Origin: Thermoanaerobaculia bacterium | Lineage (GTDB): Bacteria; Acidobacteriota; Thermoanaerobaculia; Gp7-AA8 | DNA: 64,000 nucleotides | NCBI GenBank assembly: GCA_036398925.1 | Contig: DASWOB010000096.1 | Span: forward strand, 67,285-131,284 | Reading direction: 5' to 3' | Shown here: one piece after another, positions 1-64,000 of the stretch | Layout: every line of letters starts with the position of its first letter | How positions within the stretch are numbered: position 1 is the stretch's first letter | The notes under the pieces: generated by a model | Told to the model about the DNA's origin: nothing | What the model saw: the letters and a program-made list of their open reading frames with translations, nothing else | Databases searched by the model: none | Position numbers and translations under genes: made by a program

Positions 1-1
1 G

Positions 2-409
2 ACCATCGACCGCGCCGCCCTCGGCGAGACGGTCATCGGCGAGGGGACGAAGATCGACAACCTCGTCCAGATCGGCCACAACGTGAAGATCGGCAAGCAC
101 TGCCTGCTGGTCTCGCAGGTCGGCATCGCCGGCTCGACGGAGCTCGGCGACTACTGCGTCGTGGCCGGCCAGTCGGGCTTCGCCGGACACCTCAGGATCG
201 GCAGCCGCGTGCAGGTCGCGGCCAAGAGCGCCGTGCTCGAAGACGTGGCCGAGGGAACGAAAGTGATGGGCATCCCCGCGGTGCCGTTCCGCGAGTTCGC
301 GCGGCGCGAGGCGACGTTGCGACGCCTCACGCGCCGCAGGGCCGGCGGTGCGAGGGCCGAGGGCCTAGGGCCGAGGGCCGAGGGTGGGGAGCCCCAAAAT
401 ACGGAGTGA
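2..409 (+). CDS. lpxD: UDP-3-O-acylglucosamine N-acyltransferase, C-terminal part (5' end cut by window edge)
   Basis: Hexapeptide/left-handed beta-helix repeats ([30 protein letters not shown]...), followed by fabZ-lpxA as in the canonical lpxD-fabZ-lpxA cluster. Confidence 0.85.
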
Positions 410-445
410 ATTCTCTCGGCCCTCGGCCCTTGGCCCTCGGCCCTC
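352..445. repeat. Imperfect long hairpin: tandem GAGGGCC(GA) units (352-390), 23-nt loop, inverted copies CTCGGCCCT... (414-445); overlaps lpxD 3' end/stop in lpxD-fabZ spacer
   Basis: Read directly: left arm gagggccgagggcctagggccgagggccgagggtgggga, right arm is its near reverse complement. Confidence 0.85.
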
Positions 446-457
446 AGTGAGGTAAGC

Positions 458-895
458 ATGTTGAACATCAACGAAATCATGAAGCTGCTGCCGCATCGTT
501 ACCCGATGCTGCTGGTCGACCGCATCCTGGAGATGGAAGAAGGGAAGCGGATCGTCGGCCTCAAGAACGTCACCGCCAACGAGCAGTTCTTCCAAGGGCA
601 TTTTCCCGGCGCGCCGGTCATGCCGGGCGTGCTGATCGTCGAGGCGATGGCGCAGTGCGGCGCGGTGCTGTTCCTGCGCTATCTCGAAGAGCGCGAGCGG
701 AAACTGTTCCTGTTCGGCGGCGTCGACAAGGCGCGTTTCCGCCGGCAGGTCGTGCCGGGCGACACGCTCATTCTCGAAGCGGTCGTGCTGCAGAAACGCG
801 CCAGCACGGTGAAGCTGAAAGGGACGGCCAGGGTGAACGACGTCGTCGTGGCCGAGGCCGAGCTGCTCAGCGTCATGGTCGACCGGCCGGAGTAA
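458..895 (+). CDS. fabZ: 3-hydroxyacyl-ACP dehydratase FabZ
   Basis: 145 aa; hot-dog fold motifs LLPHRYPMLLVDRI, FFQGHFPG.PVMPGVLIVEAMAQ. Confidence 0.95.
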   Translation: MLNINEIMKLLPHRYPMLLVDRILEMEEGKRIVGLKNVTANEQFFQGHFPGAPVMPGVLIVEAMAQCGAVLFLRYLEERERKLFLFGGVDKARFRRQVVPGDTLILEAVVLQKRASTVKLKGTARVNDVVVAEAELLSVMVDRPE

Positions 896-900
896 ATCGC

Positions 901-1680
901 ATGGCAGCCATCGCAGAGACCGCAATCATCAGTGCCGACGCCGCGCTCGCGTACGATGTCGTGGTCGGCCCGTACTCGATCATCGGGCCGCACGTCACCA
1001 TCGGTGCCGGCACGGTCATCGGACCGCACGTGCGCATCGAAGGACCGGCCACCATCGGCGAGCGCAATCGCTTCGTCGGGCAGGCCTCCATCGGCACCGA
1101 CCCGCAGGACCTCAAGTTCAAGGGCGAGAAGACCGAGCTGCGCATCGGCAACGACAACACCTTCCGCGAGTTCGTCACGCTCAATCGCGGCACGGTGGGC
1201 GGCGGCGGCGTGACCACCATCGGCTCGTCGAACTTCTTCATGGCCTACTCGCACGTCGCGCACGACTGCCACGTCGGCTCGAACGTCATCTTCGCGAACA
1301 ACGCCACGCTGGCCGGTCACGTCGAAGTGGGCGACGGCTCGACCATCGGCGCGTTCTCGGCCGTCCACCAGTTCTGCCGCGTCGGCAACCACGCCTTCAT
1401 CGGCGGCGGCACCATCGCCACGCAGGACGTGCTGCCGTTCGTGAAGACGGTCGGCAACCGCCCCGCGCAGACCTACGGCATCAACAACATCGGCCTCGAG
1501 CGCAAGGGCTTCGCGAAGGAATCGATCGAGTCGCTGCAGCGCGCCTATCGCATCCTGGTGCGCTCGAAGCTGCGGCTCGAAGAGGCGCTGACGCGCATCG
1601 AGACGGAGCTCGGCTTCGACGCCGAAGTGCGCTACCTCGTGGAGTTCATCCGCGCGTCGAAGCGGGGATTCATCCGATGA
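901..1680 (+). CDS. lpxA: acyl-ACP--UDP-N-acetylglucosamine O-acyltransferase LpxA
   Basis: 259 aa from ATG 901 (upstream ORF extension rejected); hexapeptide repeats, C-terminal helical domain; gene order lpxD-fabZ-lpxA. Confidence 0.92.
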   Translation: MAAIAETAIISADAALAYDVVVGPYSIIGPHVTIGAGTVIGPHVRIEGPATIGERNRFVGQASIGTDPQDLKFKGEKTELRIGNDNTFREFVTLNRGTVGGGGVTTIGSSNFFMAYSHVAHDCHVGSNVIFANNATLAGHVEVGDGSTIGAFSAVHQFCRVGNHAFIGGGTIATQDVLPFVKTVGNRPAQTYGINNIGLERKGFAKESIESLQRAYRILVRSKLRLEEALTRIETELGFDAEVRYLVEFIRASKRGFIR

Positions 1681-2615
1681 GGATCGGCGTCGTCGGGACG
1701 GGTTACCTCGGGCGCCTGCACGCGCGCATCATCACGGAGATCCCCGACGTGCAGGCGGCCGGCTTCGTCGAGACGAACGACACCATTGCCGCCGAGCTGC
1801 AGCAGACCCTCGGCCTGAAGCGCTTCGCGAGCGTCGAGGAGCTGGCCAAAGCGGTCGATTGCGCCGTCGTGGCCACGCCGACCACCAGCCACTTCGCCGT
1901 CGCGGCGGAGCTGATGAACGCCGGCTGCGACGTGATGATCGAAAAGCCGATCGCCGCCACCGCCGACGAAGCGCGCAAGCTGATCGCCATCGCCAACGCG
2001 AAGAAGCGGATCATCCAGGTCGGCCACGTGGAGCGCTACAACCCAGCCATCGTCGCGGTGGCGGAGCTCGTGCGCGGCGCGCGCTACTTCGAGGCGGAGC
2101 GGCTCGGCGTCTTCGTCCCGCGCTCGCTCGACATCGACGTGCTGCTCGACCTGATGATCCACGACCTCAACCTCGTGCTCTCGCTGCTCAAGCAGAAAGT
2201 GGTCGCCATCCAGGCGGTCGGCGTCCCGGTGCTGACCGACAAAGTCGACATCACCAACGTCCGTCTCGAGCTGCAGAACGGCGCGGTGGCCAACCTCACC
2301 GCCAGCCGCGTCTCGCAGGAGCGCATCCGCAAGCAGCGCTTCTTCGGCAGCGACTTTTACGTCTCCGTCGACACCAAAGAGCAGGAAGTGAAGGGGTATC
2401 GCCTGATCGACGAGGGCGGCCAGCGCGTGCTGCGCCCGTTCGAGCTGACGGTGGAGAAGAAAGAGCCGCTGCGCGCCGAGCTCGAGGCGTTCCTCGGCTG
2501 CGTGAAGACGCGCACCCGTCCGGTCGTCTCGGCCGAGGATGGGCTGGAAGCGGTGGAGCTCGCGCTGCGCGTGGCGCATGCGATCGAATCGTCTGTGAAA
2601 GGATTTCGAGGATGA
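1677..2615 (+). CDS. Gfo/Idh/MocA-family NAD(P)-dependent oxidoreductase (GnnA-like candidate)
   Basis: 312 aa, N-terminal Rossmann MRIGVVGTGYLGRLHA, EKP motif; start overlaps lpxA stop (ATGA). Confidence 0.85.
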   Translation: MRIGVVGTGYLGRLHARIITEIPDVQAAGFVETNDTIAAELQQTLGLKRFASVEELAKAVDCAVVATPTTSHFAVAAELMNAGCDVMIEKPIAATADEARKLIAIANAKKRIIQVGHVERYNPAIVAVAELVRGARYFEAERLGVFVPRSLDIDVLLDLMIHDLNLVLSLLKQKVVAIQAVGVPVLTDKVDITNVRLELQNGAVANLTASRVSQERIRKQRFFGSDFYVSVDTKEQEVKGYRLIDEGGQRVLRPFELTVEKKEPLRAELEAFLGCVKTRTRPVVSAEDGLEAVELALRVAHAIESSVKGFRG

Positions 2616-3478
2616 GCGACGCACAAATCGGCATCATCGGCGGCTCCGGCCTCTACGAGATGAGCGGCCTCTCCGTGCTCTTCGAGCGCAGCATCGACAC
2701 GCCGTTCGGCGCGCCGTCCGATCCGTACACCATCGGCGAAGTGGATGGCGTGCGCGTGGCGTTCCTCTCGCGCCACGGCCGAGGGCATCGCCTGATGCCG
2801 ACGGAGCTGAACTACCGCGCCAACATCTACGGGATGAAGGTCCTGGGTGTGCACACCATCCTGTCGGCGAGCGCGGTCGGCTCGATGAAAGAGACCTATC
2901 ACCCGACCGACATCGTCTTTCCGCATCAGTTCATCGATCGCACGCGCCACCGGCCCGACACCTTCTTCGGCAACGGCATCGTCGGGCACGTGCAGTTCGC
3001 CGATCCGATCTGCGCCAGCGTCTCGTTCCTGATGGGGGAGGCGGCGCAGGAGAACGGCGCGCGCCACCACATGGGCGGCACGTACCTCTGCATGGAAGGG
3101 CCGCAGTTCTCGACGCGCGCCGAGTCGCACCTCTACCGCAGCTGGGGCGTCGACGTGATCGGCATGACCAACCTGCAGGAGGCGAAGCTCGCGCGCGAGG
3201 CGGAGATCTGCTACGCGACGATGGCCCTCGTCACCGACTACGACTGCTGGTACGAAGAGCATGGCGACGTCAGCATCGAGGAGATCCTCGGCTATCTCCG
3301 CGCCAATGCCGGGACGGCCAACAAGATCCTGCGCGGTTCGATCAAACGCGCGGCGGAGCGGAAGCGCGACTGCGGTTGCGTCAACGCGCTGCAGTACGCC
3401 ATCCTCACCGACCCGGCCGTCATCCCGCCGCGGGTGCGCGACGACCTCGCCCCGATCATCGGCAAATACATCAAGTGA
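2612..3478 (+). CDS. mtnP: S-methyl-5'-thioadenosine phosphorylase
   Basis: 288 aa; PNP/MTAP family motifs IGIIGGSGLY, HTILSASAVGS, MTNLQEAKLAREAEICYA; ATGA overlap with upstream gene. Confidence 0.9.
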   Translation: MSDAQIGIIGGSGLYEMSGLSVLFERSIDTPFGAPSDPYTIGEVDGVRVAFLSRHGRGHRLMPTELNYRANIYGMKVLGVHTILSASAVGSMKETYHPTDIVFPHQFIDRTRHRPDTFFGNGIVGHVQFADPICASVSFLMGEAAQENGARHHMGGTYLCMEGPQFSTRAESHLYRSWGVDVIGMTNLQEAKLAREAEICYATMALVTDYDCWYEEHGDVSIEEILGYLRANAGTANKILRGSIKRAAERKRDCGCVNALQYAILTDPAVIPPRVRDDLAPIIGKYIK

Positions 3479-3491
3479 GATAGGGAGAACC

Positions 3492-4409
3492 ATGTCCATC
3501 CTCGTCGTTGGGAGCGTTGCGTTCGACGCGCTCGAAACCCCGTTCGGAAAGATCGACCGCTGCATCGGCGGCTCGGCCACCTACTTTTCGGTCGCCGCGT
3601 CGTTCTTCACCGACGTCTCGCTCGTGGCCGTGGTCGGCGACGACTTCACCGCCGAAGACGCCTCGGTCTTCAACGGCCGCCGCATCAACACCGAAGGGCT
3701 GCAGCGCATCCCGGGGGAGAAGACCTTCTTCTGGAGCGGCGAGTACGGCTACGACCTGAACGTCGCCAGGACCCGCGACACGCAGCTCAACGTCTTCGCC
3801 GGCTTCAAGCCGCAGCTGAGCGAGCAGCAGCGGAACGCCGACGTGCTCTTCCTCGCCAACATCCATCCGGAGCTGCAGATGGATGTGCTCAAGCAGTGCA
3901 AGCGCCCCCGCCTGGTGGCGCTCGACACGATGAATTACTGGATCACCTCGGAGAAGGCGGCGCTGGAGCGCATCTTCCGCGAGGTCGATCTGATCGTGAT
4001 CAACGAGGCGGAGGTCCGCCAGTTCACGAACGAGGCGAACCTGGTGAAGGGCTGCCGCCAGATCCTCGACCTCGGCCCGAAGACGCTGGTGGTCAAGCGC
4101 GGCGAGTACGGCGTGCTGATGATCACCCAGGACGCGATCTTCGCTGCACCAGCCTATCCGCTCGAGAACGTCTTCGATCCGACCGGCGCGGGCGATACCT
4201 TCGCGGGCGGCTTCCTCGGCTATCTCGCCTCACGCAGCGAGATCCACGACCGCGAGCTGCGCCGCGCGATCATCTTCGGCAGCGTGCTGGCGTCGTTCAC
4301 GGTCGAAAAGTTCTCGCTCGACCGGCTGCGCGAGATCACGCTGAACGACGTGCACGAGCGCTATCAGGACTTTCGCGCGCTCACGCACTTTGAGGATTTC
4401 GACAGGTAA
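3492..4409 (+). CDS. PfkB-family sugar/nucleoside kinase
   Basis: 305 aa; ribokinase-like fold with C-terminal DPTGAGDTFAGGF anion hole motif. Confidence 0.85.
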   Translation: MSILVVGSVAFDALETPFGKIDRCIGGSATYFSVAASFFTDVSLVAVVGDDFTAEDASVFNGRRINTEGLQRIPGEKTFFWSGEYGYDLNVARTRDTQLNVFAGFKPQLSEQQRNADVLFLANIHPELQMDVLKQCKRPRLVALDTMNYWITSEKAALERIFREVDLIVINEAEVRQFTNEANLVKGCRQILDLGPKTLVVKRGEYGVLMITQDAIFAAPAYPLENVFDPTGAGDTFAGGFLGYLASRSEIHDRELRRAIIFGSVLASFTVEKFSLDRLREITLNDVHERYQDFRALTHFEDFDR

Positions 4410-4448
4410 CCGTGTGATGAGGGCTTCGATCCGGAAGCCCTCGCCACA

Positions 4449-6122
4449 CTACTGCTGGCCGTACACGATCTCGCCACCCACCACCGTCGCCCGCACCTTC
4501 GCGTTCCAGAGCGCCAGCGGCGCGGTCGCGAAGAGGTCTCCCTCCACGATGGTCAGGTCGGCCAGCTTCCCGACCTCGATGGTGCCGCGCGTGTTCTCCT
4601 CGAACGCCGCGTAGGCCGCATCGAGCGTGAAGCCGCGAATGGCCTCCGCCAGCGTCAGCCGCTGCAGCGGATACCAGCCGCCCTCCGGCCACCCCTTCAT
4701 GTCCTGCCGCGTGACCGCCGCGGCGATGCCGTAGAACGGATTGACATCCTCGACCGGAAAGTCGGAGCCGAGCGCCAGCCGTCCTCTCGCCGCGAGAATC
4801 GTCCGCCACGCATAGGCGCCGAGCACGCGCTCGGGGCCGAGACGCTGCTCGGCCCAGTACATGTCGGAGGTGGCGTGCGTCGGCTGCATGGAGGCGATGA
4901 TGCCGCGCTGCACGAGGCGCGGGACGTCGTCCGGCGCGATGACCTGCAGGTGCTCGATGCGGAAGCGGTACTTGGCGGAGACGCCGGCGCGCTCGTACGC
5001 GTCGATGGTGTTGCGCGTGCCGCGATCGCCGATCGCGTGCGTGTTGACCTGGAAGCCGGTCGCCAGCGCACGGCGCGACAGCGCCTCGATGTGCTCCGGG
5101 GTCGCGATCATCAGCCCGCTGTTGGCGGGATCGTCGCTGTAGGGGGCGAGCAGCGCCGCGCCGCGGCTGCCGAGGGCGCCGTCGGCGTAGGTCTTGATCG
5201 AGCGGACGGTGAGGCGGTCGCCGTAATCGAGGAGCGGCCCGCTCGCGAACCACTTCTCGAGCAGTTGCGCGTTGTCGCTGAGCATCACCGAGACGCGGAT
5301 CGGGAAGCGCTTCTCGTCGATCAGCTCGCGGATGGCGCGGATGGTGTCGTCCGTGCCGCCGGCGTCGTGCATTTCGGTGAGGCCGTGCTTCGCGATGGTC
5401 TGCGCGGCGGCGAGGACGCGCGCTTTCACCTGTTCGAAGCTCGCCGCGGGGATGGCGCGCTCGACGAGACCCTGCGCGGTATCGATGAAGACGCCGGTCG
5501 GGACGCCGCTCGCGTTGCGGATGATCTTTCCGCCGGCAGGATCGGCGAGGCCGTCGGTGACGCCGGCCGCGCGCAACGCGGCGCTGTTGCCGACCCCCGC
5601 GTGACCGTCGATCCGCTCGAGCCAGACCGGATGATCGGGGACGGCCGCATCGAGTTGCGCGGCGGTCGGATACTCCTTCACCGGCCAGTCGTTCTGGTCC
5701 CAGCCGCGGCCGAGGATCCACTCGCCGGCCCGCGCGCGCGAAGCGCGCTCTTTCACGCGGGCCAGCACTTCGTCGAGGGAGGTCGTGCCGACCAGGTTGA
5801 CCGTATCGAGCGACTGCCCGAGGCCGTAGAGATGACCGTGCGCGTCGGTGAGGCCGGGCAGGATGGTGGCGTTCGAGGTATCGACCACCTTCGCGTGCGG
5901 GTTCGCGGCGCGCAGCTGATCGGCGGGGCCGACCGCGCGAATGAGGCCGCCGCTGGTGAGGACGGCGTAGCCCTTCTGGGGGCTCTGATCGCGGCCGGCC
6001 ACCACCGTTCCGCCGATGAACAACGTACCGCTGTCAGCAGGCGGTACGGTTTGTGCGGGGGGTTGGGCGGGAGCACAGGCAAACGCGAGCGTGAAGAGGG
6101 TTGCGGCCACGGTCTTACGCAT
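4449..6122 (-). CDS. Secreted/lipoprotein amidohydrolase-family metal-dependent hydrolase (Amidohydro_3-like)
   Basis: Start taken at MRKTVAATLFTLAFAC (lipobox-like signal) rather than ORF-track start 6158; HGH metal-binding motif LTDAHGHLY, C-terminal GSDFPVE. Confidence 0.8.
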   Translation of the reverse strand: MRKTVAATLFTLAFACAPAQPPAQTVPPADSGTLFIGGTVVAGRDQSPQKGYAVLTSGGLIRAVGPADQLRAANPHAKVVDTSNATILPGLTDAHGHLYGLGQSLDTVNLVGTTSLDEVLARVKERASRARAGEWILGRGWDQNDWPVKEYPTAAQLDAAVPDHPVWLERIDGHAGVGNSAALRAAGVTDGLADPAGGKIIRNASGVPTGVFIDTAQGLVERAIPAASFEQVKARVLAAAQTIAKHGLTEMHDAGGTDDTIRAIRELIDEKRFPIRVSVMLSDNAQLLEKWFASGPLLDYGDRLTVRSIKTYADGALGSRGAALLAPYSDDPANSGLMIATPEHIEALSRRALATGFQVNTHAIGDRGTRNTIDAYERAGVSAKYRFRIEHLQVIAPDDVPRLVQRGIIASMQPTHATSDMYWAEQRLGPERVLGAYAWRTILAARGRLALGSDFPVEDVNPFYGIAAAVTRQDMKGWPEGGWYPLQRLTLAEAIRGFTLDAAYAAFEENTRGTIEVGKLADLTIVEGDLFATAPLALWNAKVRATVVGGEIVYGQQ

Positions 6123-6166
6123 GAGCCGGAATGCTACACGTGAACATGCGGTTCCCACAGCGCCTC

Positions 6167-6817
6167 ATGAAAAACTTATCTGTGATCTTGCTCACACTCT
6201 CCGTCACCACAGCGGCGATGGCGAATGAGCGCAAGCTCACGGCCTCGTCGGTCCCCGCGGTGAAGCTCAAGCCGGGGAAGATCGTCATCAAGAACGACTC
6301 GCGCTCCATCACCGCGTATCGCTTCTTCGGCAATATCCGCGAATCGCTGGTGTCGCTTCGCTCGACGCGCGCGTTTGCCACCCGCTCGTTCGGCCGCGTG
6401 CTCTTCGACGGTAGCGCCAGCGCGAAGGTCCCGCCGCAGTTCGACGCCTACATTCGCGAAGCGGCCCGGACGCACGGCGTCGATCCGCGGCTCGTGGCGG
6501 CGGTCGTCCGCCGCGAATCGGCCTGGAACCCGAACGCCGTCTCCCGCGTCGGCGCCGGCGGTCTGATGCAGCTCATGCCCGCTACGGCCCGCTTCCTCGG
6601 CGTGACCGACGTCTTCGACGCCCGGCAGAACATCCACGGCGGCACGCGCTACCTGCGCACGCTGCTCGACACCTTCAACGGCGACCTCGACCTCGCCCTG
6701 GCCGCCTACAACGCCGGCCCCGGCGCGGTGGCCCGCTACAAAGGCGTTCCGCCGTATCGCGAGACGCAGGCGTACGTTGCGGCCGTGCGCGGCACGTACG
6801 AGAGCTCGCTGCGGTAG
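6167..6817 (+). CDS. Lytic transglycosylase (Slt/MltE-like domain) with signal peptide
   Basis: ESAWNPNAVSRVGAGGLMQLMP catalytic motif; start chosen at MKNLSVILL signal peptide. Confidence 0.85.
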   Translation: MKNLSVILLTLSVTTAAMANERKLTASSVPAVKLKPGKIVIKNDSRSITAYRFFGNIRESLVSLRSTRAFATRSFGRVLFDGSASAKVPPQFDAYIREAARTHGVDPRLVAAVVRRESAWNPNAVSRVGAGGLMQLMPATARFLGVTDVFDARQNIHGGTRYLRTLLDTFNGDLDLALAAYNAGPGAVARYKGVPPYRETQAYVAAVRGTYESSLR

Positions 6818-6823
6818 GGAGAT

Positions 6824-6889
6824 GCAGCTACTCAGCTGCACAGCTTCTCAGCCATTCAGGAGCTGAACGGCTGAGTAGCTGAACAGCTG
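6824..6889. repeat. Hairpin element, CAGCTGAGTAGCTG family (copy 1)
   Basis: gcagctactcagctgcacagc ... gctgagtagctgaacagctg; arms are mutual reverse complements; same units recur at 11094-11178. Confidence 0.8.
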
Positions 6890-6895
6890 TAAGCC

Positions 6896-7402
6896 TCAGT
6901 CCGAATACCACTCCGCGACCGCCGACACGACGCCGCCTTTCAGGAAGATGCTCGTGTGCCGTGCACAGCCGTCGCTGACCCGGCAGATGAAAAAGTATTC
7001 GAGGTCGCCGAAGCGGCGCAGCTCGCCATCCGGCTTGGCCGCGGTGTCTGGGCGGCCGGCCTTGCTGATGATCTCCGTGGGGCCGAGTCCCAGATCGATC
7101 CCGTTGCGGACGCGCACGTCGACGTTCGGCGACTCGATCGGCCGGCGGCAGGGGGACGTCGACGTGAGGACGATCCGTCCCGGCTTCTGGTCTTTCTTCT
7201 CGATCTGGATCAAGAGAAAACGATCGGCGGCCAGCTGGTAGCAGCCTTCCTTGCGCAGGTCGGGAAACGTGCGCTGCAGCGTCCCCAGCGGCATCTCCAT
7301 GAGCTGGTCGATGTAGATTGGATCGGCCGCGAACGCGGTGGCCGCGAACGCGGTGGCCGCGAACAGCGGCAGAAAAAGCGCGAGCAGTGCGGTTCGGTTC
7401 AT
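6896..7402 (-). CDS. Hypothetical secreted protein (168 aa)
   Basis: Start MNRTALLALFLPLF..; distinct frame from nadK, ATGA overlap with nadK stop; tandem 15-bp duplication (ATAFA ATAFA) in signal peptide. Confidence 0.6.
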   Translation of the reverse strand: MNRTALLALFLPLFAATAFAATAFAADPIYIDQLMEMPLGTLQRTFPDLRKEGCYQLAADRFLLIQIEKKDQKPGRIVLTSTSPCRRPIESPNVDVRVRNGIDLGLGPTEIISKAGRPDTAAKPDGELRRFGDLEYFFICRVSDGCARHTSIFLKGGVVSAVAEWYSD

Positions 7403-8256
7403 CCTTCCCCCCACTTCAGCTTGTTGCGCAGCACGTCGAAGTAATTCTTTTCCGGTGACTGGACGAGCAGGACGTGCTCGGCCGATTTCTGGACGCAGAC
7501 CCGGTCGGCGTCGGTGATCTCGAATCCCTCCTGGCCGTCGAGGGTCAGGAAAATGTCTTTCGCATCGGGTGTCATCAGGCCGATCTCGATGTCGAGCTCG
7601 TCCGGCAGCACGATCGGCCGGTTGGTGAGCATGTGCGGGCAGATCGGCGTCACCACCACCGCCCCCATGGTCGGATAGATGATCGGGCCGCCGGCGGAGA
7701 GGTTGTACGCCGTCGAGCCGGTCGGCGTCGAGACGATCAGCCCGTCGCCGCGGAACGTGGAGACGAAGAGCCCCGCCACGCTGACCCGCATCGAGATGAT
7801 CCGCGCCACCGCGCTCTTGTTGATGGCCACGTCGTTGAGCACGCGGTACTGCTTCTCCGGATCGCGGTCCGGCCCGTGCACGTGCACGGTGAAGGCGACC
7901 CGCGGCTCGACGAAGTAATCGCCGGCCAGGACGCGGTCGAGCATCGTCTCGAACTCCTCGACCCGGATCTCGGTGAGGAAGCCGAGCGTCCCCATGTTCA
8001 CGCCGATGATCGGCACGTGCTCCGGCGCGTGGCGTGCCACCGAGAGCAGCGTCCCGTCGCCGCCGAACGTGATCAGCAGGTCGGCCCGTTTGCCGAGCTC
8101 CGACTTGGCGGCCGACGGCTGGTCGTCGCCGACGTCGCGGGCCGTGTCTTCGTCGAGAATGACGGAGAGGCCGCGCGAGCGGATCTCCTTCGCGACGCTC
8201 GCGGCTTGCGCCAGCGCGGCTTCGGTGGATTTCGCGGCGATTCCAATCGTGCGCAT
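7399..8256 (-). CDS. nadK: NAD kinase
   Basis: GGDGT motif (ITFGGDGTLL), DGLIVSTPTGSTAYNLSAGGP; start at MRTIGIAAK. Confidence 0.9.
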   Translation of the reverse strand: MRTIGIAAKSTEAALAQAASVAKEIRSRGLSVILDEDTARDVGDDQPSAAKSELGKRADLLITFGGDGTLLSVARHAPEHVPIIGVNMGTLGFLTEIRVEEFETMLDRVLAGDYFVEPRVAFTVHVHGPDRDPEKQYRVLNDVAINKSAVARIISMRVSVAGLFVSTFRGDGLIVSTPTGSTAYNLSAGGPIIYPTMGAVVVTPICPHMLTNRPIVLPDELDIEIGLMTPDAKDIFLTLDGQEGFEITDADRVCVQKSAEHVLLVQSPEKNYFDVLRNKLKWGEG

Positions 8257-8314
8257 CAGTTTGTCGGGTGGCAGCGATGAGCATGCCACATGTAAGACCC
8301 GGATTCGAAATCGC

Positions 8315-9355
8315 TCAGAAAACGGCGCGTTTCACGTCGTCGACGTCCACCGTGATCCGCTCGCCGGCGCGCTCCGGGCCGAGGAAGAGGATCGGGTGCA
8401 GCACCTTCTCGACGATGGCCCGCAGGGCCCGCGCGCCGAGTCGCTGCCGCAGCGCCGCCTCCGCCATTGCATACAGCGCGGCGGGGGTGAAATCGAGCTG
8501 GATCTGATCGAGCGCGCAGAGCCGCTGGTACTCCGGGATCATCGCCTCGCGCGGCTGGGTGAGGATCGACACCAGGTCGCCGGCCGTGAGCGGATCGAGC
8601 TCCACGCGCACCGGCAACCGCCCGAGCAGCTCCGGCAGGAAGCCATACTTGACGAGCGCGTCGGTCGAGGTCTCGCGGCTGGCCGGCGCGCCCTGCTCGA
8701 CGAAGCCGACCGAGCGGCCGTCCTCGCGCTCCATGTCGCTGAACGCGCCGGCGCAGATGAAGAGGATGTTCGAGATGTCGATCTCGGCGAACTCGAACTT
8801 CTGCCAGTGCGCGGTGACGTTGGTCGGGACGAAGAGCTTCTCCCCCTCCAGGATCTTCAGCAGCGACTGCTGGACCCCCTCGCCGCCGATGTCGCGCGAG
8901 GCCGAGCCGCCGCCGCGGGAGCCGTTCGCGCGCCGGGCGATCTTGTCGATCTCGTCGATGAAGACGATCCCGTTCTCCGCTTCCTTGACGTCCTGCTTGG
9001 TCTGGTAGATGAGCTTCCCGAGCGCCGTCTCGACGTCCTCGCCGTAATAGCCGGCCTCGGTGAACGAGGTGGCGTCGTTGTACGCGAACGGGACGTCGAG
9101 GATGCGTGCCAGGGTGCGGGCCAGGTAAGTCTTGCCGCTGCCCGACGGGCCGATCATCAGGATGTTCGATTTGCGGATCGACACCTCACCCGAGCCGCCG
9201 AACTTGAGGTATTCGATCCGTTTGAGGTGGTTGTAGGCCGCGATGGCCAGCACTTCCTTCGCGTGCCGCTGGCCGACGACGTACTGATCGAGTTGCTCGA
9301 AGATGCGACGCGGTGTGACGTGGAGGAAGCGGTAGGTCGCGCGCTTTTCCTTCAT
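8315..9355 (-). CDS. ClpX-family AAA+ unfoldase paralog lacking N-terminal zinc-binding domain
   Basis: 346 aa; Walker A GPSGSGKT, pore loop GYYGEDV, IGF-like loop VGF, sensor/arginine finger region; no clpP nearby. Confidence 0.8.
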   Translation of the reverse strand: MKEKRATYRFLHVTPRRIFEQLDQYVVGQRHAKEVLAIAAYNHLKRIEYLKFGGSGEVSIRKSNILMIGPSGSGKTYLARTLARILDVPFAYNDATSFTEAGYYGEDVETALGKLIYQTKQDVKEAENGIVFIDEIDKIARRANGSRGGGSASRDIGGEGVQQSLLKILEGEKLFVPTNVTAHWQKFEFAEIDISNILFICAGAFSDMEREDGRSVGFVEQGAPASRETSTDALVKYGFLPELLGRLPVRVELDPLTAGDLVSILTQPREAMIPEYQRLCALDQIQLDFTPAALYAMAEAALRQRLGARALRAIVEKVLHPILFLGPERAGERITVDVDDVKRAVF

Positions 9356-9396
9356 CCGAGGGCCGTGGAACGAGTATAGCTCTACAATCCGGCGCC

Positions 9397-10593
9397 ATGT
9401 CGCTCCGGGTTGCCCTGGTCCTCTTCCTGTTCGCCTCGGTCGCCTGCGGTCAGGCGGACGTCACCGAGCTGCCTTCGCCTGCCGGACGCGACGCGATGGC
9501 GCCCTTTCTGTCGACCGCCAGAGACGGCCGCGTGCTGATGTCGTGGCTCGAGCCGGTGGCCGGAAAGCGCTACTCCCTGAAGTTCGCCTCGTACGCAAAA
9601 GGGTCGTGGACCGAGGCGCGGACCATCGTCACGCGCGACGACTTCTTCGTGAACTGGGCCGATTTCCCGTCGATCGTGGCCGACGCGCGCGGGACGCTCT
9701 TCGCCCACTGGCTGCAGAAGAACGGCGACGGCACCTACTCCTACGACGTGCACGTGACCTCGTCACCCGACGGCGGGAAGAGCTGGCGTCCGTCGCGCGT
9801 GCTGCACACCGACGGCAAGCAGGCCGAGCACGGCTTCGTCTCCATGGTCCCGCGCGAGCGCGGCGTCGCGATCGTCTGGCTCGACGGACGTGAGATGACG
9901 ATGGACGACGCGCACGGTCACGGCGGCGGCGCGATGACCGTCCGCTACGCGAACCTCGACCCGACCCTCGTGACCTCCGGCGAGACGCTTCTCGACCCGC
10001 GGGCCTGCGAATGCTGCACGACCGCCATGACCATGACCTCCAGCGGCCCGGTGGTCGCGTATCGCGATCGCTCCGAGGAGGAGATCCGCGACATCAGCGT
10101 CACCCGTCTGCTGCCGGGCGGCCGCTGGAGCCAGCCCGCGCCCGTTCACAAAGACAACTGGAAGATCAACGGCTGCCCGGTCAACGGCCCGCAGATGGAC
10201 GCGCGCGGCGGCAACGTGGTCGTGGCGTGGTTCACCTCCGGCGGCGGCCAGCCGAAAGTGAACGTCGCCTTCTCGAAGAACGCCGGCGCGTCGTTCGCCG
10301 CACCGATCCGCGTCGATGCCGGCAAGCCGGCCGGCCGCGCCGACGTGCAGCTCCTCCGCGACGGCAGCGCCCTCGTGACCTGGATCGAGACCCAGAGCGA
10401 AGGGGCCAGCATCATGACCCGCCGCGTCTCCCCCGACGGCAGGATGCGCGACCCCAAACCCCTCGGATCGACCACCGCCGCCCGCGCTGCCGGCTTCCCG
10501 CGCACGACGATGGTGGGCGATCGCGAGGTGTGGTTCTCGTGGACCGAGCCCGGCACCCCTCGCAAAGTGCGCGTGGCGAAGCTGAAGGTGTAG
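9397..10593 (+). CDS. Secreted BNR/Asp-box repeat protein (sialidase/glycosyl hydrolase-like beta-propeller)
   Basis: Signal peptide with lipobox-like VACG; repeated S-x-D-G-G-x-x-W motifs (SSPDGGKSW, SPDG). Confidence 0.65.
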   Translation: MSLRVALVLFLFASVACGQADVTELPSPAGRDAMAPFLSTARDGRVLMSWLEPVAGKRYSLKFASYAKGSWTEARTIVTRDDFFVNWADFPSIVADARGTLFAHWLQKNGDGTYSYDVHVTSSPDGGKSWRPSRVLHTDGKQAEHGFVSMVPRERGVAIVWLDGREMTMDDAHGHGGGAMTVRYANLDPTLVTSGETLLDPRACECCTTAMTMTSSGPVVAYRDRSEEEIRDISVTRLLPGGRWSQPAPVHKDNWKINGCPVNGPQMDARGGNVVVAWFTSGGGQPKVNVAFSKNAGASFAAPIRVDAGKPAGRADVQLLRDGSALVTWIETQSEGASIMTRRVSPDGRMRDPKPLGSTTAARAAGFPRTTMVGDREVWFSWTEPGTPRKVRVAKLKV

Positions 10594-10598
10594 AGGGG

Positions 10599-10677
10599 GA
10601 GCGATGAGCGATGAACGATGAGCGATGAACCGAGACGTCGCGCGGACGTTCATCGCTCATCTCTCATCGCTCATCGG
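10599..10677. repeat. Hairpin element, CGATGAR family (copy 1)
   Basis: gagcgatgagcgatgaacgatgagcgatgaacc - loop gagacgtcgcgcggacg - ttcatcgctcatctctcatcgctcatcgg. Confidence 0.85.
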
Positions 10678-10687
10678 TGTCGCTGAG

Positions 10688-11020
10688 TTACTGCACCACG
10701 ATCTTCCCCCGCATCATGTCCATCCCGCAGTTGAAGACCAGATCGCTCTTCGGCGTGATGTCGATGTTCGTGGTCTTGCCGAGCTCGATCTTCTTCGAGA
10801 TCTTCAGCGCCGGGATGCTGACGGTGTCGCCGCAGGTCGGCTTTTCGTCACGAGTGAAGGCGAGGCGGACCTTTTCGCCTTTCTTCACCTTGACCACGTC
10901 GGGCGAGTAGAAGCCGCCGCTGACCTTGATGTTGACCGTCTTCACCTTCTTTTCTTTCGCGGCGGAGAGCGGGGTGACGAAGAGGGCGAGCGATACGAGT
11001 GCAACCATGATGCGTTTCAT
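10688..11020 (-). CDS. Small secreted cupredoxin-like protein (putative)
   Basis: Start at MKRIMVALVSLALF signal peptide; beta-rich 110 aa with Cys...Cys/Met pattern; fold assignment tentative. Confidence 0.5.
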   Translation of the reverse strand: MKRIMVALVSLALFVTPLSAAKEKKVKTVNIKVSGGFYSPDVVKVKKGEKVRLAFTRDEKPTCGDTVSIPALKISKKIELGKTTNIDITPKSDLVFNCGMDMMRGKIVVQ

Positions 11021-11093
11021 CGCGGATGGTAACGCCGCCCCCCGCGCATGTATGCCGATCGCGCCACGGAGCCGTGTGCGCGTTGTCACGGCC

Positions 11094-11178
11094 GCAGCTG
11101 CTCAGCTTTTCAGCTGCTCAGGCGCCGCACACCGCTCCCGCCGCCTGAACAGCTGAGTAGCTGAACAGCTGAATGGCT
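11094..11178. repeat. Hairpin element, CAGCTGAGTAGCTG family (copy 2)
   Basis: gcagctgctcagcttttcagctgctcagg - loop - ctgaacagctgagtagctgaacagctgaatggc. Confidence 0.8.
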
Positions 11179-11448
11179 ACTCCCTTTGCTGAACCCCCGG
11201 GCAAGGCAAAAAGTTTTGACATCCGCCAAAACGCCAAATCGCGCTAACTGGCACTCCACCAACAACTTACCGCCCGCCACCCCGTGGCCGCCCGCTTGCG
11301 ATTCACACCCCCCGAAAGGAGGTGGTGCTGAAGAGAGCGAAGTGGTGAAACGAAAGGTCCGAGAGACCAAAAAGACATTCGGTGGAACAGCCAAACAGTA
11401 CCGAAGCCTGACCCGGTCAACCCACTAACCAAAAAGGAGAAAAGACCC

Positions 11449-11832
11449 ATGCGGAAGTCCCTGCAACTCTTCACGCTCGTCCTCGTCCTTCTCGCCTTCA
11501 CCTCGCCTGCCTTCGCCGCCGACGCTGCCGATTCCGGCGCGCCGGCCAAAAGCAGCGGCGTCGTCAACATCAACACCGCCGACGCGGCGCAGCTCGCGCT
11601 GCTGCCGCGGGTCGGCGCAAAAGCCGCCCAGCGGATCATCGACTACCGCACCCAGCACGGCCCGTTCAAGAAGACCGCCGACCTGATGCAGGTCAAAGGC
11701 TTCGGCGAGAAGAGCTACGACCGGATCGCCCCCTACATCGCCGTCGACGGCAAGACCACGCTGACCGCCAAGGTCAAGCTCCCCGGCAAGCCGCGCGCGA
11801 AGAAACAGCAGCCCGCCAGCACGGCGTCGTAA
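11449..11832 (+). CDS. comEA: ComEA-like helix-hairpin-helix DNA-binding protein with signal peptide
   Basis: VNINTADAAQLALLPRVGAKAAQRIIDYR HhH motif; 127 aa. Confidence 0.8.
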   Translation: MRKSLQLFTLVLVLLAFTSPAFAADAADSGAPAKSSGVVNINTADAAQLALLPRVGAKAAQRIIDYRTQHGPFKKTADLMQVKGFGEKSYDRIAPYIAVDGKTTLTAKVKLPGKPRAKKQQPASTAS

Positions 11833-11943
11833 GACGCTCCCGCCCCCCATCCCACCCCACATCCTCAACGGGGCTGCCGCGCACCTCTCCCCCTCGCGCG
11901 GCGGCCCCACCTTCACCCACCCGCAGAAAACAGGAGGTCCCCC

Positions 11944-12534
11944 GTGCGCCCAGCGTCACGCGGCTATTCGCTCGCCGAGCTCCTCACCATCGTCGCCATC
12001 ATCGGCCTGACCGTTCTGGTGGCCGTCCCCGCCTTCGGTTCCCTGCGCCGCCGGTCGGCCGTCCGCGCCGCCTCGTACGAGCTGCGCGCCGTTTTTCACG
12101 AAGCACGTTCCCGCGCCATCGCCCGCGGCGCCAACGTCGGCGTCCGCTTCATCGACGTCGAGGGCACCTGGATGCTGGCCATCTTCGACGACGGCGACGG
12201 CGACGGCGTGAAGAGCGAAGACATCAAGCGCGGCACCGACCCCGTCTGGAGTCTCCCGCGCACCCTCCTGCCGCCGCAGAGCCTGGCCCGCATCGGCATG
12301 CTCGCCGAGACCATCAAAGACCCCGACGGCGACAAGATGCCGCCGACGAAATCGCCCGTGCAGTTCGGCAGGACGCAGATCTGCTCGTTCTCCCCGATGG
12401 GCGAATCGACCCCCGGCACGATCTACCTCACCGACCGCGCCGGCGTGCTGTACGCCGTGCGTGTCTACGGCGCCACTGCCAGGATGCGCGTCCTCCGCTA
12501 CGACGCCGGCGCCCGGAAGTGGAGGGAGCAGTGA
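11944..12534 (+). CDS. Type IV pilin-like/pseudopilin (prepilin N-terminal methylation motif; GspH/FimT-like)
   Basis: N-terminal RGYSLAELLTIVAIIGL class III signal. Confidence 0.75.
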   Translation: MRPASRGYSLAELLTIVAIIGLTVLVAVPAFGSLRRRSAVRAASYELRAVFHEARSRAIARGANVGVRFIDVEGTWMLAIFDDGDGDGVKSEDIKRGTDPVWSLPRTLLPPQSLARIGMLAETIKDPDGDKMPPTKSPVQFGRTQICSFSPMGESTPGTIYLTDRAGVLYAVRVYGATARMRVLRYDAGARKWREQ

Positions 12535-12536
12535 TC

Positions 12537-12576
12537 GGTTCCTCGGAGTTCCTCGCGGTTCCTCGGAGTTCCTCGG
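12537..12576. repeat. Direct tandem GTTCCTCGG(A/C)G units (x4), GTTCCTCGG family (copy 1, no inverted arm)
   Basis: ggttcctcggagttcctcgcggttcctcggagttcctcgg immediately after pseudopilin stop. Confidence 0.75.
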
Positions 12577-12581
12577 CGTTT

Positions 12582-14228
12582 TCAGCGCCCGCGCCGCACG
12601 ACCACCCGCTCCGCCTCGTAGGTCTGGATCGCGGAGACCGCCCGGCGCCGCAGCAGCTCGTCGGAGAACGCATCGGTCAGGATGCGCCCGTCCATGTCGC
12701 GGCCGATCGGCAGTCCGGCCGCGAACAGCACCGTCGGCACGACGTCGGCCACGTAGGCGGCGGTCGGGTTCGGACGGTGCGTCACCCCCGGCCCCGCCAC
12801 CAGCATGAAGCCGTCGTCCGCCCCCGGATCGTCGCGCGTCAGCACCTGCATGGCCCGCGCGTAGGCGGTGGTCGGCAGCCGCGGCGGCGCAACGGCGGAG
12901 GGGGAGCAGATCACCAGCACATGCTCCGGATGCTGCCGCGCCAGCTCCGCCAGCATGCGGTCGAGCTGCTGCGCATAGGCGCGCATCGCCTCGCCGTTGC
13001 GCTCCTCCTTCGGCGGCAGCTCGTTCGAGAAGATGTGCAGCGCGCGCTGCGCCTCCGAGAAGCCTTCGATCCAGACCACCCGCAGGTCGAACGTCTCTCG
13101 CGAAGCGATCAGCCCCACCGCCGCCCGGTCGCGCGCCAGCGCCGCCAGGACGCGGCCGCGCGCCGCACCGGTGCGCTGAAAGCGCTGCGCGACGTCACCG
13201 ACCGTGGCGATGTTCACCGGCCGGCTGCGCAACTGATCGTCCGTGATCACCCGCGTCGCGCCGGTGGTGCGCGACGACGGCCAGCCGACCACCGACGCGC
13301 GCAGCTGCAGCCGCGCGAAGATCTCCCACAGCGGCAACGCATCGCCGGCGGGGAGTGGCGCCGAGATCCGCTCCACCGGCGGGATCAGCCCCCATGCCCG
13401 GAAGCCGACCCCGCTCGGCAGCAGCAGGAACGGCTCCTCGGCATTGAGCGGCGTGCGATACGAAAAGCGCCCCGTCACCCCGTGGCGGTACGGCAGCTTG
13501 CCGGTGGCCAGCGACGCCCACAACGACTTCGGGCTGGTGGTGGGGAACGGCTCGAGCCGCGTGAACCACGAGCGCCGCGTCTCCCCCTCCAGCCACGGCA
13601 GGAGGCCCTCGCCGGCCATGGTCACGATCCAGTCGTACGGCAGGTTGCGGATCGCCACCACCAGCACCGGCCGCTGCCCCGCCACCGCCCCGATGTTCGC
13701 CACCACCACGTTGCGCCGCTCGGTGCGGTAGCTCTCGCGCCGCTGGTAGAGAAAGAACGACGAGACCGCGATCAGCACCACCCCGACGAAAAAGATCGCC
13801 CGCGAGAGGCGGCGGTGCGCGTTGCGCTCGATCACCCACAGCGCCAGCAGCACGAAAGCCGTCACCGCGATGACGTTGGTCGCCTTCGACAGGACCCGCA
13901 CCGCGCCGATCGGCAGGTAGATCCGCACCACCTGCAGGTGGATCCAGTAGATGGCCGAGGCGGTGAAGGCGGCGAAGACCACGAAGCCGAAGCCGTGCGT
14001 GCGGTAAAGGTCCGGCCGTCCGAACAGCCGCACCCGCAGCGCGCGCAGTCCCCACAGCGCCGAGCCGAAGAGGAAGCCGCAGATCAGGCCGTAGATGATC
14101 GTGACGATGGCCAGCCGCCCCGGCGTGATCTCCACCTGCGGATTCAGAAAGTACAGCAGGTGCGTCATGTAGAGGCCGAAGATGGCCCCGGCCAGCACAC
14201 GTTTGAGGTAAGCCCAGCGGATCGGCAT
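12582..14228 (-). CDS. Membrane-anchored alkaline-phosphatase-superfamily protein (sulfatase/phosphotransferase-like)
   Basis: 548 aa; ~5 N-terminal TM helices then AP-core-like domain; subfamily not resolvable by eye. Confidence 0.6.
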   Translation of the reverse strand: MPIRWAYLKRVLAGAIFGLYMTHLLYFLNPQVEITPGRLAIVTIIYGLICGFLFGSALWGLRALRVRLFGRPDLYRTHGFGFVVFAAFTASAIYWIHLQVVRIYLPIGAVRVLSKATNVIAVTAFVLLALWVIERNAHRRLSRAIFFVGVVLIAVSSFFLYQRRESYRTERRNVVVANIGAVAGQRPVLVVAIRNLPYDWIVTMAGEGLLPWLEGETRRSWFTRLEPFPTTSPKSLWASLATGKLPYRHGVTGRFSYRTPLNAEEPFLLLPSGVGFRAWGLIPPVERISAPLPAGDALPLWEIFARLQLRASVVGWPSSRTTGATRVITDDQLRSRPVNIATVGDVAQRFQRTGAARGRVLAALARDRAAVGLIASRETFDLRVVWIEGFSEAQRALHIFSNELPPKEERNGEAMRAYAQQLDRMLAELARQHPEHVLVICSPSAVAPPRLPTTAYARAMQVLTRDDPGADDGFMLVAGPGVTHRPNPTAAYVADVVPTVLFAAGLPIGRDMDGRILTDAFSDELLRRRAVSAIQTYEAERVVVRRGR

Positions 14229-14245
14229 CAGGCGGGGGGTAGTTT

Positions 14246-17200
14246 ATGCTGAGCCCCTCCGATCTCCACGGCGCGGACGCTCTCTCCCTCCTCCGCCTCC
14301 TCGGCTATCCGGTCGCCCCGGTCGACGTCGACGCCGAAGAATGGCGCCGCGGCGGCGTTCAGATTCCCTTCGCCGAGGGGACGCATGGCGACACCCGCTT
14401 CCAGCTGGCCGTACGCCTGCGCGCGTTCGACCTCTTCGTTCTCACTGGGAACGTACACGAAAAAGATATCTCTCAATTCTTACGGGATTACAATCAATAC
14501 AATCAAGCCACAAAATCGGTACTGATTCATCAGTCACCATCAATCAACAATAATCAGGTCGGTAATCAATCACACGAACCGTCACACAAACCGCTCGCGC
14601 TTTATGATCTCGCCGGCCGCACGCTGCGCCGTCTCGACGTCGATCTCGCTCGTCCCACGCCGCACTCCCTCGGCCGTCTCAATCTCCTCACCGCCGGCCC
14701 CGAGAGCGAGCTCCCCCGCATCTTCGACCGCGCCCTCGATCGCGAGAGCGTCGGCCGCCAGTTCTTCCTCCGCTTCCGCCAGGCGGTCTACGACGTCGCC
14801 GCCTCGCTGCGCGCCGCCTTCCCCGACGAGCCGAAGGAAGCCGTCGACGGCGAAGCGCTGCTGATCCTCTCCCGCCTCCTCTTCCTCTCCTTCGTCCAGG
14901 AGAAAGGATGGCTGAACGGCGAGCGCCGCTTCCTCGCCGACCGCCTCGCGCACGAGGTCCGCCGCGGCCGGGAGTGGTTCTCCGGCGTCCTCCTGCCGCT
15001 CTTCTTCGGCTGCCTCAACACGCCGCTGCACGAGCGCACCCTCGCCGCCCGCAGGCTCGGCCGCATCCCGTACCTCAACGGCGGCCTCTTCGAGCCGTCC
15101 CCCTTCGAGCGCCGTCATCGCGAGCTCCACCTGCCGAACGAGCTGATGCAGCGGGTGGTCGAAGAGCTCTTCGAAAAGTTCGATTTCTGCATCGACGAGA
15201 CCGGCGACGCGGAGAGTGCCGCCGCCGGCACCCGCGTCGACCCGGAGATGCTCGGCAAGGTCTTCGAGTCGCTGATGGCCGGCGGCGAGCGCGCCGCCAG
15301 CGGCAGCTTCTACACCCCCCGCGAGATCGTCGACACCCTCACCGAAAAAGCAATCGTGCACTGGCTGGGGGAGGGGGAGCCGGAGCAGCTCGCCGCCCGC
15401 CTCGAGACCATCACCCTCCTCGACCCCGCCTGCGGCTCCGGCGCCTTCCTCCTCTCCGCCCTCGGCGTCATCGAGCGCCTGCACCGCCGGCTCACCGGCC
15501 AGGCCCCGCCCGGCCTACGCCGGCGGATCATCGAGCGCTCCCTCTACGGCGTCGACCTCGAGCCGCGGGCGGTGCGCCTCTGCGAGCTGCGGCTCTGGCT
15601 GGCCATCGTCGCCAGCACCCCTCCCGCCATCGACGTAGCCATCGAAGAGGTGCCGCCCCTGCCCAACCTCGACCGCAACATCATGCAGGGCAACTCCCTC
15701 CTCGCCCCCACCGACTTTCTCGGCGACGGCCGCGCCGACGTCTACCGCGACTGGCTCTACGCCCTCCGCACCCAGCAGGACCTCCTCGAGCGCTACCGCA
15801 CCGCCTCCCACGCCCAGCGCCCCCTCATCGCCCGCATCCTCCGCGGCAACGACCAGCGCCTCGCCTCCGAGCTCCTGGCCAAATCCATCGACGCCGCCGA
15901 ACAGGAGCTCGCCCGGCGCACCACTCCGCGGCACGACCTCTTCGGCCGCGTCGTCCCCGCGGATGCCGAAGCGTGCCGCGCCCTCCAGGAGCGCATCGCC
16001 GGGCTGCAGCGCAAGCTCGACCGCGTCGAAGACGGCTCGCTCGACTTCTTCTCCTTCGACGTCCACTTTGCGCCCGTGATGGCCGCGGGTGGTTTCGACA
16101 TCGTGGCCGGCAACCCGCCGTGGGTGCGCAATAGCCGCATCGACGCGAGCACCAAGGCGATGCTGGCCGACCGCTACACCCTCTTCCGCCCCAGCGCCTC
16201 CGGCGCCGCCTTCCACCAGCCCGACCTCTCCGTCACCTTCTTCGAGCGCGCCCTGCAGCTGGCCGCCCCCGGCGGCGTGGTGGCCCTGCTCATGCCCTCC
16301 AAGATCCTCGGCAGCGCCTACGCCGCCCCGCTGCGCCGCCTCGCCGCCGAGCGCACCACCATCCTCTCCATCGACGACTGGAGCGACGACCCCCGCCGCC
16401 GCGCCTGGTTCGACGCCGACACCTTCCCCCTCGGCATCCTCTGCGCGAACGGCCGCGAACGCGGTTCGGTCGCCGTGAGCGCCGGCGGCCCGGTGGCGGT
16501 GAGCGCCGGGGGACAGGCCTTCACTTTGCCGCAAGCGTCGCTGCGCGAGTCCGGCGAATGGTCGCTCCTCCCCGCCGATGTCGCCCGGATCCTCTCCCGC
16601 CTCCGCCGCCAGCACCCACCGCTCGCCGAGGTGCTCGGCCGCAAGCCCTTCATGGGCGTCAAGACCGGCGACAACCGCAACTTCTTTCTGGACGTCGAAG
16701 AGCTCCGCGGCGACACCGTTCGTCTCCGTGACGGCCTCGAGCTCCCCCTCACCGCCGTCTGCCGCTGCGTCCGAGGGCGCGACGTCCGGCGCTGGAGCAG
16801 CGGCGGCTCGCACTGGATGCTCTGGCCGCCGCGTGGACGAGGTGGAAAAGAGGCGGCCGGATGGCCGTCGCCCCCCCACTGGCTGCGCCAGTTCGCCACG
16901 ATGCGACGGATCGACCCCCGCGCCGTCCGCCTCTCCTTCGTCCGCCCCGAGCACGTCGGCATCAAGGTCGCGTGGAAAGACCTCTCCCGAGGGATGGCCG
17001 CCACGGTCCTCCCCGACCAGGTCACCATCGGCGCGCACAGCGTCCCCCTCGTCCCCAACCAGACCCTCTACGCCCTCGACGCCGTCTCGATGGAGGAGGC
17101 CTACGTCCTGACCGCGCTACTCAACTCCGCCGTGGTCGACGCCCTCCTCCTCGCCGTCGGCGACCGCGCCAAAGACGCCCACTTTCGCTACTTCGGCCGC

Positions 17201-17389
17201 ACCGTCGCGAAGGTCCCCTTCGTCCGCGGCGAAGAAGCGGCGCTGCTGCGTCTCGCCCGCCGCGCCCATCAAGGCAGCGACGTGCAGGACGAGATCGATG
17301 CGCTCGTTGGCCGGTTGTATGGCTTGGCCGAGGGCGAGCTCGCGACGTTGAAGTCCTTCATCGCCTGGAGGCTCCGTGACCCTCGCTGA
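14246..17389 (+). CDS. MmeI/PglX-like type IIG-architecture N6-adenine DNA methyltransferase with C-terminal target-recognition domain; N-terminal degenerate PD-ExK-like motif
   Basis: 1047 aa; motifs GSFYTPREIV (X), LLDPACGSGAFLL (I), DIVAGNPPW (IV), helical-domain motifs SRLLFLSFVQEKGWL and PYLNGGLFEP, TRD motif FMGVKTGDNRNFFLD; N-terminal FDLFVLTGNVHEK. Confidence 0.85.
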   Translation: MLSPSDLHGADALSLLRLLGYPVAPVDVDAEEWRRGGVQIPFAEGTHGDTRFQLAVRLRAFDLFVLTGNVHEKDISQFLRDYNQYNQATKSVLIHQSPSINNNQVGNQSHEPSHKPLALYDLAGRTLRRLDVDLARPTPHSLGRLNLLTAGPESELPRIFDRALDRESVGRQFFLRFRQAVYDVAASLRAAFPDEPKEAVDGEALLILSRLLFLSFVQEKGWLNGERRFLADRLAHEVRRGREWFSGVLLPLFFGCLNTPLHERTLAARRLGRIPYLNGGLFEPSPFERRHRELHLPNELMQRVVEELFEKFDFCIDETGDAESAAAGTRVDPEMLGKVFESLMAGGERAASGSFYTPREIVDTLTEKAIVHWLGEGEPEQLAARLETITLLDPACGSGAFLLSALGVIERLHRRLTGQAPPGLRRRIIERSLYGVDLEPRAVRLCELRLWLAIVASTPPAIDVAIEEVPPLPNLDRNIMQGNSLLAPTDFLGDGRADVYRDWLYALRTQQDLLERYRTASHAQRPLIARILRGNDQRLASELLAKSIDAAEQELARRTTPRHDLFGRVVPADAEACRALQERIAGLQRKLDRVEDGSLDFFSFDVHFAPVMAAGGFDIVAGNPPWVRNSRIDASTKAMLADRYTLFRPSASGAAFHQPDLSVTFFERALQLAAPGGVVALLMPSKILGSAYAAPLRRLAAERTTILSIDDWSDDPRRRAWFDADTFPLGILCANGRERGSVAVSAGGPVAVSAGGQAFTLPQASLRESGEWSLLPADVARILSRLRRQHPPLAEVLGRKPFMGVKTGDNRNFFLDVEELRGDTVRLRDGLELPLTAVCRCVRGRDVRRWSSGGSHWMLWPPRGRGGKEAAGWPSPPHWLRQFATMRRIDPRAVRLSFVRPEHVGIKVAWKDLSRGMAATVLPDQVTIGAHSVPLVPNQTLYALDAVSMEEAYVLTALLNSAVVDALLLAVGDRAKDAHFRYFGRTVAKVPFVRGEEAALLRLARRAHQGSDVQDEIDALVGRLYGLAEGELATLKSFIAWRLRDPR

Positions 17390-18995
17390 GCATCAACGCG
17401 AAGCGGTCGCACGCGCCGAAGCGACGCTCGCCGCACGCGGCGGAGTGATCCTGGCGGACGAGGTCGGCCTCGGCAAGTCGTTCGTCGCCGCGGAGCTGAT
17501 GCGCCGCGCACAGCATGCCGAGCTGGTCATCCCCAATGCACTCGTCTCGCAGTGGCGCGAAACGCTGGCCACGTTCCACGTCGAGGCCGAGCTCTTCACG
17601 CACGACCGCATCCCGCCGGAGTGCAGCGCGCGCCCAAGGCTCATGGTGGTCGACGAAGCGCACGCCTTCCGCAACCCGAAGACCCGCCGCTACGCCGCGC
17701 TCGCGCAACGGAGCGTCGGAGCCCGCCTGCTCCTCGTCACCGCCACGCCGATCTGCAACAGCGTCGCGGACCTCGAAGCGCTGGTGCGGCTCTTCGCGCG
17801 GGATGACCTTCTGGCGGACCTCGGTGTGCCGTCGCTCGACGTCGCCTTCGCCACGGGAGATGCCGAAGCACTCGCCATCATCGTCAACGCCCTGGTGATT
17901 CGAAGAGATCGCAGCGTGCTGACGGACGACCTCCGCTTCGGCGAGCTCGAACGCCGCGTAGTCCGCCACCCGATCTTCACCGCCGCCGGTGAGGTCGCCC
18001 GGCTGATCGATGTGCTGCAGTTTCCGCTCGTCGGCGACCACGTCATTCTTCGCCGTTTCCTCTGGCGCCGGCTCGAATCGAGCGAAGCGGCGCTCCTCGA
18101 ATCGCTCCGCCGCCAGCTGCGGTTCTATGAGCGCGCGCGGCACTGCATCGCCAGTGGACGCACGCTGCCGAAACGCGATTACCGCCGCGCCTTCGGTCAT
18201 GAGGAAGATCGCGATGTCTTCCAGCAGGTGCTCTTCTGGGAGATGTTCGCGCCGGCGGGTGAGGCCGATCCGCACGCGATCGATGAAGAGGTGGCACGCC
18301 TCGAAGCGCTGGTCGCCTGCATCGCGCTCTCACCACGTACGAAGGTGAACCAGTTGATGGAGCTCGTGAGAGAGGAACGCGAGCCGATGCTGATCTTCAC
18401 CGGCGCGGCCGCCACCGCGTTCGAGCTGTACGACGCGCTCCGCGAGATCCGCAGATGCGGCGTCGTCACCGCGCGCGAGCGCTCCCGCGACGCCGTGCTC
18501 GACGCCTTCCAGCGCGGGCGCATCGACGTGCTCATCTCCACCGACCTCGCCGCGGAAGGGCTCAACCTCCAGCGCGCGGGCGTGGTCGTGCATTACGACA
18601 TCCCTTGGAATCCGGTGAAGCTCGACCAGCGCAACGGCCGCGCGCATCGCATCGGCCAGACCCGCGACTCCGTCCGCGCGATCTACTTTCTACCGGGGGG
18701 CTCCGAGACCCGGATCGTCGAGACGATCGCCAAGAAGAACCGGGTGCGGCGGCGGGTTCTGCAAAGCGGCATCGCTGCTGCCGCGGCTCGAAATCAGCGC
18801 ACCCTGCGGCCGCGCATTGCAGGCGATGCAGCCATCCTGGCCTTTGCGGATGCGGCGCGGCGCGCCGGCCTCACGTTGCCGGAGTCGCTCTACCGGCGTC
18901 ATCGCGCCGGCGGCGAGCTCCTGCTGCGGACCATGGCGGCGGAGAGACTCGATGCGAGGAGGGTCGCGGACGTGGCGGCGCTGCTCTCTCGATGA
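17376..18995 (+). CDS. SNF2-family (SF2) helicase/ATPase, compact 539 aa
   Basis: Motif I ADEVGLGKS, II VVDEAHAFRN, III LLVTATPICNS, helicase C-terminal DVLISTDLAAEGLNLQ, HRIGQTR; 14-bp overlap with MTase gene. Confidence 0.9.
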   Translation: MTLAEHQREAVARAEATLAARGGVILADEVGLGKSFVAAELMRRAQHAELVIPNALVSQWRETLATFHVEAELFTHDRIPPECSARPRLMVVDEAHAFRNPKTRRYAALAQRSVGARLLLVTATPICNSVADLEALVRLFARDDLLADLGVPSLDVAFATGDAEALAIIVNALVIRRDRSVLTDDLRFGELERRVVRHPIFTAAGEVARLIDVLQFPLVGDHVILRRFLWRRLESSEAALLESLRRQLRFYERARHCIASGRTLPKRDYRRAFGHEEDRDVFQQVLFWEMFAPAGEADPHAIDEEVARLEALVACIALSPRTKVNQLMELVREEREPMLIFTGAAATAFELYDALREIRRCGVVTARERSRDAVLDAFQRGRIDVLISTDLAAEGLNLQRAGVVVHYDIPWNPVKLDQRNGRAHRIGQTRDSVRAIYFLPGGSETRIVETIAKKNRVRRRVLQSGIAAAAARNQRTLRPRIAGDAAILAFADAARRAGLTLPESLYRRHRAGGELLLRTMAAERLDARRVADVAALLSR

Positions 18996-18999
18996 TCCC

Positions 19000-20240
19000 C
19001 ACCCCGTCAGGCCGGCTTTCGGGGAGCGGGCGTCCCGCCGCATTGGCGCTAACTTTCCTTGGTGCTACCGTAACTTCATGAAACCACGTGTGGATGTGGA
19101 TGAGCGGGAGTGGGTTCAGTTTCAGTGGCCGTATCTGCTAGCGCTGCTCGGGGGAGAGGGGAAGGTCAACGAGCTGGCGTACCGGACGGGGGCGTTCGTT
19201 CGCAGGCGCGAGGTGCACTCGCCAGCGGACCTGTTGCAGATGTTGATGATCTGGGCCGTGGCCGGGCGGTCGCTGCGCGAGACGGTGGCGCTCGCGTCGG
19301 AAGCTGGTCTGGCGGAGCTGAGCGATGTGGCGCTCCTGAAGCGTTTGAAACGAGCCGGCCCGTGGTTCGGCGCAATGCTCGGAGTGATGTTGACAGAGCG
19401 GCGGACCGTGCTGCCTGAAGGTGTCCGCATCCGGGTGATTGATGCCACGGCCATCGCGCGTATTGGACATCGCGGTACGGATCTTCGCGTGCACCTGGGG
19501 ATGGATCTTGGATTGAATTGCATCGACGCGATCGAGGTCACCGATGGTCGCGGCTCGGAGAGCCTGGACCGGTTCACCTTCCTGCCGGGTGAGATCGTGC
19601 TCGCTGATCGAGGCTACGCGCACCGCAAGCCGCTGGCGCGTCTGAGCGAAACTGGAGCGAATTTCATCGTCCGGCTGCCGTGGGCATCGGTTCCATTGAA
19701 AGATCTCGAGGGCAAGCCGTTCGATCTCTTTGCGGCGCTGCGCAGTCTGCCGGACGCCCGTGCCGGCTCATTTCTCGTGCAGTTCGAGGTCTCGAAGACG
19801 AGCCGCGTCGCGTGTCGAGTAGTGGCGATTCGGAAGAGTGAGGCTACTGCGGAGCGGTCACGCCAGCGTGCCATCGCCGAGAGTCGCCGTCACGGCACGG
19901 CGATCGATCCTCGTACTCTCGAAGCAGCAGGCTACTTCTACGTAAATCACCAATTTGACGGATGAGTATTCAGCAGCACAGGTGCTCGAGCTGTATCGGC
20001 TGCGCTGGCAGATCGAGATGAAATTCAAGAACCTCAAATCGGTGCTGCATCTCGGCGAAGTACCGGCCCGCAGCCCCGAGCTGTTCAAGGCCTATGTGAT
20101 GGCGAAGCTGCTCGTCGCGTTGGTGATCGAAAACCTGCTGTTGGACGAGTCTTTTTCCCCCTGGGGCTACCCAATCGCGGCGAGACGCCCGGCGCTATCG
20201 GACCCGACCCCGCGACGCGACCTCCGCTGCGCGCTGCTAA
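19000..20240 (+). mobile_element. IS4-like insertion sequence remnant (boundaries approximate, terminal IRs not resolved)
   Basis: Contains frameshifted DDE transposase; sits between helicase stop and convergent GGDEF gene stop. Confidence 0.5.
19078..20200 (+). pseudogene. IS4-family DDE transposase, split by a frameshift near 19955-19965 (two overlapping ORFs)
   Basis: C-terminal Y-2-R-3-E-6-K signature LYRLRWQIEMKFKNLK in second ORF; N-terminal ORF 296 aa ends FYVNHQFDG; second frame runs on without a convincing in-element stop. Confidence 0.75.
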
Positions 20241-21268
20241 CCGTTCCGGAAGAGACGTTCCACGACGTTCCGGTCCGACGAGGGGTATTCGTACACCTCC
20301 GGACCGCGGCCGGGATGCTTGCGCAGCCACTTGTTCTTGTACATGTCGCGGTCGGCGGCGGTCATCAGCTGGACGAGCGTCGGCGCTTCGAGCAGCCGCG
20401 AGGAGGCGATGCCCGCCGAGATGCCGACGCTGAACGTCGTGCCGCCCGCGGACCATTCGATCTCGGCGACGGCGCTGCTGAGGCGCTCGCAGATCCGCTC
20501 GAGCACCGGCACGTCCAGACGCGGCACGGCGATCACGAACTCGTCCCCGCCGAAACGCGCCACCACGTCTTCGACCCGCGTATGCGTGTGCAGCGCCGTC
20601 GCGACGTCGCGCAGCACCTGATCGCCCGTCAGGTGCCCGTACGTGTCGTTCACATGCTTGAAGCCGTCGAGGTCGAGGAGGACGACGTTCACCACCACCC
20701 CCTCGGCCAGCAGCCGTTCGGCCTCCGAGATGAAGAAGCGGCGGTTGAACGCCCCCGTCAGGTCGTCGCGCGTCGCCAGCCCGTACAGATCGCGGATGGC
20801 GAGATCCATCGTCCGCTGCCGCGCCGCCAGCCGCCGGCCGGCCGTCAGCTTGGCGACGATCTCGCGCTCCGAGGAAGTCTTGGTGAGGAAGTCGTCGAAG
20901 CCGGCGTCGAGCGCCGTCAGCTTCGTATCGACGTCTTCCCGGCTGGTGAGCATCACCGCGTACAGCGCCTGGGTGGCTTCGTTCGCTCGGAGGCGCCCCA
21001 CGGTCTCGATGCCGGTCAGGCGCGGCATCTCGTGGTCGATGACCACCATGTCGTAGGTCCCGTGAGCGAGCCGGTCGAGCCCCGCCTGCCCGTCGTCCGC
21101 CGTGTCGACCCAGAAGCCGAGCCGGCGCGTCAGTGCGGCCACGTAGGCGCGGTAGTTCGTGTCGTCGTCCACCAGCAGGATGCGGAGCGGTTCGGCGGCT
21201 TCGTCTTGCCGGCGGTCTGGCGGGTCATTCATGGTCACGGTCTCGTCAGCATGAAACGTTCGCTCCAA
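20237..21268 (-). CDS. Response regulator with receiver + GGDEF diguanylate cyclase domains (PleD-like)
   Basis: LLVDDD receiver, GGDEF motif ARFGGDEF, RxxD I-site. Confidence 0.9.
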   Translation of the reverse strand: MERTFHADETVTMNDPPDRRQDEAAEPLRILLVDDDTNYRAYVAALTRRLGFWVDTADDGQAGLDRLAHGTYDMVVIDHEMPRLTGIETVGRLRANEATQALYAVMLTSREDVDTKLTALDAGFDDFLTKTSSEREIVAKLTAGRRLAARQRTMDLAIRDLYGLATRDDLTGAFNRRFFISEAERLLAEGVVVNVVLLDLDGFKHVNDTYGHLTGDQVLRDVATALHTHTRVEDVVARFGGDEFVIAVPRLDVPVLERICERLSSAVAEIEWSAGGTTFSVGISAGIASSRLLEAPTLVQLMTAADRDMYKNKWLRKHPGRGPEVYEYPSSDRNVVERLFRNG

Positions 21269-21334
21269 ACCGGGCGTGTCGATGTGATGACAGTCACGTC
21301 GAGCAAAGAATCGTCCCCGGGAACGGCCGCTTAT

Positions 21335-21447
21335 GCGATGAACGATGAGCGATGAACGATGAGCGATGAGCGATGAGCGATGAGCGAGGAACCGCTCGCG
21401 CGACGGCCGGGTTCATCGTTCATCTCTCATCGCTCATCTCTCGTCGC
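21335..21447. repeat. Hairpin element, CGATGAR family (copy 2, longest)
   Basis: (gatgaacgatgagc)n left arm, loop ggaaccgctcgcgcgacggccggg, right arm ttcatcgttcatctctcatcgctcatctctcgtcg; in divergent GGDEF/NtrC promoter region. Confidence 0.85.
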
Positions 21448-21512
21448 CCCCCCCCACCCGTGCGAGGCCGGTCACGCAAGTCTCAGCACCGCTCTCCCTA
21501 TAATCACCAGCC

Positions 21513-22908
<1,396 letters not shown>

Positions 22909-22922
<14 letters not shown>

Positions 22923-23421
22923 CCTGCTGGCCCTGCTGCTCTCTTTTTTTTCCGGATGCGCGAAAGATGAAGGAGTGACGCCCATGCCGGCCACCGGCCA
23001 CGCCAGCTCGATCGCCACGACCACCGCCGCCGGTGCGCCGCGGGTGATCTTCCCCGACGGTTTCGTGGTCAGCACCGAGATCGCAGCCGATGACCCGAGC
23101 CGGGCGCAGGGGCTGATGTTCCGCGATCAGCTCCGTCCCGGCACCGGGATGCTCTTCATCTTCCCGAGGATGGGGGAGTATCCGTTCTGGATGAAAGACA
23201 CCCTCATCCCGCTCGACATGATCTGGATCGACGAGTCGAAAAAGATCGTGGCCATGCACCAGAACGTGCCGCCGTGCAAGACGGAGATCTGCCCGAACTA
23301 TCCGCCGAAGGCGCCGTCGCGCTACGTCCTGGAAGTCGCCGGCGGCGTGGCGAAGGAGCACAACCTGAAGGTGGGCGACGTGCTGCGGTTCGAGAACACC
23401 GATTCGATCGCAGCGCGGTAG
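22909..23421 (+). CDS. DUF192-family lipoprotein
   Basis: Lipobox LLSFFSGC; conserved GMLFIF...FWMKDTLIPLDMIWID core. Confidence 0.75.
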
Positions 23422-23482
23422 GCCACGGAATCGCCGGACATCGGGGAATCGCTGCGCTCGGAGCGCTCGTTGCCACTGGCCG

Positions 23483-24337
23483 GTGACGTCCACGTTCCGA
23501 TCGCGCGGTGAGAACCTCCGCTCCGTCTTCGTTCTGCTGTTCCTGAACGTCGCCTTTTTTCTGCTCGAGCATCAGGACCCTGCCACCTATGCCCGTCTCT
23601 TCGCGTTCGACCGCGACGCGGTGAAGGGGGGCGAGGTCTGGCGCCTCGTCACCTATCAGTTCGCGCAGGCGGGCCACGGCTGGGTGGAGGCGCTGGCGCT
23701 CTTCATCACGTTGCTCCTCCTTTACCTGATGGGCTCCGCGCTGGAGGAGGAGTGGGGCACCCGCCACTTCCTGACCTTCTTCGGCATCTCCATCCTCGCG
23801 TCCGCCGGCGCGGCGGCGATGCTCGACATCACCCTGCTCCGCTCCTACTTTGTCTACTTTCCGCTGCTCTTCGCCTACGCCTCGGCGTTCCCGCAGGAAT
23901 CGTTCTATCTCCTCGGCGCGCCGGTCCGCTCGCGCGTCCTGGCCATGGCCTCGCTCGGCATCCTGCTCTACGGCGTCTACACCGGCGGCGCCGCGAACCT
24001 GGCCGCCCTCGCCGGCGCCATCGGCGGCTACGCGTACTTTCTGAGCCAGCGCAAGCGGAGACCTGTCCCCGTGGCGGTCGCGCCGCCCGCCCCGCAGCTC
24101 GCCCGCGTCGACGCCGCCGCCATCCGGAACGCGGCCCGCTTCGTAGCGATGAAGCAGGTCATGGCCGGCGCGAACCCGAGCGAGCGCGAGCGTCTATCGA
24201 TCCAGTACGAGCGCGAGAGCGTGAAGGGCGTGAACATCTGCCCGCCGGCCGACTACAAGCCGGAGAGCCACGACGGGTACTGCATCCGCTGCGAAGGCTT
24301 CGCGGAGTGCGCCGCGCGGTACCTGCGCGCGCAGTGA
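23483..24337 (+). CDS. Rhomboid-like polytopic membrane protein, predicted catalytically inactive, with C-terminal Cys-rich cytoplasmic tail
   Basis: L1/TM2 signature EVWRLVTYQFAQAGHGWVEALALF..LEEEWGTRHF; no GxSG serine motif and no TM6 His (AANLAALAGAIGG); tail CPPADYK..YCIRCEGFAEC. Confidence 0.6.
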   Translation: MTSTFRSRGENLRSVFVLLFLNVAFFLLEHQDPATYARLFAFDRDAVKGGEVWRLVTYQFAQAGHGWVEALALFITLLLLYLMGSALEEEWGTRHFLTFFGISILASAGAAAMLDITLLRSYFVYFPLLFAYASAFPQESFYLLGAPVRSRVLAMASLGILLYGVYTGGAANLAALAGAIGGYAYFLSQRKRRPVPVAVAPPAPQLARVDAAAIRNAARFVAMKQVMAGANPSERERLSIQYERESVKGVNICPPADYKPESHDGYCIRCEGFAECAARYLRAQ

Positions 24338-24399
24338 GCGGTCCGCGGCGGAGCCGCCCGTGTGGTGTGGCTTCCAGCCCACCCCTGGTTGCCTGCCGG

Positions 24400-25158
24400 T
24401 TACTCGGCGGCGGCGCCGCCGCCGCCACCCTCACCACCACCCCCACCGCGACGGCGGCGACGGAAGCGGCGGCGTTTGCGCGCTTCGCTTCCCTCGGCAC
24501 CGGCGGCAGCGCTCTCCGGTGCGGGGGCGCCTTCGGGGCGGGGCGGACGGGGCTCGCGGGGCGGGCGGTCGCCTCGCGGCTCACGCGGAGGACGGGGCGG
24601 GCGCGGCTCGCGCGGCGGCTGCGGTTCGCCGCCCTGCGGTTGCTGCTGCTGCTGCTGACCCTGCGGCTGCGCGGGGCGATCGGCTCCGCCGCGGCCGCGA
24701 CGGCGGCGGCGCTTGCGGGCCGCTCCCCCCTCGGGCGAGACGGCGCCGTTCTGCGGCTGCAGTTCCGGATCGCGCGGCGTCTGCTGCTGCTGTTGTTGTT
24801 GCTGCTGTTGCGGACGGCGCTGGCGCTGCTGCTGTTGCTGCGGCTCGCCGCCGCCGCGCTGGCGTTGCTGCTGCTGCTGTTTGCCGCCGCCGCGCTGCTG
24901 CGGTTGCTGCTGCCCTCCGCGCTGGGGACGTTCGCCGCGGCCGGGCCGGCCTCCGCCGCGACCTTCCTCCCGTTTCGGGGAAGGCTTGCCGGTCCCGGTG
25001 CGCTGCTCGAACTCGCGAACCTTCTTCTCCATGAAACGGCGGAGGTGCTGGTCCTGGCGGAGGCGCAGTTCATCGTGCCCGCAGTAGGGGCAGCGCTTCC
25101 ATCCCTCGGGGTAGGTCTTTTTACAGGCCGAACAGGTGATGCTTTTGGGCAGCGGCAT
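24400..25158 (-). CDS. Zinc-ribbon protein with ~200-aa Q/R/G/P-rich low-complexity tail
   Basis: N-terminal MPLPKSITCSACKKTYPEGWKRCPYCGH (CxxC..CxxC); remainder CAG/CGC-rich repeats; plus-strand ORFs over same DNA rejected. Confidence 0.6.
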   Translation of the reverse strand: MPLPKSITCSACKKTYPEGWKRCPYCGHDELRLRQDQHLRRFMEKKVREFEQRTGTGKPSPKREEGRGGGRPGRGERPQRGGQQQPQQRGGGKQQQQQRQRGGGEPQQQQQRQRRPQQQQQQQQQQTPRDPELQPQNGAVSPEGGAARKRRRRRGRGGADRPAQPQGQQQQQQPQGGEPQPPREPRPPRPPREPRGDRPPREPRPPRPEGAPAPESAAAGAEGSEARKRRRFRRRRRGGGGGEGGGGGAAAE

Positions 25159-25190
25159 CGCGAATCGGCGCGCATTGTACACTTCGCGAC

Positions 25191-25382
25191 GTGGACGAAG
25201 ACCGCCGCCGGACGCTGCTGTCACTGATCGAACTGGCGGATGGAAATTCGCCGAACGCCTGCTGGGACGACCGGCGGGCGATGGAGCTGCTCCGGTCGCG
25301 ATCGACGGCCGACGAGCTGCGCGAGCTCGGCGCGACCGAAGAGCTGATCGAGCACGTCTTCGCGGAGGAACATGCCGGCTAA
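25191..25382 (+). CDS. Small hypothetical protein (63 aa) overlapping queD start
   Basis: High GC3 ORF, 11-nt overlap with queD; no recognisable motif. Confidence 0.35.
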   Translation: MDEDRRRTLLSLIELADGNSPNACWDDRRAMELLRSRSTADELRELGATEELIEHVFAEEHAG

Positions 25383-25755
25383 GTTCACCGTCCGCGTCGA
25401 GGCGCGGTTCGAGGCGGCCCACTACCTGCGCGAGTACCGCGGGATCTCGGAGCCGCTGCACGGTCACTCGTACAAGGTCGAGGCCGACCTGGCCGGCCGC
25501 GGCGGCGGGCTCGATGCCGACGCCATCGCCGTCGACTTCGTCAGCGCCAAGCGGAAACTGGAAGCACTGGCGAAGCAGCTCGACTACGGTTGTATCAATG
25601 ACGTGGCGCCGTTCACGGAGATCAATCCCTCGGCGGAGAACATCGCCGAATGGTTCGCCCGCGAATTGCAGTCGGCCGTCGAGGAGGAAAGCGCCGTGGT
25701 GGTGGCCGTGACGGTGTGGGAGGGTCCGGTCAACTCCGTGACCATTCGTCCATGA
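25372..25755 (+). CDS. queD: 6-carboxy-5,6,7,8-tetrahydropterin synthase (PTPS family)
   Basis: FEAAHYL...HGHSY zinc/catalytic motifs, 127 aa. Confidence 0.9.
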   Translation: MPAKFTVRVEARFEAAHYLREYRGISEPLHGHSYKVEADLAGRGGGLDADAIAVDFVSAKRKLEALAKQLDYGCINDVAPFTEINPSAENIAEWFARELQSAVEEESAVVVAVTVWEGPVNSVTIRP

Positions 25756-26282
25756 ACAAGCTTCCGAATCACACCGCCCTCAAAGAGTGGTCGAACGTCG
25801 TCGCCGCGCTGGGACGCGGCGAGCAGGTCGTGCTCATCCGCAAAGGGGGGATCGCCGATCCGGCCTTCGGGCTCGAGGCCGATCGCTTCTACCTCTATCC
25901 CACCTATTTTCATCAGGGGGAGTCGGAGAACCGGCCGCTCGTCTCGATCACGCACTGGTGCGAGGTGGTGAAGAGCTGGAGCGTCACCGACTCGGCCAGG
26001 CTCGACGCGCTGCAGTCGCAGGTCGTGCTGCCGCGCGAGACGCTCGAGGCGCGCTTCAAGTTCCGCGCGGACCAGGCGCTGTTCGTCATCGCCGTGCGGA
26101 CGTTCGCGCTCGCGCGGCCGGCACCGGTGCGCTTCCGCGAGGAGTACGGCGGCTGCCGGAGCTGGGTCAGCGTCGAGGAAGAGATCGACGTGGATGGCTC
26201 GCTGCAGGTGCTGCTGGAGGAGGCTCTGCGGACGAAAGTCGCGGAGCTCGAGGAGCTGCTGAGTTCCGTTGCCGTGAGCTGA
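25752..26282 (+). CDS. Conserved hypothetical protein (DUF1802-like)
   Basis: Start at MNKLPNHTALKEW, ATGA overlap with queD; antisense 333-aa ORF rejected. Confidence 0.6.
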   Translation: MNKLPNHTALKEWSNVVAALGRGEQVVLIRKGGIADPAFGLEADRFYLYPTYFHQGESENRPLVSITHWCEVVKSWSVTDSARLDALQSQVVLPRETLEARFKFRADQALFVIAVRTFALARPAPVRFREEYGGCRSWVSVEEEIDVDGSLQVLLEEALRTKVAELEELLSSVAVS

Positions 26283-26289
26283 GGCGGCG

Positions 26290-27030
26290 ATGGAGATCGT
26301 GGCCATCCTCTTCATGCTCCTCGCGGGCGGCGGCCTGGCGGTCTTCACCATGACCGCGTACGCCATCGCCGAGCGGGAGAAGGGGACGCCCGCGGCAGGG
26401 GAGCAGCGGGGCGTGCCGGAGCGCGACCGTATCGCCGCGTCGCTGCTCACCCAGGTCGTCACGCTGGGCGGCCTCTCCGATGACGAAGCGCTGCGGGTGG
26501 TGCGCCGCGGGTCGGGCATCGCCGCCCCGGTGACGCGCGGGATCGACGTCGGCAACTGGGCCGAGGCGTATGCGCGGGTGGCCACGAGCGAGCAGCGGGC
26601 GTCGCTGCTCGAGATCGCGGTGCAGCTGGTCGCCTCGCGGGAGAAAGCGGTCCCGCTGCGGCAGTATTCGGCGCTGCTCGACCTCAGTTTCGGGCTCGGT
26701 TTCCAGACCGATGCCCTGGCGAAGCTGCGGACGCAGTACGGTTTTGACTATGTCGATCACGCCAAGGCGGGGCGGCCGAAGGAGGCCGATCGCGGCGGCG
26801 CGGCGGTGCCGCTGTACGAACGGCGGCCGGCCACGGAACTGCTGACGGTGTTAGGATTGACCGGTTCCCCCTCGCGGCAGGAGCTCACCGCGGCCTACCG
26901 CAAGCTCGTCGCGCAGCATCATCCGGACCGTTTCCACAACGCCACCGATGCGGCCCGAAGCGAGGCCGCGGCGCGCTTCATCGAGATCACCCGGGCCTAC
27001 GAAGAGCTACTTTTGTCGATTCGGGATTGA
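26290..27030 (+). CDS. DjlA-like membrane protein with C-terminal J domain
   Basis: N-terminal TM, C-terminal ELLTVLGLTGSPSRQELTAAYRKLVAQHHPDR (HPD tripeptide). Confidence 0.8.
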   Translation: MEIVAILFMLLAGGGLAVFTMTAYAIAEREKGTPAAGEQRGVPERDRIAASLLTQVVTLGGLSDDEALRVVRRGSGIAAPVTRGIDVGNWAEAYARVATSEQRASLLEIAVQLVASREKAVPLRQYSALLDLSFGLGFQTDALAKLRTQYGFDYVDHAKAGRPKEADRGGAAVPLYERRPATELLTVLGLTGSPSRQELTAAYRKLVAQHHPDRFHNATDAARSEAAARFIEITRAYEELLLSIRD

Positions 27031-27296
27031 TCTTCTGCAAAAGGGTCTGTATGATCCGCCGGTTGGGAATAGGGGTAGTTCACGGGTTGTTCACAGCCCT
27101 CCCTTCCAGTAGACCTTAAGTTTCTCTTCGAGACGAGTCACTTCGAGGACGTACGTGTCCGGGCAGGATGACGGGCATGGGCGTCCGCTTCGCCTGTCCG
27201 GCGAGGCGGGATACAGGCGGCGACTCTCGCTAATCCGTTGGTGCGGCACGATTTGGACGGATGTGTCGCCCCTCGCGTAACTAATTTATTTGCTCG

Positions 27297-27316
27297 TGCA
27301 TCTAATGATGCATCGC
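27297..27316. promoter_or_regulatory. Dyad TGCATC-N8-GATGCA overlapping putative ECF-type promoter (GTAAC-N17-CATCTAA) upstream of the ECF sigma gene
   Basis: gtgcatctaatgatgcatcg read directly; promoter assignment tentative. Confidence 0.4.
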
Positions 27317-27360
27317 GGCACGAAGGTTGAAGTTTTGTACTCGCTGCACGGGAGACACCG

Positions 27361-28134
27361 ATGAAGAGCGCCGAAGCGTACGAGCACGAACAGGGATGGG
27401 ACTTCGAAAAGGCAGCGATGCCTTACGTCGATTCCCTGTACAACACCGCGTACCGGATGACCCGCAACTCCGAGGATGCGGAAGACCTCGTCCAGGAAAC
27501 GTATCTCAAGGCTTACAAGTACTACGACAAGTTCGAAGAGGGAACGAACTTCAAGGCGTGGCTCTTCAAGATCATGAAGAACACGTTCATCAACAATTAC
27601 CGGAAGAAGAAGCTCACCCCTCACAAGATCGACTTCTCGGAAATCGAAGAGTCGTACGAGCGGGTGATCCAGAAGAACGCGCCCGACCTGATCAAGGACC
27701 CGGAGAGCGAGATCTTCCAGGACATGATGGACGCGGACGTCAAGCGCGCCCTCGACTCGCTGCCGCACGACTACAAGATGGTGGTCCTGCTCGCGGACAT
27801 CGAAGGCTTCTCCTACAAGGAGATCGCCGAGATCCTCGATTGCCCGGTCGGCACCGTGATGTCGCGTCTGTATCGCGGCCGCAAGATGCTGGAGCGGACG
27901 CTGCTCGAGTACGCCCGCAAGTACGGCTACATCCGCGGCGAAGCGGAGCCGGCCAAGATGCGCTCGCGCAAAGACGAGACGAAGGGCCGGAAGAAGAAGG
28001 ACGACGACACTGCACCTGCCGAGGTCGACGAGACCGAGGAGCCGGAAAGCGAAGAAGCGGTCCTCTTTGCCGACGACGAGGAGTTCGAGTTCGAAGTCGA
28101 GGAAGAGGAAGAAGAGCAGTTCGAAGTCGAGTAA
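27361..28134 (+). CDS. ECF (group IV) sigma-70 factor with ~70-aa acidic C-terminal extension
   Basis: Region 2/4 motifs DLVQETYLKAYK, VVLLADIEGFSYKEIAEIL..GTVMSRLYRGR; local GC markedly lower than surroundings. Confidence 0.9.
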   Translation: MKSAEAYEHEQGWDFEKAAMPYVDSLYNTAYRMTRNSEDAEDLVQETYLKAYKYYDKFEEGTNFKAWLFKIMKNTFINNYRKKKLTPHKIDFSEIEESYERVIQKNAPDLIKDPESEIFQDMMDADVKRALDSLPHDYKMVVLLADIEGFSYKEIAEILDCPVGTVMSRLYRGRKMLERTLLEYARKYGYIRGEAEPAKMRSRKDETKGRKKKDDDTAPAEVDETEEPESEEAVLFADDEEFEFEVEEEEEEQFEVE

Positions 28135-28339
28135 CGATCCACGACGTCGTTCAACCGGGAGCAGGGGCCGCGAGGTCTCTGCTCCTTTCCGTTTTATGGC
28201 GGACCGATTGCAGTAGGCGCGAGCGGAGTCAACTTCAGTCAGGTGACGTCAGCGATTTCGGAAGGAATTCGCCCTTCGGCAGAGCAGTTGGATGTCGATG
28301 TGACTCGCCACCATTTTGTCACCGGAAGGAAAGCATTGA

Positions 28340-28576
28340 ATGCTTTGTGACGATGTCCGCCGCGTGGTGTACTTCTTCCTCGATGGGTCTCTCGCTGACG
28401 GTAAGCAGAAAGACCTTCGCAGTCATCTCAGCCGTTGTCCCGATTGCGACCAGCGCATCGGCGTGCAGAAGCGGCTGCGGAACTTCGTGAAGACGCGCCT
28501 CTCGCCCGTCTCCGCGCCCGAACGCCTCAAGCTCCGGGTTACCCGCGCCCTGCGCGCGATCTGCGCGACCGACTAG
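28340..28576 (+). CDS. Zinc-binding anti-sigma factor (ZAS, HxxxCxxC)
   Basis: HLSRCPDCDQR motif, 78 aa, downstream of ECF sigma. Confidence 0.7.
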   Translation: MLCDDVRRVVYFFLDGSLADGKQKDLRSHLSRCPDCDQRIGVQKRLRNFVKTRLSPVSAPERLKLRVTRALRAICATD

Positions 28577-28588
28577 AATCCGCGCGAC

Positions 28589-29182
28589 GTGCCGAAGACG
28601 AAGCAACAGCCGGAGGATCAACTGATCCTCGTCTCCTCGAATCCCAACAAGGGGATCGAAGCCGAGCGCATCCTCGGCATGCGGGTCCTCCGGGTAGCCA
28701 TGCCGCTGCCGGAGATCCAGGCCGCCACGGTCGAAGAGATCACCCGCTACAAGCTCGACGTGGCCCGCACCAAGAGCTACGGCCGCCTGATCGTCGAGGA
28801 CGTCTCGCTCGGCTTCGACGCCCTCGGCAATTTCCCCGGACCGTATGTGCGCTGGCTGCTCGAGGCCGCCGGCGGCAAGGGGCTGGCCGCCATCGCCTAC
28901 GCGCTCAACGACCGCGCTGCACGGGCGCAGTGCTGCGTCGGCTACTGGAACGGCCGCGAGGCGAAGATGTTCATCGGCGAGACGGCGGGGCAGATCCTCG
29001 TCGAGCCGCGCGGCGAGCGTCACTTCGGATGGGACGCCTGGTTTCAGCCGGGCGGCAGCGACAAGACCTTCGCGCAGATGAGCGACGACGATAAGGATGC
29101 GCTTTCCCATCGCGGCAAGGCCTACCGCAAGCTCGGCGAGCACCTCCGTGCCGAAAACGGCGCCTCCACGGGACGGCGTTGA
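28589..29182 (+). CDS. rdgB: Non-canonical purine NTP pyrophosphatase (Ham1/RdgB family)
   Basis: LILVSSNPNKGIE, FGWDAWFQP, ITPase fold motifs. Confidence 0.85.
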   Translation: MPKTKQQPEDQLILVSSNPNKGIEAERILGMRVLRVAMPLPEIQAATVEEITRYKLDVARTKSYGRLIVEDVSLGFDALGNFPGPYVRWLLEAAGGKGLAAIAYALNDRAARAQCCVGYWNGREAKMFIGETAGQILVEPRGERHFGWDAWFQPGGSDKTFAQMSDDDKDALSHRGKAYRKLGEHLRAENGASTGRR

Positions 29183-29363
29183 ACGGAAAAGCGGACAGTC
29201 GTCGTTACCGTTTCGGCACCAGATCCCGCAGCGCTTTCCGTAAACCCCACGTATCTATACACATCGACCTTGCCGGACGCCGCCGCGCGGTCTGGCAGGT
29301 TGCTTGAACTAGTAGAAAGGCGTGCGCGTCATCGTGGCGAGCACACGACGAAAGGACAAGCCA

Positions 29364-29537
29364 ATGTGGGTTTACGACGGGGAAGAGTGGACGCAGGAAG
29401 GCGGCAGCGAGCAGCGGACGCGGACCGAAGCGCCGCGCCCTCAGTGGGCCGACGAATTCGTCCCTGAGCTGCAGGTGATCGAGGTGCACATTCCGACCAC
29501 CAGGCACATCCCGCCTTTTCCCGCGACACAGCCGTGA
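29364..29537 (+). CDS. Small hypothetical protein (58 aa; alternative start 29322)
   Basis: AAGGA SD 7 nt upstream of ATG 29364; followed by plus-strand intrinsic terminator. Confidence 0.4.
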   Translation: MWVYDGEEWTQEGGSEQRTRTEAPRPQWADEFVPELQVIEVHIPTTRHIPPFPATQP

Positions 29538-29561
29538 GTTTTTTCGCGCGAGGTTCGAGGA

Positions 29562-29587
29562 AAGCCGCGCCACAGCGCGGCTTTTTC
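29562..29587 (+). terminator. Intrinsic terminator (gccgcgc-caca-gcgcggc + TTTTT)
   Basis: Hairpin followed by T-run on plus strand. Confidence 0.7.
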
Positions 29588-30389
29588 ATTTGGCATAGCG
29601 CGTGAGGAAGTCACGCAGGATCGGCTCGACCGAGTCGGAGGCGACGTTGAAGATCCGGTCGGCGTGGTAGTTCCCCTCGATCTCCAGGATGTGCAGCTCC
29701 TTCGGCTCGCTCGCGTGCTCGTACAGCGCCACCGAATGATGGTGACTGATCAGCCAGTCGTTCTTCACGTGGATGAAGCAGAGCGGCACGTGCACCTGCT
29801 CGACGTCGTCCAGCGCTTTCAGTTTTGCGCTGCTCTTCAGCCGCCACGCGAAGCGCGGACGCTTGAGCGCCTGCGCGAAGGCGATGTGCCGGTGGATGGT
29901 GAACGGATTGATCTTCGGCGCGATCATTTCGAAATCAGCCACCGGTGAGATCAGCAACGCGCAGGTGACCGGCAACTGGTGCCGGGCGATGGTGGAGATG
30001 GCGATCGCGCCGCCGTACGAGAAGCCGATCAGTGCGATCGAGCAGATCGTGCCGTTGCGCAGCAGGTCGTGCGCCACCGCCGCGACGTCGTGGTGCTCGT
30101 TGAGGTTGAAGCCGTACGTCCCTTCGCTATCGCCATGTCCGCGCACGTCGACCACCGCGGCACGGTAGCCCATCCCCACCAGGAACTGCGCGAGCCGCAC
30201 CATCGAGGGATGACGGCGGTCGCGCCAGAAGCCCGGCACGACGATGACCAGGGCCGGCGACGGCGCGTCATAGACGTCGTACCAGATGATCGTGCCGTCC
30301 GACGACGGAACTTTCGACAGTTTCGGCTCGGGGATGGGGGGCACGGGCGAGAGGCTGTGACTTGACATCGCTGGGAGCACCTTTATCAT
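29586..30389 (-). CDS. Alpha/beta-hydrolase fold protein
   Basis: GFSYGG nucleophile elbow, VVDVRGHGDSEG; start MIKVLPAM (or MSSHS at 30368). Confidence 0.8.
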   Translation of the reverse strand: MIKVLPAMSSHSLSPVPPIPEPKLSKVPSSDGTIIWYDVYDAPSPALVIVVPGFWRDRRHPSMVRLAQFLVGMGYRAAVVDVRGHGDSEGTYGFNLNEHHDVAAVAHDLLRNGTICSIALIGFSYGGAIAISTIARHQLPVTCALLISPVADFEMIAPKINPFTIHRHIAFAQALKRPRFAWRLKSSAKLKALDDVEQVHVPLCFIHVKNDWLISHHHSVALYEHASEPKELHILEIEGNYHADRIFNVASDSVEPILRDFLTRYAK

Positions 30390-30612
30390 AGCGCCGCGCT
30401 TCGGCAGTCCCGGCCGTTCGCGGTGCCCCGGATCAAATCCCCCAGTTCGTTCCCCAATTTTCGTGCCTCTGCACGAAGTGATTTCAGGAAGACCATACGC
30501 AAAGGAAGGTGAGTCGGGCACTTCCCCAGTACTTCCGAAACGCATCACCAATCCCGTTCGACATCAAAGAATCAGGCTGCAAGGCCTGAAAAACGTTAGG
30601 AGAATCACGCAT

Positions 30613-30909
30613 ATGAAGAAGTCCCTCGTCGTCACCCTCGTTGCCATCCTCGCCCTCTCGCTGTTCGCCGTTTCCTGCAAGAAGGAAGAGGCCACCACCG
30701 ACACCGCCGTGACCGACACCTCGATGACCGCCGGCGACACCGCCGCGGTTGCGACCGACACGATGGCCACCGACACGATGTCGACCGACACGATGTCGAC
30801 CGACACGTCGGCCACCGGCACCGTCTCGACCACCGACACGTCGGCCACCGGCACGATCTCGACCACCGACAGCTCGGTCAGCGGTACGGTCTCGACGACC
30901 ACCACCTAG
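30613..30909 (+). CDS. Small lipoprotein with T/D/S-rich (M/S)TDT repeats, paralog 1
   Basis: Lipobox LFAVSC; repeats TDTMSTDTMSTDTSATGT. Confidence 0.7.
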   Translation: MKKSLVVTLVAILALSLFAVSCKKEEATTDTAVTDTSMTAGDTAAVATDTMATDTMSTDTMSTDTSATGTVSTTDTSATGTISTTDSSVSGTVSTTTT

Positions 30910-30936
30910 TCTTTCAGCAGTTCAGCAGTACCGGAA

Positions 30937-30963
30937 GGCCCCGCTTCGGCGGGGCCTTTTTTT
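30937..30963 (+). terminator. Intrinsic terminator (ggccccgc-ttcg-gcggggcc + T7)
   Basis: Perfect GC hairpin followed by ttttttt. Confidence 0.85.
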
Positions 30964-31038
30964 GTTCCTCGGGTTCCTCGGGTTCCTAGGCACCAACCGA
31001 CGTCCTGCCGAGGAACTCCGAGGAACCCGAGGAACCGC
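30964..31038. repeat. Hairpin element, GTTCCTCGG family (copy 2)
   Basis: gttcctcgggttcctcgggttcctagg - loop caccaaccgacgtcctg - ccgaggaactccgaggaacccgaggaacc. Confidence 0.85.
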
Positions 31039-31253
31039 TCCTTGCGTCTCGCGCAAAAGGCACGCGCGTTGCTTTGCACTACGTGCTGTACGCCCTCGCC
31101 CATGATGGGGGTGTCTTTTCCCAACCGAAATGGTTTTCTCCGGGGCGCCCCCGGAGTCAAAGAGAACGGTGAGGAGGTGACGCTGGCAGCCCGGAGCAAA
31201 CGCACTCGACTTCCAAGACTGCGAATTGCGAGACCTAAGAGAGGAAAAATCGA

Positions 31254-31568
31254 ATGGCGAAAAAGTTTCTTGTTCTTCTGACCGTGATGGCTCTCATGAC
31301 GTTCGTTGCCTGTAAGGGCGATGAATCGGCGACCGCGACCGACACCGGCGCGACCGACACCGCGATGACCGACACCTCGGCCACGATGAGCACCACTGAC
31401 ACCGGTACCACCATGTCCACCGACACGATGTCCACCGATACGTCGATGACCGGCACCGCCGGCACCACCGACACGTCGATGACCGGCACCGGCACGACCG
31501 ACACCTCGATGACCGGCACCTCCGGCACGTCGACCACGTCGGGCACCGGCAGCACGACGACGACCTAG
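31254..31568 (+). CDS. Small lipoprotein with T/D/S-rich TDT repeats, paralog 2
   Basis: Lipobox FVACKG; TDTGATDTAMTDTSATMSTTDT repeats. Confidence 0.7.
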   Translation: MAKKFLVLLTVMALMTFVACKGDESATATDTGATDTAMTDTSATMSTTDTGTTMSTDTMSTDTSMTGTAGTTDTSMTGTGTTDTSMTGTSGTSTTSGTGSTTTT

Positions 31569-32218
31569 CTTTGTTCCGGTGCAGCGCGTGGCAAGGCGCG
31601 CTGCACCAGCTCTTCGCGCAGCTTCGCGTAGACCTCGCCCACCGCGCGCCGGGTCTCCTCGCGATCCCCACTGTTGACGATCACGAAGTCCGCCGCGGCC
31701 AGCCGCTCGTCGCGCGCCATCTGATGTGCCATCCGGCGCGCCGCTTCATCCTCGATCATCCCCCGTCCCACCGCCCGCGCGAGCTGCAGCTCCGGCGGGA
31801 CGTCGACGACGATGATCCGGTCGTACCGCGCTTTGCCGCCCGCCTCGAGCAGCAGCGTCGCCTCGACGATGACGATGGCGTGCTCGCGCGAGGCCGTCAG
31901 CTCCGCGGTCATCCGCTCTTCCTCCGCGAGTACGATCGGATGAATGAGCGCGTTCAGTTTCTTCGCTTCGTCGGCGCTCGAGAACGCGATGGCGGAGAGC
32001 CGCGCCCGATCGATCTGGCCGTCCTCGCGCACGATCGCATCGCCGTAGGTGGCGACGAGCGCGCGATGACCGGCGTTGCCGGGCTGGTAGAGATGGGCGA
32101 CGACCTTGTCGGCGTCGATGGTGATGGCGCCGAGCTCCGCGAACATCGAGGCCACGGTCGACTTGCCGCTGGCGATGCCGCCGGTTAAACCGACGCGCAG
32201 GCCGGCCCGGGGGATCAC
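31565..32218 (-). CDS. coaE: Dephospho-CoA kinase
   Basis: Walker A GLTGGIASGKST, 217 aa. Confidence 0.9.
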   Translation of the reverse strand: MIPRAGLRVGLTGGIASGKSTVASMFAELGAITIDADKVVAHLYQPGNAGHRALVATYGDAIVREDGQIDRARLSAIAFSSADEAKKLNALIHPIVLAEEERMTAELTASREHAIVIVEATLLLEAGGKARYDRIIVVDVPPELQLARAVGRGMIEDEAARRMAHQMARDERLAAADFVIVNSGDREETRRAVGEVYAKLREELVQRALPRAAPEQS

Positions 32219-33168
32219 CGCCCGCGTCTCCTCTGCGCGGCGGTGACGGTGTTCTGCATCAGCATGGCGATGGTCATCGGCCCGACGCCGCCCGGCACCG
32301 GCGTGATCCAGGAGGCGATCTCTTTCGCACGGGCAAAGTCGACGTCGCCGAGAAGCACCGTGCCGTTCCTGGCGAGCAGGCGCGATTTGTCTGGGTCATG
32401 CGCGATCCGCTCCGCGAAACCGGGGCCGACGCGATTCATCCCGACGTCGATGACGATCGCGCCCGGCTTGATCATCTCCGCGGTCACGTGGATCGGCCGG
32501 CCGATCGCGGCCACCAGGATGTCGGCCTGGCTGGCGATCGCGGCCAGGTCGCGCGTGCGCGAGTGGCAGATCGTCACCGTCGCGTTGTGCTGCAGCAGGA
32601 GCGCGGCCATCGGCTTGCCGACGATATCGCTGCGGCCGATCACCACCGCGTGTTTGCCGTCGATCGTCTCGCCGGTGGATTGAATGAGGCGGATCACGCC
32701 GGCGGGGGTGCAGGGGGCGAGGGTGGTGCGGCCCTGATGGAGCAGGCCGACGGAGGTCGGCGAAAAGCCGTCGACGTCTTTGCGCGGGTCGATGGCGTCG
32801 ATCACTTTCCGCGAGTCGATGTGCTTCGGCAGCGGGAGCTGGACGAGGATGCCGTCGATGCCGTCGTCGGCGTTGAGCCGGGCCACCTCGGCCAGGAGCT
32901 CCGCTTCCGACATCGTCTCGGGGTGGATCAGCTCCGTGCCGGTGATGCCGAGCTCGCCCGCTTTTTTTGCCTTGCTGCGGACATAAATCTCGGAGGCGGG
33001 ATCGTTACCCACCCGCACGGCAACGAGTCCGGGCCGGTAATCCAGCGTGGAGATGCTGGCGGCCACTTCGGTTTCGAGCTGCTGGGCGACGGCTTTTCCG
33101 TCGATGAGGCGTGCGGTCACGGCGGCGCTTCTATCACAGCGGAAGCACGGGAATGAACGCGTTGACAC
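32215..33168 (-). CDS. folD: Bifunctional methylenetetrahydrofolate dehydrogenase/cyclohydrolase (true start probably GTG near 33120)
   Basis: [18 protein letters not shown] motifs; N-terminal 16 aa of ORF probably not translated. Confidence 0.88.
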
Positions 33169-33373
33169 TCCGGTTCGGCAGTGTTACCGTTTCAACCCCC
33201 TTCCCCCCGGGGAAGGTCTGTTCTTACATCGAAGTGACTTGCGGCGCTTGCGGTCCACACCTGCGCCGCCGGTTTCATCAGGCAGTGAATTTTGTCGGTT
33301 GCTCGTTGTCCGTTCCCGAGCCCCAACGGACACGCGACAACGGACGCCAGACAAAACGAGTTCAGGGAGAGTC

Positions 33374-33808
33374 ATGCGTACCTATTTTCCCAAGCAGGGC
33401 GATATCCAGCCGCGCTGGTTCGTGATCGATGCGGAGGGCCTGGTTCTGGGCCGTCTGTCGACCACGATTGCGAACATCATTACGGGGAAGGCGAAGCCGA
33501 CGTATACGCCCTTCCTCGATACCGGCGATCACGTGATCGTGATCAATGCCGAAAAGATCCGCCTCACCGGTAAGAAAGAGACGGACAAGATCTACCGCCA
33601 TCACTCGCTCTATCCGGGCGGCCTCAAGGAGCGCGCGGCCCGTTTCGTGCGCGCGGAGAAGCCGGAATCGATGATCGAGGAAGCGGTGTGGGGCATGCTG
33701 CCGAAGAACAAGCTCGGCCGGAAAATGCTGAAGAAGTTGAAGGTCTATCGCGGCACGAACCATCCGCATGCGGCTCAGCAGCCGGAGCGGTACAACGTCA
33801 GCGAGTAA
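33374..33808 (+). CDS. rplM: 50S ribosomal protein L13
   Basis: [28 protein letters not shown]. Confidence 0.95.
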
Positions 33809-33824
33809 TCACAGGAGGATTCCC

Positions 33825-34217
33825 TTGGCTTTGGTCGAATATTACGGAACTGGCAGACGGAAGACCTCGACGGCGCGCGTGCACCTGCGCCCCGGCGCTG
33901 GCGCGATCACGGTGAACCGCCGCTCGCTCGACAACTACTTCGGCAACGAAGTGCTCAAGATGATCATCAAGCAGCCGCTCTCGCTGACCGAGACGGTCGA
34001 CAAGTTCGACATCGTCGTCACGGTCGACGGCGGTGGTCCGACCGGCCAGGCCGGCGCGATCCGTCACGGCATCTCGCGCGCCCTGCAGGTCTACAACATG
34101 GAACTGCGCAAGCGCCTCAAGAAGGCCGGCCTGCTGACCCGCGATCCTCGCATGAAGGAGCGCAAGAAGTACGGTCAGAAGGGTGCCCGCGCCCGCTTCC
34201 AGTTCTCGAAGCGCTAA
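33825..34217 (+). CDS. rpsI: 30S ribosomal protein S9 (TTG start)
   Basis: AGGAGG SD 5 nt upstream of TTG; ...[19 protein letters not shown]...[17 protein letters not shown]. Confidence 0.93.
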
Positions 34218-34353
34218 CCGGTTCCCGATGCTTCGTTTCACTTAAGGTTTCGATCGAACGGCAGGAGCGTTTCGCGCTTCTGTCGTTTTTGTTTTTGTGG
34301 CTGTTTTTCTCGATTCATCAATTCTAATTCTCAATTTTCAAAGGAGGGTTCAC

Positions 34354-35157
34354 TTGGCGGTCTCTATCACAATGAAAGAGCTTTTGGAGGCTGGCGTCCA
34401 CTTCGGTCATCAGACCAAGCGCTGGAACCCGAAGATGAAGAAGTACATCTTCGGCAAGCGCAACGGGATCTACATCATTGACCTGCAGAAGACGCTCAAG
34501 CTCTTTAAGGAAGCTTCCGGGTTCATTTCCGACCTCGCCTCGCAGGGCAAGCGCATCCTGTTCATCGGGACCAAGCGTCAGGCGCAGGATGCCATTCTCG
34601 AAGAAGCCAACCGCTGCGGCATGTTCTACGTGAACAACCGCTGGCTGGGCGGCACGCTCACCAACTTCACGACGGTCCGCAAGTCGATCGAGCGGCTCAA
34701 GGAAATCGAGTCGATCCTCGGCGACACCGAAAAGGAAATGTCGAAGAAGGAGCGCGCCAACCTCGACAAGGAGCGCGACAAGCTCCAGAAGAACCTCATC
34801 GGGATCCGCGAGATGGACGGCCTTCCGGATGCGCTCTTCGTGATCGATCCGAAGAAGGAATACATCGCGGTCCAGGAAGCGAAGAAGCTCAAGATCCCGG
34901 TCGTCGCCATCGTCGACACCAACTGCGATCCGGAAGACATCGACTATGTCATCCCGGGCAATGACGACGCGATCCGCGCGATCCGTCTGTTCACGCAGAA
35001 GATTGCCGACGCGGTCCTCGAGGGTTACAACCTCGCCGAGGAGCGTTACATCGGCGTCGAGGACAAGGGCGAGACCACGTTGCCCGATCTGCCGGCCGCC
35101 GCTGCTGCTGACGCCGGCGCTACCGCTTCCGAGCCGATGGCTGCTCCGGCAGTCTGA
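34354..35157 (+). CDS. rpsB: 30S ribosomal protein S2 (TTG start)
   Basis: AAGGAGGG SD then TTG; (M)[27 protein letters not shown]. Confidence 0.93.
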
Positions 35158-35237
35158 TCCGACTCTGTCAATCCATGGGGACGCCCGCCAACCGGCGCGG
35201 CGTCCTTGCATTCCCCACAATCGAGAAGAGGTTTCGT

Positions 35238-36146
35238 ATGACGCAGATTACGGCAGCGATGGTCAAGGAACTGCGCGAGCAGACCGGCGCCGGCATGATG
35301 GACGCGAAGGCGGCGCTGACCGAGGCTGAAGGCAACATGGAACAGGCCACGGTCATTCTTCGCAAGAAGGGTCTGGCCGCGGCCGGCAAGAAGGCGGGCC
35401 GCGTGACCGCCGAGGGAACCGTCCAGGCGTACGTCGACGGCTCCACGGGCGTCCTCGTCGAAGTGAACTGCGAGACCGACTTCGTCGGCCGCAACGAGAA
35501 CTTCAAGTCGTTCGCCGACGAGGTGGCCAGGGTCATCGCGCAGAGCAACGCCGACTCGGTCGAGGCGCTCCTCGCGGAGAACTGGCCCGGCACGAACGAG
35601 CCGGTCAGCCAGAAGGTGGCCGAGAAGATCGGCTCGATCAAAGAGAACATCACCATCCGCCGCTTCGCCCGCTATCAGTCGGAGAACGGCGTGATCGGTT
35701 ACTACATCCACGGCGGCGGCAAGATCGGCGTCATGGTCGAAGTGACAGGCTCGAACCGCGAGCAGGCGGCCGAAGTGGCCCGCGACGTGGCGATGCACAT
35801 CGCCGCCGCGGAGCCGCGCTTCCTCCGCCGCGAGGACGTGACGGAAAAGGACCTCGCCACCGAGCGCGAGATCGCCCTCGACGCCGCGATCAAGTCAGGC
35901 AAGCCGCAGAACATCGCCGAGAAGATGGTCGCCGGCAAGATGGAAAAGTACTACGGCGAGGCCTGCCTCCTCGAGCAGCCCTACATCCGCGACGACAAGC
36001 AGACGGTCAGCCAGTACGTCGGCAGCCGCGCGAAAGAAGCCGGCTGCGAGTTCGTCGTGACCCGCTTCACCCGCTACAAGCTCGGTGAAGGCATCGAGAA
36101 GAAGAGCGAAGATTTCGCGGCGGAAGTCGCGAGCTACATGAAGTAG
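35238..36146 (+). CDS. tsf: Elongation factor Ts
   Basis: ITAAMVKELREQTGAGMMDAKAAL UBA-like N-terminus. Confidence 0.95.
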   Translation: MTQITAAMVKELREQTGAGMMDAKAALTEAEGNMEQATVILRKKGLAAAGKKAGRVTAEGTVQAYVDGSTGVLVEVNCETDFVGRNENFKSFADEVARVIAQSNADSVEALLAENWPGTNEPVSQKVAEKIGSIKENITIRRFARYQSENGVIGYYIHGGGKIGVMVEVTGSNREQAAEVARDVAMHIAAAEPRFLRREDVTEKDLATEREIALDAAIKSGKPQNIAEKMVAGKMEKYYGEACLLEQPYIRDDKQTVSQYVGSRAKEAGCEFVVTRFTRYKLGEGIEKKSEDFAAEVASYMK

Positions 36147-36164
36147 CTCGCTCGACCGAACGAA

Positions 36165-39100
36165 TCAATGATCAGGGCGGCCCGGTGACGGGCCGCCTTT
36201 TTGCTGGTCGCGTGGGACGATGCGGATGGCGATCGGATCGCGCTTCTTTGCTTTCCGCTCCGCGAGCTCGCGATACGGCGCGCGGAAGGAGTAGCGGGCC
36301 ACATCGTCGATGTGCTCCTGCAGCCTGCCAACCGGCGCCTCGCCCCGTGCGCTGAGGGCCGCCGCCACGCGATCCCATTCGTCGCGCTCGTCGTGATCGG
36401 CATACGTCGGAGCGAGCAGGTGGACGAACTTCTCGACCTTCAGCGATTCGTGCTCTTTCTTCTTCATCTCGTCGAACACTTCGAGCGAGACGTCGGGCGC
36501 GCCGACCACGATCGCGAGCAGCATCAGCACCGCCTCATAGGGCGCGATGCCGTGGCCCGAAAGGTATTGCGGCAGATCGCCGGGCGCGATGGACGCCCGC
36601 ATGAAGCGGTAGGTGTTGACGAATCGCTTGGCCGTGCGCGGTGAGCGGCTGACCAGCTTCGCGATCGGCGCGCTCTGCATGAAGTCGCGCTCGATCTTCT
36701 GAATCTTCAACTCCTGTGGATTGAGGTCACGTTTCGGCTGGCTGCGTTTGCGCACGCGCGGCACGGCTGTCGTTCGTTCCGGAGTGATCGCGTGAGGATC
36801 GGCCGTGCCTCGGAGCGGGATCTTTTCGGAAGCGCCGTCACTCGCCGCTATGGCGACGTCCTTCGCCACGAGATTGCCGATGTAGCCGGCAGTCGTCTCG
36901 ACGCTGAGCGGCTCAAGCCAGAACGGAACCTGAAAGATCTTCTCCAGGTAGTCGTGCGGTTTCGCGGCGAAGCCCATCACGTCGACTGTCTCCTGCGCGC
37001 CGGTGGTGCGCTCCTGCAGCGCGCGATGCTTCTGGCGCAGCGACTCCGCCACCCAGCGCGCATCGACGCCCACCACCACCACGAAGAGCTTGAACGCGAG
37101 CAGGAGATGAACGGCCTGCAGCACCTCCACCACCCGCTCGGGATGGCAGCGATCGAGGTCGTCGATGTAGAGGACGATCCGGTCGATGCGGAATTCGTTC
37201 GGAATGGGCGACTCGCCCTCCTCCGGCTGCATCAACTCGCTGAGCGTCGAAAAGTCGTTGCGCACCGTGGCCAGCACGCCCAGCAGCCGGCGGTAGTCGT
37301 CGCTTTCCGCGCGCTCGCTGATGAAGCGCGCCAGACGGCGGCCGCGGCTCAACTCGATGAGCTCTTCCTGGGCTTCGGCGACCGCCTTGTCCTTTCGTTC
37401 GAGCTCGGTCTCCGCGGCCTCGACGTTTTTCACCGCGTCGCGGAGGCGCTTGTCGGCCTCGTCGATCTGGCTCTGCCGCTCCCGATCGCGCTCCTGCATC
37501 TTGACGTCAATGGCCTCGCGCGCTCTGTCGATCCTGCTGAAGATCGAACTCACGTGCGCGAGGCGGACGCCGATCCACCCGATGATCGAGGCGATGGGCG
37601 TGAGAATCTGGACGAGCAGAGGATTCAGGTCGAGAGCGAGCGTGTTCAGCGCCTTCACCGCGAAGGGCGTGAGCAGCAGGATGACCAGCAGGCCGAAGAT
37701 CGTCATCGGCCGCCGCATGATCCACGAGCGAATGACCGCGGCGCGTCCGGTCACCGACTGCAGCGATTCCATCGTCCTGCGGATCTCATCCTTGGTCGCG
37801 CTCACTCTGCCGACGCCGAGTTTTCCGAAGAGCGTCTGTAGATCCGCGCGCGTCTGGTCGTCGATCTCCACGAGGTCCCAGACGTCGACGGCCCGCAACC
37901 CGCCGAGGCCCACCGCGCTCGTTTCCGCGAGCTTCTGTTTCGCCTCCAGCGCGTTCGCGGCCTGCGTTCTCGCCACCTCCGCCTTCTGCACTTTCTCCTC
38001 GGCCGCCGCCCGATCGGCCATCCGCTCGTCGATCTGCTTCGCCACCTCGGCCCGGCGCCTGGCGATCTTGTCCTTGTCCTCGCCCGCCAGTTTGAGGTTG
38101 CTGAAGACGTTCTCGACGAGGCTGGCCCAGAGGTTCGACTCCACGTAGTGCCAGGCGTTGAACTCGATCTGCACGATGCGACCGTGGTACGGGCTCTTTT
38201 CGCCCGCATCGGCTGCCTGCGCGCGCCGGGCGCGCTCGTTGACCGCTTCGCGCAGCTTGGCCATGAAGAAGCTCTTGCCCGAGCCCCAGTCGCCGAAGAG
38301 GCCCACCGCCAGCGGCGGCGTGATCGCGTCCGAGGCGATCATCGTGGCGAAGGCCTGCACGTGATCGTCGATCTCGAGCCAGTCCTCGCCGGCGCTCTGT
38401 TCCGCGTCGAAACGGGCGAGGAATGCGGCGTCGGGAAGGCCGAGGAAGCGGCGCCATACCGGGATGAGGTCACCCTCGGTGGGCGGCGCGTTCTGCTGCA
38501 GCCAGTGCAGGTACGCCACGGCGAGGGCATCGGCATCGATGCCCGCCAGGTCCAGAAAATCGCTCGACCCGAAGTCCTCGTGGCGCGCAAGGGCGATGAA
38601 GGCGCCAACCAGATGGCGCGCGGAGATCTCATCGACACGGGTGGCGGTCCGGGCGATCTGTCGCGCGCGTTCGAACACCGCAGTGAGAGGCTGCGTAAAG
38701 CTGTCCACCACGATGGTGTCGCGACCGCGATCGTACGTGCCCATCCACTCGTCGACGGCCTTGCGCCAGCGCTCCTCACCACTGGTTTCGAAGACGTACT
38801 TGCGGAGGAACGAGGGCGCAGTCGGATCCGCGCTCTCTCCATCGACGAGCGCGATGGCCACCGCACTGGTGGTCAGCGGAGGCCAGGCGATGTTGCGCTC
38901 GATGATCATCCTTCCGGCAACGGTCAGGATGAATTGAGCGAGTCCGCTGAAGAGGAACCCCGATTTCTCGGCGCGGATGAGCCCCTCGGCCGGCGATGCC
39001 TCGACCAGCTCCGCCAGACGGCGCGCTGCCTCGTCGCCGTCGAGCCGTGACGCCTCCAGATGATTGTCGACGCCTTCGCTGCGGGTGAGGAGGATCGCCG

Positions 39101-39443
39101 CGGCTACGCCGAGCGCATCGAGCGGACGCGACGGCCACCGCTCGTGGTATGCGTAGAGGGCGCCGCCCGTGAGATCGTTCACGGTAAAGTCAGGCTTCCC
39201 ACCTCGCGACAGCTCCGGTGAGGTGCGCAGGCCGAGATGCGACTCGAACGTCTTGATCTGCAGACCGTTCGTTTCCAGCACCGCGCGCACGAGCGGCTCC
39301 ACCCGCAGCGCGGCGTAGAGCAAGGTCGAGCGCGACACTTCCTCTTTCTTCCTGCGCAGCTTGTGAATCTGCGCCGCGTAATCGAGCAGCCGGTCGAGAT
39401 CGTGGCCCGGCGTGAGTTGCAGATTCTGGACGACAGCGCGCAC
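36165..39443 (-). CDS. KAP-family P-loop NTPase with TM insertion in NTPase domain and N-terminal Clp-N-like repeat region (1092 aa)
   Basis: Start GTG 39443 with GGAGG SD 5 nt upstream (ORF-track start 40022 rejected as it overlaps pyrH). Walker A GLFGDWGSGKSFFMAKL, Walker B LYIDDLDRCHPERV, TM helices FGLLVILLLTPFAV / ILTPIASIIGWIGV between them. N-terminal repeats STLLYAALRVEPLVRAVLETNGL and ISARHLVGAFIALA. Confidence 0.85.
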   Translation of the reverse strand: MRAVVQNLQLTPGHDLDRLLDYAAQIHKLRRKKEEVSRSTLLYAALRVEPLVRAVLETNGLQIKTFESHLGLRTSPELSRGGKPDFTVNDLTGGALYAYHERWPSRPLDALGVAAAILLTRSEGVDNHLEASRLDGDEAARRLAELVEASPAEGLIRAEKSGFLFSGLAQFILTVAGRMIIERNIAWPPLTTSAVAIALVDGESADPTAPSFLRKYVFETSGEERWRKAVDEWMGTYDRGRDTIVVDSFTQPLTAVFERARQIARTATRVDEISARHLVGAFIALARHEDFGSSDFLDLAGIDADALAVAYLHWLQQNAPPTEGDLIPVWRRFLGLPDAAFLARFDAEQSAGEDWLEIDDHVQAFATMIASDAITPPLAVGLFGDWGSGKSFFMAKLREAVNERARRAQAADAGEKSPYHGRIVQIEFNAWHYVESNLWASLVENVFSNLKLAGEDKDKIARRRAEVAKQIDERMADRAAAEEKVQKAEVARTQAANALEAKQKLAETSAVGLGGLRAVDVWDLVEIDDQTRADLQTLFGKLGVGRVSATKDEIRRTMESLQSVTGRAAVIRSWIMRRPMTIFGLLVILLLTPFAVKALNTLALDLNPLLVQILTPIASIIGWIGVRLAHVSSIFSRIDRAREAIDVKMQERDRERQSQIDEADKRLRDAVKNVEAAETELERKDKAVAEAQEELIELSRGRRLARFISERAESDDYRRLLGVLATVRNDFSTLSELMQPEEGESPIPNEFRIDRIVLYIDDLDRCHPERVVEVLQAVHLLLAFKLFVVVVGVDARWVAESLRQKHRALQERTTGAQETVDVMGFAAKPHDYLEKIFQVPFWLEPLSVETTAGYIGNLVAKDVAIAASDGASEKIPLRGTADPHAITPERTTAVPRVRKRSQPKRDLNPQELKIQKIERDFMQSAPIAKLVSRSPRTAKRFVNTYRFMRASIAPGDLPQYLSGHGIAPYEAVLMLLAIVVGAPDVSLEVFDEMKKKEHESLKVEKFVHLLAPTYADHDERDEWDRVAAALSARGEAPVGRLQEHIDDVARYSFRAPYRELAERKAKKRDPIAIRIVPRDQQKGGPSPGRPDH
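36175..36203 (+). terminator. Intrinsic terminator after tsf (gggcggcccg-gtga-cgggccgcc + TTTTT); overlaps 3' end of the antisense KAP gene
   Basis: Hairpin and T-run read directly. Confidence 0.75.
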
Positions 39444-39519
39444 ATCTGCCTCCGGATGAGTTTCGGTTTTCTGGTGTGGGCCGAGTATAGGGCGGTTCTG
39501 TGTGATAAAAAGCGCGCGC

Positions 39520-40239
39520 ATGCCTGACGCGCCCAAATACAAACGCATTCTTCTGAAGTTGTCCGGTGAAGCCCTGATGGGGGGACGCCGTTCCGGGATC
39601 GACGCGGACGTTCTGGCGACGATCGCGGACGAGATCGTGGAAGTGCAGCAGATGGGCGTGCAGATCGCGATCGTCATCGGCGGCGGCAACATCTTCCGCG
39701 GCGTCACCGGCGCGACCCAGGGCATCGACCGGGTGGCCGGCGACCACATGGGCATGCTGGCCACGGTGATCAACGCCCTGGCGTTGCAGGATGCCCTCGA
39801 GCGCCGCAGCATCCCGACGCGCGTGACGACCGCCATCACCATGGCCGAGGTGGCCGAGCCGTTCCTCCGCCGCCGCGCCGTGCGGCATCTCGAAAAGGGA
39901 CGCGTGGTCATCTGCGCGGCCGGCACCGGCAATCCGTTCTTCACCACCGACTCGGCGGCCGCGCTCCGCGCGGCGGAGCTGAAGTGCGACATCATCTTCA
40001 AGGCCACCAAAGTCGACGGCATCTACACGGCCGATCCGGAGAAGGATCCGAACGCCGAGCGCCTGCCGCGCGTCACGTATCAGCGCGTCCTCGCCGATCG
40101 TCTGCAGGTGATGGACGCCGCCGCGATCGACCTCGCCCGCGGCAGCTCGATTCCGATCTATATTTTCTCGCTGCGTGAGAAGGGCAACATCAAGCGAGCC
40201 CTCCTGGGTGAGGATGTCGGCTCGATCGTTTCTGATTAG
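39520..40239 (+). CDS. pyrH: UMP kinase
   Basis: KYKRILLKLSGEAL, VIGGGNIFRG. Confidence 0.95.
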   Translation: MPDAPKYKRILLKLSGEALMGGRRSGIDADVLATIADEIVEVQQMGVQIAIVIGGGNIFRGVTGATQGIDRVAGDHMGMLATVINALALQDALERRSIPTRVTTAITMAEVAEPFLRRRAVRHLEKGRVVICAAGTGNPFFTTDSAAALRAAELKCDIIFKATKVDGIYTADPEKDPNAERLPRVTYQRVLADRLQVMDAAAIDLARGSSIPIYIFSLREKGNIKRALLGEDVGSIVSD

Positions 40240-40243
40240 CGAA

Positions 40244-40335
40244 AACGAACGATGAACGATGAAGGATGAACGATGAACAAGAGCGCTGGCGTCCGCGAAG
40301 CGTGTTCATCGTTCATCCTTCATCGTTCATCGTTT
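40244..40335. repeat. Hairpin element, CGATGAR family (copy 3, perfect 31-nt arms)
   Basis: aacgaacgatgaacgatgaaggatgaacgatgaa - loop agagcgctggcgtccgcgaagcgtg - ttcatcgttcatccttcatcgttcatcgttt; between pyrH and frr. Confidence 0.9.
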
Positions 40336-40348
40336 CCGAGGTGATTTC

Positions 40349-40906
40349 ATGATTCAGGACGTGATCAAAGACGTGCAGCACCGGATGCATGGCGCGGTGG
40401 AGGCGCTGCATCGCGAGTTCAAGACGCTGCGCACCGGGCGCGCGAATGCGGCCATGCTCGACAGCGTGATCGTCGATTACTACGGCACGCCGACGCCGAT
40501 CGCGCAGGCGGCCAGCATCAAGGTTCCGGAGCCGGCCCTGCTGGTGGTCGAGCCGTGGGACAAGCAGATGGTTGCGCCGATAGAGAAGGCCATCCGCAAC
40601 GCCGATCTCGGGATGAACCCCGCCTCCGACGGCAAGGTCATTCGCGTGCCGATTCCGCAGCTGACCGAGGAGCGGCGCAAGGACCTCGTCAAGAAAGCGC
40701 ATCACATGACGGAAGAGTCGCGCACCGCCATCCGCCAGGTGCGCCGCGACGGCAACGACAAGCTGAAGAAGATGCTCAAGGACAAAGAGATTTCGGAAGA
40801 CGACGAGAAGCGCGGCCTCGAAGAGATCCAGAAGCTGACCGACCGGCACATCGACGAGGTGGCCTCGGTGCTCAAGCAGAAAGAACAGGACATCATGGTC
40901 GTCTGA
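40349..40906 (+). CDS. frr: Ribosome recycling factor
   Basis: 185 aa; conserved RRF core. Confidence 0.95.
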   Translation: MIQDVIKDVQHRMHGAVEALHREFKTLRTGRANAAMLDSVIVDYYGTPTPIAQAASIKVPEPALLVVEPWDKQMVAPIEKAIRNADLGMNPASDGKVIRVPIPQLTEERRKDLVKKAHHMTEESRTAIRQVRRDGNDKLKKMLKDKEISEDDEKRGLEEIQKLTDRHIDEVASVLKQKEQDIMVV

Positions 40907-40919
40907 CGACGGCCGGCTC

Positions 40920-41597
40920 ATGACCATTTGCGTGATCGTTCCCGCCGCCGGCATCGGCTCGCGCTTCGGCGGCGAGCTGCCGAAGCAGTTCCAGTCGCTG
41001 GCCGGCAAGCCCATTCTTCTCCATGTCATCGAGCGCTTCCTGCTCGATGAGAACGTCGCGCGCGTGGTCGTGCCGGTGGCCGAGCAACTGCTGCCCGCCG
41101 TGCGCCAGACCGCGAGCGATCGCGTCACGTTCGTGGCCGGCGGCGCCTCGCGCCAGCAGTCGGTCATGCGCGGTCTCGAGCAGATCGGCGACGCCGACGT
41201 CATCGCGGTGCACGACGCCGTGCGGCCGTTCTTCACTCCTCAAACCTTCCACGAGGTCGCCGCGGCCGCGCGGGAGTTCGGCGCATCGCTGCCGGTGCTG
41301 CCGGTCAACGACACGATTCACGTCGTGGACGGCGACGAGGTGAAGCAGACGCTCGACCGTTCCATCCTCGCCGCGGCGCAAACGCCGCAGTGCTTCCGCA
41401 CCGACATCCTTACCGACATCCTCAATCGTGCGGCCGAGGAGGGGATGGAAGGGACGGACGAAGCGGGGCTCGCCGCGCGCTACGGCTACACCGTCAAGAT
41501 CGTCAAAGGCGATCCGATGAACTTCAAGATCACCCGCCCGGAGGACCTCGCGGTGGCCGAGGCGCTGGTGCTGCGCTGGAGCCAGGAGCAGGCGTGA
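40920..41597 (+). CDS. ispD: 2-C-methyl-D-erythritol 4-phosphate cytidylyltransferase
   Basis: IVPAAGIGSRFG motif. Confidence 0.9.
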   Translation: MTICVIVPAAGIGSRFGGELPKQFQSLAGKPILLHVIERFLLDENVARVVVPVAEQLLPAVRQTASDRVTFVAGGASRQQSVMRGLEQIGDADVIAVHDAVRPFFTPQTFHEVAAAAREFGASLPVLPVNDTIHVVDGDEVKQTLDRSILAAAQTPQCFRTDILTDILNRAAEEGMEGTDEAGLAARYGYTVKIVKGDPMNFKITRPEDLAVAEALVLRWSQEQA

Positions 41598-42073
41598 TCC
41601 GCGTCGGTCAGGGCATCGACGTGCACCCGTTCCATCCTGATCGCCCGCTCATCCTCGGCGGAGTGCGCATCAGCGAAGCGGGCGGTCTCGATGGCCACTC
41701 CGACGCCGACGCGGTCCTGCACGCGATTACCGACGCGCTCCTCGGCTGCGCCGGCGCGGGCGACATCGGGCAGTATTTCCCGTCGAGCGATGAGCGCTGG
41801 CGCGGTGCCGATTCGTCGGTCTTCATCCGCGAAGCGAAGCGGATGCTCGACGAGCTGAGCGCCGAGATCTCGAACGTCGACGTGACGATCATCGCCCAGC
41901 AGCCGAAGCTCTCGCCGTATCGCGAGGCGATGCGGGATTCGATCGCGCGGCTGCTCGATCTGCCGCAGGGGCATGTCAACGTGAAGGCGACGACCACCGA
42001 TCACCTCGGATTTCTCGGGCGCGGCGAAGGACTTTGCGCGATGGCCATCGTGGCCGTGGAGATCGCGCGATGA
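41594..42073 (+). CDS. ispF: 2-C-methyl-D-erythritol 2,4-cyclodiphosphate synthase (GTG start overlapping ispD stop)
   Basis: IRVGQGIDVHPF, HSDADAVLHAITDALLGA. Confidence 0.9.
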   Translation: MIRVGQGIDVHPFHPDRPLILGGVRISEAGGLDGHSDADAVLHAITDALLGCAGAGDIGQYFPSSDERWRGADSSVFIREAKRMLDELSAEISNVDVTIIAQQPKLSPYREAMRDSIARLLDLPQGHVNVKATTTDHLGFLGRGEGLCAMAIVAVEIAR

Positions 42074-43449
42074 GCGTGCGCGTTCGCTTCGCTCCATCGC
42101 CCACTGGTCATCTGCACGTCGGCGGTGCGCGTACCGCGATCTTCAACTGGCTCTATGCGAAGCGGCACGGCGGGACGTTCATCGTGCGGGTCGAAGACAC
42201 CGACCAGGCGCGATCGACGCGCGAGTCGGAAGCGATGGTGCTGGACGACCTGCGCTGGCTGGCTCTCCAGTGGGATGAAGGTCCGGACGTCGGCGGACCG
42301 CATGCGCCGTACCGTCAGTCGGAGCGGGTGGAGACCCACGGCGGCGTGGCGCGCGAGCTGATGGAGCGCGGCGTGGCGTACCGCTGCTACTGCACCGAAG
42401 AAGAGCTCGAGGCGAAGCGAAAACAGGCGGAGGCGGATGGGCGGCCGCCGCATTACGACCTCACCTGCTGGCACAACCGCCGTGTCGAAGAAGGGAAGCC
42501 ATTTGCGGTGCGCTTCCACGTGCCGGAGGACGGCGACGTCACCATCGACGACGCCATTCGCGGCGAGGTCACGTGGCGGAAGGAGTCGCTCGGCGATTTC
42601 ATTCTCGTTCGCTCGGATGGGCTGCCGACGTACAACTTCTCGGTCGTGGTCGACGATCACGACATGCAGATCACGCACGTCATCCGCGCCGAGGAGCACC
42701 TGACGAACACACATCGCCAGGTGCTGATCTACCGGGCCATGGAGTGGCCGGTCCCGCAGTTCGCGCACGTCTCGCTGATCCTTGGGCCCGACCGCACCAA
42801 GCTCTCCAAGCGGCACGGTGCAACGTCCGTCTCGCAGTACGCGGAAGAGGGCTATCTCCCCGAGGCGATGGTCAATTACCTGACGCTGCTCGGCTGGTCG
42901 TCGCCGGATGGCTTCGAAGTGTTCGGCCGCGCGCACGCCATCGAAAAGTTCGCGCTCGACCGGGTGAACGCCGCGCCGGCGGTCTTCGATCAGCAGAAGC
43001 TCGACTGGGTGAACGGGCAGCATCTGCACGCGATGAGCAGCGAGAGTCTCGCGCCGCTGGTGCGGCCGTGGCTCGACGTGCCGTGGCTCGAGGAAGGCAT
43101 CGAGGTCGTGAAGACGAGCGTGCAGCGGCTGACGCAGTTCGTCGAGGCGCTTCAGTTTGTGACAGATTACGTCCAACCCGAAATCGATCGAGCAGTACCT
43201 GTTGCGGCAGCAGAGGATTTCCGAGCCCACGGCACACCGACCGACGAAACCTCGTATAAAGCGATGGTGGAGCGAGTGAAGACCGCCACCGGCTTGAAGG
43301 GCAAGAACCTGTTCATGCCGCTGCGTCAGGCCATCACCGGGCTCGATCATGGACCGGAGCTGGTGCGCGCGATTCCGCTGCTACAACGCGCGAGTGAACT
43401 CGACCCGAACGTGCGTTCGCCGCTCGATCGGCTCGAGATGTTCGGATGA
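42070..43449 (+). CDS. gltX: Glutamate--tRNA ligase
   Basis: HIGH-type RFAPSPTGHLHVGGARTA, KMSKS-type KLSKRHG; start MSVRV, ATGA overlap. Confidence 0.93.
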   Translation: MSVRVRFAPSPTGHLHVGGARTAIFNWLYAKRHGGTFIVRVEDTDQARSTRESEAMVLDDLRWLALQWDEGPDVGGPHAPYRQSERVETHGGVARELMERGVAYRCYCTEEELEAKRKQAEADGRPPHYDLTCWHNRRVEEGKPFAVRFHVPEDGDVTIDDAIRGEVTWRKESLGDFILVRSDGLPTYNFSVVVDDHDMQITHVIRAEEHLTNTHRQVLIYRAMEWPVPQFAHVSLILGPDRTKLSKRHGATSVSQYAEEGYLPEAMVNYLTLLGWSSPDGFEVFGRAHAIEKFALDRVNAAPAVFDQQKLDWVNGQHLHAMSSESLAPLVRPWLDVPWLEEGIEVVKTSVQRLTQFVEALQFVTDYVQPEIDRAVPVAAAEDFRAHGTPTDETSYKAMVERVKTATGLKGKNLFMPLRQAITGLDHGPELVRAIPLLQRASELDPNVRSPLDRLEMFG

Positions 43450-44420
43450 TCTACCCGCTGCTCCGCGCGCTGCTGTTCCGTCTCGACGCGGAGGCGGCGC
43501 ACGAACTGACCGCGGAGCAGATCGAGCGCCTCCAGCAGATTCCGCTGCTGCTGCGCGCGCTCGAACGATACTGCCGTCCACCGGCCGGCGCCGCGCGTGA
43601 GCTCCTCGGCATGCGCTTCCCCTCGCCGATCGGCATCGCCGCCGGCTTCGACAAGAACGCGCGGATGATGCCCTTCCTCGCCGCGCTCGGCTTCGGCTTC
43701 ATCGAGGTAGGGACGGTCACGCTGAAGCCGCAGGCGGGCAATCCGAAACCGCGCCTCTTCCGCTATCCGCAGGCGCGCGCGGTGATCAATCGCATGGGCT
43801 TCAACAACGACGGCGCGGATGCAGTCGCGGAGCGGTTGCAGGCGTGGGAGAGGAATCTGCCGTTGCTGGTGAACGTCGGCAAGAACCGCGACGTCCCGCT
43901 CGAAGGAGCGGTCGAGGCGTACGTCGAGTGCTACCGCCGCCTGGCGCCGCATGCCGACGCGGCGGTGCTCAATCTTTCTTCGCCGAACACCCCCGGCCTG
44001 CGCGATCTGCAGCGGCCGGAGCATCTCGAGGCGCTGCTGAACGCGGTGCGCTCGGTCCGCAGCGGTCCGGTGTTCATCAAGATCGCGCCCGACCTCGACG
44101 GCGCGCAGATCGCGGAGATCAGCGACGTCTGCGTGAAGCTCGCGGACGGCATGGTCTGCACGAACACGACCCTCGACCGGCTGCCGGGGATGAACGAAGC
44201 GGGGGGGCTGTCGGGCAAGCCGCTGCTGGAGAAATCGACGTCCGTTCTGGCAGAGGTGCGGAAACGCGTCGGCCCCGACTATCCGCTGATTGGCGTGGGC
44301 GGGATCTTCACCCCGGACGATGTGCGCACGAAGATTGCGGCAGGAGCCGATCTGGTGCAGATCTATACGTCGTTCATCTACGAAGGACCGATGATTGCGC
44401 GGAGGTTGTCGCGAGCATGA
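43446..44420 (+). CDS. pyrD: Dihydroorotate dehydrogenase (quinone), class 2
   Basis: N-terminal membrane-association helices then GFDKN..., VNVGKN, IGVGGI motifs. Confidence 0.9.
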   Translation: MIYPLLRALLFRLDAEAAHELTAEQIERLQQIPLLLRALERYCRPPAGAARELLGMRFPSPIGIAAGFDKNARMMPFLAALGFGFIEVGTVTLKPQAGNPKPRLFRYPQARAVINRMGFNNDGADAVAERLQAWERNLPLLVNVGKNRDVPLEGAVEAYVECYRRLAPHADAAVLNLSSPNTPGLRDLQRPEHLEALLNAVRSVRSGPVFIKIAPDLDGAQIAEISDVCVKLADGMVCTNTTLDRLPGMNEAGGLSGKPLLEKSTSVLAEVRKRVGPDYPLIGVGGIFTPDDVRTKIAAGADLVQIYTSFIYEGPMIARRLSRA

Positions 44421-45130
44421 TCGTTTACGGAGCGAACCCTGTCATTGAAGCAATCCGGTCGCATCCGGACAAGATCCGCTACATCGGCATCACTCGCGAC
44501 GGCAGCACGCGCCTGTCGCGCCTGGTGAACGAGGCGAAGAACGCCGGCGTGGCAGTACGGCAGATGACCGCCACGGAAATCGACAAGCTCACCGGGCGCG
44601 GCGTGCACAACGGCGTGATCGCCGAGGTGGCGGACGCCACGTACGCCGACTTCGACGACATGATTGCGCGGGAGTCGACGCAGTTCGTGCTCATCCTCGA
44701 CGGGGTCACCGATCCGCAGAACCTCGGCGCGATCCTGCGCGTGGCCGATGCGTTCGCTGTCGACCTGGTGGTGCTGCCGCAGCATGAAAGCGTCGGCCTT
44801 ACCGCCGTTGCCGTCAAAGCCTCGGCCGGCGCATCCGAATGGGTGCCGGTCACCCAGGTGACGAACCTCGCCCGCGCTATCGAGACGCTGAAGGAGGCGG
44901 GCTACTGGACGTACGCCGCGGCCGGCGATGGCGACGCGCCGCTGAAGGTCGACTTCCGCGGCAAGGTCGCGCTGGTGCTCGGCAACGAAGGGAAGGGGAT
45001 CCGCCGCAACGTGCTCGAGCATTGCGATCGGGTCATCACCATCCCGATGTTCGGCCACGTCGAATCGCTGAACGTCGCCACCGCTGCGGCGATTCTCTGC
45101 TACGAAGTGGCGCGGCAGACCCGGCCATGA
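44417..45130 (+). CDS. rlmB: SpoU/TrmH-family RNA 2'-O-methyltransferase (RlmB-like)
   Basis: LDGVTDPQNLGAILRVADAF, LVLGNEGKGIR, SLNVATAAAI motifs. Confidence 0.85.
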   Translation: MIVYGANPVIEAIRSHPDKIRYIGITRDGSTRLSRLVNEAKNAGVAVRQMTATEIDKLTGRGVHNGVIAEVADATYADFDDMIARESTQFVLILDGVTDPQNLGAILRVADAFAVDLVVLPQHESVGLTAVAVKASAGASEWVPVTQVTNLARAIETLKEAGYWTYAAAGDGDAPLKVDFRGKVALVLGNEGKGIRRNVLEHCDRVITIPMFGHVESLNVATAAAILCYEVARQTRP

Positions 45131-45855
45131 GAATGGACCTCTTCGTCCGCGGCGTGGCGCTGCGGCGCGAGCAGGTGCCGTCGTTCGAGGTCCATCCGTT
45201 CAACGTGCCGGTCATCCGCGCGCTCGAGGAGATCGAGTTCGACCGGCAGGTGACGTTCCTCATCGGCGAGAACGGCTCCGGCAAGTCGACGCTCATCGAG
45301 GCGATCGCCGTGGCCAGCGGCTTCAACGCCGAGGGGGGCTCGAAGAACTTCCAGTTCGAGACGCATGCCTCGACCTCCGAGCTGCATCGCCACCTCTTCA
45401 TCACCCGGGGGCCGCGTCGGCCGACGGACGGCTTCTTTCTGCGGGCGGAGAGCTTCTTCAACGTCGCCAGCGAGATCGACCGGCTGGACGTGAAGGCGTG
45501 GTACGGCGGCAGGTCGCTGCACGAGATGTCGCACGGCGAATCGTTCTTCACGCTGCTCAACGAGCGGCTCATCGGCGGCGGCCTCTACATCTTCGACGAG
45601 CCGGAGGCGGCGCTTTCCCCGACCCGGCAGATGGCCATGCTCACGCGGATGCACGAGCTGGTGCTCGACGCCTCGCAGCTCATCATCGCCACGCACTCGC
45701 CGATCCTCATGGCGTACCCGAACGCCGCCATCTATGAGATCGCGGACGGCGAGATCCGGCGGGTGGAGTACGAGGAGACGGAGCACTACCGCATCACGCG
45801 GCAGTTCTTCACCCATCGCGAGCGGATGCTGCGCGTTCTGCTCGGCGGTGACTGA
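45127..45855 (+). CDS. Small ABC-type (AAA_21/SMC-like) ATPase, 242 aa
   Basis: Walker A GENGSGKST, Walker B LYIFDEPEAALSP, H-loop IIATHSP; ATGA overlap with rlmB. Confidence 0.8.
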   Translation: MRMDLFVRGVALRREQVPSFEVHPFNVPVIRALEEIEFDRQVTFLIGENGSGKSTLIEAIAVASGFNAEGGSKNFQFETHASTSELHRHLFITRGPRRPTDGFFLRAESFFNVASEIDRLDVKAWYGGRSLHEMSHGESFFTLLNERLIGGGLYIFDEPEAALSPTRQMAMLTRMHELVLDASQLIIATHSPILMAYPNAAIYEIADGEIRRVEYEETEHYRITRQFFTHRERMLRVLLGGD

Positions 45856-45918
45856 GAAGGTGCCGATGTCCTGAGTTGAGGACGCTCGGCCAGGGTTGAG
45901 TCCGTCGGTAGCATAGTC

Positions 45919-46275
45919 GACGCGATTGATTGCACCGGCGATGTCATCGATTGCATCCGCGATGCGATCGATTGCATCGGCGATGTCATCGATTGCATGC
46001 GCGATGCGATCGATTGCATCCGCGATGTCATCGATTGCATGCGCGATGCGATCGATTGCATCCGCGATGTCATCGATTGCACCGGCGATGCGATCGATTG
46101 CATCGGCGATGTCATCGATTGCACCCGCGATGCGATCGATTGCACCGGCGATGCGATCGATTGCACCCGCGATGTCATCGATTGCACCGGCGATGCGATC
46201 GATTGCACCCGCGACGTCATCGATTGCATCGGCGATGCGACCGATTGCATCGGCGAAGAGATCGATCGCTTCGGC
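45919..46275. repeat. Tandem array of ~17 x 21-bp units (alternating GATGTCATCGATTGCA / GATGCGATCGATTGCA cores; 42-bp higher-order period); all six frames open
   Basis: Read directly; units contain ATCGAT palindrome core; minus frame would encode (AIDRIAG/AIDDIAD)n heptads. Confidence 0.9.
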
Positions 46276-46477
46276 CATCCCATCGGCGGGGTCATGGCTC
46301 AGGCGTGACGCACCTCCCTCGCGGGCGCGAACACGCTCCAATTCCCGGAATAGGTTCCGCTTGCGTGCCGTTTGGCACTCTGCTATAACCCGCAGTTCTT
46401 CGGCCGCCGCTCGTGCGTGGAGCCATCCAACGACGCAGTGCAGAAGGCTGTTGTGTCTTTGAAATGAAGGAATTGGC

Positions 46478-46553
46478 GCTGGCATAGCTCAGTTGGTAGA
46501 GCAGCTGATTTGTAATCAGCAGGTCGCGGGTTCGAGTCCCGTCGCCAGCTCCA
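46478..46553 (+). tRNA. tRNA-Thr (anticodon UGU)
   Basis: Cloverleaf: TAGCTCAGTTGGTAGAGCA D-arm, anticodon loop tTTGTAa, GGTTCGAGTCC T-arm, encoded CCA. Confidence 0.9.
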
Positions 46554-46575
46554 GAAGCAACGGGAGTCTCAGCGT

Positions 46576-46662
46576 GGAGAGATGGCTGAGCGGCTAAAAG
46601 CAGCAGACTGTAAATCTGCCGGTCCATGACCTACGGAGGTTCGAATCCTCCTCTCTCCACCA
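46576..46662 (+). tRNA. tRNA-Tyr (anticodon GUA), long variable arm
   Basis: GGAGAGA...TCTCTCC acceptor, loop ctGTAaa, GGTTCGAATCC. Confidence 0.9.
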
Positions 46663-46670
46663 CTAGAAAC

Positions 46671-46760
46671 AGCTCTTGGCTGTTGGCTCTTAGCTCTTAG
46701 GGAAGGCCGTCGCGCGAGGCCGTCGTTCTCCTAAGAGCTAACAGCTAAGAGCCAACAGCT
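46671..46760. repeat. Hairpin element (AGCTCTT/GGCTGTT units) between tRNA-Tyr and tRNA-Gly
   Basis: agctcttggctgttggctcttagctcttaggg - loop with cgcgcg - ctaagagctaacagctaagagccaacagct. Confidence 0.85.
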
Positions 46761-46763
46761 CGT

Positions 46764-46838
46764 GCGGGAGTAACTCAGGGGTAGAGTCACAGCCTTCCAA
46801 GCTGTTGGTCGCGGGTTCGAATCCCGTCTCCCGCTCCA
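46764..46838 (+). tRNA. tRNA-Gly (anticodon UCC)
   Basis: Loop cTTCCAa, GGTTCGAATCC T-arm. Confidence 0.9.
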
Positions 46839-46854
46839 AAAGCCGGAAATCAGT

Positions 46855-46930
46855 GCCCTCGTAGCTCAGGGGTAGAGCACGTCCTTGGTAAGGACGGGGT
46901 CACGAGTTCAAATCTCGTCGAGGGCTCCAT
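46855..46930 (+). tRNA. tRNA-Thr (anticodon GGU)
   Basis: Loop cTTGGTAa, GTTCAAATC T-arm. Confidence 0.9.
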
Positions 46931-46956
46931 TTACTAAAGTCAGGCGGAATCAGTCA

Positions 46957-47115
46957 TGGCGGCAACGCGCGAGATCATCACGCTGGCCTGCACCGAGTGC
47001 AAGCGGCGCAACTACACGACGACGAAGAACAAGAAGACCACGACCGAGAAGCTCGAGCTGAAGAAGTTCTGCCGGCACGATCGGAAGCGGACCGTTCATC
47101 GCGAGACGAAGTAAC
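46957..47115 (+). CDS. rpmG: 50S ribosomal protein L33
   Basis: 52 aa [27 protein letters not shown]... (below ORF-track length cutoff, translated by hand). Confidence 0.9.
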
Positions 47116-47177
47116 CACATCTCCTCAGGGAATGAACGAGGGGGCATCCGCCTTCTCAGCAGTTTGTGTCGCTCTGC

Positions 47178-47253
<76 letters not shown>

Positions 47254-47265
47254 AATTTTACAGAC

Positions 47266-47327
47266 GCTCTCAGCTCGTAGCTCTCCGCTGCCGGGTTCGC
47301 CGGAGGGGAGTGCTAAAGCTGAGAGCT
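47266..47327. repeat. Hairpin (gctctcagctcgtagctctcc ... aggggagtgctaaagctgagagc) between tRNA-Trp and secE; possible processing/attenuation structure
   Basis: Imperfect inverted repeat read directly. Confidence 0.7.
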
Positions 47328-47344
47328 GTCTTTCGAGGTCAGCA

Positions 47345-47596
47345 ATGTCGGAAGAGAAGCAGGGCAGCACAGCCGTCGCCAAGCCGAAGCAGTGGTGGCT
47401 TTCCACCAAGGAGTTCTTCCGCGACACGAACGGCGAGATGAAGAAGGTCACGTGGCCCACGAAGAATGAAGTGGTCGGGACGACGATGGTCGTCATCTTC
47501 GCCACCATCCTCTTCGCGGTCTTCCTGTGGGGGTGCGACCTCGCCTTCTACAAGGCCATCGATTTCCTCTTCAAGAGCTTTGGAGCCGGCGCCTAA
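47345..47596 (+). CDS. secE: Preprotein translocase subunit SecE
   Basis: Single C-terminal TM, FFRDTNGEMKKVTWPT. Confidence 0.92.
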   Translation: MSEEKQGSTAVAKPKQWWLSTKEFFRDTNGEMKKVTWPTKNEVVGTTMVVIFATILFAVFLWGCDLAFYKAIDFLFKSFGAGA

Positions 47597-47599
47597 ACC

Positions 47600-48184
47600 A
47601 TGGTCGACACGACCGTACAGAAGCAGTGGTACATCGTCCACACCTACTCCGGATTCGAGGAGCGGGTGAAGGAGAACCTCAACCAGCGCATCGACGCCCT
47701 CGGTATGCGTCCGAAGTTCGGCGAGATCAAGATCCCGACCGAGACTCTGATCGAGATGAAGGGCGGCAAGAAGCGCGAGGTCCAGCGCAAGTTCTTCCCG
47801 GGGTACATCCTCGTGGAAATGGACATGACGGACGATGCGTGGCACCTGGTCAAGAACACTCCCAAGGTCACCGGCTTCGTCGGCACCGGCAAGAAACCGA
47901 CCCCGCTCACGCAGGAAGAGGTCGATCAGATCCTGACGCAGGTCGTCACGACCAAGGAAAAGCCGAAGCCGAAGCACGTCTACGAGCACGGCGAGCACGT
48001 CCGGATCATCGACGGCCCGTTCTCGAACTTCACCGGCGTCGTCGAAGAGGTCAACCTCGACCGCAACACCCTCAAGGTCATGGTCACGATCTTCGGCCGC
48101 TCCACGCCAGTCGAGCTCGACTTTCTGCAGGTGGCCCGCTACGACGCCACCGACGAGCAGCAGGGCGCTCCGAAGCCGCGGTAA
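47600..48184 (+). CDS. nusG: Transcription termination/antitermination factor NusG
   Basis: [14 protein letters not shown] domain, KOW C-terminus. Confidence 0.95.
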
Positions 48185-48233
48185 AGACAAAGATCAACTA
48201 TCAACGCGAGCAGTCAGCGCGTAAGGATTCGTT

Positions 48234-48659
48234 ATGGCTAAGAAGGTTACTGGTTACATCAAGCTTCAGATCCCTGCCGGCGCCGCCACTCCCGCTCCGC
48301 CGGTCGGTCCGGCTCTCGGCCAGCACGGCGTGAACATCATGGAGTTCTGCAAGACGTTCAACGCGCGCACGCAGAAAGACTCCGGCCTCATCATCCCGGT
48401 GGTGATCACGGTCTTCTCCGACCGTACCTTCACCTTCATCACCAAGACTCCGCCGGCGGCGATCCTGCTGCTCAAGGCGGCCGGTCTGCAGAAGGGCTCG
48501 GGTGTGCCGAACAAGACCAAGGTCGGCAAGGTCACGCGCAAGCAGGTCGAGGACATCGCCAAGCTGAAGATGCCGGATCTGAACGCCGCCTCCGTGGAAG
48601 CGGCCGTTCGTACGGTCGAGGGCACGGCGCGGTCGATGGGCCTCGAAGTCCAGGACTAA
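48234..48659 (+). CDS. rplK: 50S ribosomal protein L11
   Basis: [34 protein letters not shown]. Confidence 0.95.
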
Positions 48660-48750
48660 GCAAATTTTGAAGCGCCGCGGCGTGTAGCCGTGGCAATCAA
48701 CAACGTAGGAGGCATGTGGCAACACACGCCGTCTGCACTACGGAGGTGAA

Positions 48751-49452
48751 ATGGCCAAACACGGCAAGAAGTATCGTGCTGCGGCCGAGAAGGTCGAGCA
48801 GCGGCCGTATCAGCTGGACGAGGCGTTTGGTCTGCTCAAGCAGATCGCATTCGCCAAGTTCAACGAGACGGTCGAGCTCTCGATGCTCCTCGGCGTCGAT
48901 CCCAAGCACGCCGATCAGATGGTCCGAGGTACGACCGTGCTCCCGCACGGCACCGGCCAGACCAAGCGCGTGCTCGTGATTGCCCAGGGCGACAAACAGA
49001 GGGAAGCGACCGAAGCGGGCGCCGACCTCGTGGGCGGCGACGAGATCGTCGAGCGGATTCAGGGTGGCTGGACCGATTTCGACGCCGTCATCGCCACGCC
49101 GGACATGATGCGTTCCGTCGGTAAGCTCGGTAAGGTGCTCGGCCCTCGCGGCCTGATGCCGAACCCGAAGACCGGCACCGTCACGTTCGACGTCGCCAAG
49201 GCGATCCAGGAGATCAAGGCCGGTAAGGTGGAGTTCCGCGTCGACAAGACCGCGATCATCCACGTTCCGGTCGGAAAGATCTCTTTTTCCGCGGACCAGC
49301 TCAAGGACAACGCCTCGGCGATCATCAACGCCGTCCGCAAGGCGAAGCCGCCGGCTGCAAAGGGCAAGTACGTCCGCTCCATCTACATCTCGTCGACCAT
49401 GAGCCCGTCTCTCGAAATCGACGCGGGTGTGGCCGAGACGAAGGCTGAATAA
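48751..49452 (+). CDS. rplA: 50S ribosomal protein L1
   Basis: 233 aa L1 family. Confidence 0.95.
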
Positions 49453-49461
49453 GGAGGGAGC

Positions 49462-50031
49462 ATGAATCGCGATAACAAGACACAAGCGATCTCCGAGTTC
49501 GCCGAAGGGATCGGGCAGGCCACCAACGCCTTTCTGATCTCGTTCAAAGGCATCACCGTTCCGCAGGTCACGGAGCTGCGCAAGCAGGTTCGTGAGTCGG
49601 GCAGCGAGTACGTGGTCGTCAAGAACACGCTTGCGCTCATCGCCGTCAAGGACTCCCCGCTCGTCGCGCTCCGCGACCAGTTCACGGGCGAGACCGCGGT
49701 GGCGTTCAACCAGACGGACGCGGTGGCGCTGGCCAAGGCGCTGACGAAGTTCGCCAAAGATGTTCCGGCCATTCAGTTCAAGGGCGCAATGCTCGGCGGC
49801 CAGATCGTTCCGGCGGCTCAGATTCAGGCGATTGCCAGCCTTCCTTCGCGCGAGGAGCTGATCTCGAAGCTGCTGTATCTCATGCAGCATCCGATCCGCG
49901 GACTCGCGGTGGTCCTGAACGGCACGATCCGCAACATCGCGGTGGTGCTCGATCAGATCGCCAAACAGAAGGGTGGCGGCGGCGACGCCGAAGCGGCACC
50001 GGCCGAAGCAGCGGCGGAAGCGAACGCGTAA
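49462..50031 (+). CDS. rplJ: 50S ribosomal protein L10
   Basis: 189 aa. Confidence 0.93.
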   Translation: MNRDNKTQAISEFAEGIGQATNAFLISFKGITVPQVTELRKQVRESGSEYVVVKNTLALIAVKDSPLVALRDQFTGETAVAFNQTDAVALAKALTKFAKDVPAIQFKGAMLGGQIVPAAQIQAIASLPSREELISKLLYLMQHPIRGLAVVLNGTIRNIAVVLDQIAKQKGGGGDAEAAPAEAAAEANA

Positions 50032-50087
50032 TTCACATGGCGCGGCTCGCCCGTCGGGCCGCTTGGGATTGATTCACACAGATCTAT

Positions 50088-50483
50088 TTGGAGGCTGAAA
50101 TGGCTATTTCTACGGAAGATTTCGTGAAGCAGATTGAAACGATGTCGGTTCTCGACCTGGCGAACCTCGTCAAGGCTCTCGAGGAGCGCTTCGGTGTTTC
50201 GGCCGCGGCCGCCGCGGTTGCGGCTCCGGCTGCTGCCGCCCCGGGTGCCGCCGCGGCTCCGGCCGAGGAGCAGACCGAGTTCACCGTCGTCCTGACGGAC
50301 GCGGGCGACAAGAAGATCAACGTCATCAAGGCGGTCCGCGAGGTCACTTCGCTCGGTCTGAAGGAAGCGAAGGATCTGGTCGAGGGTGCGCCCCAGACGA
50401 TCAAGGAAGGCGTGTCGAAGGACGAAGCCGCCAAGATCAAGAAGGCGTTCGAAGACGCCGGCGCCAAGGTCACCGTCAAGTAA
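50088..50483 (+). CDS. rplL: 50S ribosomal protein L7/L12
   Basis: Ala-rich hinge, C-terminal [11 protein letters not shown]. Confidence 0.95.
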
Positions 50484-50503
50484 CTTCGCCGCGTTGCGAA
50501 GCG

Positions 50504-50536
50504 CTCCGGGCGGAAGAAATTCCGTCCGGAGCTTTG
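50504..50536 (+). terminator. rplL-rpoB intergenic attenuator-like hairpin (ctccgggcgg-aagaaatt-ccgtccggag + cttt)
   Basis: Hairpin with weak T-run; position matches the attenuator known in other bacteria. Confidence 0.5.
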
Positions 50537-50679
50537 TCGTCTCTGTAGAATAGAAGTTCCCGGAGTCGGAAAGGGGGGGAGCGGCCCTTTCCACATGGCT
50601 CCACCCCCGCATGTCACTCCTGGCGTTGCCTGCCCGGAGCCCTGCCTGATGCAGCACCACCACAATCTAAGGAGTTCGA

Positions 50680-54966
<4,287 letters not shown>

Positions 54967-54972
54967 GAACGC

Positions 54973-55161
54973 ATGGGACGTAAAGTGACGACTCTCGCGA
55001 AAATGCCGAACCCCTCGTGCCGTGCCTGTCACGGCATGGGGGCCATCCGCATGACGGCGCATTTCCATACCGGCGACCACGAGTGGGAAGCGCCGTGCTG
55101 GGAGTGCTTCGGCACCAGCGTCCGCGTCCATTTCCCGAAGCCGCAGAGTACGGACAACTAA
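54973..55161 (+). CDS. Small Cys-rich (CxxC-H...CxxC) hypothetical protein between rpoB and rpoC
   Basis: 62 aa, GC3 ~80%, AGGAA upstream, ends TAA 24 nt before rpoC SD. Confidence 0.5.
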   Translation: MGRKVTTLAKMPNPSCRACHGMGAIRMTAHFHTGDHEWEAPCWECFGTSVRVHFPKPQSTDN

Positions 55162-55187
55162 TTCGCCCTGACTAAGGGAGGCGCAAA

Positions 55188-59420
<4,233 letters not shown>

Positions 59421-59442
59421 TCAGTTCCGTTGCTCAAGTGAA

Positions 59443-59478
59443 TTCGGGCGGCCTGATGTTCGGGCCGCCCGAATGTTC
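59443..59478 (+). terminator. Putative rpoC terminator hairpin (ttcgggcggcc...ggccgcccgaa)
   Basis: Strong GC hairpin, poor T-run. Confidence 0.4.
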
Positions 59479-59489
59479 GCAGGACAGGC

Positions 59490-59906
59490 ATGCACCACTC
59501 GCTCGGCCTCATCTCACTCGTCGTCCGCGACTGCGACGAGGCACTCGCGTTCTTCGTCGGCACGCTTGGCTTCGCGCTCGTCGAAGACATCCTGGTCCCG
59601 GAGCAGAACAAGCGCTGGGTCGTCGTCCGGCCGCGCGGCGGAAGCGGCGCCAACCTGCTGCTCGCCCGAGCCTCCAACGACGAGCAAGCCTCCCGCATCG
59701 GCAACCAGACCGGCGGCCGCGTCTTCCTCTTCCTCTACACCGACGACTTTCACCGAGACTACAACGCCTTCCGAGCAAAGGGCGTCCGCTTCGTCCGCGA
59801 GCCGAAGGAAGAGCCGTACGGCACGGTGGCGGTGTTCGAGGATCTGTACGGGAACCTGTGGGATCTGGTGCAGCCGTCGCAGCAGCCGGCCCGCCCGATC
59901 ACGTAG
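59490..59906 (+). CDS. VOC/glyoxalase-bleomycin resistance family protein
   Basis: 138 aa, paired beta-alpha-beta-beta-beta modules; HSLGLISLVVRD. Confidence 0.7.
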   Translation: MHHSLGLISLVVRDCDEALAFFVGTLGFALVEDILVPEQNKRWVVVRPRGGSGANLLLARASNDEQASRIGNQTGGRVFLFLYTDDFHRDYNAFRAKGVRFVREPKEEPYGTVAVFEDLYGNLWDLVQPSQQPARPIT

Positions 59907-59918
59907 ACTGCCGCCGAC

Positions 59919-61061
59919 GTGCTCGACCGCAATCTCATTATCAAGGCCGAAAAGTGGGCGATCTGGATCGCGCTCATCGCGGTTCTCTATCTCCTCCGGC
60001 ATCTCTTTCCGATCTTCTTCCTCACCTTCGTCCTCTCGTACATTGGCAATACCGCCGTGAACGTGATGACGCGGCGTTTCAAGCGGCGGAAGGTCAACGT
60101 GTTCATCGTCTACGTCATCCTCCTGGCGTTGCTGATCGGTGGGGCGTTTGTGGTTGTGCCGCGCGTCCTGGCCGAGGCTCGCAATCTGGCGCGGCAGTAC
60201 ATCGAGACGGAGAGCGATGCGGACGCGGCACCCCAGGAGGGGATGGTGCGGCGCGAGGCGCGCGAGCTGATCGACGGCGTGATCGTCGGCGTGGCGGGGC
60301 GGCAGGAGTTCGAAGACTTTCGCCAGTCTGACGCCTATGCCGCGCTCGTCGCGCGCGTCGATGCCGCGGTAGCCTCAGCGACGCCGCGCGTGGTGAAGGA
60401 AGTGACGATCTTCGCGAATCACGCCTTCGTACTCGCGTCGCAGTTCGTGATCTCGATCATCCTCTCGTTCCTGATGCTGTGGGATCTGCCGAACACGCGC
60501 GCGCGGATGCGCCGCTTCGCCAACGGCCGCACCGCCGACGTCTATAGCGAGATTGCGCCGAGCCTCAGCGCGTTCAGCGTCACGCTCGGCCGCGCCTTCG
60601 AAGCGCAGACCGTGGTGGCGATCGTGAACGCGATCCTCTCCTCGATCGCCTTCATCGCGCTCGGGCTGCCGTCGATCGCTCTTCTGGCCACGATCGTCTT
60701 CTTCTGCTCGTACATCCCCATCGTCGGGATGATCCTCTCGACCATCCCCGCCGCGCTGCTCGCGCTGAAAGTCGGCGGGATCACGCACGTGCTCTGGCTG
60801 GTCGTTGCAATCATGGTCATTCACGCGGTCGAGGCGTACATGCTCAACCCGCTGATCTACGGCCGCCATCTGCGGCTGCATCCGCTGGCGGTGCTGGTGA
60901 TCCTGCTGATCGCGGAGCACATCTTCGGCCTCTGGGGCCTGCTGCTTGGTGTGCCGGTGGCGGCGTTCCTGATCAAGTACGTGCTGGAAGGGGGAGATCC
61001 GACGCGCCCCACTCCGAAGCCGGCGCACACGATCTCTTTACCACCGCCGTCCGAAGTCTGA
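59919..61061 (+). CDS. AI-2E family transporter (UPF0118/PerM-like)
   Basis: 8 TM, C-terminal IFGLWGLLLGVPVAAFL. Confidence 0.8.
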   Translation: MLDRNLIIKAEKWAIWIALIAVLYLLRHLFPIFFLTFVLSYIGNTAVNVMTRRFKRRKVNVFIVYVILLALLIGGAFVVVPRVLAEARNLARQYIETESDADAAPQEGMVRREARELIDGVIVGVAGRQEFEDFRQSDAYAALVARVDAAVASATPRVVKEVTIFANHAFVLASQFVISIILSFLMLWDLPNTRARMRRFANGRTADVYSEIAPSLSAFSVTLGRAFEAQTVVAIVNAILSSIAFIALGLPSIALLATIVFFCSYIPIVGMILSTIPAALLALKVGGITHVLWLVVAIMVIHAVEAYMLNPLIYGRHLRLHPLAVLVILLIAEHIFGLWGLLLGVPVAAFLIKYVLEGGDPTRPTPKPAHTISLPPPSEV

Positions 61062-61122
61062 CGCGCCGTCGCTCCTCGGCCGCGGAGCGACGACGCGGGT
61101 ATCTCAGCCGTCGGTGAAATCG

Positions 61123-62733
61123 CTAGTGGGAAGTAGCCTCGCGATGCACCTCGAGCTCGAGCGTTCCTTCCGTCTGCCCTTCGCGACTTCCACGGAAAGA
61201 AACCCTCCGGCGGACGACACCATCTTCCGCCGCTTCATTCGTCGCTTCGAACATCCGCACGCGGGGCAGGCCGGCCTCGCCTTCAGGCGGCGCCGGAAGC
61301 TCGCGCGCGCCGGCAGCACGGCGCTCCAACACGATCACATCGCGCTCACCATCGGCGGCCGCGGGAGCGCGCTCGATGATTGCCTCGCGGCCCGGCGCCG
61401 GCATCCTGATGTGGAAACGCTCGCGCGCTCCTTCCGGCAGCTTGTCGGCCACGACGCCCGTATCGCGGAAGTGCAGCGCGAGGCCGAGCGAGTCGAACGT
61501 CTCGGCGAGGATGATGTGCGCCGGGACGTTCGTGGCGTTCAGATTGAACGTGGTCTTCGCCGCGGCGTCACCGAGGGCACCCTCGGCGAAGGTGACCATC
61601 ACGCCGGTGCGCTGCGTGACGAGGTTCGCGATGTCGTGCACCGACGCCCTGGTGAGCTGCGCGTGCACGTTCGTCTCGAGCTGGCGCATCACGCCCTCGG
61701 CGGCGGGGCTGAGCGGCTCCGCGATGCGGCGGTGGAACATCTGCTCGCCGGCGACGGCGTCGGTGAGGCTGGCCAGCGCAATGACGGCGACGAGCGCGGC
61801 AAACAGAAACGAGGAACGGCGCTGCGGCCTGTAGGCAGCAATCATCATGATTCTCCTTTTCAGTTGTTGGTGGGTGGCGGTCATCCCGACCAGACCGGGT
61901 GCGGGCGAGGGCTGCCGCATCCGATCCAGCACGGCCAGGACCGTTCCGCCGTAGGCGCTTCGTTCGTCGGCGCGGAGACGCTCCAGTGCGAGGGCATCGC
62001 ACGCGAGCTCCCGCTCCTCCGCGATGCGTGCGGCGGCGAGATGGACCAGCGGGTTGAACCAGTGAAGTGCCTGGGCAAAGGTGGTCAGCCAGTTGACCAG
62101 TACGTCGGCACGGCGCAGGTGCGCCAGCTCGTGCAGCAGCACGAAGCGCAACTGCTCCTGCGAAAACGACTCGGTGAAGCCGCGCGGCAGAAGAAGCATC
62201 GGCCGCAGCCAGCCGTGCAGCGACGGCGTGGCCACCGCGGCGGTCTCGAACGCGCGTACCCGCCGGCGGACGCCGAGCGACGCCCGGCATTCATCGATCA
62301 GCGGCAGTGCGATCTCGACACGGTCGCGCAGCAGCCGTCGCAGCGCACGCGAACGGACCAGGGCGCGCAGCAATACGAACGCGCATCCGGACGCCCACGC
62401 CGCGAGCAAGGCCATGACCATCGGTTCGAGCCGCCGCGCCGGCGCCTCGAGCGGCACGCGCAGCGGTACGGTCTGGCGCGGCAGCGGCGCGGCCGTCTCG
62501 AAGAAGATCGGCGCCGGTGCGACCAGCTCCGCCCGCGGCGCGAGATTGAAGATGCTGAAGCTCGCCTCCGGCGCGATCGGCATCAGCAGGCGCACCACGG
62601 CGATGAGCAGCAGCGCATGCATCCAGCGCGACGCGATGCGCCCGCGCACGAGCGCGCGCAAAAGCAGGGCGAAGGCGATCACCAGCGATCCCTTCAAGGT
62701 TGCGGAGAGAAGCCACGTCATCACGACGCTCAT
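61123..62733 (-). CDS. BlaR1/MecR1-family M56 peptidase sensor-transducer
   Basis: N-terminal TM helices, HELAHLRRAD zinc metalloprotease motif. Confidence 0.85.
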   Translation of the reverse strand: MSVVMTWLLSATLKGSLVIAFALLLRALVRGRIASRWMHALLLIAVVRLLMPIAPEASFSIFNLAPRAELVAPAPIFFETAAPLPRQTVPLRVPLEAPARRLEPMVMALLAAWASGCAFVLLRALVRSRALRRLLRDRVEIALPLIDECRASLGVRRRVRAFETAAVATPSLHGWLRPMLLLPRGFTESFSQEQLRFVLLHELAHLRRADVLVNWLTTFAQALHWFNPLVHLAAARIAEERELACDALALERLRADERSAYGGTVLAVLDRMRQPSPAPGLVGMTATHQQLKRRIMMIAAYRPQRRSSFLFAALVAVIALASLTDAVAGEQMFHRRIAEPLSPAAEGVMRQLETNVHAQLTRASVHDIANLVTQRTGVMVTFAEGALGDAAAKTTFNLNATNVPAHIILAETFDSLGLALHFRDTGVVADKLPEGARERFHIRMPAPGREAIIERAPAAADGERDVIVLERRAAGARELPAPPEGEAGLPRVRMFEATNEAAEDGVVRRRVSFRGSREGQTEGTLELEVHREATSH

Positions 62734-63107
62734 CGCGACTCCTTCTCGTCGAGCAGCCGCCGCAGCTCCTTGATGTCGTTCTGGGACAGCTTCGTGCTGC
62801 GTACAAAGTGCACGACCGCCGGCGTCGCTTCACCGCCGAAGACGCGCTCGAGAAACGAGCTCGACTCCTCGGCGATGTAGCGCTGCCGCGGGATGGCAGC
62901 GGAGTAGAGGTAGCGATTCCCCTCCTCCTTCGCCTTCAGCACGTTCTTGCGGAGCAGGCGGCCGAGGAGCGTCTTCACCGTCTTCGGGTGCCACTCGGTG
63001 CGGTCGCGCAGCGCTTCCACGACCTCGGCCGCCGTGCGGGGAGAGCTCTCCCACAGCACGTTCATCACTTCCCATTCGGCATCGGTGATCGGTGGCGTTT
63101 TACCCAT
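62730..63107 (-). CDS. BlaI/MecI/CopY-family transcriptional repressor
   Basis: Winged helix ITDAEWEVMNVLWE; ATGA overlap with blaR1-like gene. Confidence 0.9.
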   Translation of the reverse strand: MGKTPPITDAEWEVMNVLWESSPRTAAEVVEALRDRTEWHPKTVKTLLGRLLRKNVLKAKEEGNRYLYSAAIPRQRYIAEESSSFLERVFGGEATPAVVHFVRSTKLSQNDIKELRRLLDEKESR

Positions 63108-63110
63108 GAC

Positions 63111-63143
63111 TACAATCGTAATCCATCTTGATTACGACTGTAA
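63111..63143. promoter_or_regulatory. Putative BlaI operator dyad TACAATCGTAATC-N6-GATTACGACTGTA immediately upstream of the repressor gene
   Basis: TACA...TGTA dyad typical of BlaI/MecI boxes. Confidence 0.6.
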
Positions 63144-63193
63144 TCAGAAAAGGTTCCGCGAGCGCCTCCCGCCTCGGGTGACGAACCGGACCT

Positions 63194-63643
63194 TCAGCTT
63201 CGATGGGACGGTGCAGGGCGAGCCGCGGCCGCTTCAGCTTGGGCTGCGGCTGCTCTGGTAAGCGCCGGTCTACCCGGCCCATGAATCAAGAACGCGATCG
63301 AGGAGAACAGCATCATCAGCGCCAGGGCGGCCGGGGGATACCCGCCGGCGCGGTGCGCGATGAGGAGCGCGGCGATGAAGTTGATGATCATCACGACCGC
63401 GGCGGGACGGAAGAACAGCCCCAGGATGAACAGGATCCCGCAGAGGAACTGCGCCCAGGCGGAGAGGTTCGCCGCAAAGAGCGGCCACGGCACCCCGCGC
63501 GACGCGAGGAAATCGCGGAACTCGAGCATCCGCGTCCAGGAGAAAACATTGTCGGCCGTGCCGTAGATCAGGTGGAACCCGACGATCAGGCGGACGAAGA
63601 ACATCCCGTATTCCTTCCGCTTCTCGAACCACTCGAAACGCAT
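63194..63643 (-). CDS. DoxX-family membrane protein
   Basis: Start at MRFEWFEKRKEY; 4 TM; upstream ORF extension rejected. Confidence 0.7.
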   Translation of the reverse strand: MRFEWFEKRKEYGMFFVRLIVGFHLIYGTADNVFSWTRMLEFRDFLASRGVPWPLFAANLSAWAQFLCGILFILGLFFRPAAVVMIINFIAALLIAHRAGGYPPAALALMMLFSSIAFLIHGPGRPALTRAAAAQAEAAAARPAPSHRS

Positions 63644-63773
63644 CCTGGCCTCCTCGTGTGTGCAGAAGATGCGCGCCCGCGGCGCGCCGGGACATCCTTT
63701 TGTGACGACTGGCGCTGCGTCGTGACGAGGCGGCTTGAACGCGGACGCGCGATGGCCGATGCTGGATTCGACG

Positions 63774-64000
63774 ATGCCGATTTCCACCCTTCTGGTCGAC
63801 GACGAGCCGCTCGCGCGCAAACGCATGCGCGCGCTGCTGCGTGAGTACGACGATTTTGACATCGTCGGCGAAGCGTCGAACGGCGAGGAAGCGCTGGAGA
63901 AAGTCTCCGAGCTGCACCCGCAGGTGGTCTTCCTCGACGTGCAGATGCCGGAGGTGGACGGATTCGAAGTGGTCCGCCGCCTGCCCGATGGCGAGCGCCC
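63774..64000 (+). CDS. Response regulator receiver domain (LytTR/AlgR-like), 3' truncated by window edge
   Basis: ISTLLVDDEPLARKRMRALL...VFLDVQMPEVDGFEV. Confidence 0.75.
   Translation, partial: MPISTLLVDDEPLARKRMRALLREYDDFDIVGEASNGEEALEKVSELHPQVVFLDVQMPEVDGFEVVRRLPDGER

Follow-up and report, generated by a model that had tools for sequence, protein, structure and literature searches.

Heptanucleotide tandem repeats are unusually frequent in some bacteria, as has been known since about 1990, and to our knowledge there has been no explanation of why one heptamer unit occurs at many loci. Over-representation of heptamer tandem repeats in prokaryotes is credited to Mrazek (2007), as that work is cited in PMC4679880 and PMC4692102. 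In Xanthomonas, ~ 185 GGGAATC arrays have been described, mostly of four units, and 70-75 per genome are paired convergently (Rehm et al. 2015, PMC4692102). The hairpins described here resemble these arrays in having intergenic tandem heptamers, ~ 4 units, convergent opposite-strand pairs and stem-loop potential. The position of the Xanthomonas arrays is conserved between close species and their unit number varies. The differences are that the unit here is CGATGAR, that it is found in Acidobacteriota and members of several further phyla, that the elements are often missing at orthologous sites, and that some loops are common to unrelated loci. Furthermore, the quadruplex heptamers of Xanthomonas and Nostoc (GGGAATC, GGGGAYT) have a G-tract of at least three per unit, whereas CGATGAR has no G-run and thus cannot form a G-quadruplex. 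The initial annotation of this DNA had missed the known over-represented heptanucleotide repeats, including the convergent inverted pairs of Xanthomonas (PMC4692102).

The cyanobacterial STRR and Beggiatoaceae TAACTGA repeats are also heptamer arrays at many intergenic loci, with several families per genome, different-heptamer arrays side by side, and a scattered phylogeny with no evident means of transfer (PMC4679880). These arrays are nearly all direct (1 of 170 TAACTGA sets is inverted), and often oriented just upstream of start codons, in contrast to the inverted pairs with long hairpins found here (PMC4679880). REP, BIME and REPIN sequences share with the present elements that they are abundant extragenic palindromes, often transcribed, that have been proposed to be non-autonomous mobile DNA (PMC3733652, PMC3116915). 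However, REPs combine 5-13-bp stems and a unique, conserved sequence with a four-nucleotide tag that stays unpaired (PMC3733652), and those of the GTAG type associate with RAYT genes (PMC3733652, PMC3116915). Here, the stems are 29-37 bp long and made of tandem units, and neither a tag nor, in the 79 kb of genome examined, a RAYT gene was found. Correia/NEMIS MITEs are likewise small, intergenic and co-transcribed, with inverted-repeat ends, and are present or absent between strains; MITEs also have terminal inverted repeats of unique sequence, ends that are well defined, target-site duplications and a parent insertion sequence, none of which could be identified with confidence here. The (A)n/(T)n elements of Fusarium mitochondria are palindromes in which a microsatellite is joined to its complement; they vary in presence between close species and are accompanied by neighbouring indels, for which mobility was proposed (PMC7218506). 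They have mononucleotide units and occur in an AT-rich organelle genome (PMC7218506).

Three hairpins built from CGATGAR units

We analysed a stretch of 64 kb, hereafter the window, which corresponds to positions 5817-69816 of the JGI metagenome contig Ga0334964_000064. The host is an uncultured soil member of the Thermoanaerobaculia (Acidobacteriota), and close homologues of its NtrC are labelled Thermoanaerobaculia. Three elements in the window share one plan, a tandem CGATGAR array followed by a GC-rich spacer of 16-23 nt and a complementary YTCATCG array:

10599-10677, element 1: 5' arm (GAGCGAT/GAACGAT)x4 at 10599-10630, loop CGAGACGTCGCGCGGAC at 10631-10647, 3' arm at 10648-10676
21335-21447, element 2: left array of ~ 8 units at 21335-21393, loop at 21394-21409, right array of ~ 5 units at 21410-21447
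40244-40335, element 3: arms of 32 nt at 40248-40279 and 40303-40334, 100% complementary, loop of 23 nt

The best-paired arms of element 1 (10602-10630 and 10648-10676) are 29 nt long and 93% complementary around a 17-nt loop, and those of element 2 are 37 nt long and 86% complementary around a 16-nt loop. Tandem Repeats Finder reports a period of 7 in all six arms of elements 1-3, and CGCG is present in all three loops. The sequence CGATGARCGATGAR, with at most one mismatch, has 22 matches in the window against 0.23 expected. Prediction of RNA folds, which the initial annotation had proposed, gave stem energies of -52 to -73 kcal/mol with z scores of -4.4 to -9.9, and the two strands fold alike (element 1, -57.4 and -52.3 kcal/mol on its two strands; element 3, -63.3 kcal/mol, z -9.9).

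Element 1 fills a 94-nt spacer between convergent BNR-like and cupredoxin genes (9397-10593 on the + strand, 10688-11089 on the - strand). Element 2 lies between the divergent genes for a GGDEF response regulator (20237-21268, - strand) and NtrC (21513-22922, + strand). Element 3 occupies the pyrH-frr spacer, where it begins 4 nt past the pyrH TAG stop and has its right end 2 nt upstream of the frr Shine-Dalgarno sequence GAGGTG. The three loci and their gene contexts are as the annotation had described them. Its expectation of spurious (MSDER)n open reading frames stands in part. The CGATGAR strand has TGA in all three frames, so that MSDER is followed by a stop, and a repeating open reading frame is possible only on the YTCATCG strand.

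The flanks of elements 1-3 differ from each other and three independent assemblies (JGI, ENA and Logan) contain identical sequence, so the elements are real, and the alternative that they are assembly duplications of one sequence is ruled out. One ENA contig (L203) is identical over 10.8 kb, covering the hairpins at 352, 6825 and 10599; it comes from the same strain and is therefore uninformative on hairpin instability.

Other hairpins in the window

Hairpins whose arms reach 18 nt or more number 9 in the window and 0.2 in dinucleotide-preserving shuffles. A hairpin scan and repeat tools identified five periodic-arm hairpins besides elements 1-3, built from other units, and one array that is direct only:

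351-445: hairpin of 7-nt unit GAGGGCC, arms at 352-382 and 415-445
6825-6889: hairpin of 8-nt unit CAGCTNNN, family CAGCTGNN, between convergent genes
11095-11171: hairpin of 8-nt unit CAGCTGNN, second copy of the family seen at 6825
12536-12580: direct array (GTTCCTCGGN)x4 without an inverted arm, between convergent genes
30964-31036: hairpin of 9-nt unit GTTCCTCGG, between two co-directional small lipoprotein genes
46671-46760: hairpin of 7-nt unit GCTCTTR, between tRNA-Tyr (46576-46662) and tRNA-Gly (46764-46838)

The proposed modular repeat class is therefore present, but the count of at least ten structures was too high: the window holds 8 periodic-arm hairpins and 1 direct-only array. 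No more periodic hairpins occur in the readable 15 kb of the contig beyond the window. The contexts of the nine loci are co-directional in four cases, convergent in three, divergent in one and uncertain in one. All four co-directional loci are inside operons or gene clusters (lpxD-fabZ, pyrH-frr, tRNA-tRNA and the lipoprotein gene pair), and two hairpins end 12-13 nt upstream of the next start codon, abutting the Shine-Dalgarno sequence.

Distribution, polarity and arm size

A scan with (CGATGAR)3, using one genome per species and thus a sample selected for the CGATGAR unit, found CGATGAR arrays in at least 119 contig stretches, mostly from Acidobacteriota, Bacteroidota, Planctomycetota and Gemmatimonadota. 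Among the matches listed (at least 119), ~ 45 are from Acidobacteriota (17 of them Thermoanaerobaculia), ~ 21 from Bacteroidota, 13 from Planctomycetota and 6 from Gemmatimonadaceae, with others scattered, and the stretches contain 83 periodic-arm hairpins. Further copies are thus numerous in other genomes, and the view of a dispersed family within a larger, modular class of tandem-unit hairpins is supported. In an unselected 361 kb around frr, from related metagenome contigs, there are 15 periodic-arm and 16 non-periodic long hairpins. Over 105 periodic hairpins, from the listed matches and other loci, the period is 7 in 83, 8 in 13 and 9 in 6. Viruses were considered as carriers and set aside; most of the 11 viral-contig matches are arrays that stand alone or are mosaic, and just one pair is hairpin-like.

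The CGATGAR hairpins have 7-nt tandem units, convergent pairing and intergenic positions, and unit number varies between relatives at an orthologous GTTCCTCGG array, as in inverted heptanucleotide SSR pairs. They are a new family, in other phyla, of this known kind of inverted heptanucleotide array, and CGATGAA repeat strings were absent from the papers found in a literature search. Hairpins of the wider inverted short-tandem-repeat class are common among Acidobacteriota, Thermoanaerobaculia included, and extend to further phyla.

To the known kind the family adds a strict structural rule: the purine-rich array lies 5', with ~ four units per arm. Among the related loci listed, all 41 of 41 CGATGAA-family pairs have their purine-rich array on the 5' side (41 convergent, 0 divergent). 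The most frequent arm size in the loci examined is four units, and arm lengths cluster near 28 bp. We rejected an account of polarity based on the 5' arm having stops in every reading frame. It holds for CGATGAR, but other families are split 29 to 16 (p = 0.07), and the CAGCTG elements of the window are arranged the opposite way.

Presence and absence in relatives

Comparison with relatives revealed that 7 of 7 (RRF identity 76-85%) lack element 3 between pyrH and frr. Their hairpin-free spacers measure 0-60 nt, and their pyrH genes are ~ 5-20 codons longer. In a more distant genome (L133), this spacer has gained a hairpin built from another heptamer. Relatives whose NtrC is 92-96% identical do not have element 2. 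This element is located 13 nt inside the right junction of a 2.46-kb lineage-specific insertion (19004-21460), which also carries the GGDEF gene and a weak DDE-transposase-like open reading frame. The hairpin at 11095 is missing at the orthologous site in the related contig L206, and conversely L207 carries a heptamer hairpin where the window, L206 and L208 have none. The GTTCCTCGG direct array at 12536-12580 is kept in L206, with 3 units compared to 4 in the window.

The hairpins were gained recently, and the filled and empty sites imply that their turnover is fast relative to the ~ 5-25% protein divergence among the relatives. The family offers natural filled/empty sites between close relatives, some of them within essential operons (pyrH-frr, lpxD-fabZ and the tRNA cluster). 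Together with polarity and arm size, such sites are constraints against which any proposed mechanism can be tested.

Proposed spread of whole hairpins and unit slippage

So, what are elements 1-3? The reading that we favour tentatively, with a probability of roughly 40%, is that they are selfish or near-neutral non-coding hairpins that spread whole and then underwent unit slippage, with any effects on RNA being incidental. A whole hairpin would arrive at a new intergenic site by copy-and-paste, possibly as a single-strand hairpin or by a microhomology-guided template switch, with no element-encoded protein involved. After arrival, the arms would change independently through whole-unit slippage. 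Hairpins would be tolerated, essential operons included, where the coding region or ribosome-binding site stays intact. A transcript of either strand should give the same ~ 30-bp stem, and roles as an RNase III target, a block to 3' exonucleases or a means of uncoupling cistrons would be by-products rather than the reason for the existence of the elements.

The shared unit, the 41:0 polarity, the four-unit arms and the shared loops favour descent as whole elements. An exact 14-mer, GGCCGTCGCGCGAG, is common to the loops of element 2 and the GCTCTTR hairpin at 46671-46760; it occurs exactly twice in the window, both times in a hairpin loop, and not at other loci. Loops with AGTTGTCTT are common to three related loci (L038, L055 and L089) with non-homologous flanks. 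At another (L007), the loops of two copies separated by 2.3 kb agree in 14 of 15 positions, and one of these copies sits within a (GATTTTR)n hairpin, the mosaic arms being mirrored block by block. These loop sub-families, which rest on 9-14-nt matches, and the one nested hairpin are hints of whole-element descent. Along with presence/absence in relatives, they make the MITE-like mobility raised by the initial annotation plausible. Two other ideas about the loops were discarded. Matches to GGCCGTCGCGCGAG with up to three mismatches are at chance frequency (79 vs 69) and absent at other loci, which removes a dispersed family of naked cores, and the alignment score for a derivation of the element 2 loop from an adjacent duplicated native segment is not significant.

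Slippage after arrival is supported by several features of the arms. Unit counts can differ between the two arms (8 vs 5 in element 2), degenerate units are found within loops, and variant units do not follow a mirrored order in the two arms (0.916 observed, 0.911 shuffled; 0 of 29 significant, in a low-power test). The direct array with 3 units in one relative and 4 in the window points the same way. In the same low-power test, the unmirrored order speaks against arms that are exact inverted copies held paired by selection.

Several observations count against mobile hairpins. We found neither defined termini nor a consistent target-site duplication, and no cognate transposase. Loops should be shared if the copies derive recently from one master, but those of elements 1-3 are largely different, and no two full-length identical copies were observed. 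To cross between phyla, a non-autonomous element of 80 bp needs some vehicle.

Possible origin in place

An unlikely alternative, though one that retains appreciable weight, is that each hairpin originated in situ: a local 7-mer duplication would slip, a fold-back template switch would invert it, and nothing would move between loci, with expansion-prone heptamers recurring. Heptamer over-representation has been ascribed to slippage of the polymerase (Mrazek 2007, as cited in PMC4679880 and PMC4692102). One genome can contain many different units, with five unit types within 8 kb in one related stretch (L079) and also five in the window. The arms behave as independent arrays, and unit number differs at an orthologous array, both as expected under this model. 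Local seeding is favoured by the hairpin base, which resembles native sequence in 4 of 4 filled/empty comparisons. At the pyrH site, the relatives carry CGATG where element 3 has the flanking ATCGTTTC; similarity to native sequence is also seen at the junctions in CGATGCGAGG beside element 2, in GAACCGAGAA at 11095 and in CAGTT in L207. Such junction similarities fit in-situ seeding and whole-hairpin spread equally well, and microhomology-guided copying would reconcile shared loops with native-like hairpin bases. However, random seeds cannot give three CGATGAR, two CAGCTGNN and two GTTCCTCGG copies in 64 kb. The model also leaves the 41:0 polarity and the loop motifs common to unrelated loci unexplained, and it would predict a decaying distribution of arm sizes rather than a mode at four units.

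Possible selected RNA elements

Should the hairpins be selected RNA cis elements, they would act as bidirectional insulators or terminators, RNase III sites or 3'-end stabilisers that tune neighbouring genes such as pyrH and frr. The stems are indeed very stable and the same from either strand. The elements at 40244 and 351 fit tightly into the gap from a stop codon to the following Shine-Dalgarno sequence, and others are located between convergent genes (10599 and 6825) or between two tRNAs (46671). The ~ 28-bp arms are like those of the Xanthomonas arrays, which are mostly transcribed (PMC4692102). With intrinsic terminators, the hairpins share a stable structure downstream of genes, and their symmetric form would serve both strands.

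The terminator role suggested by the initial annotation did not hold up. The hairpins here lack a U-tract and their stems are three times longer than those of intrinsic terminators. No T-tract follows the arms of elements 1-3, which are succeeded by GGTGTCGC, CCCCCCCCC and TTTCCGAGG, and a terminator scan of 21200-21560 reported nothing at element 2. A canonical GC hairpin plus T7 terminator (30934-30963) immediately precedes the 30964-31036 hairpin, which thus adjoins a genuine terminator instead of replacing it. Based on crude longest-ORF gene calls, as are all gene-context statistics outside the window, 55 of 77 classifiable periodic hairpins lie between co-directional genes, 12 between convergent and 10 between divergent ones. 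Background gene pairs have similar proportions (566, 182 and 173, respectively); the hairpins are neither enriched at 3' ends nor depleted in divergent spacers. Non-periodic long hairpins, by the same crude calls, are convergent in 16 cases and divergent in 3.

The same spacers of close relatives are without the elements, which are thus not conserved regulators, and variant-unit mismatches are uncompensated. At the gathering score, the Rfam 15 covariance models match only 5 tRNAs in the window and no Rfam family matches the hairpins; a permissive search gave only sub-threshold hairpin matches to miRNA-precursor models. We regard selection for RNA function as improbable.

A more far-reaching possibility is that a sequence-directed copy-and-paste process installs inverted arrays of fixed polarity and ~ 4+4 units in several phyla, with no element-encoded transposase. 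Such a process could be driven by hairpins or template switching, or could depend on a dedicated enzyme. We consider it quite improbable; if it operates, it would explain how the same heptamer array comes to be at hundreds of loci in the STRR, TAACTGA and GGGAATC cases.

Possible movement in trans and possible DNA-binding arrays

A very improbable alternative is a REP/REPIN-like element or MITE moved in trans by a RAYT, an IS200/IS605-type Y1 enzyme or an array-recognising DDE enzyme. The elements are dispersed, palindromic, intergenic and lineage-specific, and the nested L007 hairpin resembles an insertion into a hairpin loop. The 8-nt direct repeat ATCGTTTC on both sides of element 3 could be read as a target duplication, although it resembles the repeat unit itself, and no target duplication was found at eight related copies examined (in L007, L014, L038, L055, L089 and L093). 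A DDE_Tnp_1-like open reading frame (18817-19965), the sole transposase-like frame identified, is 1.4 kb from element 2 in the same 2.46-kb insertion, but the match is weak (24.7 bits, cut-off 23) and the GGDEF gene separates it from the element. REP membership, as put forward in the initial annotation, is contradicted by arms of 29-37 nt made of tandem units in place of 5-13-bp stems. The unpaired GTAG/CGTC tag was not found at the ends of elements 1-3 (CGTC occurs only within some loops), nor were sharp ends or a consistent target-site duplication. A look-up of RAYT/IS200-like transposases returned no Y1 or RAYT gene among the Pfam annotations in the 79 kb of genome examined.

Finally, DNA-level binding arrays, in which a sequence-specific protein, such as a regulator or a component of the nucleoid or of a restriction-modification system, reads oriented heptamers about a centre, would suit the strict polarity, the conservation of the heptamer across lineages, the ~ four sites per side and the position of element 2, which abuts the conserved promoter region of NtrC on its upstream side, and a protein was speculated for Nostoc heptamer repeats (bioRxiv 10.1101/2022.06.06.494920), but with many unrelated units within one genome, orthologous sites in relatives without the elements, no consistent position relative to promoters and no candidate protein known, we find this extremely improbable.

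The hairpins also have practical consequences. They break assemblies, as one Logan contig terminates within the right arm of element 3. They create spurious or extended open reading frames; the lpxD frame passes through the left arm of the hairpin at 351-445 and meets its stop codon in the loop (409), ahead of the fabZ start at 458. They also put 30-bp RNA stems, as predicted, in operons of abundant soil Acidobacteriota.

Integration beside the NtrC-family gene

The 2.46-kb stretch at window positions 19004-21460 is a lineage-specific insertion, which the relative L206 lacks, and its site is an integration hot spot, since two further relatives (L207 and L208) carry different cargo there (GH113, MazE/PIN and HicB). 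The genes of the insertion, and the pair preceding it, are as follows.

14246-18995: MmeI-like type IIG restriction-modification gene, then SNF2/ResIII helicase gene
18817-19965: DDE_Tnp_1-like ORF (weak match, 24.7 bits), carried by the insertion
Within 19004-21460: GGDEF response regulator gene, cargo of the insertion

Diverged copies of a native segment of ~50 bp flank the insertion, one on either side (~18950-19003 and ~21461-21512), and CCCCACCC motifs flank the insertion as well. The restriction-modification and helicase pair is conserved in all three relatives.

In all four genomes compared (window 21486-21515, L206, L207 and L208), the GTG start codon of the NtrC-family gene is preceded, 9 nt upstream, by a conserved TATAAT. 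No Shine-Dalgarno sequence is visible in the 9-nt gap, and this absence suggests that the NtrC-family mRNA is leaderless.

Mosaic and nested heptamer arrays

One hairpin outside the window is a mosaic of two heptamers. In the contig L007 (2808-2970), inner arms of (CGATGAA)5 are nested within outer arms of (GATTTTR)4, and the arms, ~70 nt in total, are mirrored block by block. A palindromic core of ~200 bp is flanked by CGATGAA arrays in L009 (1345-1647). Different heptamers also follow one another head to tail at various positions in L209, L219, L075, L078 and L048, with examples including (GGGTAGC)n(GGGAAGC)n(GAACGAT)n and (CGATGAA)3(CACCGAA)8. The same mosaic habit is reported for the cyanobacterial heptamer tandem repeats, or STRR (PMC4679880). 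Mosaic heptamer arrays occur in viral contigs too.

Repeats at gene ends and within genes

The lpxD reading frame (JGI call, window 83-409) enters the GAGGGCC hairpin (351-445), passes through its left arm and stops in its loop, and the last ~19 lpxD residues are therefore repeat-encoded. Also within lpxD, close to where the ENA contig of the same strain (L203) begins, the JGI and ENA contigs differ: all 18 differences fall inside 109 bases (window 4-112, L203 179-287), and the two are identical over the next 10.8 kb. Such clustering suggests either a recombination tract or a contig with a chimeric end.

The GTTCCTCGG hairpin directly adjoins a textbook example of an intrinsic terminator (GGCCCCGC-TTCG-GCGGGGCC, then T7; 30934-30963). 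This terminator is situated between a pair of paralogous small lipoprotein genes, which themselves contain Thr/Ser/Asp-rich coding repeats of 15 and 33 nt (30613-30909 and 31254-31568). In L206 (3430-3671), the 3' end of a GspH-like gene is itself duplicated in tandem over 178 bp, and each copy terminates in a (GTTCCTCGG)3 array; this may be a real duplication with the repeat as its boundary, or an assembly artefact.

Directly upstream of a tRNA cluster, ~16.6 copies of a 21-nt unit, with a 42-nt super-unit, occupy window 45918-46275, and there is partial palindromy within the DNA unit itself. The array overlaps a JGI-called ORF (45997-46308, + strand, 103 aa) whose translation is a near-perfect heptad repeat, (RDAIDCI/RDVIDCT)n.

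Follow-up and report, generated by a model that had tools for sequence, protein, structure and literature searches.

Some gamma-class N6-adenine methyltransferases, among them the type IIL/IIG enzymes MmeI and BpuSI and PglX/BrxX of BREX, carry an NPPW motif, a helical spacer and, towards the C-terminus, a TaqI-like target-recognition domain on a single chain. In type III and type ISP systems (EcoP15I Mod/Res; LlaGI, LlaBIII), the target-recognition domain of the methyltransferase gives an SF2 motor its specificity, and the asymmetric target site is methylated on one strand. Dam and CcrM are clade-conserved orphan DNA methyltransferases; no enzyme of this kind is known to be paired with an SNF2 ATPase of its own. 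SNF2-dependent DNA methylation is known from eukaryotes, where the Dnmt5 SNF2-methyltransferase fusion and DDM1/LSH have a housekeeping epigenetic role. An N6A methyltransferase is found with an SNF2-like helicase in class 1 DISARM (DrmMI and DrmD; module definition from 10.1101/2021.12.28.474362), and Hma consists of the SNF2 helicase-nuclease HmaA, the methylase HmaB and the ATPase HmaC (PMC11232893). According to the MANTIS preprint, loading of a PglX-like methyltransferase can depend on an ATPase (10.64898/2026.09.23.753747).

Here, we analyse a methyltransferase-SNF2 gene pair of a Thermoanaerobaculia bacterium within a window of 64,000 nt, the whole stretch of DNA under study. We propose, with a probability of about one half, that the pair constitutes a domesticated chromosomal m6A DNA-modification module of two genes, coupled to an SNF2 ATPase, free of nuclease and vertically inherited. 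The first-pass annotation had suggested an orphan defence or anti-restriction module; its observation is confirmed, and its interpretation is partly supported.

A methyltransferase gene overlapping an SNF2 ATPase gene

The ORF list and translations reproduce both reading frames described earlier, every motif quoted from them and the spacing of about 220 residues between motifs I and IV (Table 1). A Pfam profile search likewise upheld the assignment of the two proteins. The first is a gamma-class N6-adenine DNA methyltransferase of MmeI/PglX/DrmMI-like architecture, with matches to Eco57I (6e-21), N6_Mtase, MmeI_Mtase and, weakly, MmeI_hel in Pfam, and to REase_MTase_IIG (1e-34) and DrmMI (8e-27) in PADLOC. 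The best Foldseek matches are BrxX/PglX, CamA, BseCI, MmeI, BpuSI and TaqI. CamA is both the best PDB sequence match (6e-15) and one of the top structural matches, and every structural neighbour is a DNA methyltransferase in a DNA-bound state.

Table 1 Features of the methyltransferase-SNF2 locus. Nucleotide positions are those of the window.
Feature	Residues	Nucleotides	Strand	Basis or remarks
AP548, 548-aa membrane protein		12582-14228	-	hydrophobic N-terminus, weak Pfam Phosphodiest match
m6A methyltransferase gene	1047 aa	14246-17389	+	ATG start; ORF list and translation
N-terminal domain	1-165	14246-14740	+	family-specific; without recognised fold or conserved nuclease motif
D-x9-EK "nuclease-like" stretch FDLFVLTGNVHEK	61-73		+	translation
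Helical domain	about 166-330	14741-15235	+	contains FVQEKGWL and PYLNGGLFEP
Motif SRLLFLSFVQEKGWL	209-223		+	translation
Motif PYLNGGLFEP	275-284		+	translation
Catalytic domain	about 331-735	15236-16450	+	motifs X, I and IV
Motif X, GSFYTPREIV	353-362		+	translation
Stretch with motif I, LLDPACGSGAFLL	391-403	15422-15451 (motif I)	+	translation
Helical Arg-rich insertion, about 145 aa, between motifs I and IV	about 455-600	15608-16045	+	structure model
Motif IV, DIVAGNPPW	618-626	16112-16123 (NPPW)	+	translation
TaqI-like target-recognition domain and C-terminal helices	about 760-1047	16523-17386	+	conservation, structure matches
Motif FMGVKTGDNRNFFLD	802-816		+	translation
Coupling junction		17367-17389	+	GGAGG Shine-Dalgarno 17367-17371, GTG 17376, TGA 17387-17389
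Compact SNF2-family ATPase gene	539 aa	17376-18995	+	GTG start; ORF list and translation
Candidate 15-nt inverted repeats of the insertion sequence		19027-19041 and 20177-20191

No block of the methyltransferase is better conserved than the helical domain. This domain matches MmeI_hel and DUF7814 weakly at residues 208-291, and MmeI (chain 5hr4) aligns with positions 187-429 of the methyltransferase profile. In the catalytic domain, D393-L403 and G622-W626 are invariant among 53 homologues. Positions 2-166 of the Eco57I profile are stretched over residues 432-713, and the predicted model places long helices at residues 497-595. DrmMI profiles match part of this helical insertion.

The target-recognition domain postulated by the first-pass annotation is borne out by invariant residues (K806, T807, G808, N810, R843-D846, K907-D912, N938-T940 and K976-Y982) and by the structural matches to TaqI and CamA, which support a TaqI-like fold. 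Conservation of the domain is close to that of the catalytic core, and it is not diversified. The stretches 816-835 and 925-933 vary in the entropy profile, so that site specificity need not be identical across the clade.

The SNF2 protein matches SNF2-rel_dom, Helicase_C and ResIII in Pfam and contains ADEVGLGKS, VVDEAHAF, VTATP and QRNGRAHRIGQ; motifs I, II, III, V and VI show no variation across 120 homologue clusters. It consists of the motor only, with neither an N-terminal PLD nuclease domain nor a large C-terminal extension, and starts at the point where the motor begins in PLD-SNF2 relatives. The methyltransferase stop codon sits 14 nt inside the SNF2 gene, as noted previously, and the coupling inferred from it finds support in the ribosome-binding site and in a stop/start overlap (mostly 8, 11 or 23 nt) that recurs at roughly 70 of the 78 homologous loci. 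Such an overlapping start favours co-ordinated production of the two proteins, which probably form a complex.

The pair follows its host at one chromosomal locus

The pair is set between the same housekeeping genes, in the order AP548(-), methyltransferase(+), SNF2(+). AP548 agrees with its earlier description as a membrane-anchored, phosphatase-like gene on the minus strand. NAD kinase, an AAA ATPase and a ComEA-like HHH protein are encoded upstream, and a sigma54 activator, DUF192, rhomboid, QueD/PTPS, DUF1802 and DnaJ proteins downstream. The window carries core-chromosome genes (rpsB, tsf, gltX, pyrD, folD and rpoB, checked with Pfam), and gene sizes suggest an rpoBC-operon layout. The GC3 of the pair (0.89 and 0.84) resembles that of its neighbours, and the gene content of the surroundings shows neither a defence island nor phage genes.

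Directly 3' of the SNF2 gene lies the frameshifted IS4-family transposase, with its DDE domain split over two frames near position 19955, as the first-pass annotation had described. The view of an orphan module ending in this element did not hold: the element forms, together with a GGDEF gene, a lineage-specific insertion, is absent in relatives, and the pair is syntenic clade-wide. Many relatives have the sigma54 activator within 150 nt downstream of the SNF2 gene.

The pair is present at the same locus in about 80 Thermoanaerobaculia species-level genomes, of 140 with a relative; all genomes compared are MAGs, and the counts apply to these rather than to the class as a whole. Upstream synteny is kept in every locus long enough to show it. 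About a third of the loci, largely distant ones (52-56% identity), lack the downstream block, which several other loci of that identity possess. As an independent test of prevalence, metagenome loci were retrieved via AP548 instead of the methyltransferase; 74 of 76 contained the methyltransferase and 51 of 52 the SNF2 gene. The pair is dispensable or relocatable, since one locus (L161) lacks it.

Methyltransferase distances correlate with those of the SNF2 protein (Mantel r 0.93) and of four of six flanking genes (NAD kinase 0.89, rhomboid 0.85, sigma54 activator 0.84, DnaJ 0.82), and less with PTPS (0.61) and the AAA ATPase (0.60). Among themselves, housekeeping genes reach values of 0.45-0.80. 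No disrupted copies were found in 78 loci and, judged from their sequences, purifying selection acts on both genes, which are intact. The pair is inherited vertically at one chromosomal spot in a large clade of soil Acidobacteriota. The conserved core-genome position that the first-pass annotation had considered for a helicase without the methyltransferase is found for both genes together and not for the helicase alone.

Outside the clade, the same two genes are overlapping or adjacent in Gemmatimonadota (three loci with common upstream synteny), a Myxococcales MAG and another lineage, again in housekeeping-type contexts. Beyond Thermoanaerobaculia the pair has no other conserved companion gene, and wherever examined the conserved unit consists of these two genes. 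Partners from BREX, DISARM, Hma or MANTIS were found in none of the loci examined; BrxC, PglZ, BrxA, DrmA, DrmB and DrmC are absent from every one of the homologous loci, which number more than 150 and come from at least three phyla. The lack of BREX and DISARM partners described in the first-pass annotation thus extends to the relatives, none of which shows a complete known system. The nearest annotated relatives of both genes are in plasmid operons, on pRadio5 of Deinococcus radiophilus and pn2 of Nostoc, and distant plasmid relatives adjoin PLD-SNF2 nucleases, GmrSD-like genes and toxin-antitoxin genes.

Possible functions of the pair

Neither protein contains a recognisable nuclease by motif conservation, fold comparison or domain search. 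The first-pass annotation had pointed to the D-x9-EK stretch in the methyltransferase N-terminus while doubting cleavage. The doubt was justified; the motif was rejected, being specific to one sequence, with K73 a lysine in just 4 of 120 homologues. In the fold comparison, the N-terminal domain matches no solved structure and no nuclease. It contains clade-invariant acidic and basic residues that are not common to the homologous Gemmatimonadota domain. Only the distant plasmid relatives have an intact PLD domain; in Gemmatimonadota the domain is degenerate, with HxK lost, and the Thermoanaerobaculia SNF2 protein has none.

In the modification module that we propose, the methyltransferase would modify one strand of a short asymmetric site, by analogy to its MmeI/PglX-type relatives. 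The SNF2 protein would act as a minimal dsDNA-translocase ATPase, whose ATP-driven motor may bring the methyltransferase onto chromosomal DNA, move it there or activate it; the ATPase-dependent loading in MANTIS provides a precedent. The product would be a clade-conserved m6A mark for the host's own use and not for cleavage-based restriction. The host might use it to regulate genes, for replication or repair discrimination, or as a lasting mark of self. We infer both the ATP dependence of methylation and such a physiological role. The pair appears to descend from restriction-like systems of a methyltransferase and a PLD-nuclease-SNF2 protein, with a presumed later loss of the nuclease. Fixation in the chromosome would have followed in a large clade of Thermoanaerobaculia, with parallel events in Gemmatimonadota and other lineages.

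It is possible, though less likely, that the pair is instead an immune system fixed in the chromosome, in which the methyltransferase marks self and its complex with the SNF2 protein blocks unmethylated invading DNA, a split type ISP/type III-like logic. Immunity would not require a recognisable nuclease: BREX, a system with a methyltransferase, can exclude phage although no nuclease has been recognised in it. The block could occur without cleavage, as in BREX or DISARM, by motor-driven eviction or replication stalling, or could depend on a cryptic nuclease, either the methyltransferase N-terminal domain or the product of a gene outside the pair. That the closest profile matches all belong to defence systems (REase_MTase_IIG, DrmMI, DrmD, BrxH and DpdE) favours immunity, as do the neighbours of the distant plasmid relatives, the invariant charged residues of the N-terminal domain and the strict conservation of the ATPase motifs, which indicates that the motor matters. 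However, defence genes are usually patchy and horizontally mobile, and clade-wide synteny and host co-phylogeny are atypical for them. The undiversified target-recognition domain, the missing nuclease signature, the degenerate or lost PLD domain in chromosomal lineages, the lineage without the pair and surroundings that form no defence island also argue against this role. Of the two-gene restriction-like system envisaged earlier, the autonomous pair stands as the conserved state, but "restriction-like" does not, as no nuclease was found in the pair. Post-segregational addiction could alternatively stabilise a restriction-like pair.

A housekeeping role apart from DNA methylation, with a RapA-like SNF2 protein recycling RNA polymerase and an inactive or RNA/protein-acting "methyltransferase", is very unlikely. 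The core-genome position near transcription genes would suit it, as would a weak RapA match (68 bits) and the JGI name "methylase of polypeptide subunit release factors" on some homologues. The RapA score, however, lies far below its curated cut-off of 576, and no RapA N- or C-terminal domains were found. The full DNA-methyltransferase architecture (NPPW, TaqI-like target-recognition domain, MmeI/PglX helical domain) and the DNA-bound structural neighbours also argue against this role.

A decayed remnant of BREX type 3 (PglXI and BrxHII), as suggested in the first-pass annotation, or of class 1 DISARM (DrmMI and DrmD), its other genes deleted, perhaps in relation to the adjacent insertion sequence, is already contradicted by the solitary pair in more than 150 loci of several phyla, and we consider it highly improbable. 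DrmMI, DrmD, PglX and BrxH are indeed the best, if weak, matches in PADLOC and NCBIfam. The curated NCBIfam scores nevertheless fall far below their cut-offs (PglX 42-55 bits against 400-900, one model reaching 55 against 500; DrmD 121 against 610; DpdE likewise), both genes are intact under purifying selection, and relatives lack the insertion sequence. A split anti-restriction function resembling DarB, belonging to a phage or another mobile element and suggested by the combined methyltransferase and helicase functions and the adjoining insertion sequence, is contradicted by the chromosomal, syntenic and vertically inherited context without phage genes nearby and by 2.9 million viral contigs, in which the sole close match is the same chromosomal locus and all others are at most 30% identical, leaving it a negligible chance.

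Comparison with known systems

Although the methyltransferase shares the single-chain architecture of type IIL/IIG enzymes and PglX, it has no conserved PD-ExK motif, its N-terminal domain is unrelated in sequence and fold, and about 145 helical residues are inserted between motifs I and IV. It has an obligate SNF2 ATPase neighbour, no BrxC or PglZ, and vertical inheritance. Class 1 DISARM likewise pairs such a methyltransferase with an SNF2-like helicase and supplies the best helicase matches in PADLOC and NCBIfam; however, the DISARM core of DrmA, DrmB (DUF1998) and DrmC (PLD) is absent from every locus, and the helicase is about half as long as DrmD.

MtsC-MtsD of MANTIS/Gao_RL and the pRadio5 and pn2 operons also join a PglX-type methyltransferase to an SF2/SNF2 ATPase. 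Their effector bears an active HKD/PLD nuclease, missing here, and they carry extra genes (DUF499 AAA+, DUF3870 or DUF262/GmrSD); MtsC uses DPPY in place of NPPW. As in type III and type ISP systems, a methyltransferase target-recognition domain could guide the motor, but Res and the type ISP enzymes bear a PD-(D/E)xK or Mrr nuclease, of which none was detected here, and the motor of the pair is of SNF2 type and its genes are not mobile. Hma likewise combines an SNF2 helicase with a methylase. HmaA is matched partially, in the helicase-C motifs only, and its essential C-terminal PD-(D/E)xK nickase domain and the third, ATPase gene are both absent.

The pair resembles the orphan methyltransferases CamA (C. 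difficile), Dam and CcrM in being vertical, nuclease-free and lineage-wide, and differs from them in its extra N-terminal and helical domains. Dnmt5 and DDM1/LSH, in which an SNF2 ATPase serves C5-cytosine rather than N6-adenine methylation, may offer a working analogue of the pair; the likeness lies in the coupling and need not reflect homology.

Architecture of the methyltransferase–SNF2 gene pair

The methyltransferase and the SNF2 helicase are encoded by adjacent genes on the same strand (see the table). Both ORFs are exactly those given in the first-pass annotation, and all the motifs quoted there are found in the two translations. Sequence inspection also bears out the proposed overlap, as the methyltransferase stop codon (17387–17389) sits 14 nt within the helicase ORF, whose GTG start is preceded by a GGAGG sequence. 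A stop/start overlap of 8, 11 or 23 nt is seen in about 70 of 78 homologous loci. At the other end, 17 nt separate the methyltransferase start codon from that of the divergent AP548 gene, encoding a 548-aa membrane protein of the alkaline-phosphatase superfamily; in many relatives this gap is ~12–26 nt. The promoters of AP548 and the methyltransferase must therefore each lie within the coding sequence of the neighbour. A promoter and terminator scan of the locus gave matches at chance level and located no methyltransferase promoter.

Positions of the features discussed, in window coordinates
Feature	Position	Strand	Size or detail
AP548 gene	12582–14228	-	548 aa
Gap between divergent start codons	14229–14245		17 nt
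Methyltransferase ORF	14246–17389	+	1047 aa
GGAGG before helicase start	17367–17371		
SNF2 helicase ORF	17376–18995	+	539 aa
IS plus GGDEF segment	19027–21268		~2.6 kb
Candidate IS inverted repeats	19027–19041, 20177–20191		15 nt
IS4-family transposase, frame break	near 19955		DDE domain split over two frames
Plus-strand ORF, probably spurious	19955–21355	+	
GGDEF response regulator	20237–21268	-	
Heptamer array	21335–21447		37-nt arms
Sigma54 activator	21513–22922	+	
KAP-family P-loop NTPase	36165–40022	-	1285 aa
AAA_21/AAA_15 ATPase and low-GC stretch	44839–48000		338-aa ATPase

The methyltransferase combines a helical spacer, a gamma-class N6-adenine methyltransferase domain (NPPW) and a C-terminal target-recognition domain in one chain, as do MmeI and type IIG enzymes. 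Pfam matches are Eco57I (6e-21), N6_Mtase, MmeI_Mtase and, weakly, MmeI_hel, and PADLOC ranks REase_MTase_IIG first, followed by DrmMI and PglX. A profile of 53 homologues matches CamA (6e-15), MmeI (5hr4, 3e-8), BsaXI and PglX/BrxX in the PDB, the MmeI match taking in the helical domain and the beginning of the methyltransferase domain. Structural matches of the AlphaFold model (pLDDT 75.5) are BrxX/PglX, CamA, BseCI, MmeI (5hr4, 1.6e-11), BpuSI and TaqI. Motifs I and IV are indeed far apart (~220 aa), as pointed out in the first-pass annotation; the long spacing is due to a helical, Arg-rich insertion (AlphaFold helices at aa 497–595). Part of this insertion is matched by PADLOC DrmMI profiles.

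Motif I (D393–L403), GNPPW (aa 622–626) and many residues of the target-recognition domain are invariant in the 53 homologues, and this domain is about as conserved as the catalytic core. Its conservation in the alignment fits a stable, not necessarily identical, specificity: loops at aa 735–775, 816–835 and 925–933 vary, so identical specificity across the clade is not to be assumed. The window methyltransferase has lineage-specific insertions that nearly all homologues lack: AEGT at aa 43–46, a low-complexity QSPSINNNQVGNQSHEPSHK segment at aa 96–115 (pLDDT <50) and, at aa ~741–757, VAVSAGG(P) duplicated in tandem.

The helicase has Pfam matches to SNF2-rel_dom, Helicase_C and ResIII only, and its PADLOC matches rank in the order DrmD, BrxH, DpdE. 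Across 120 clusters, all SNF2 motifs (GLGKS, DEAH, TATP, motif V and QRNGRxxRIGQ) show no or almost no variation.

The frameshifted IS4-like transposase described after the helicase is present, but an IS at the end, as had been suggested, is no general feature of the pair. In many relatives the sigma54 activator lies within 150 nt of the helicase end, so the segment comprising the IS and the GGDEF gene is a lineage-specific insertion. Most of the plus-strand ORF that starts at the frame break lies antisense to the GGDEF gene. The GGDEF regulator and the sigma54 activator are separated by an intergenic region with an array of GCGATGA heptamers followed by inverted TCATCGC heptamers, the arms being 86% complementary. 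Elsewhere in the window, the KAP-family NTPase (Pfam 7.5e-30) is encoded between tsf and other housekeeping genes and weakly resembles QatA, the ATPase of the anti-phage system Qat (94 bits, cut-off 600). The AAA_21/AAA_15 (OLD/Abi-type) ATPase, which matches PtuA weakly, precedes the part of the window that is lowest in GC (0.586–0.616), directly 5' of the nusG-rplKAJL-rpoBC-like genes; together they may form a small foreign islet.

Conservation and inheritance of the pair

For each of the two proteins there are over 120 clusters of full-length homologues, at 61–82% identity. All named cluster sources are Thermoanaerobaculia or Acidobacteriota MAGs, with both genes on the same contigs. In a GTDB scan with one genome per species, 140 genomes held a relative, and the best 80 of the 140 (46–72% identity to the query) were analysed. 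Among these 80, SNF2 follows the methyltransferase in every locus whose contig reaches that far, and AP548 is divergently upstream in every locus with enough upstream sequence. The upstream flank (amidohydrolase, SLT, NAD kinase, AAA ATPase and a ComEA-like HHH protein) is kept in all loci that are long enough. The downstream flank (sigma54 activator, DUF192, rhomboid, QueD/PTPS, DUF1802 and DnaJ) is missing in about one third of loci, largely the more distant ones at 52–56% identity, while several equally distant loci still have it.

Mantel tests on pairwise protein distances gave correlations of the methyltransferase with SNF2 (r = 0.93), AP548 (0.90), NAD kinase (0.89), rhomboid (0.85), the sigma54 activator (0.84), DnaJ (0.82), PTPS (0.61) and the AAA ATPase (0.60), every p being 0.001. 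Housekeeping genes compared with each other in the same analysis gave r values of 0.45–0.80. The codon-position GC of the pair is native, with a GC3 of 0.89 for the methyltransferase, 0.84 for SNF2 and 0.80–0.95 for the neighbours. The window belongs to the core chromosome. Other genes in it were picked by GC3 and then checked by Pfam, which confirmed rpsB, tsf, gltX, pyrD, folD and rpoB; gene sizes and order suggest a nusG-rplKAJL-rpoBC layout.

As an independent test of prevalence, 80 metagenome loci were fetched via AP548 rather than via the methyltransferase. The methyltransferase is present in 74/76 of those with at least 400 nt upstream, and SNF2 in 51/52 of those with at least 3.4 kb. 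The single clear exception (locus L161, contig Ga0247679_1000200, 1–6000) keeps AP548, GspH and HHH and lacks the pair, and TPR, HTH_3 and thermolysin M4 genes stand in the place expected for the methyltransferase and SNF2. No disrupted copies of the pair were seen in 78 loci. The two genes are core, vertically inherited genes.

An exhaustive search returned ~30 representative clusters at 45% identity or above; beyond them lies a large sister group, 34–43% identical over aa 120–1040. A Gemmatimonadota (Longimicrobiales) family, with many full-length homologues at 47–56% identity, forms the nearest outgroup, and the cluster names of distant representatives carry two taxon labels, Gemmatimonadales and Myxococcales. 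Four loci from Gemmatimonadota, one from a Myxococcales MAG and one from a further lineage all have SNF2 directly after the methyltransferase, frequently with an overlap. These loci have housekeeping-type surroundings and no further defence genes, and three of the Gemmatimonadota loci have a common upstream synteny. Since SNF2 is always next to the methyltransferase in these lineages, the two-gene cassette is a conserved unit across phyla. A sigma54 activator lies directly 5' of the methyltransferase in the Myxococcales locus (L173, 5563–6792), an echo of the activator directly 3' of the pair in Thermoanaerobaculia that may be coincidence or a regulatory link.

Neighbouring genes were also considered as components. 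AP548 has an LtaS/EptA-like layout, with ~5 hydrophobic segments towards its N-terminus, and was rejected as a PglZ analogue, having no PglZ or PADLOC match and a weak match to Pfam Phosphodiest only; the earlier view of a membrane-type protein on the opposite strand that is unlikely to be PglZ thus holds. As it is moreover unlinked to the pair in Gemmatimonadota, Myxococcales and locus L172, AP548 is taken as a syntenic neighbour only, despite its adjacency in 74/76 loci. A MutS_V gene of the homologous locus L005 (14685–16178, 497 aa), which overlaps the helicase end and precedes the sigma54 activator, was ruled out by its lack of a PADLOC match and its absence from locus L003 and the window.

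The search for a nuclease

MmeI carries an N-terminal PD-ExK endonuclease with the motif D-x9-E-x-K. The similar sequence in the window methyltransferase reads D62-x9-E72-K73, with the intervening residue missing, and is not characteristic of the family: D62 never varies and Glu occupies position 72 in 85/120 homologues, but Lys is found at position 73 in only 4/120. The N-terminal domain was modelled separately (aa 1–168, pLDDT 89). Foldseek gave no match below E 0.017 and no nuclease above noise, and a sequence comparison of the domain with the PDB gave no match. The initial doubt about cleavage is therefore upheld by structure prediction, in which no nuclease fold was recognised. By hhalign (96.4%, E 1e-9), the domain is homologous to its counterpart in the Gemmatimonadota relatives, where E32, D62 and K90, invariant in the clade, are not conserved.

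Only ~100 aa lie beyond motif VI of the helicase, without a nuclease match. No PLDc match was found in this protein, and its N-terminus is located exactly where the motor begins in relatives that carry a PLD nuclease domain. Neither protein contains a PD-(D/E)xK or Mrr nuclease domain by Pfam, PADLOC or Foldseek.

The helicases of the relatives form a graded series. In plasmid relatives at 29% identity (Deinococcus pRadio5, Nostoc pn2) they have 1082–1097 aa and an N-terminal PLDc_2 domain with HxK. The Gemmatimonadota helicases (1080–1241 aa) keep the PLD scaffold, with HxK and GSxN gone. Helicases of other relatives (932 aa, 739 aa, or split into 384 + 391 aa) are without a PLD domain, as is the window helicase, which starts at the motor. 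The series suggests a progressive loss of the nuclease, in an unrooted direction. The plasmid operons themselves (Deinococcus radiophilus pRadio5, L086, 7833–17256; Nostoc pn2, L087, 7227–15875) consist of the methyltransferase, one to three small genes (GmrSD_N/DUF262, RelA_SpoT-like, or unknowns) and the PLD-SNF2 helicase. They resemble the effector of MANTIS, a methyltransferase and PLD-SF2 system (MtsA–MtsD), yet are without a DUF499 ATPase, and by their domain content may represent a distinct restriction-like type.

Function of the pair and relation to known systems

We favour, with a probability of about 0.5, a domesticated, nuclease-free module that would place m6A at specific sites of the host chromosome, with the SNF2 motor assisting or gating the methylation. 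The pair shares vertical inheritance, conserved synteny and the lack of a detected cognate nuclease with orphan methyltransferases of the Dam/CcrM/CamA type. The main rival, which we consider less likely, is a nuclease-independent or cryptic-nuclease immunity that became fixed in the chromosome. Gene sets of a methyltransferase and a motor are usually read as mobile immunity, whereas this pair acts like core genes, with the same locus over a large diverged clade, a host-matching phylogeny, invariant motifs and an absent nuclease. The autonomous two-gene restriction-like system proposed in the first-pass annotation stands in its composition; a cleavage-based mechanism is unsupported, as no nuclease was found.

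To our knowledge, most other cases of SNF2-coupled, ATP-dependent DNA methylation come from eukaryotes (Dnmt5, DDM1/LSH). A tentative extension of the domesticated-module reading is that the pair is a bacterial counterpart, derived from a restriction-like methyltransferase/PLD-SNF2 system in this Acidobacteriota clade and independently in Gemmatimonadota and some Myxococcota. The motor would be required to load or activate the m6A methyltransferase, and the cell would read the lineage-conserved mark in regulation, replication or repair. Should methylation depend on the motor, the pair would offer a simple two-protein bacterial model for this coupling. The relatives suggest steps of domestication from defence to epigenetics, with an intact PLD on plasmids, a dead PLD in Gemmatimonadota and none here, in an inferred and unrooted direction. 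We found no description of the pair, or of methylation in Thermoanaerobaculia, in the searchable literature. Judging from the profile matches, defence-annotation pipelines may label such loci type IIG restriction-modification or partial DISARM, which would inflate the defence repertoire of soil Acidobacteriota and Gemmatimonadota MAGs.

The NCBI curated models PglX (BREX-1; 55 bits, cut-off 500), DrmD (121, cut-off 610), DpdE (114, cut-off 500) and RapA (68, cut-off 576) and the NCBIfam BREX_1, 2, 5 and 6 MTaseX models (42–55, cut-offs 400–900) all score far under their cut-offs, so the proteins belong to the broad MmeI/PglX/DrmMI and SNF2 superfamilies and to no named system. In DISARM class 1, DrmD and DrmMI stand before a core of DrmA (helicase), DrmB (DUF1998) and DrmC (PLD) (10.1101/2021.12.28.474362). 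Neither this core nor the DrmD-DrmMI set occurs in the window locus or any relative. BREX type 3 consists of PglXI, BrxHII, BrxC, PglZ, BrxA and BrxF. No BrxC or PglZ gene was found in the 10 kb flanking the pair on each side, in the window or in relatives, or among the other large window genes checked. These results contradict a BREX-3 or DISARM remnant. A split DarB-like phage anti-restriction function is contradicted by the pair's sole close match in a viral collection (L174), which is the same chromosomal synteny block.

MANTIS/Gao_RL (BREX-related type 2) comprises the DUF499 AAA+ protein MtsA, the DUF3870 protein MtsB and the PLD-SF2 protein MtsD, and provides a precedent, a PglX-type methyltransferase whose loading depends on an ATPase (10.64898/2026.09.23.753747); the pair has no adjoining ATPase and no small partner gene of this kind. 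In Hma, an SNF2 helicase with a C-terminal PD-(D/E)xK nuclease is joined by the HmaC ATPase (PMC11232893), whereas the pair has no third gene and its HmaA match is confined to helicase aa 366–430. Unlike RapA, the helicase has only the generic SNF2, Helicase_C and ResIII matches in Pfam, and the RapA-specific N- and C-terminal domains were not found. The ORF overlap couples an SF2 motor genetically to a methyltransferase with a target-recognition domain, as in type III/ISP restriction-modification, but the motor polypeptide is without a detected PD-(D/E)xK or Mrr nuclease. The pair is best classed with the modules that join a methyltransferase to an SF2 motor, as found in restriction-modification, BREX, DISARM and MANTIS, from which it is set apart by the lack of a detected nuclease, a minimal SNF2 motor and vertical inheritance at the level of class or phylum.

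Follow-up and report, generated by a model that had tools for sequence, protein, structure and literature searches.

The window, a stretch of 64,000 nucleotides, carries an intact, stop-free open reading frame of 1092 codons on the minus strand, which lies antisense between tsf and pyrH, with rpsB upstream and frr downstream of these genes. Both immediate neighbours were identified by profile, namely tsf (35175–36146; TIGR00116, 1.7e-97) on one flank and pyrH (ATG at 39520; TIGR02075, 8.4e-95) on the other. The 3.3-kb minus-strand gene of the original prediction is thus borne out; the accompanying statement that tsf and pyrH are nearly universally adjacent was too strong, as pyrH lies no more than 600 bp from tsf in 51 of 70 informative unrelated bacterial loci. 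The gene and its ribosome-binding site are:

36165..39443, minus strand: complete KAP-family NTPase gene (GTG start, TGA stop, KAP_NTPase match)
39449..39453, minus strand: Shine-Dalgarno sequence GGAGG of the KAP gene, spaced 5 nt upstream of the GTG (read from the sequence)

The start codon (39443–39441) stands 77 nt from the ATG of pyrH and the stop codon occupies 36165–36167, which leaves intergenic spacers of 18 and 76 nt; these coordinates, read directly, agree with the start, Shine-Dalgarno sequence and distance proposed earlier. CCTCC or CCCCC is found at the same Shine-Dalgarno position in five of the eight occupied loci compared (the window, L001, L002, L006 and L007), and all 23 of 23 full-length orthologues align from the GTG. 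A longer frame from an ATG at 40022, the mechanical maximum, was rejected, since the extension runs antisense to pyrH. The record of a Thermoanaerobaculia MAG includes an identical protein (P0001).

The gene is predicted to encode a membrane-anchored P-loop NTPase of the KAP family, in which tandem Clp-type N-domains precede a P-loop core interrupted by a stalk and membrane hairpin, followed by a helical C-terminus. From the N- to the C-terminus, its parts are:

38988..39422, minus strand: Clp/Hsp100 N-domain-like domain 1, residues 8–152, eight helices (AF2 model; weak ClpB profile match)
38478..38972, minus strand: Clp/Hsp100 N-domain-like domain 2, residues 158–322, eight helices (AF2 model; Hsp104 profile match)
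38076..38369, minus strand: first half of the P-loop core, with a strand at residues 378–384 and a helix at 390–410 (AF2); 67% mean identity among orthologues
37350..38075, minus strand: insert in the P-loop domain (AF2 secondary structure and Kyte-Doolittle hydropathy)
36846..37349, minus strand: second half of the P-loop core (AF2 and Walker B); 64.5% mean identity among orthologues
36243..36713, minus strand: C-terminal helical domain, residues 911–1067 (AF2 helices 916–1067, pLDDT mostly 85–95); 43% mean identity
36165..36242, minus strand: disordered C-terminal tail, residues 1068–1092 (AF2 pLDDT below 50 for 1069–1092), whose codons cross the tsf terminator

The Pfam profile KAP_NTPase (PF07693) matches residues 363–949 over positions 6–290 of its 293, with 105.4 bits against a cutoff of 20 (E 4.3e-30), and it likewise matches 27 of 27 full-length homologues. 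A motif search places the Walker A motif GDWGSGKS at residues 384–391 (38271–38294) and the Walker B motif VLYIDDLDRC at residues 757–766 (37146–37175). Across 65 family members, 61 columns are invariant; G384, W386, G387, G389 and K390 in Walker A and D761, D762, D764, R765 and C766 in Walker B do not vary. The KAP assignment of the original prediction is thereby confirmed, while the residues preceding the P-loop number about 383 instead of the roughly 430 given there. Between the two Walker motifs lies an insert of about 280 residues, predicted to form a coiled-coil stalk and a two-helix membrane hairpin: in the AF2 model, a long helix (457–518) and further helices (529–577) lead to the hairpin, and a return helix (610–698) leads back. 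The hairpin (residues 578–632; 37548–37712) has Kyte-Doolittle peaks of 2.2 and 1.8, with predicted transmembrane segments at about 578–604 and 606–630 and AF2 helices at 579–601 and from 610 onward, so the transmembrane helices suspected between the motifs hold as a prediction. The unusually long stalk would keep the P-loop at a distance from the membrane. Further downstream, a disordered linker (867–907) precedes the C-terminal helical domain.

In Clp ATPases, the N-domains are platforms for the binding of peptides and proteins. The AF2 model of the N-terminal region (pLDDT 89.9) consists of two blocks of eight helices, and its best 50 PDB matches in Foldseek are all Clp/Hsp100 N-domains, with target-normalised TM-scores of 0.70–0.81 and an rmsd of about 3 Å to ClpC N-domains; these matches come without query ranges and are not assignable to one half. 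On the profile level, the two domains behave differently: the family profile of domain 2 aligns with Hsp104 N-domains along their entire length (E 1.5e-7 and 1.1e-6) and picks up those of ClpB and ClpA as well, and that of domain 1 finds only ClpB N-domains at a marginal E of 0.008. The Pfam profile Clp_N (PF02861) gives no match at E ≤ 1 on the full protein, nor at E ≤ 0.1 on the N-terminal 360 residues, and matches only 2 of 28 relatives (best E 0.0014); the domains are too diverged for this HMM. The Clp-N resemblance noted earlier is therefore upheld by predicted fold and family profile, but not by Pfam, and the two motifs quoted there come from two distinct, complete Clp-N-like domains, with four repeats in all, and not from a single domain with two repeats. 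Relative to ClpC, ClpB, ClpA, Hsp104 and ClpV, with which it shares the eight-helix fold and the domain 2 profile match, the window protein is distinct in carrying its N-domains in tandem and fused to a KAP rather than an AAA+ engine. Of 1.84 billion cluster representatives, a search with the N-module retrieved only 35, almost every one of which has the size of a KAP protein, and no description of tandem Clp-N domains combined with a KAP engine was found in the literature searched.

The KAP family is named after Kidins220/ARMS and PifA, the latter of which, encoded on the F plasmid, excludes phage T7. With the family, the window protein shares the Walker motifs, the transmembrane helices between them and a variable accessory domain on the engine; it departs from it in the length of its insert and in its tandem Clp-N module. 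Its top PADLOC matches are QatA, PDC-S20, PifA and PDC-S49, and it reaches the curated threshold of none of the named defence proteins tested. QatA leads in both PADLOC and NCBIfam (1.8e-20 and 3.6e-27), with the Walker B half as the matching part. We rejected the assignment to QatA of QatABCD, as the score of 95.3 bits compares with an NCBIfam equivalog cutoff of 600; qatB, qatC (QueC-like) and qatD (TatD) are absent beside the gene, which is flanked by tsf and pyrH, and likewise in the orthologous loci.

PifA of the F plasmid has been described as a KAP-family single-gene defence at the membrane (PMC13001434; PMC13552941) that causes membrane depolarisation and nucleotide leakage (PMC13001434), and single-gene KAP NTPases have been found to protect against phage in a manner that requires Walker B (PMC13552941). 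In PADLOC, the PifA model finds the Walker A region of the window protein (E 6.9e-8), but the match is confined to residues 353–500 and profile positions 16–152 of 720, which is why we rejected a full-length relationship; moreover, PifA has no Clp-N domains and reportedly no transmembrane helices (PMC13001434). Tmn, which senses a phage protein via cytosolic arms and exports Mg2+ (PMC13001434), is likewise a single gene with two transmembrane helices inside its P-loop domain, and its helical cytosolic arms act as sensors (PMC13001434; 10.1101/2022.08.21.504612), a feature that would have a counterpart here. However, it belongs to the YobI family, another P-loop family, whereas Pfam places the window protein in KAP, and its sensor is a solenoid arm, not a Clp-N domain; a Tmn model, if the library holds one, is not among the 14 PADLOC matches at E ≤ 1. 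Setting aside local matches to full-length Hsp104 and ClpC, the solved structure matching the NTPase part is RdrA of RADAR, with a probability of 0.99–1.0 over 370–460 aligned columns. As the solved RdrA rings are heptameric and tetradecameric, this match suggests ring oligomerisation of the window protein, albeit at a low TM-score of 0.15–0.21; RdrA lacks both the membrane insert and the Clp-N domains, and no RdrB deaminase partner accompanies the KAP gene.

In more distant relatives, the KAP engine is retained, and the place of the N-module is taken by TIR, SEFIR, trypsin-like protease, EVE, DUF4062 or peptidoglycan-binding domains. Given these swaps to TIR, protease or EVE domains and the matches to QatA, PDC-S20 and PifA, the link to defence made in the original prediction is plausible, although the locus itself shows no recognisable defence island and the neighbours are housekeeping genes.

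At the borders of the gene lie a terminator and putative promoter elements:

36174..36203, plus strand: tsf intrinsic terminator, an 11-bp GC hairpin (36174–36199) with a T-tract to about 36203 (RNAfold)
39484..39489, minus strand: putative −10 box of the KAP gene, TATACT (AGTATA on the plus strand)
39501..39509, plus strand: extended −10-like box upstream of pyrH, TGnGATAAA (TGGTATAAA in relatives), a putative promoter element

The KAP gene occupies a slot between the tsf terminator and the promoter-like box that stands 10 nt upstream of the pyrH ATG and marks its right border. This is a natural transcription-unit boundary, so that an occupant interrupts neither the tsf nor the pyrH unit. Downstream of tsf, hairpins equivalent to this terminator recur in four other occupied loci (L001, L002, L007, L008) and in two empty sites (L010, L012). 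The overlap of the KAP 3′ end with the terminator, which had been pointed out before, is real in the window, where the hairpin sits within the last ~13 codons of the frame, but particular to this genome: in L001, L002, L007 and L008, the KAP frame ends shortly before reaching the hairpin. At the other border, the motif AGT(A/C)TA is kept in all eight occupied loci compared and missing from all four empty intergenic regions, and the extended box is kept in the same eight loci as well as in three empty sites (L010, L011 and L012). A consensus promoter scan gave no match.

This arrangement raises the question of whether transcription of the gene matters more than its product, such that KAP transcription converging on tsf, together with a divergent promoter region common to KAP and pyrH, would tune the translation-factor genes. 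No U-tract terminator belonging to the KAP gene follows its stop codon, so that read-through could yield RNA antisense to tsf; at the other border, no more than about 25 nt separate the promoter-like boxes of KAP and pyrH. Against this, all orthologues maintain the frame (1092 codons in the window) with invariant catalytic motifs, and relatives that lack the gene keep the same terminator and pyrH box, which indicates that tsf and pyrH do not need it. We consider a primarily transcriptional role highly unlikely, and no result obtained here speaks for the regulatory coupling to the translation-factor genes that the original prediction raised.

The occupancy of the slot was surveyed in a small sample of 13 related tsf–pyrH loci on MAG contigs, nine of which, including the window, are occupied. 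KAP orthologues with 35–45% identity lie at the same site and in the same orientation in eight other Thermoanaerobaculia contigs. In four close relatives, the closest among the species representatives found, the site is empty, with only 2–209 bp between the genes and no detectable KAP remnants. One of the empty sites, L010, belongs to one of the window's two closest sampled relatives, with a core identity of 85%, equal to that of the occupied L007. The interval occasionally holds other cargo, namely a Phd/YefM antitoxin gene (L006) and an aldo-keto reductase gene (L173). Five orthologues, including the closest one (P0002, 50% identity), reside at other sites, and none of 80 more distant family members was found near tsf or pyrH. 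The same-site alleles are scattered over the whole orthologue tree, which makes occupancy of the slot old, and the KAP tree disagrees with the core-gene tree. A conserved site beside translation genes in nine diverged contigs could also reflect a lineage-specific cellular function.

The original prediction spoke of an integration hotspot. Its variable aspect holds: conserved flanks enclose content that varies or is absent among relatives. That a mobile defence gene recently entered such a hotspot in this genome, which the patchy occupancy, the additional cargo and the different location of P0002 would fit, is by contrast quite unlikely. Neither an integrase or transposase nor a tRNA target was found at the site, where the flanking genes are housekeeping genes and no tRNA comes closer than about 7 kb, and there is no compositional anomaly, as the GC content of the gene (0.64–0.67) matches its flanks. 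Furthermore, the spacers are short, the KAP-side promoter-like motif is common to the occupied loci, empty sites retain no detectable trace of the gene, and the eight other occupied contigs with their tree-wide alleles speak for long residence. Judged by the refuting condition set in the original prediction, the gene is thus old at its site, yet its patchy presence means that it is not a core gene. Core-gene-flanked defence hotspots as known from Pseudomonas aeruginosa (PMC10250203) similarly combine conserved flanks with variable content, empty sites in relatives and occasional other cargo, including, at tsf–pyrH, the toxin-antitoxin-type gene of L006. However, the occupant of the tsf–pyrH slot is nearly always a single gene from one family, oriented the same way, and the slot therefore resembles a multi-allelic locus more than a mixed island.

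The divergence between alleles is best seen in the pair L002 and L009, whose core proteins are 96% identical and whose flanks share 91–96% nucleotide identity. Their similarity is lost at the borders of the KAP gene, and the KAP proteins are just 36% identical (59% in the P-loop). Among 24 orthologues, for which mean identities were computed, divergence is unevenly distributed: the P-loop core retains 65–67%, compared with 34–37% in the coiled-coil arms, 31% in Clp-N domain 1, 28.5% in domain 2 and 27% in the membrane hairpin.

These patterns also bear on a lineage-specific, non-immune role, in which a membrane-tethered NTPase would bind clients or Clp adaptors via its Clp-type N-domains, for instance in membrane protein quality control or in ribosome- or translation-linked surveillance, and would be kept near rpsB–tsf and pyrH–frr by a functional or regulatory link. 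Proteostasis is the classic field of Clp N-domains, and the full-length model locally resembles Hsp104 and ClpC, which also combine an N-domain and a P-loop with an inserted coiled coil. Likewise, the strong conservation of the engine, with its 61 invariant columns, and the constant position and orientation in nine contigs despite the low identity of the proteins would be in keeping with such a role. We nevertheless consider it unlikely, because the gene is missing from 4 of the 13 loci, including L010 with its close relationship to the window, near-identical genomes carry the strongly diverged alleles described above, orthologues also occur at unrelated sites, the more distant family members do not reside near tsf or pyrH, and the domains that would bind clients rank among the most variable in the protein.

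The reading that we find somewhat probable is that of a single-gene sensor, switch and effector in biological conflict or anti-phage defence, present as deeply diverged alleles at a constant position that is delimited by the tsf terminator and the pyrH promoter. By the logic of its domains, an aberrant protein or one made by an invader would be sensed by the rapidly diverging Clp-N domains in the cytosol, upon which the NTPase would assemble into an NTP-dependent oligomer; the clustered membrane hairpins may then perturb the membrane or ion homeostasis and so stop the infection. Such an action would parallel those reported for PifA in the KAP family and for Tmn in the YobI family (PMC13001434). 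As to the locus, the distribution of alleles suggests that the slot has long been occupied in Thermoanaerobaculia, has repeatedly been emptied, and has had its alleles swapped by homologous recombination through the conserved flanks; this would explain why deeply diverged alleles coexist among close relatives. A slot that holds very different versions of a gene, or nothing at all, among relatives is the behaviour of immune-type genes.

The gene encoding the KAP-family NTPase (window 36165–39443, minus strand) is an uninterrupted ORF of 1092 codons, antisense between tsf and pyrH. We take the GTG at 39443 as its true start because a GGAGG lies five nucleotides upstream, because 23 of 23 full-length orthologues align from this position, and because the databases already contain an identical protein of 1092 aa (P0001) from a Thermoanaerobaculia MAG. 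The mechanically longest ORF, from an ATG at 40022, was rejected, as it is antisense to pyrH and without orthologue support, and as the GTG has the Shine-Dalgarno sequence. The gene order is coaE, folD, rpsI, rpsB, tsf, KAP gene, pyrH, frr, ispD, gltX and pyrD, with strong NCBIfam matches for all neighbours from coaE to pyrD. The KAP stop lies 18 nt from the tsf stop and the KAP start 77 nt from the pyrH ATG (39520), and the GC content of the gene is that of its flanks. At its 3′ end, the gene contains the following element:

36174–36203: tsf terminator, an 11-bp GC hairpin followed by a T-tract, inside the last ~13 KAP codons

Given the intact ORF, the support for its start, the neighbours, the terminator position and the GC content, the gene originally described between tsf and pyrH is confirmed with small corrections only. 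The rest of the window holds mostly housekeeping genes; it also carries five clustered tRNA genes (Thr, Tyr, Gly, Thr, Trp; 46478–47253) and, near them, two very long ORF pairs of about 1400–1500 aa (about 50600–59400).

The product matches the Pfam KAP_NTPase family with 105 bits against a cutoff of 20 (E = 4e-30). Its Walker A (GDWGSGKS, residue 384) and Walker B (VLYIDDLDRC, residue 757) motifs are ~370 residues apart, with two hydrophobic helices, at about 578–604 and 606–630, between them. A full-length AlphaFold2 model, based on an alignment of 65 relatives (pLDDT 80), arranges the protein from the P-loop onward as follows.

Predicted elements in the AlphaFold2 model
Residues 378–384: P-loop strand
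Residues 457–518: 62-residue helix leaving the core
Residues 529–577: small helical bundle
Residues 579–601, and 610 onward: membrane hairpin
Up to residue 698: 89-residue return helix, continuing the second helix of the hairpin
Residues 755–761: Walker B strand
Residues 867–907: disordered linker
Residues 911–1067: helical C-terminal domain
After the C-terminal domain: disordered tail

This order of elements places the predicted membrane hairpin at the tip of a coiled-coil stalk that is inserted in the NTPase domain. Local matches to full-length Hsp104 and ClpC aside, the solved structures to which the NTPase part is matched are the RdrA rings of the RADAR defence system, with a probability of 0.99–1.0 and a low TM-score. 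The top Foldseek matches of the full-length model are full-length Hsp104 and ClpC, at a meaningless global rmsd of about 50 Å; the order of N-domain, P-loop and inserted coiled coil is common to Hsp104, ClpC and the KAP protein, a likeness that may go no further than a common N-domain together with generic P-loop and coiled-coil elements.

Since Pfam Clp_N gave no match on the KAP protein or its N-terminal fragment (and weak matches in only 2 of 28 relatives), we turned to predicted structures, and to family profiles searched against PDB sequences, for the N-terminal region. Residues 1–360 are predicted by AlphaFold2 to fold into two successive eight-helix blocks (pLDDT 89.9, pTM 0.88), and their best 50 Foldseek matches in the PDB are all Clp/Hsp100 N-domains, namely those of ClpC, ClpC1, ClpB, Hsp104, ClpV, ClpT1 and SMAX1. 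The target-normalised TM-score is 0.58–0.79 for isolated N-domain entries, and up to 0.81 with the full-length model, at an rmsd of about 3 Å. A profile of block 2 (158–322) matches Hsp104 N-domains over their full length (E = 1.5e-7 and 1.1e-6) as well as ClpB and ClpA N-domains; that of block 1 (8–152) matches ClpB N-domains only, marginally (E = 0.008). Because the fold matches and the independent profile matches agree, the Clp-N-like N-terminus of the original prediction was right and even understated: it comprises two complete Clp-N-like domains, though without a Pfam Clp_N match. Aligning block 1 with block 2 in hhalign gave only a 33-column low-probability match, and an internal duplication is not demonstrable from sequence. 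The module is rare: a phmmer search over 1.84 billion cluster representatives returned 35 proteins at E <= 1e-3, nearly all of them KAP-sized (1000–1300 aa).

Conservation differs strongly between the regions of the protein.

Mean identity among 24 orthologues
P-loop halves: 65–67%
C-terminal domain: 43%
Coiled-coil arms: 34–37%
Clp-N domains: 29–31%
Membrane hairpin: 27%

Distant relatives keep the engine and its insert, while their N-terminal module is swapped for TIR, SEFIR, trypsin-like, EVE, DUF4062, peptidoglycan-binding or other domains. Immune proteins built on an NTPase usually follow this plan, in which a conserved switch carries end modules that are swappable and diverge fast.

The genomic context was examined for 12 full-length orthologues and for the tsf loci of species representatives. 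Eight further contigs (L001, L002, L006, L007, L008, L009, L172 and L173) carry the KAP gene at the identical place and in the same orientation, the L002 site being seen again on contig L003. The KAP proteins of these occupied sites are 35–45% identical to that of the window; in the six contigs scored, the corresponding values are 67–75% for Tsf, 82–94% for PyrH and 86–94% for RpsB. The four closest species representatives found via Tsf (L010–L013) are empty, with a tsf–pyrH gap of 2–209 bp, and one of them, L010, ties with the occupied L007 as the window's closest relative in the core proteins Tsf, PyrH and Frr (85% identity). The underlying scan of GTDB species representatives, which finds empty sites and is not a full census, returned these 4 true relatives and 76 unrelated bacteria, whose loci served adjacency statistics. 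KAP pseudogene remnants were sought in the four empty intergenic regions, with chance-level matches only (E at least 0.015, scattered positions).

Five orthologues lie at other sites (P0009, P0002, P0023, P0024 and the one on L090), among them the closest KAP homologue of the window, P0002 (50% identity). A KAP-alignment scan of metagenome contigs listed mostly distant KAPs of 28–37% identity, with no further occupied locus among them, and none of 80 more distant family members among the matches listed is near tsf or pyrH. In a neighbour-joining tree of the orthologues, the alleles of the tsf–pyrH slot spread across the whole tree, with some other-site alleles nested among them; therefore, occupation of the slot is long-standing, and the KAP gene is not core. 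The proposed insertion into the operon is thus not a fresh one, given the same place in eight further contigs, and its presence is patchy, given the four empty sites.

The other sites have neighbourhoods of their own. P0009 (L004, 4010–5580 and 10990–12618) adjoins three tandem phage-tail Collar-domain genes, a MazE antitoxin gene and a gene for DUF4062, which the title of a 2026 bioRxiv preprint presents as the Evangelion defence family. P0024 (L174, 9494–14091), the orthologue that has diverged most, is flanked by opposite-strand patatin, S8 peptidase and metallo-beta-lactamase-fold genes, which may be another conflict-type neighbourhood. P0002 (L170, 3758–5360) is followed by two tightly spaced same-strand genes of 291 and 246 aa, neither with a Pfam family; these could be candidate partners, and are missing at the tsf–pyrH site.

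At empty sites, the tsf stop codon is followed by a GC hairpin with T-tract, a TG(G/A)TATAA box about 10–13 nt upstream of the pyrH ATG, and the ATG itself; hairpin and T-tract are not evident at all four, and the intergenic gap of L013 is just 2 bp. At occupied sites, the KAP gene lies between hairpin and pyrH box; of six junctions inspected, five show the hairpin clearly, and the box is kept in 8/8 loci. This pyrH box, extended -10-like, is found at window 39501–39509 and at equivalent positions in L001, L002, L006–L012 and L172, at occupied and empty sites alike. All eight occupied loci and none of the empty ones have an AGT(A/C)TA motif, TATACT on the KAP strand, which we infer to be the KAP -10 box. 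These promoter-like boxes derive from comparative alignment; a consensus sigma-70 promoter scan around the KAP gene returned nothing, and the tsf hairpin was likewise missing from its output. The sequences suggest that pyrH in this lineage has its own promoter and a leaderless or near-leaderless mRNA. The slot is a natural boundary between the rpsB–tsf unit and the pyrH unit, so that a gene placed there can leave both neighbours undisturbed.

Two loci have additional genes in this interval. In L006 (9198–9938), these are a Phd/YefM antitoxin gene (Pfam 4.6e-9) and, next to it, an ORF of 163 aa that has no Pfam family and shares about 145 nt with the 3′ end of the KAP gene; both lie between the KAP gene and tsf, and therefore the slot can take toxin-antitoxin-type cargo. 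L173 (4993–5973) has an aldo-keto reductase gene (Pfam 2.5e-83) on the KAP strand, located between pyrH and the KAP gene, which again indicates that unrelated genes can be accommodated in this interval. To this extent, the suggested integration hotspot finds partial support.

The occupied sites also reveal a marked incongruence between the KAP protein and its surroundings. In L002 and L009, the flanking DNA keeps 91–96% identity as far as the KAP borders; inside the gene, just two short segments of ~72% align, and the P-loop cores are 59% identical, near the family-wide average. Across pairs, the relation between core and KAP identity is not monotonic.

Identity of the core proteins (Tsf, PyrH and Frr) and of the KAP protein
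L002 / L009: core 96%, KAP 36%
L001 / L006: core 93%, KAP 58%
L002 / L006: core 90%, KAP 65%
Window / L007: core 85%, KAP 44%

Uniform fast evolution would not yield such a pattern. We read it instead as the mark of old allelic lineages that have been swapped or kept within a fixed slot, most likely by homologous recombination in the conserved flanks. A far-reaching extension of this idea, which we consider quite improbable, is a single-gene immune locus under long-term balancing selection, with trans-species polymorphism like that of MHC or plant NLR loci, kept via recombination through the ultra-conserved translation-gene flanks. The tandem Clp-N would then be a new kind of sensor watching the ligands of Clp N-domains (adaptors, tagged or unfolded proteins, phage Clp inhibitors), and the protein would guard the proteostasis machinery or serve as its decoy, and trigger a membrane-level shutdown.

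By analogy, we lean towards a conflict-system protein as the overall reading, with modest confidence. Its PADLOC and NCBIfam matches (QatA, PDC-S20, PifA, PDC-S49) cover the protein only in part and fall well short of the family cutoffs, and the partner genes of the named systems are not present; therefore, it stands outside every named system. Published work shows that a KAP NTPase encoded by a single gene can confer phage protection, and that this depends on Walker B (PMC13552941). The KAP protein PifA acts via membrane depolarisation and nucleotide leakage, and Tmn, now placed in the YobI family, has a membrane hairpin inside its P-loop domain, senses a phage protein with its cytosolic arms and exports Mg2+ (PMC13001434). 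Following these analogies and the domain logic, the Clp-N pair may sense a protein ligand, upon which the KAP core would switch and oligomerise, and the stalk-mounted hairpins would disturb the membrane. The main rival, a lineage-specific cellular role such as membrane-linked proteostasis, would fit the Clp-N modules and the persistent position beside translation genes, but three findings speak against it, namely that the gene is patchily distributed, that its alleles are incongruent with the core genes and that copies exist at unrelated sites, and we regard it as unlikely. Overall, the original interpretation is partly supported, in its KAP and Clp-N assignments and, in part, in its hotspot, but not as a fresh insertion.

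We therefore describe the gene as an architecturally new KAP NTPase and a candidate single-gene defence, and its slot as an unusually tidy multi-allelic site between highly conserved genes. If the conflict-system reading is true, it would add to the poorly understood membrane-embedded NTPase defences a distinct architecture, a tandem Clp-N sensor and a KAP engine with a coiled-coil stalk and membrane hairpin as effector, and would mean that evolution can turn Clp-type N-domains into immune sensors. If the protein has a cellular role instead, it would be a so far unknown factor of Acidobacteriota, linked to the membrane and acting in proteostasis or translation. The slot itself, with 36%-identical alleles within flanks of 91–96% nucleotide identity, is a naturally occurring, clean case of a multi-allelic site with one gene; it offers a convenient way to follow how homologous recombination turns alleles over in an uncultured phylum, and its rpsB–tsf and pyrH–frr flanks are a practical marker for fishing allelic diversity from metagenomes.
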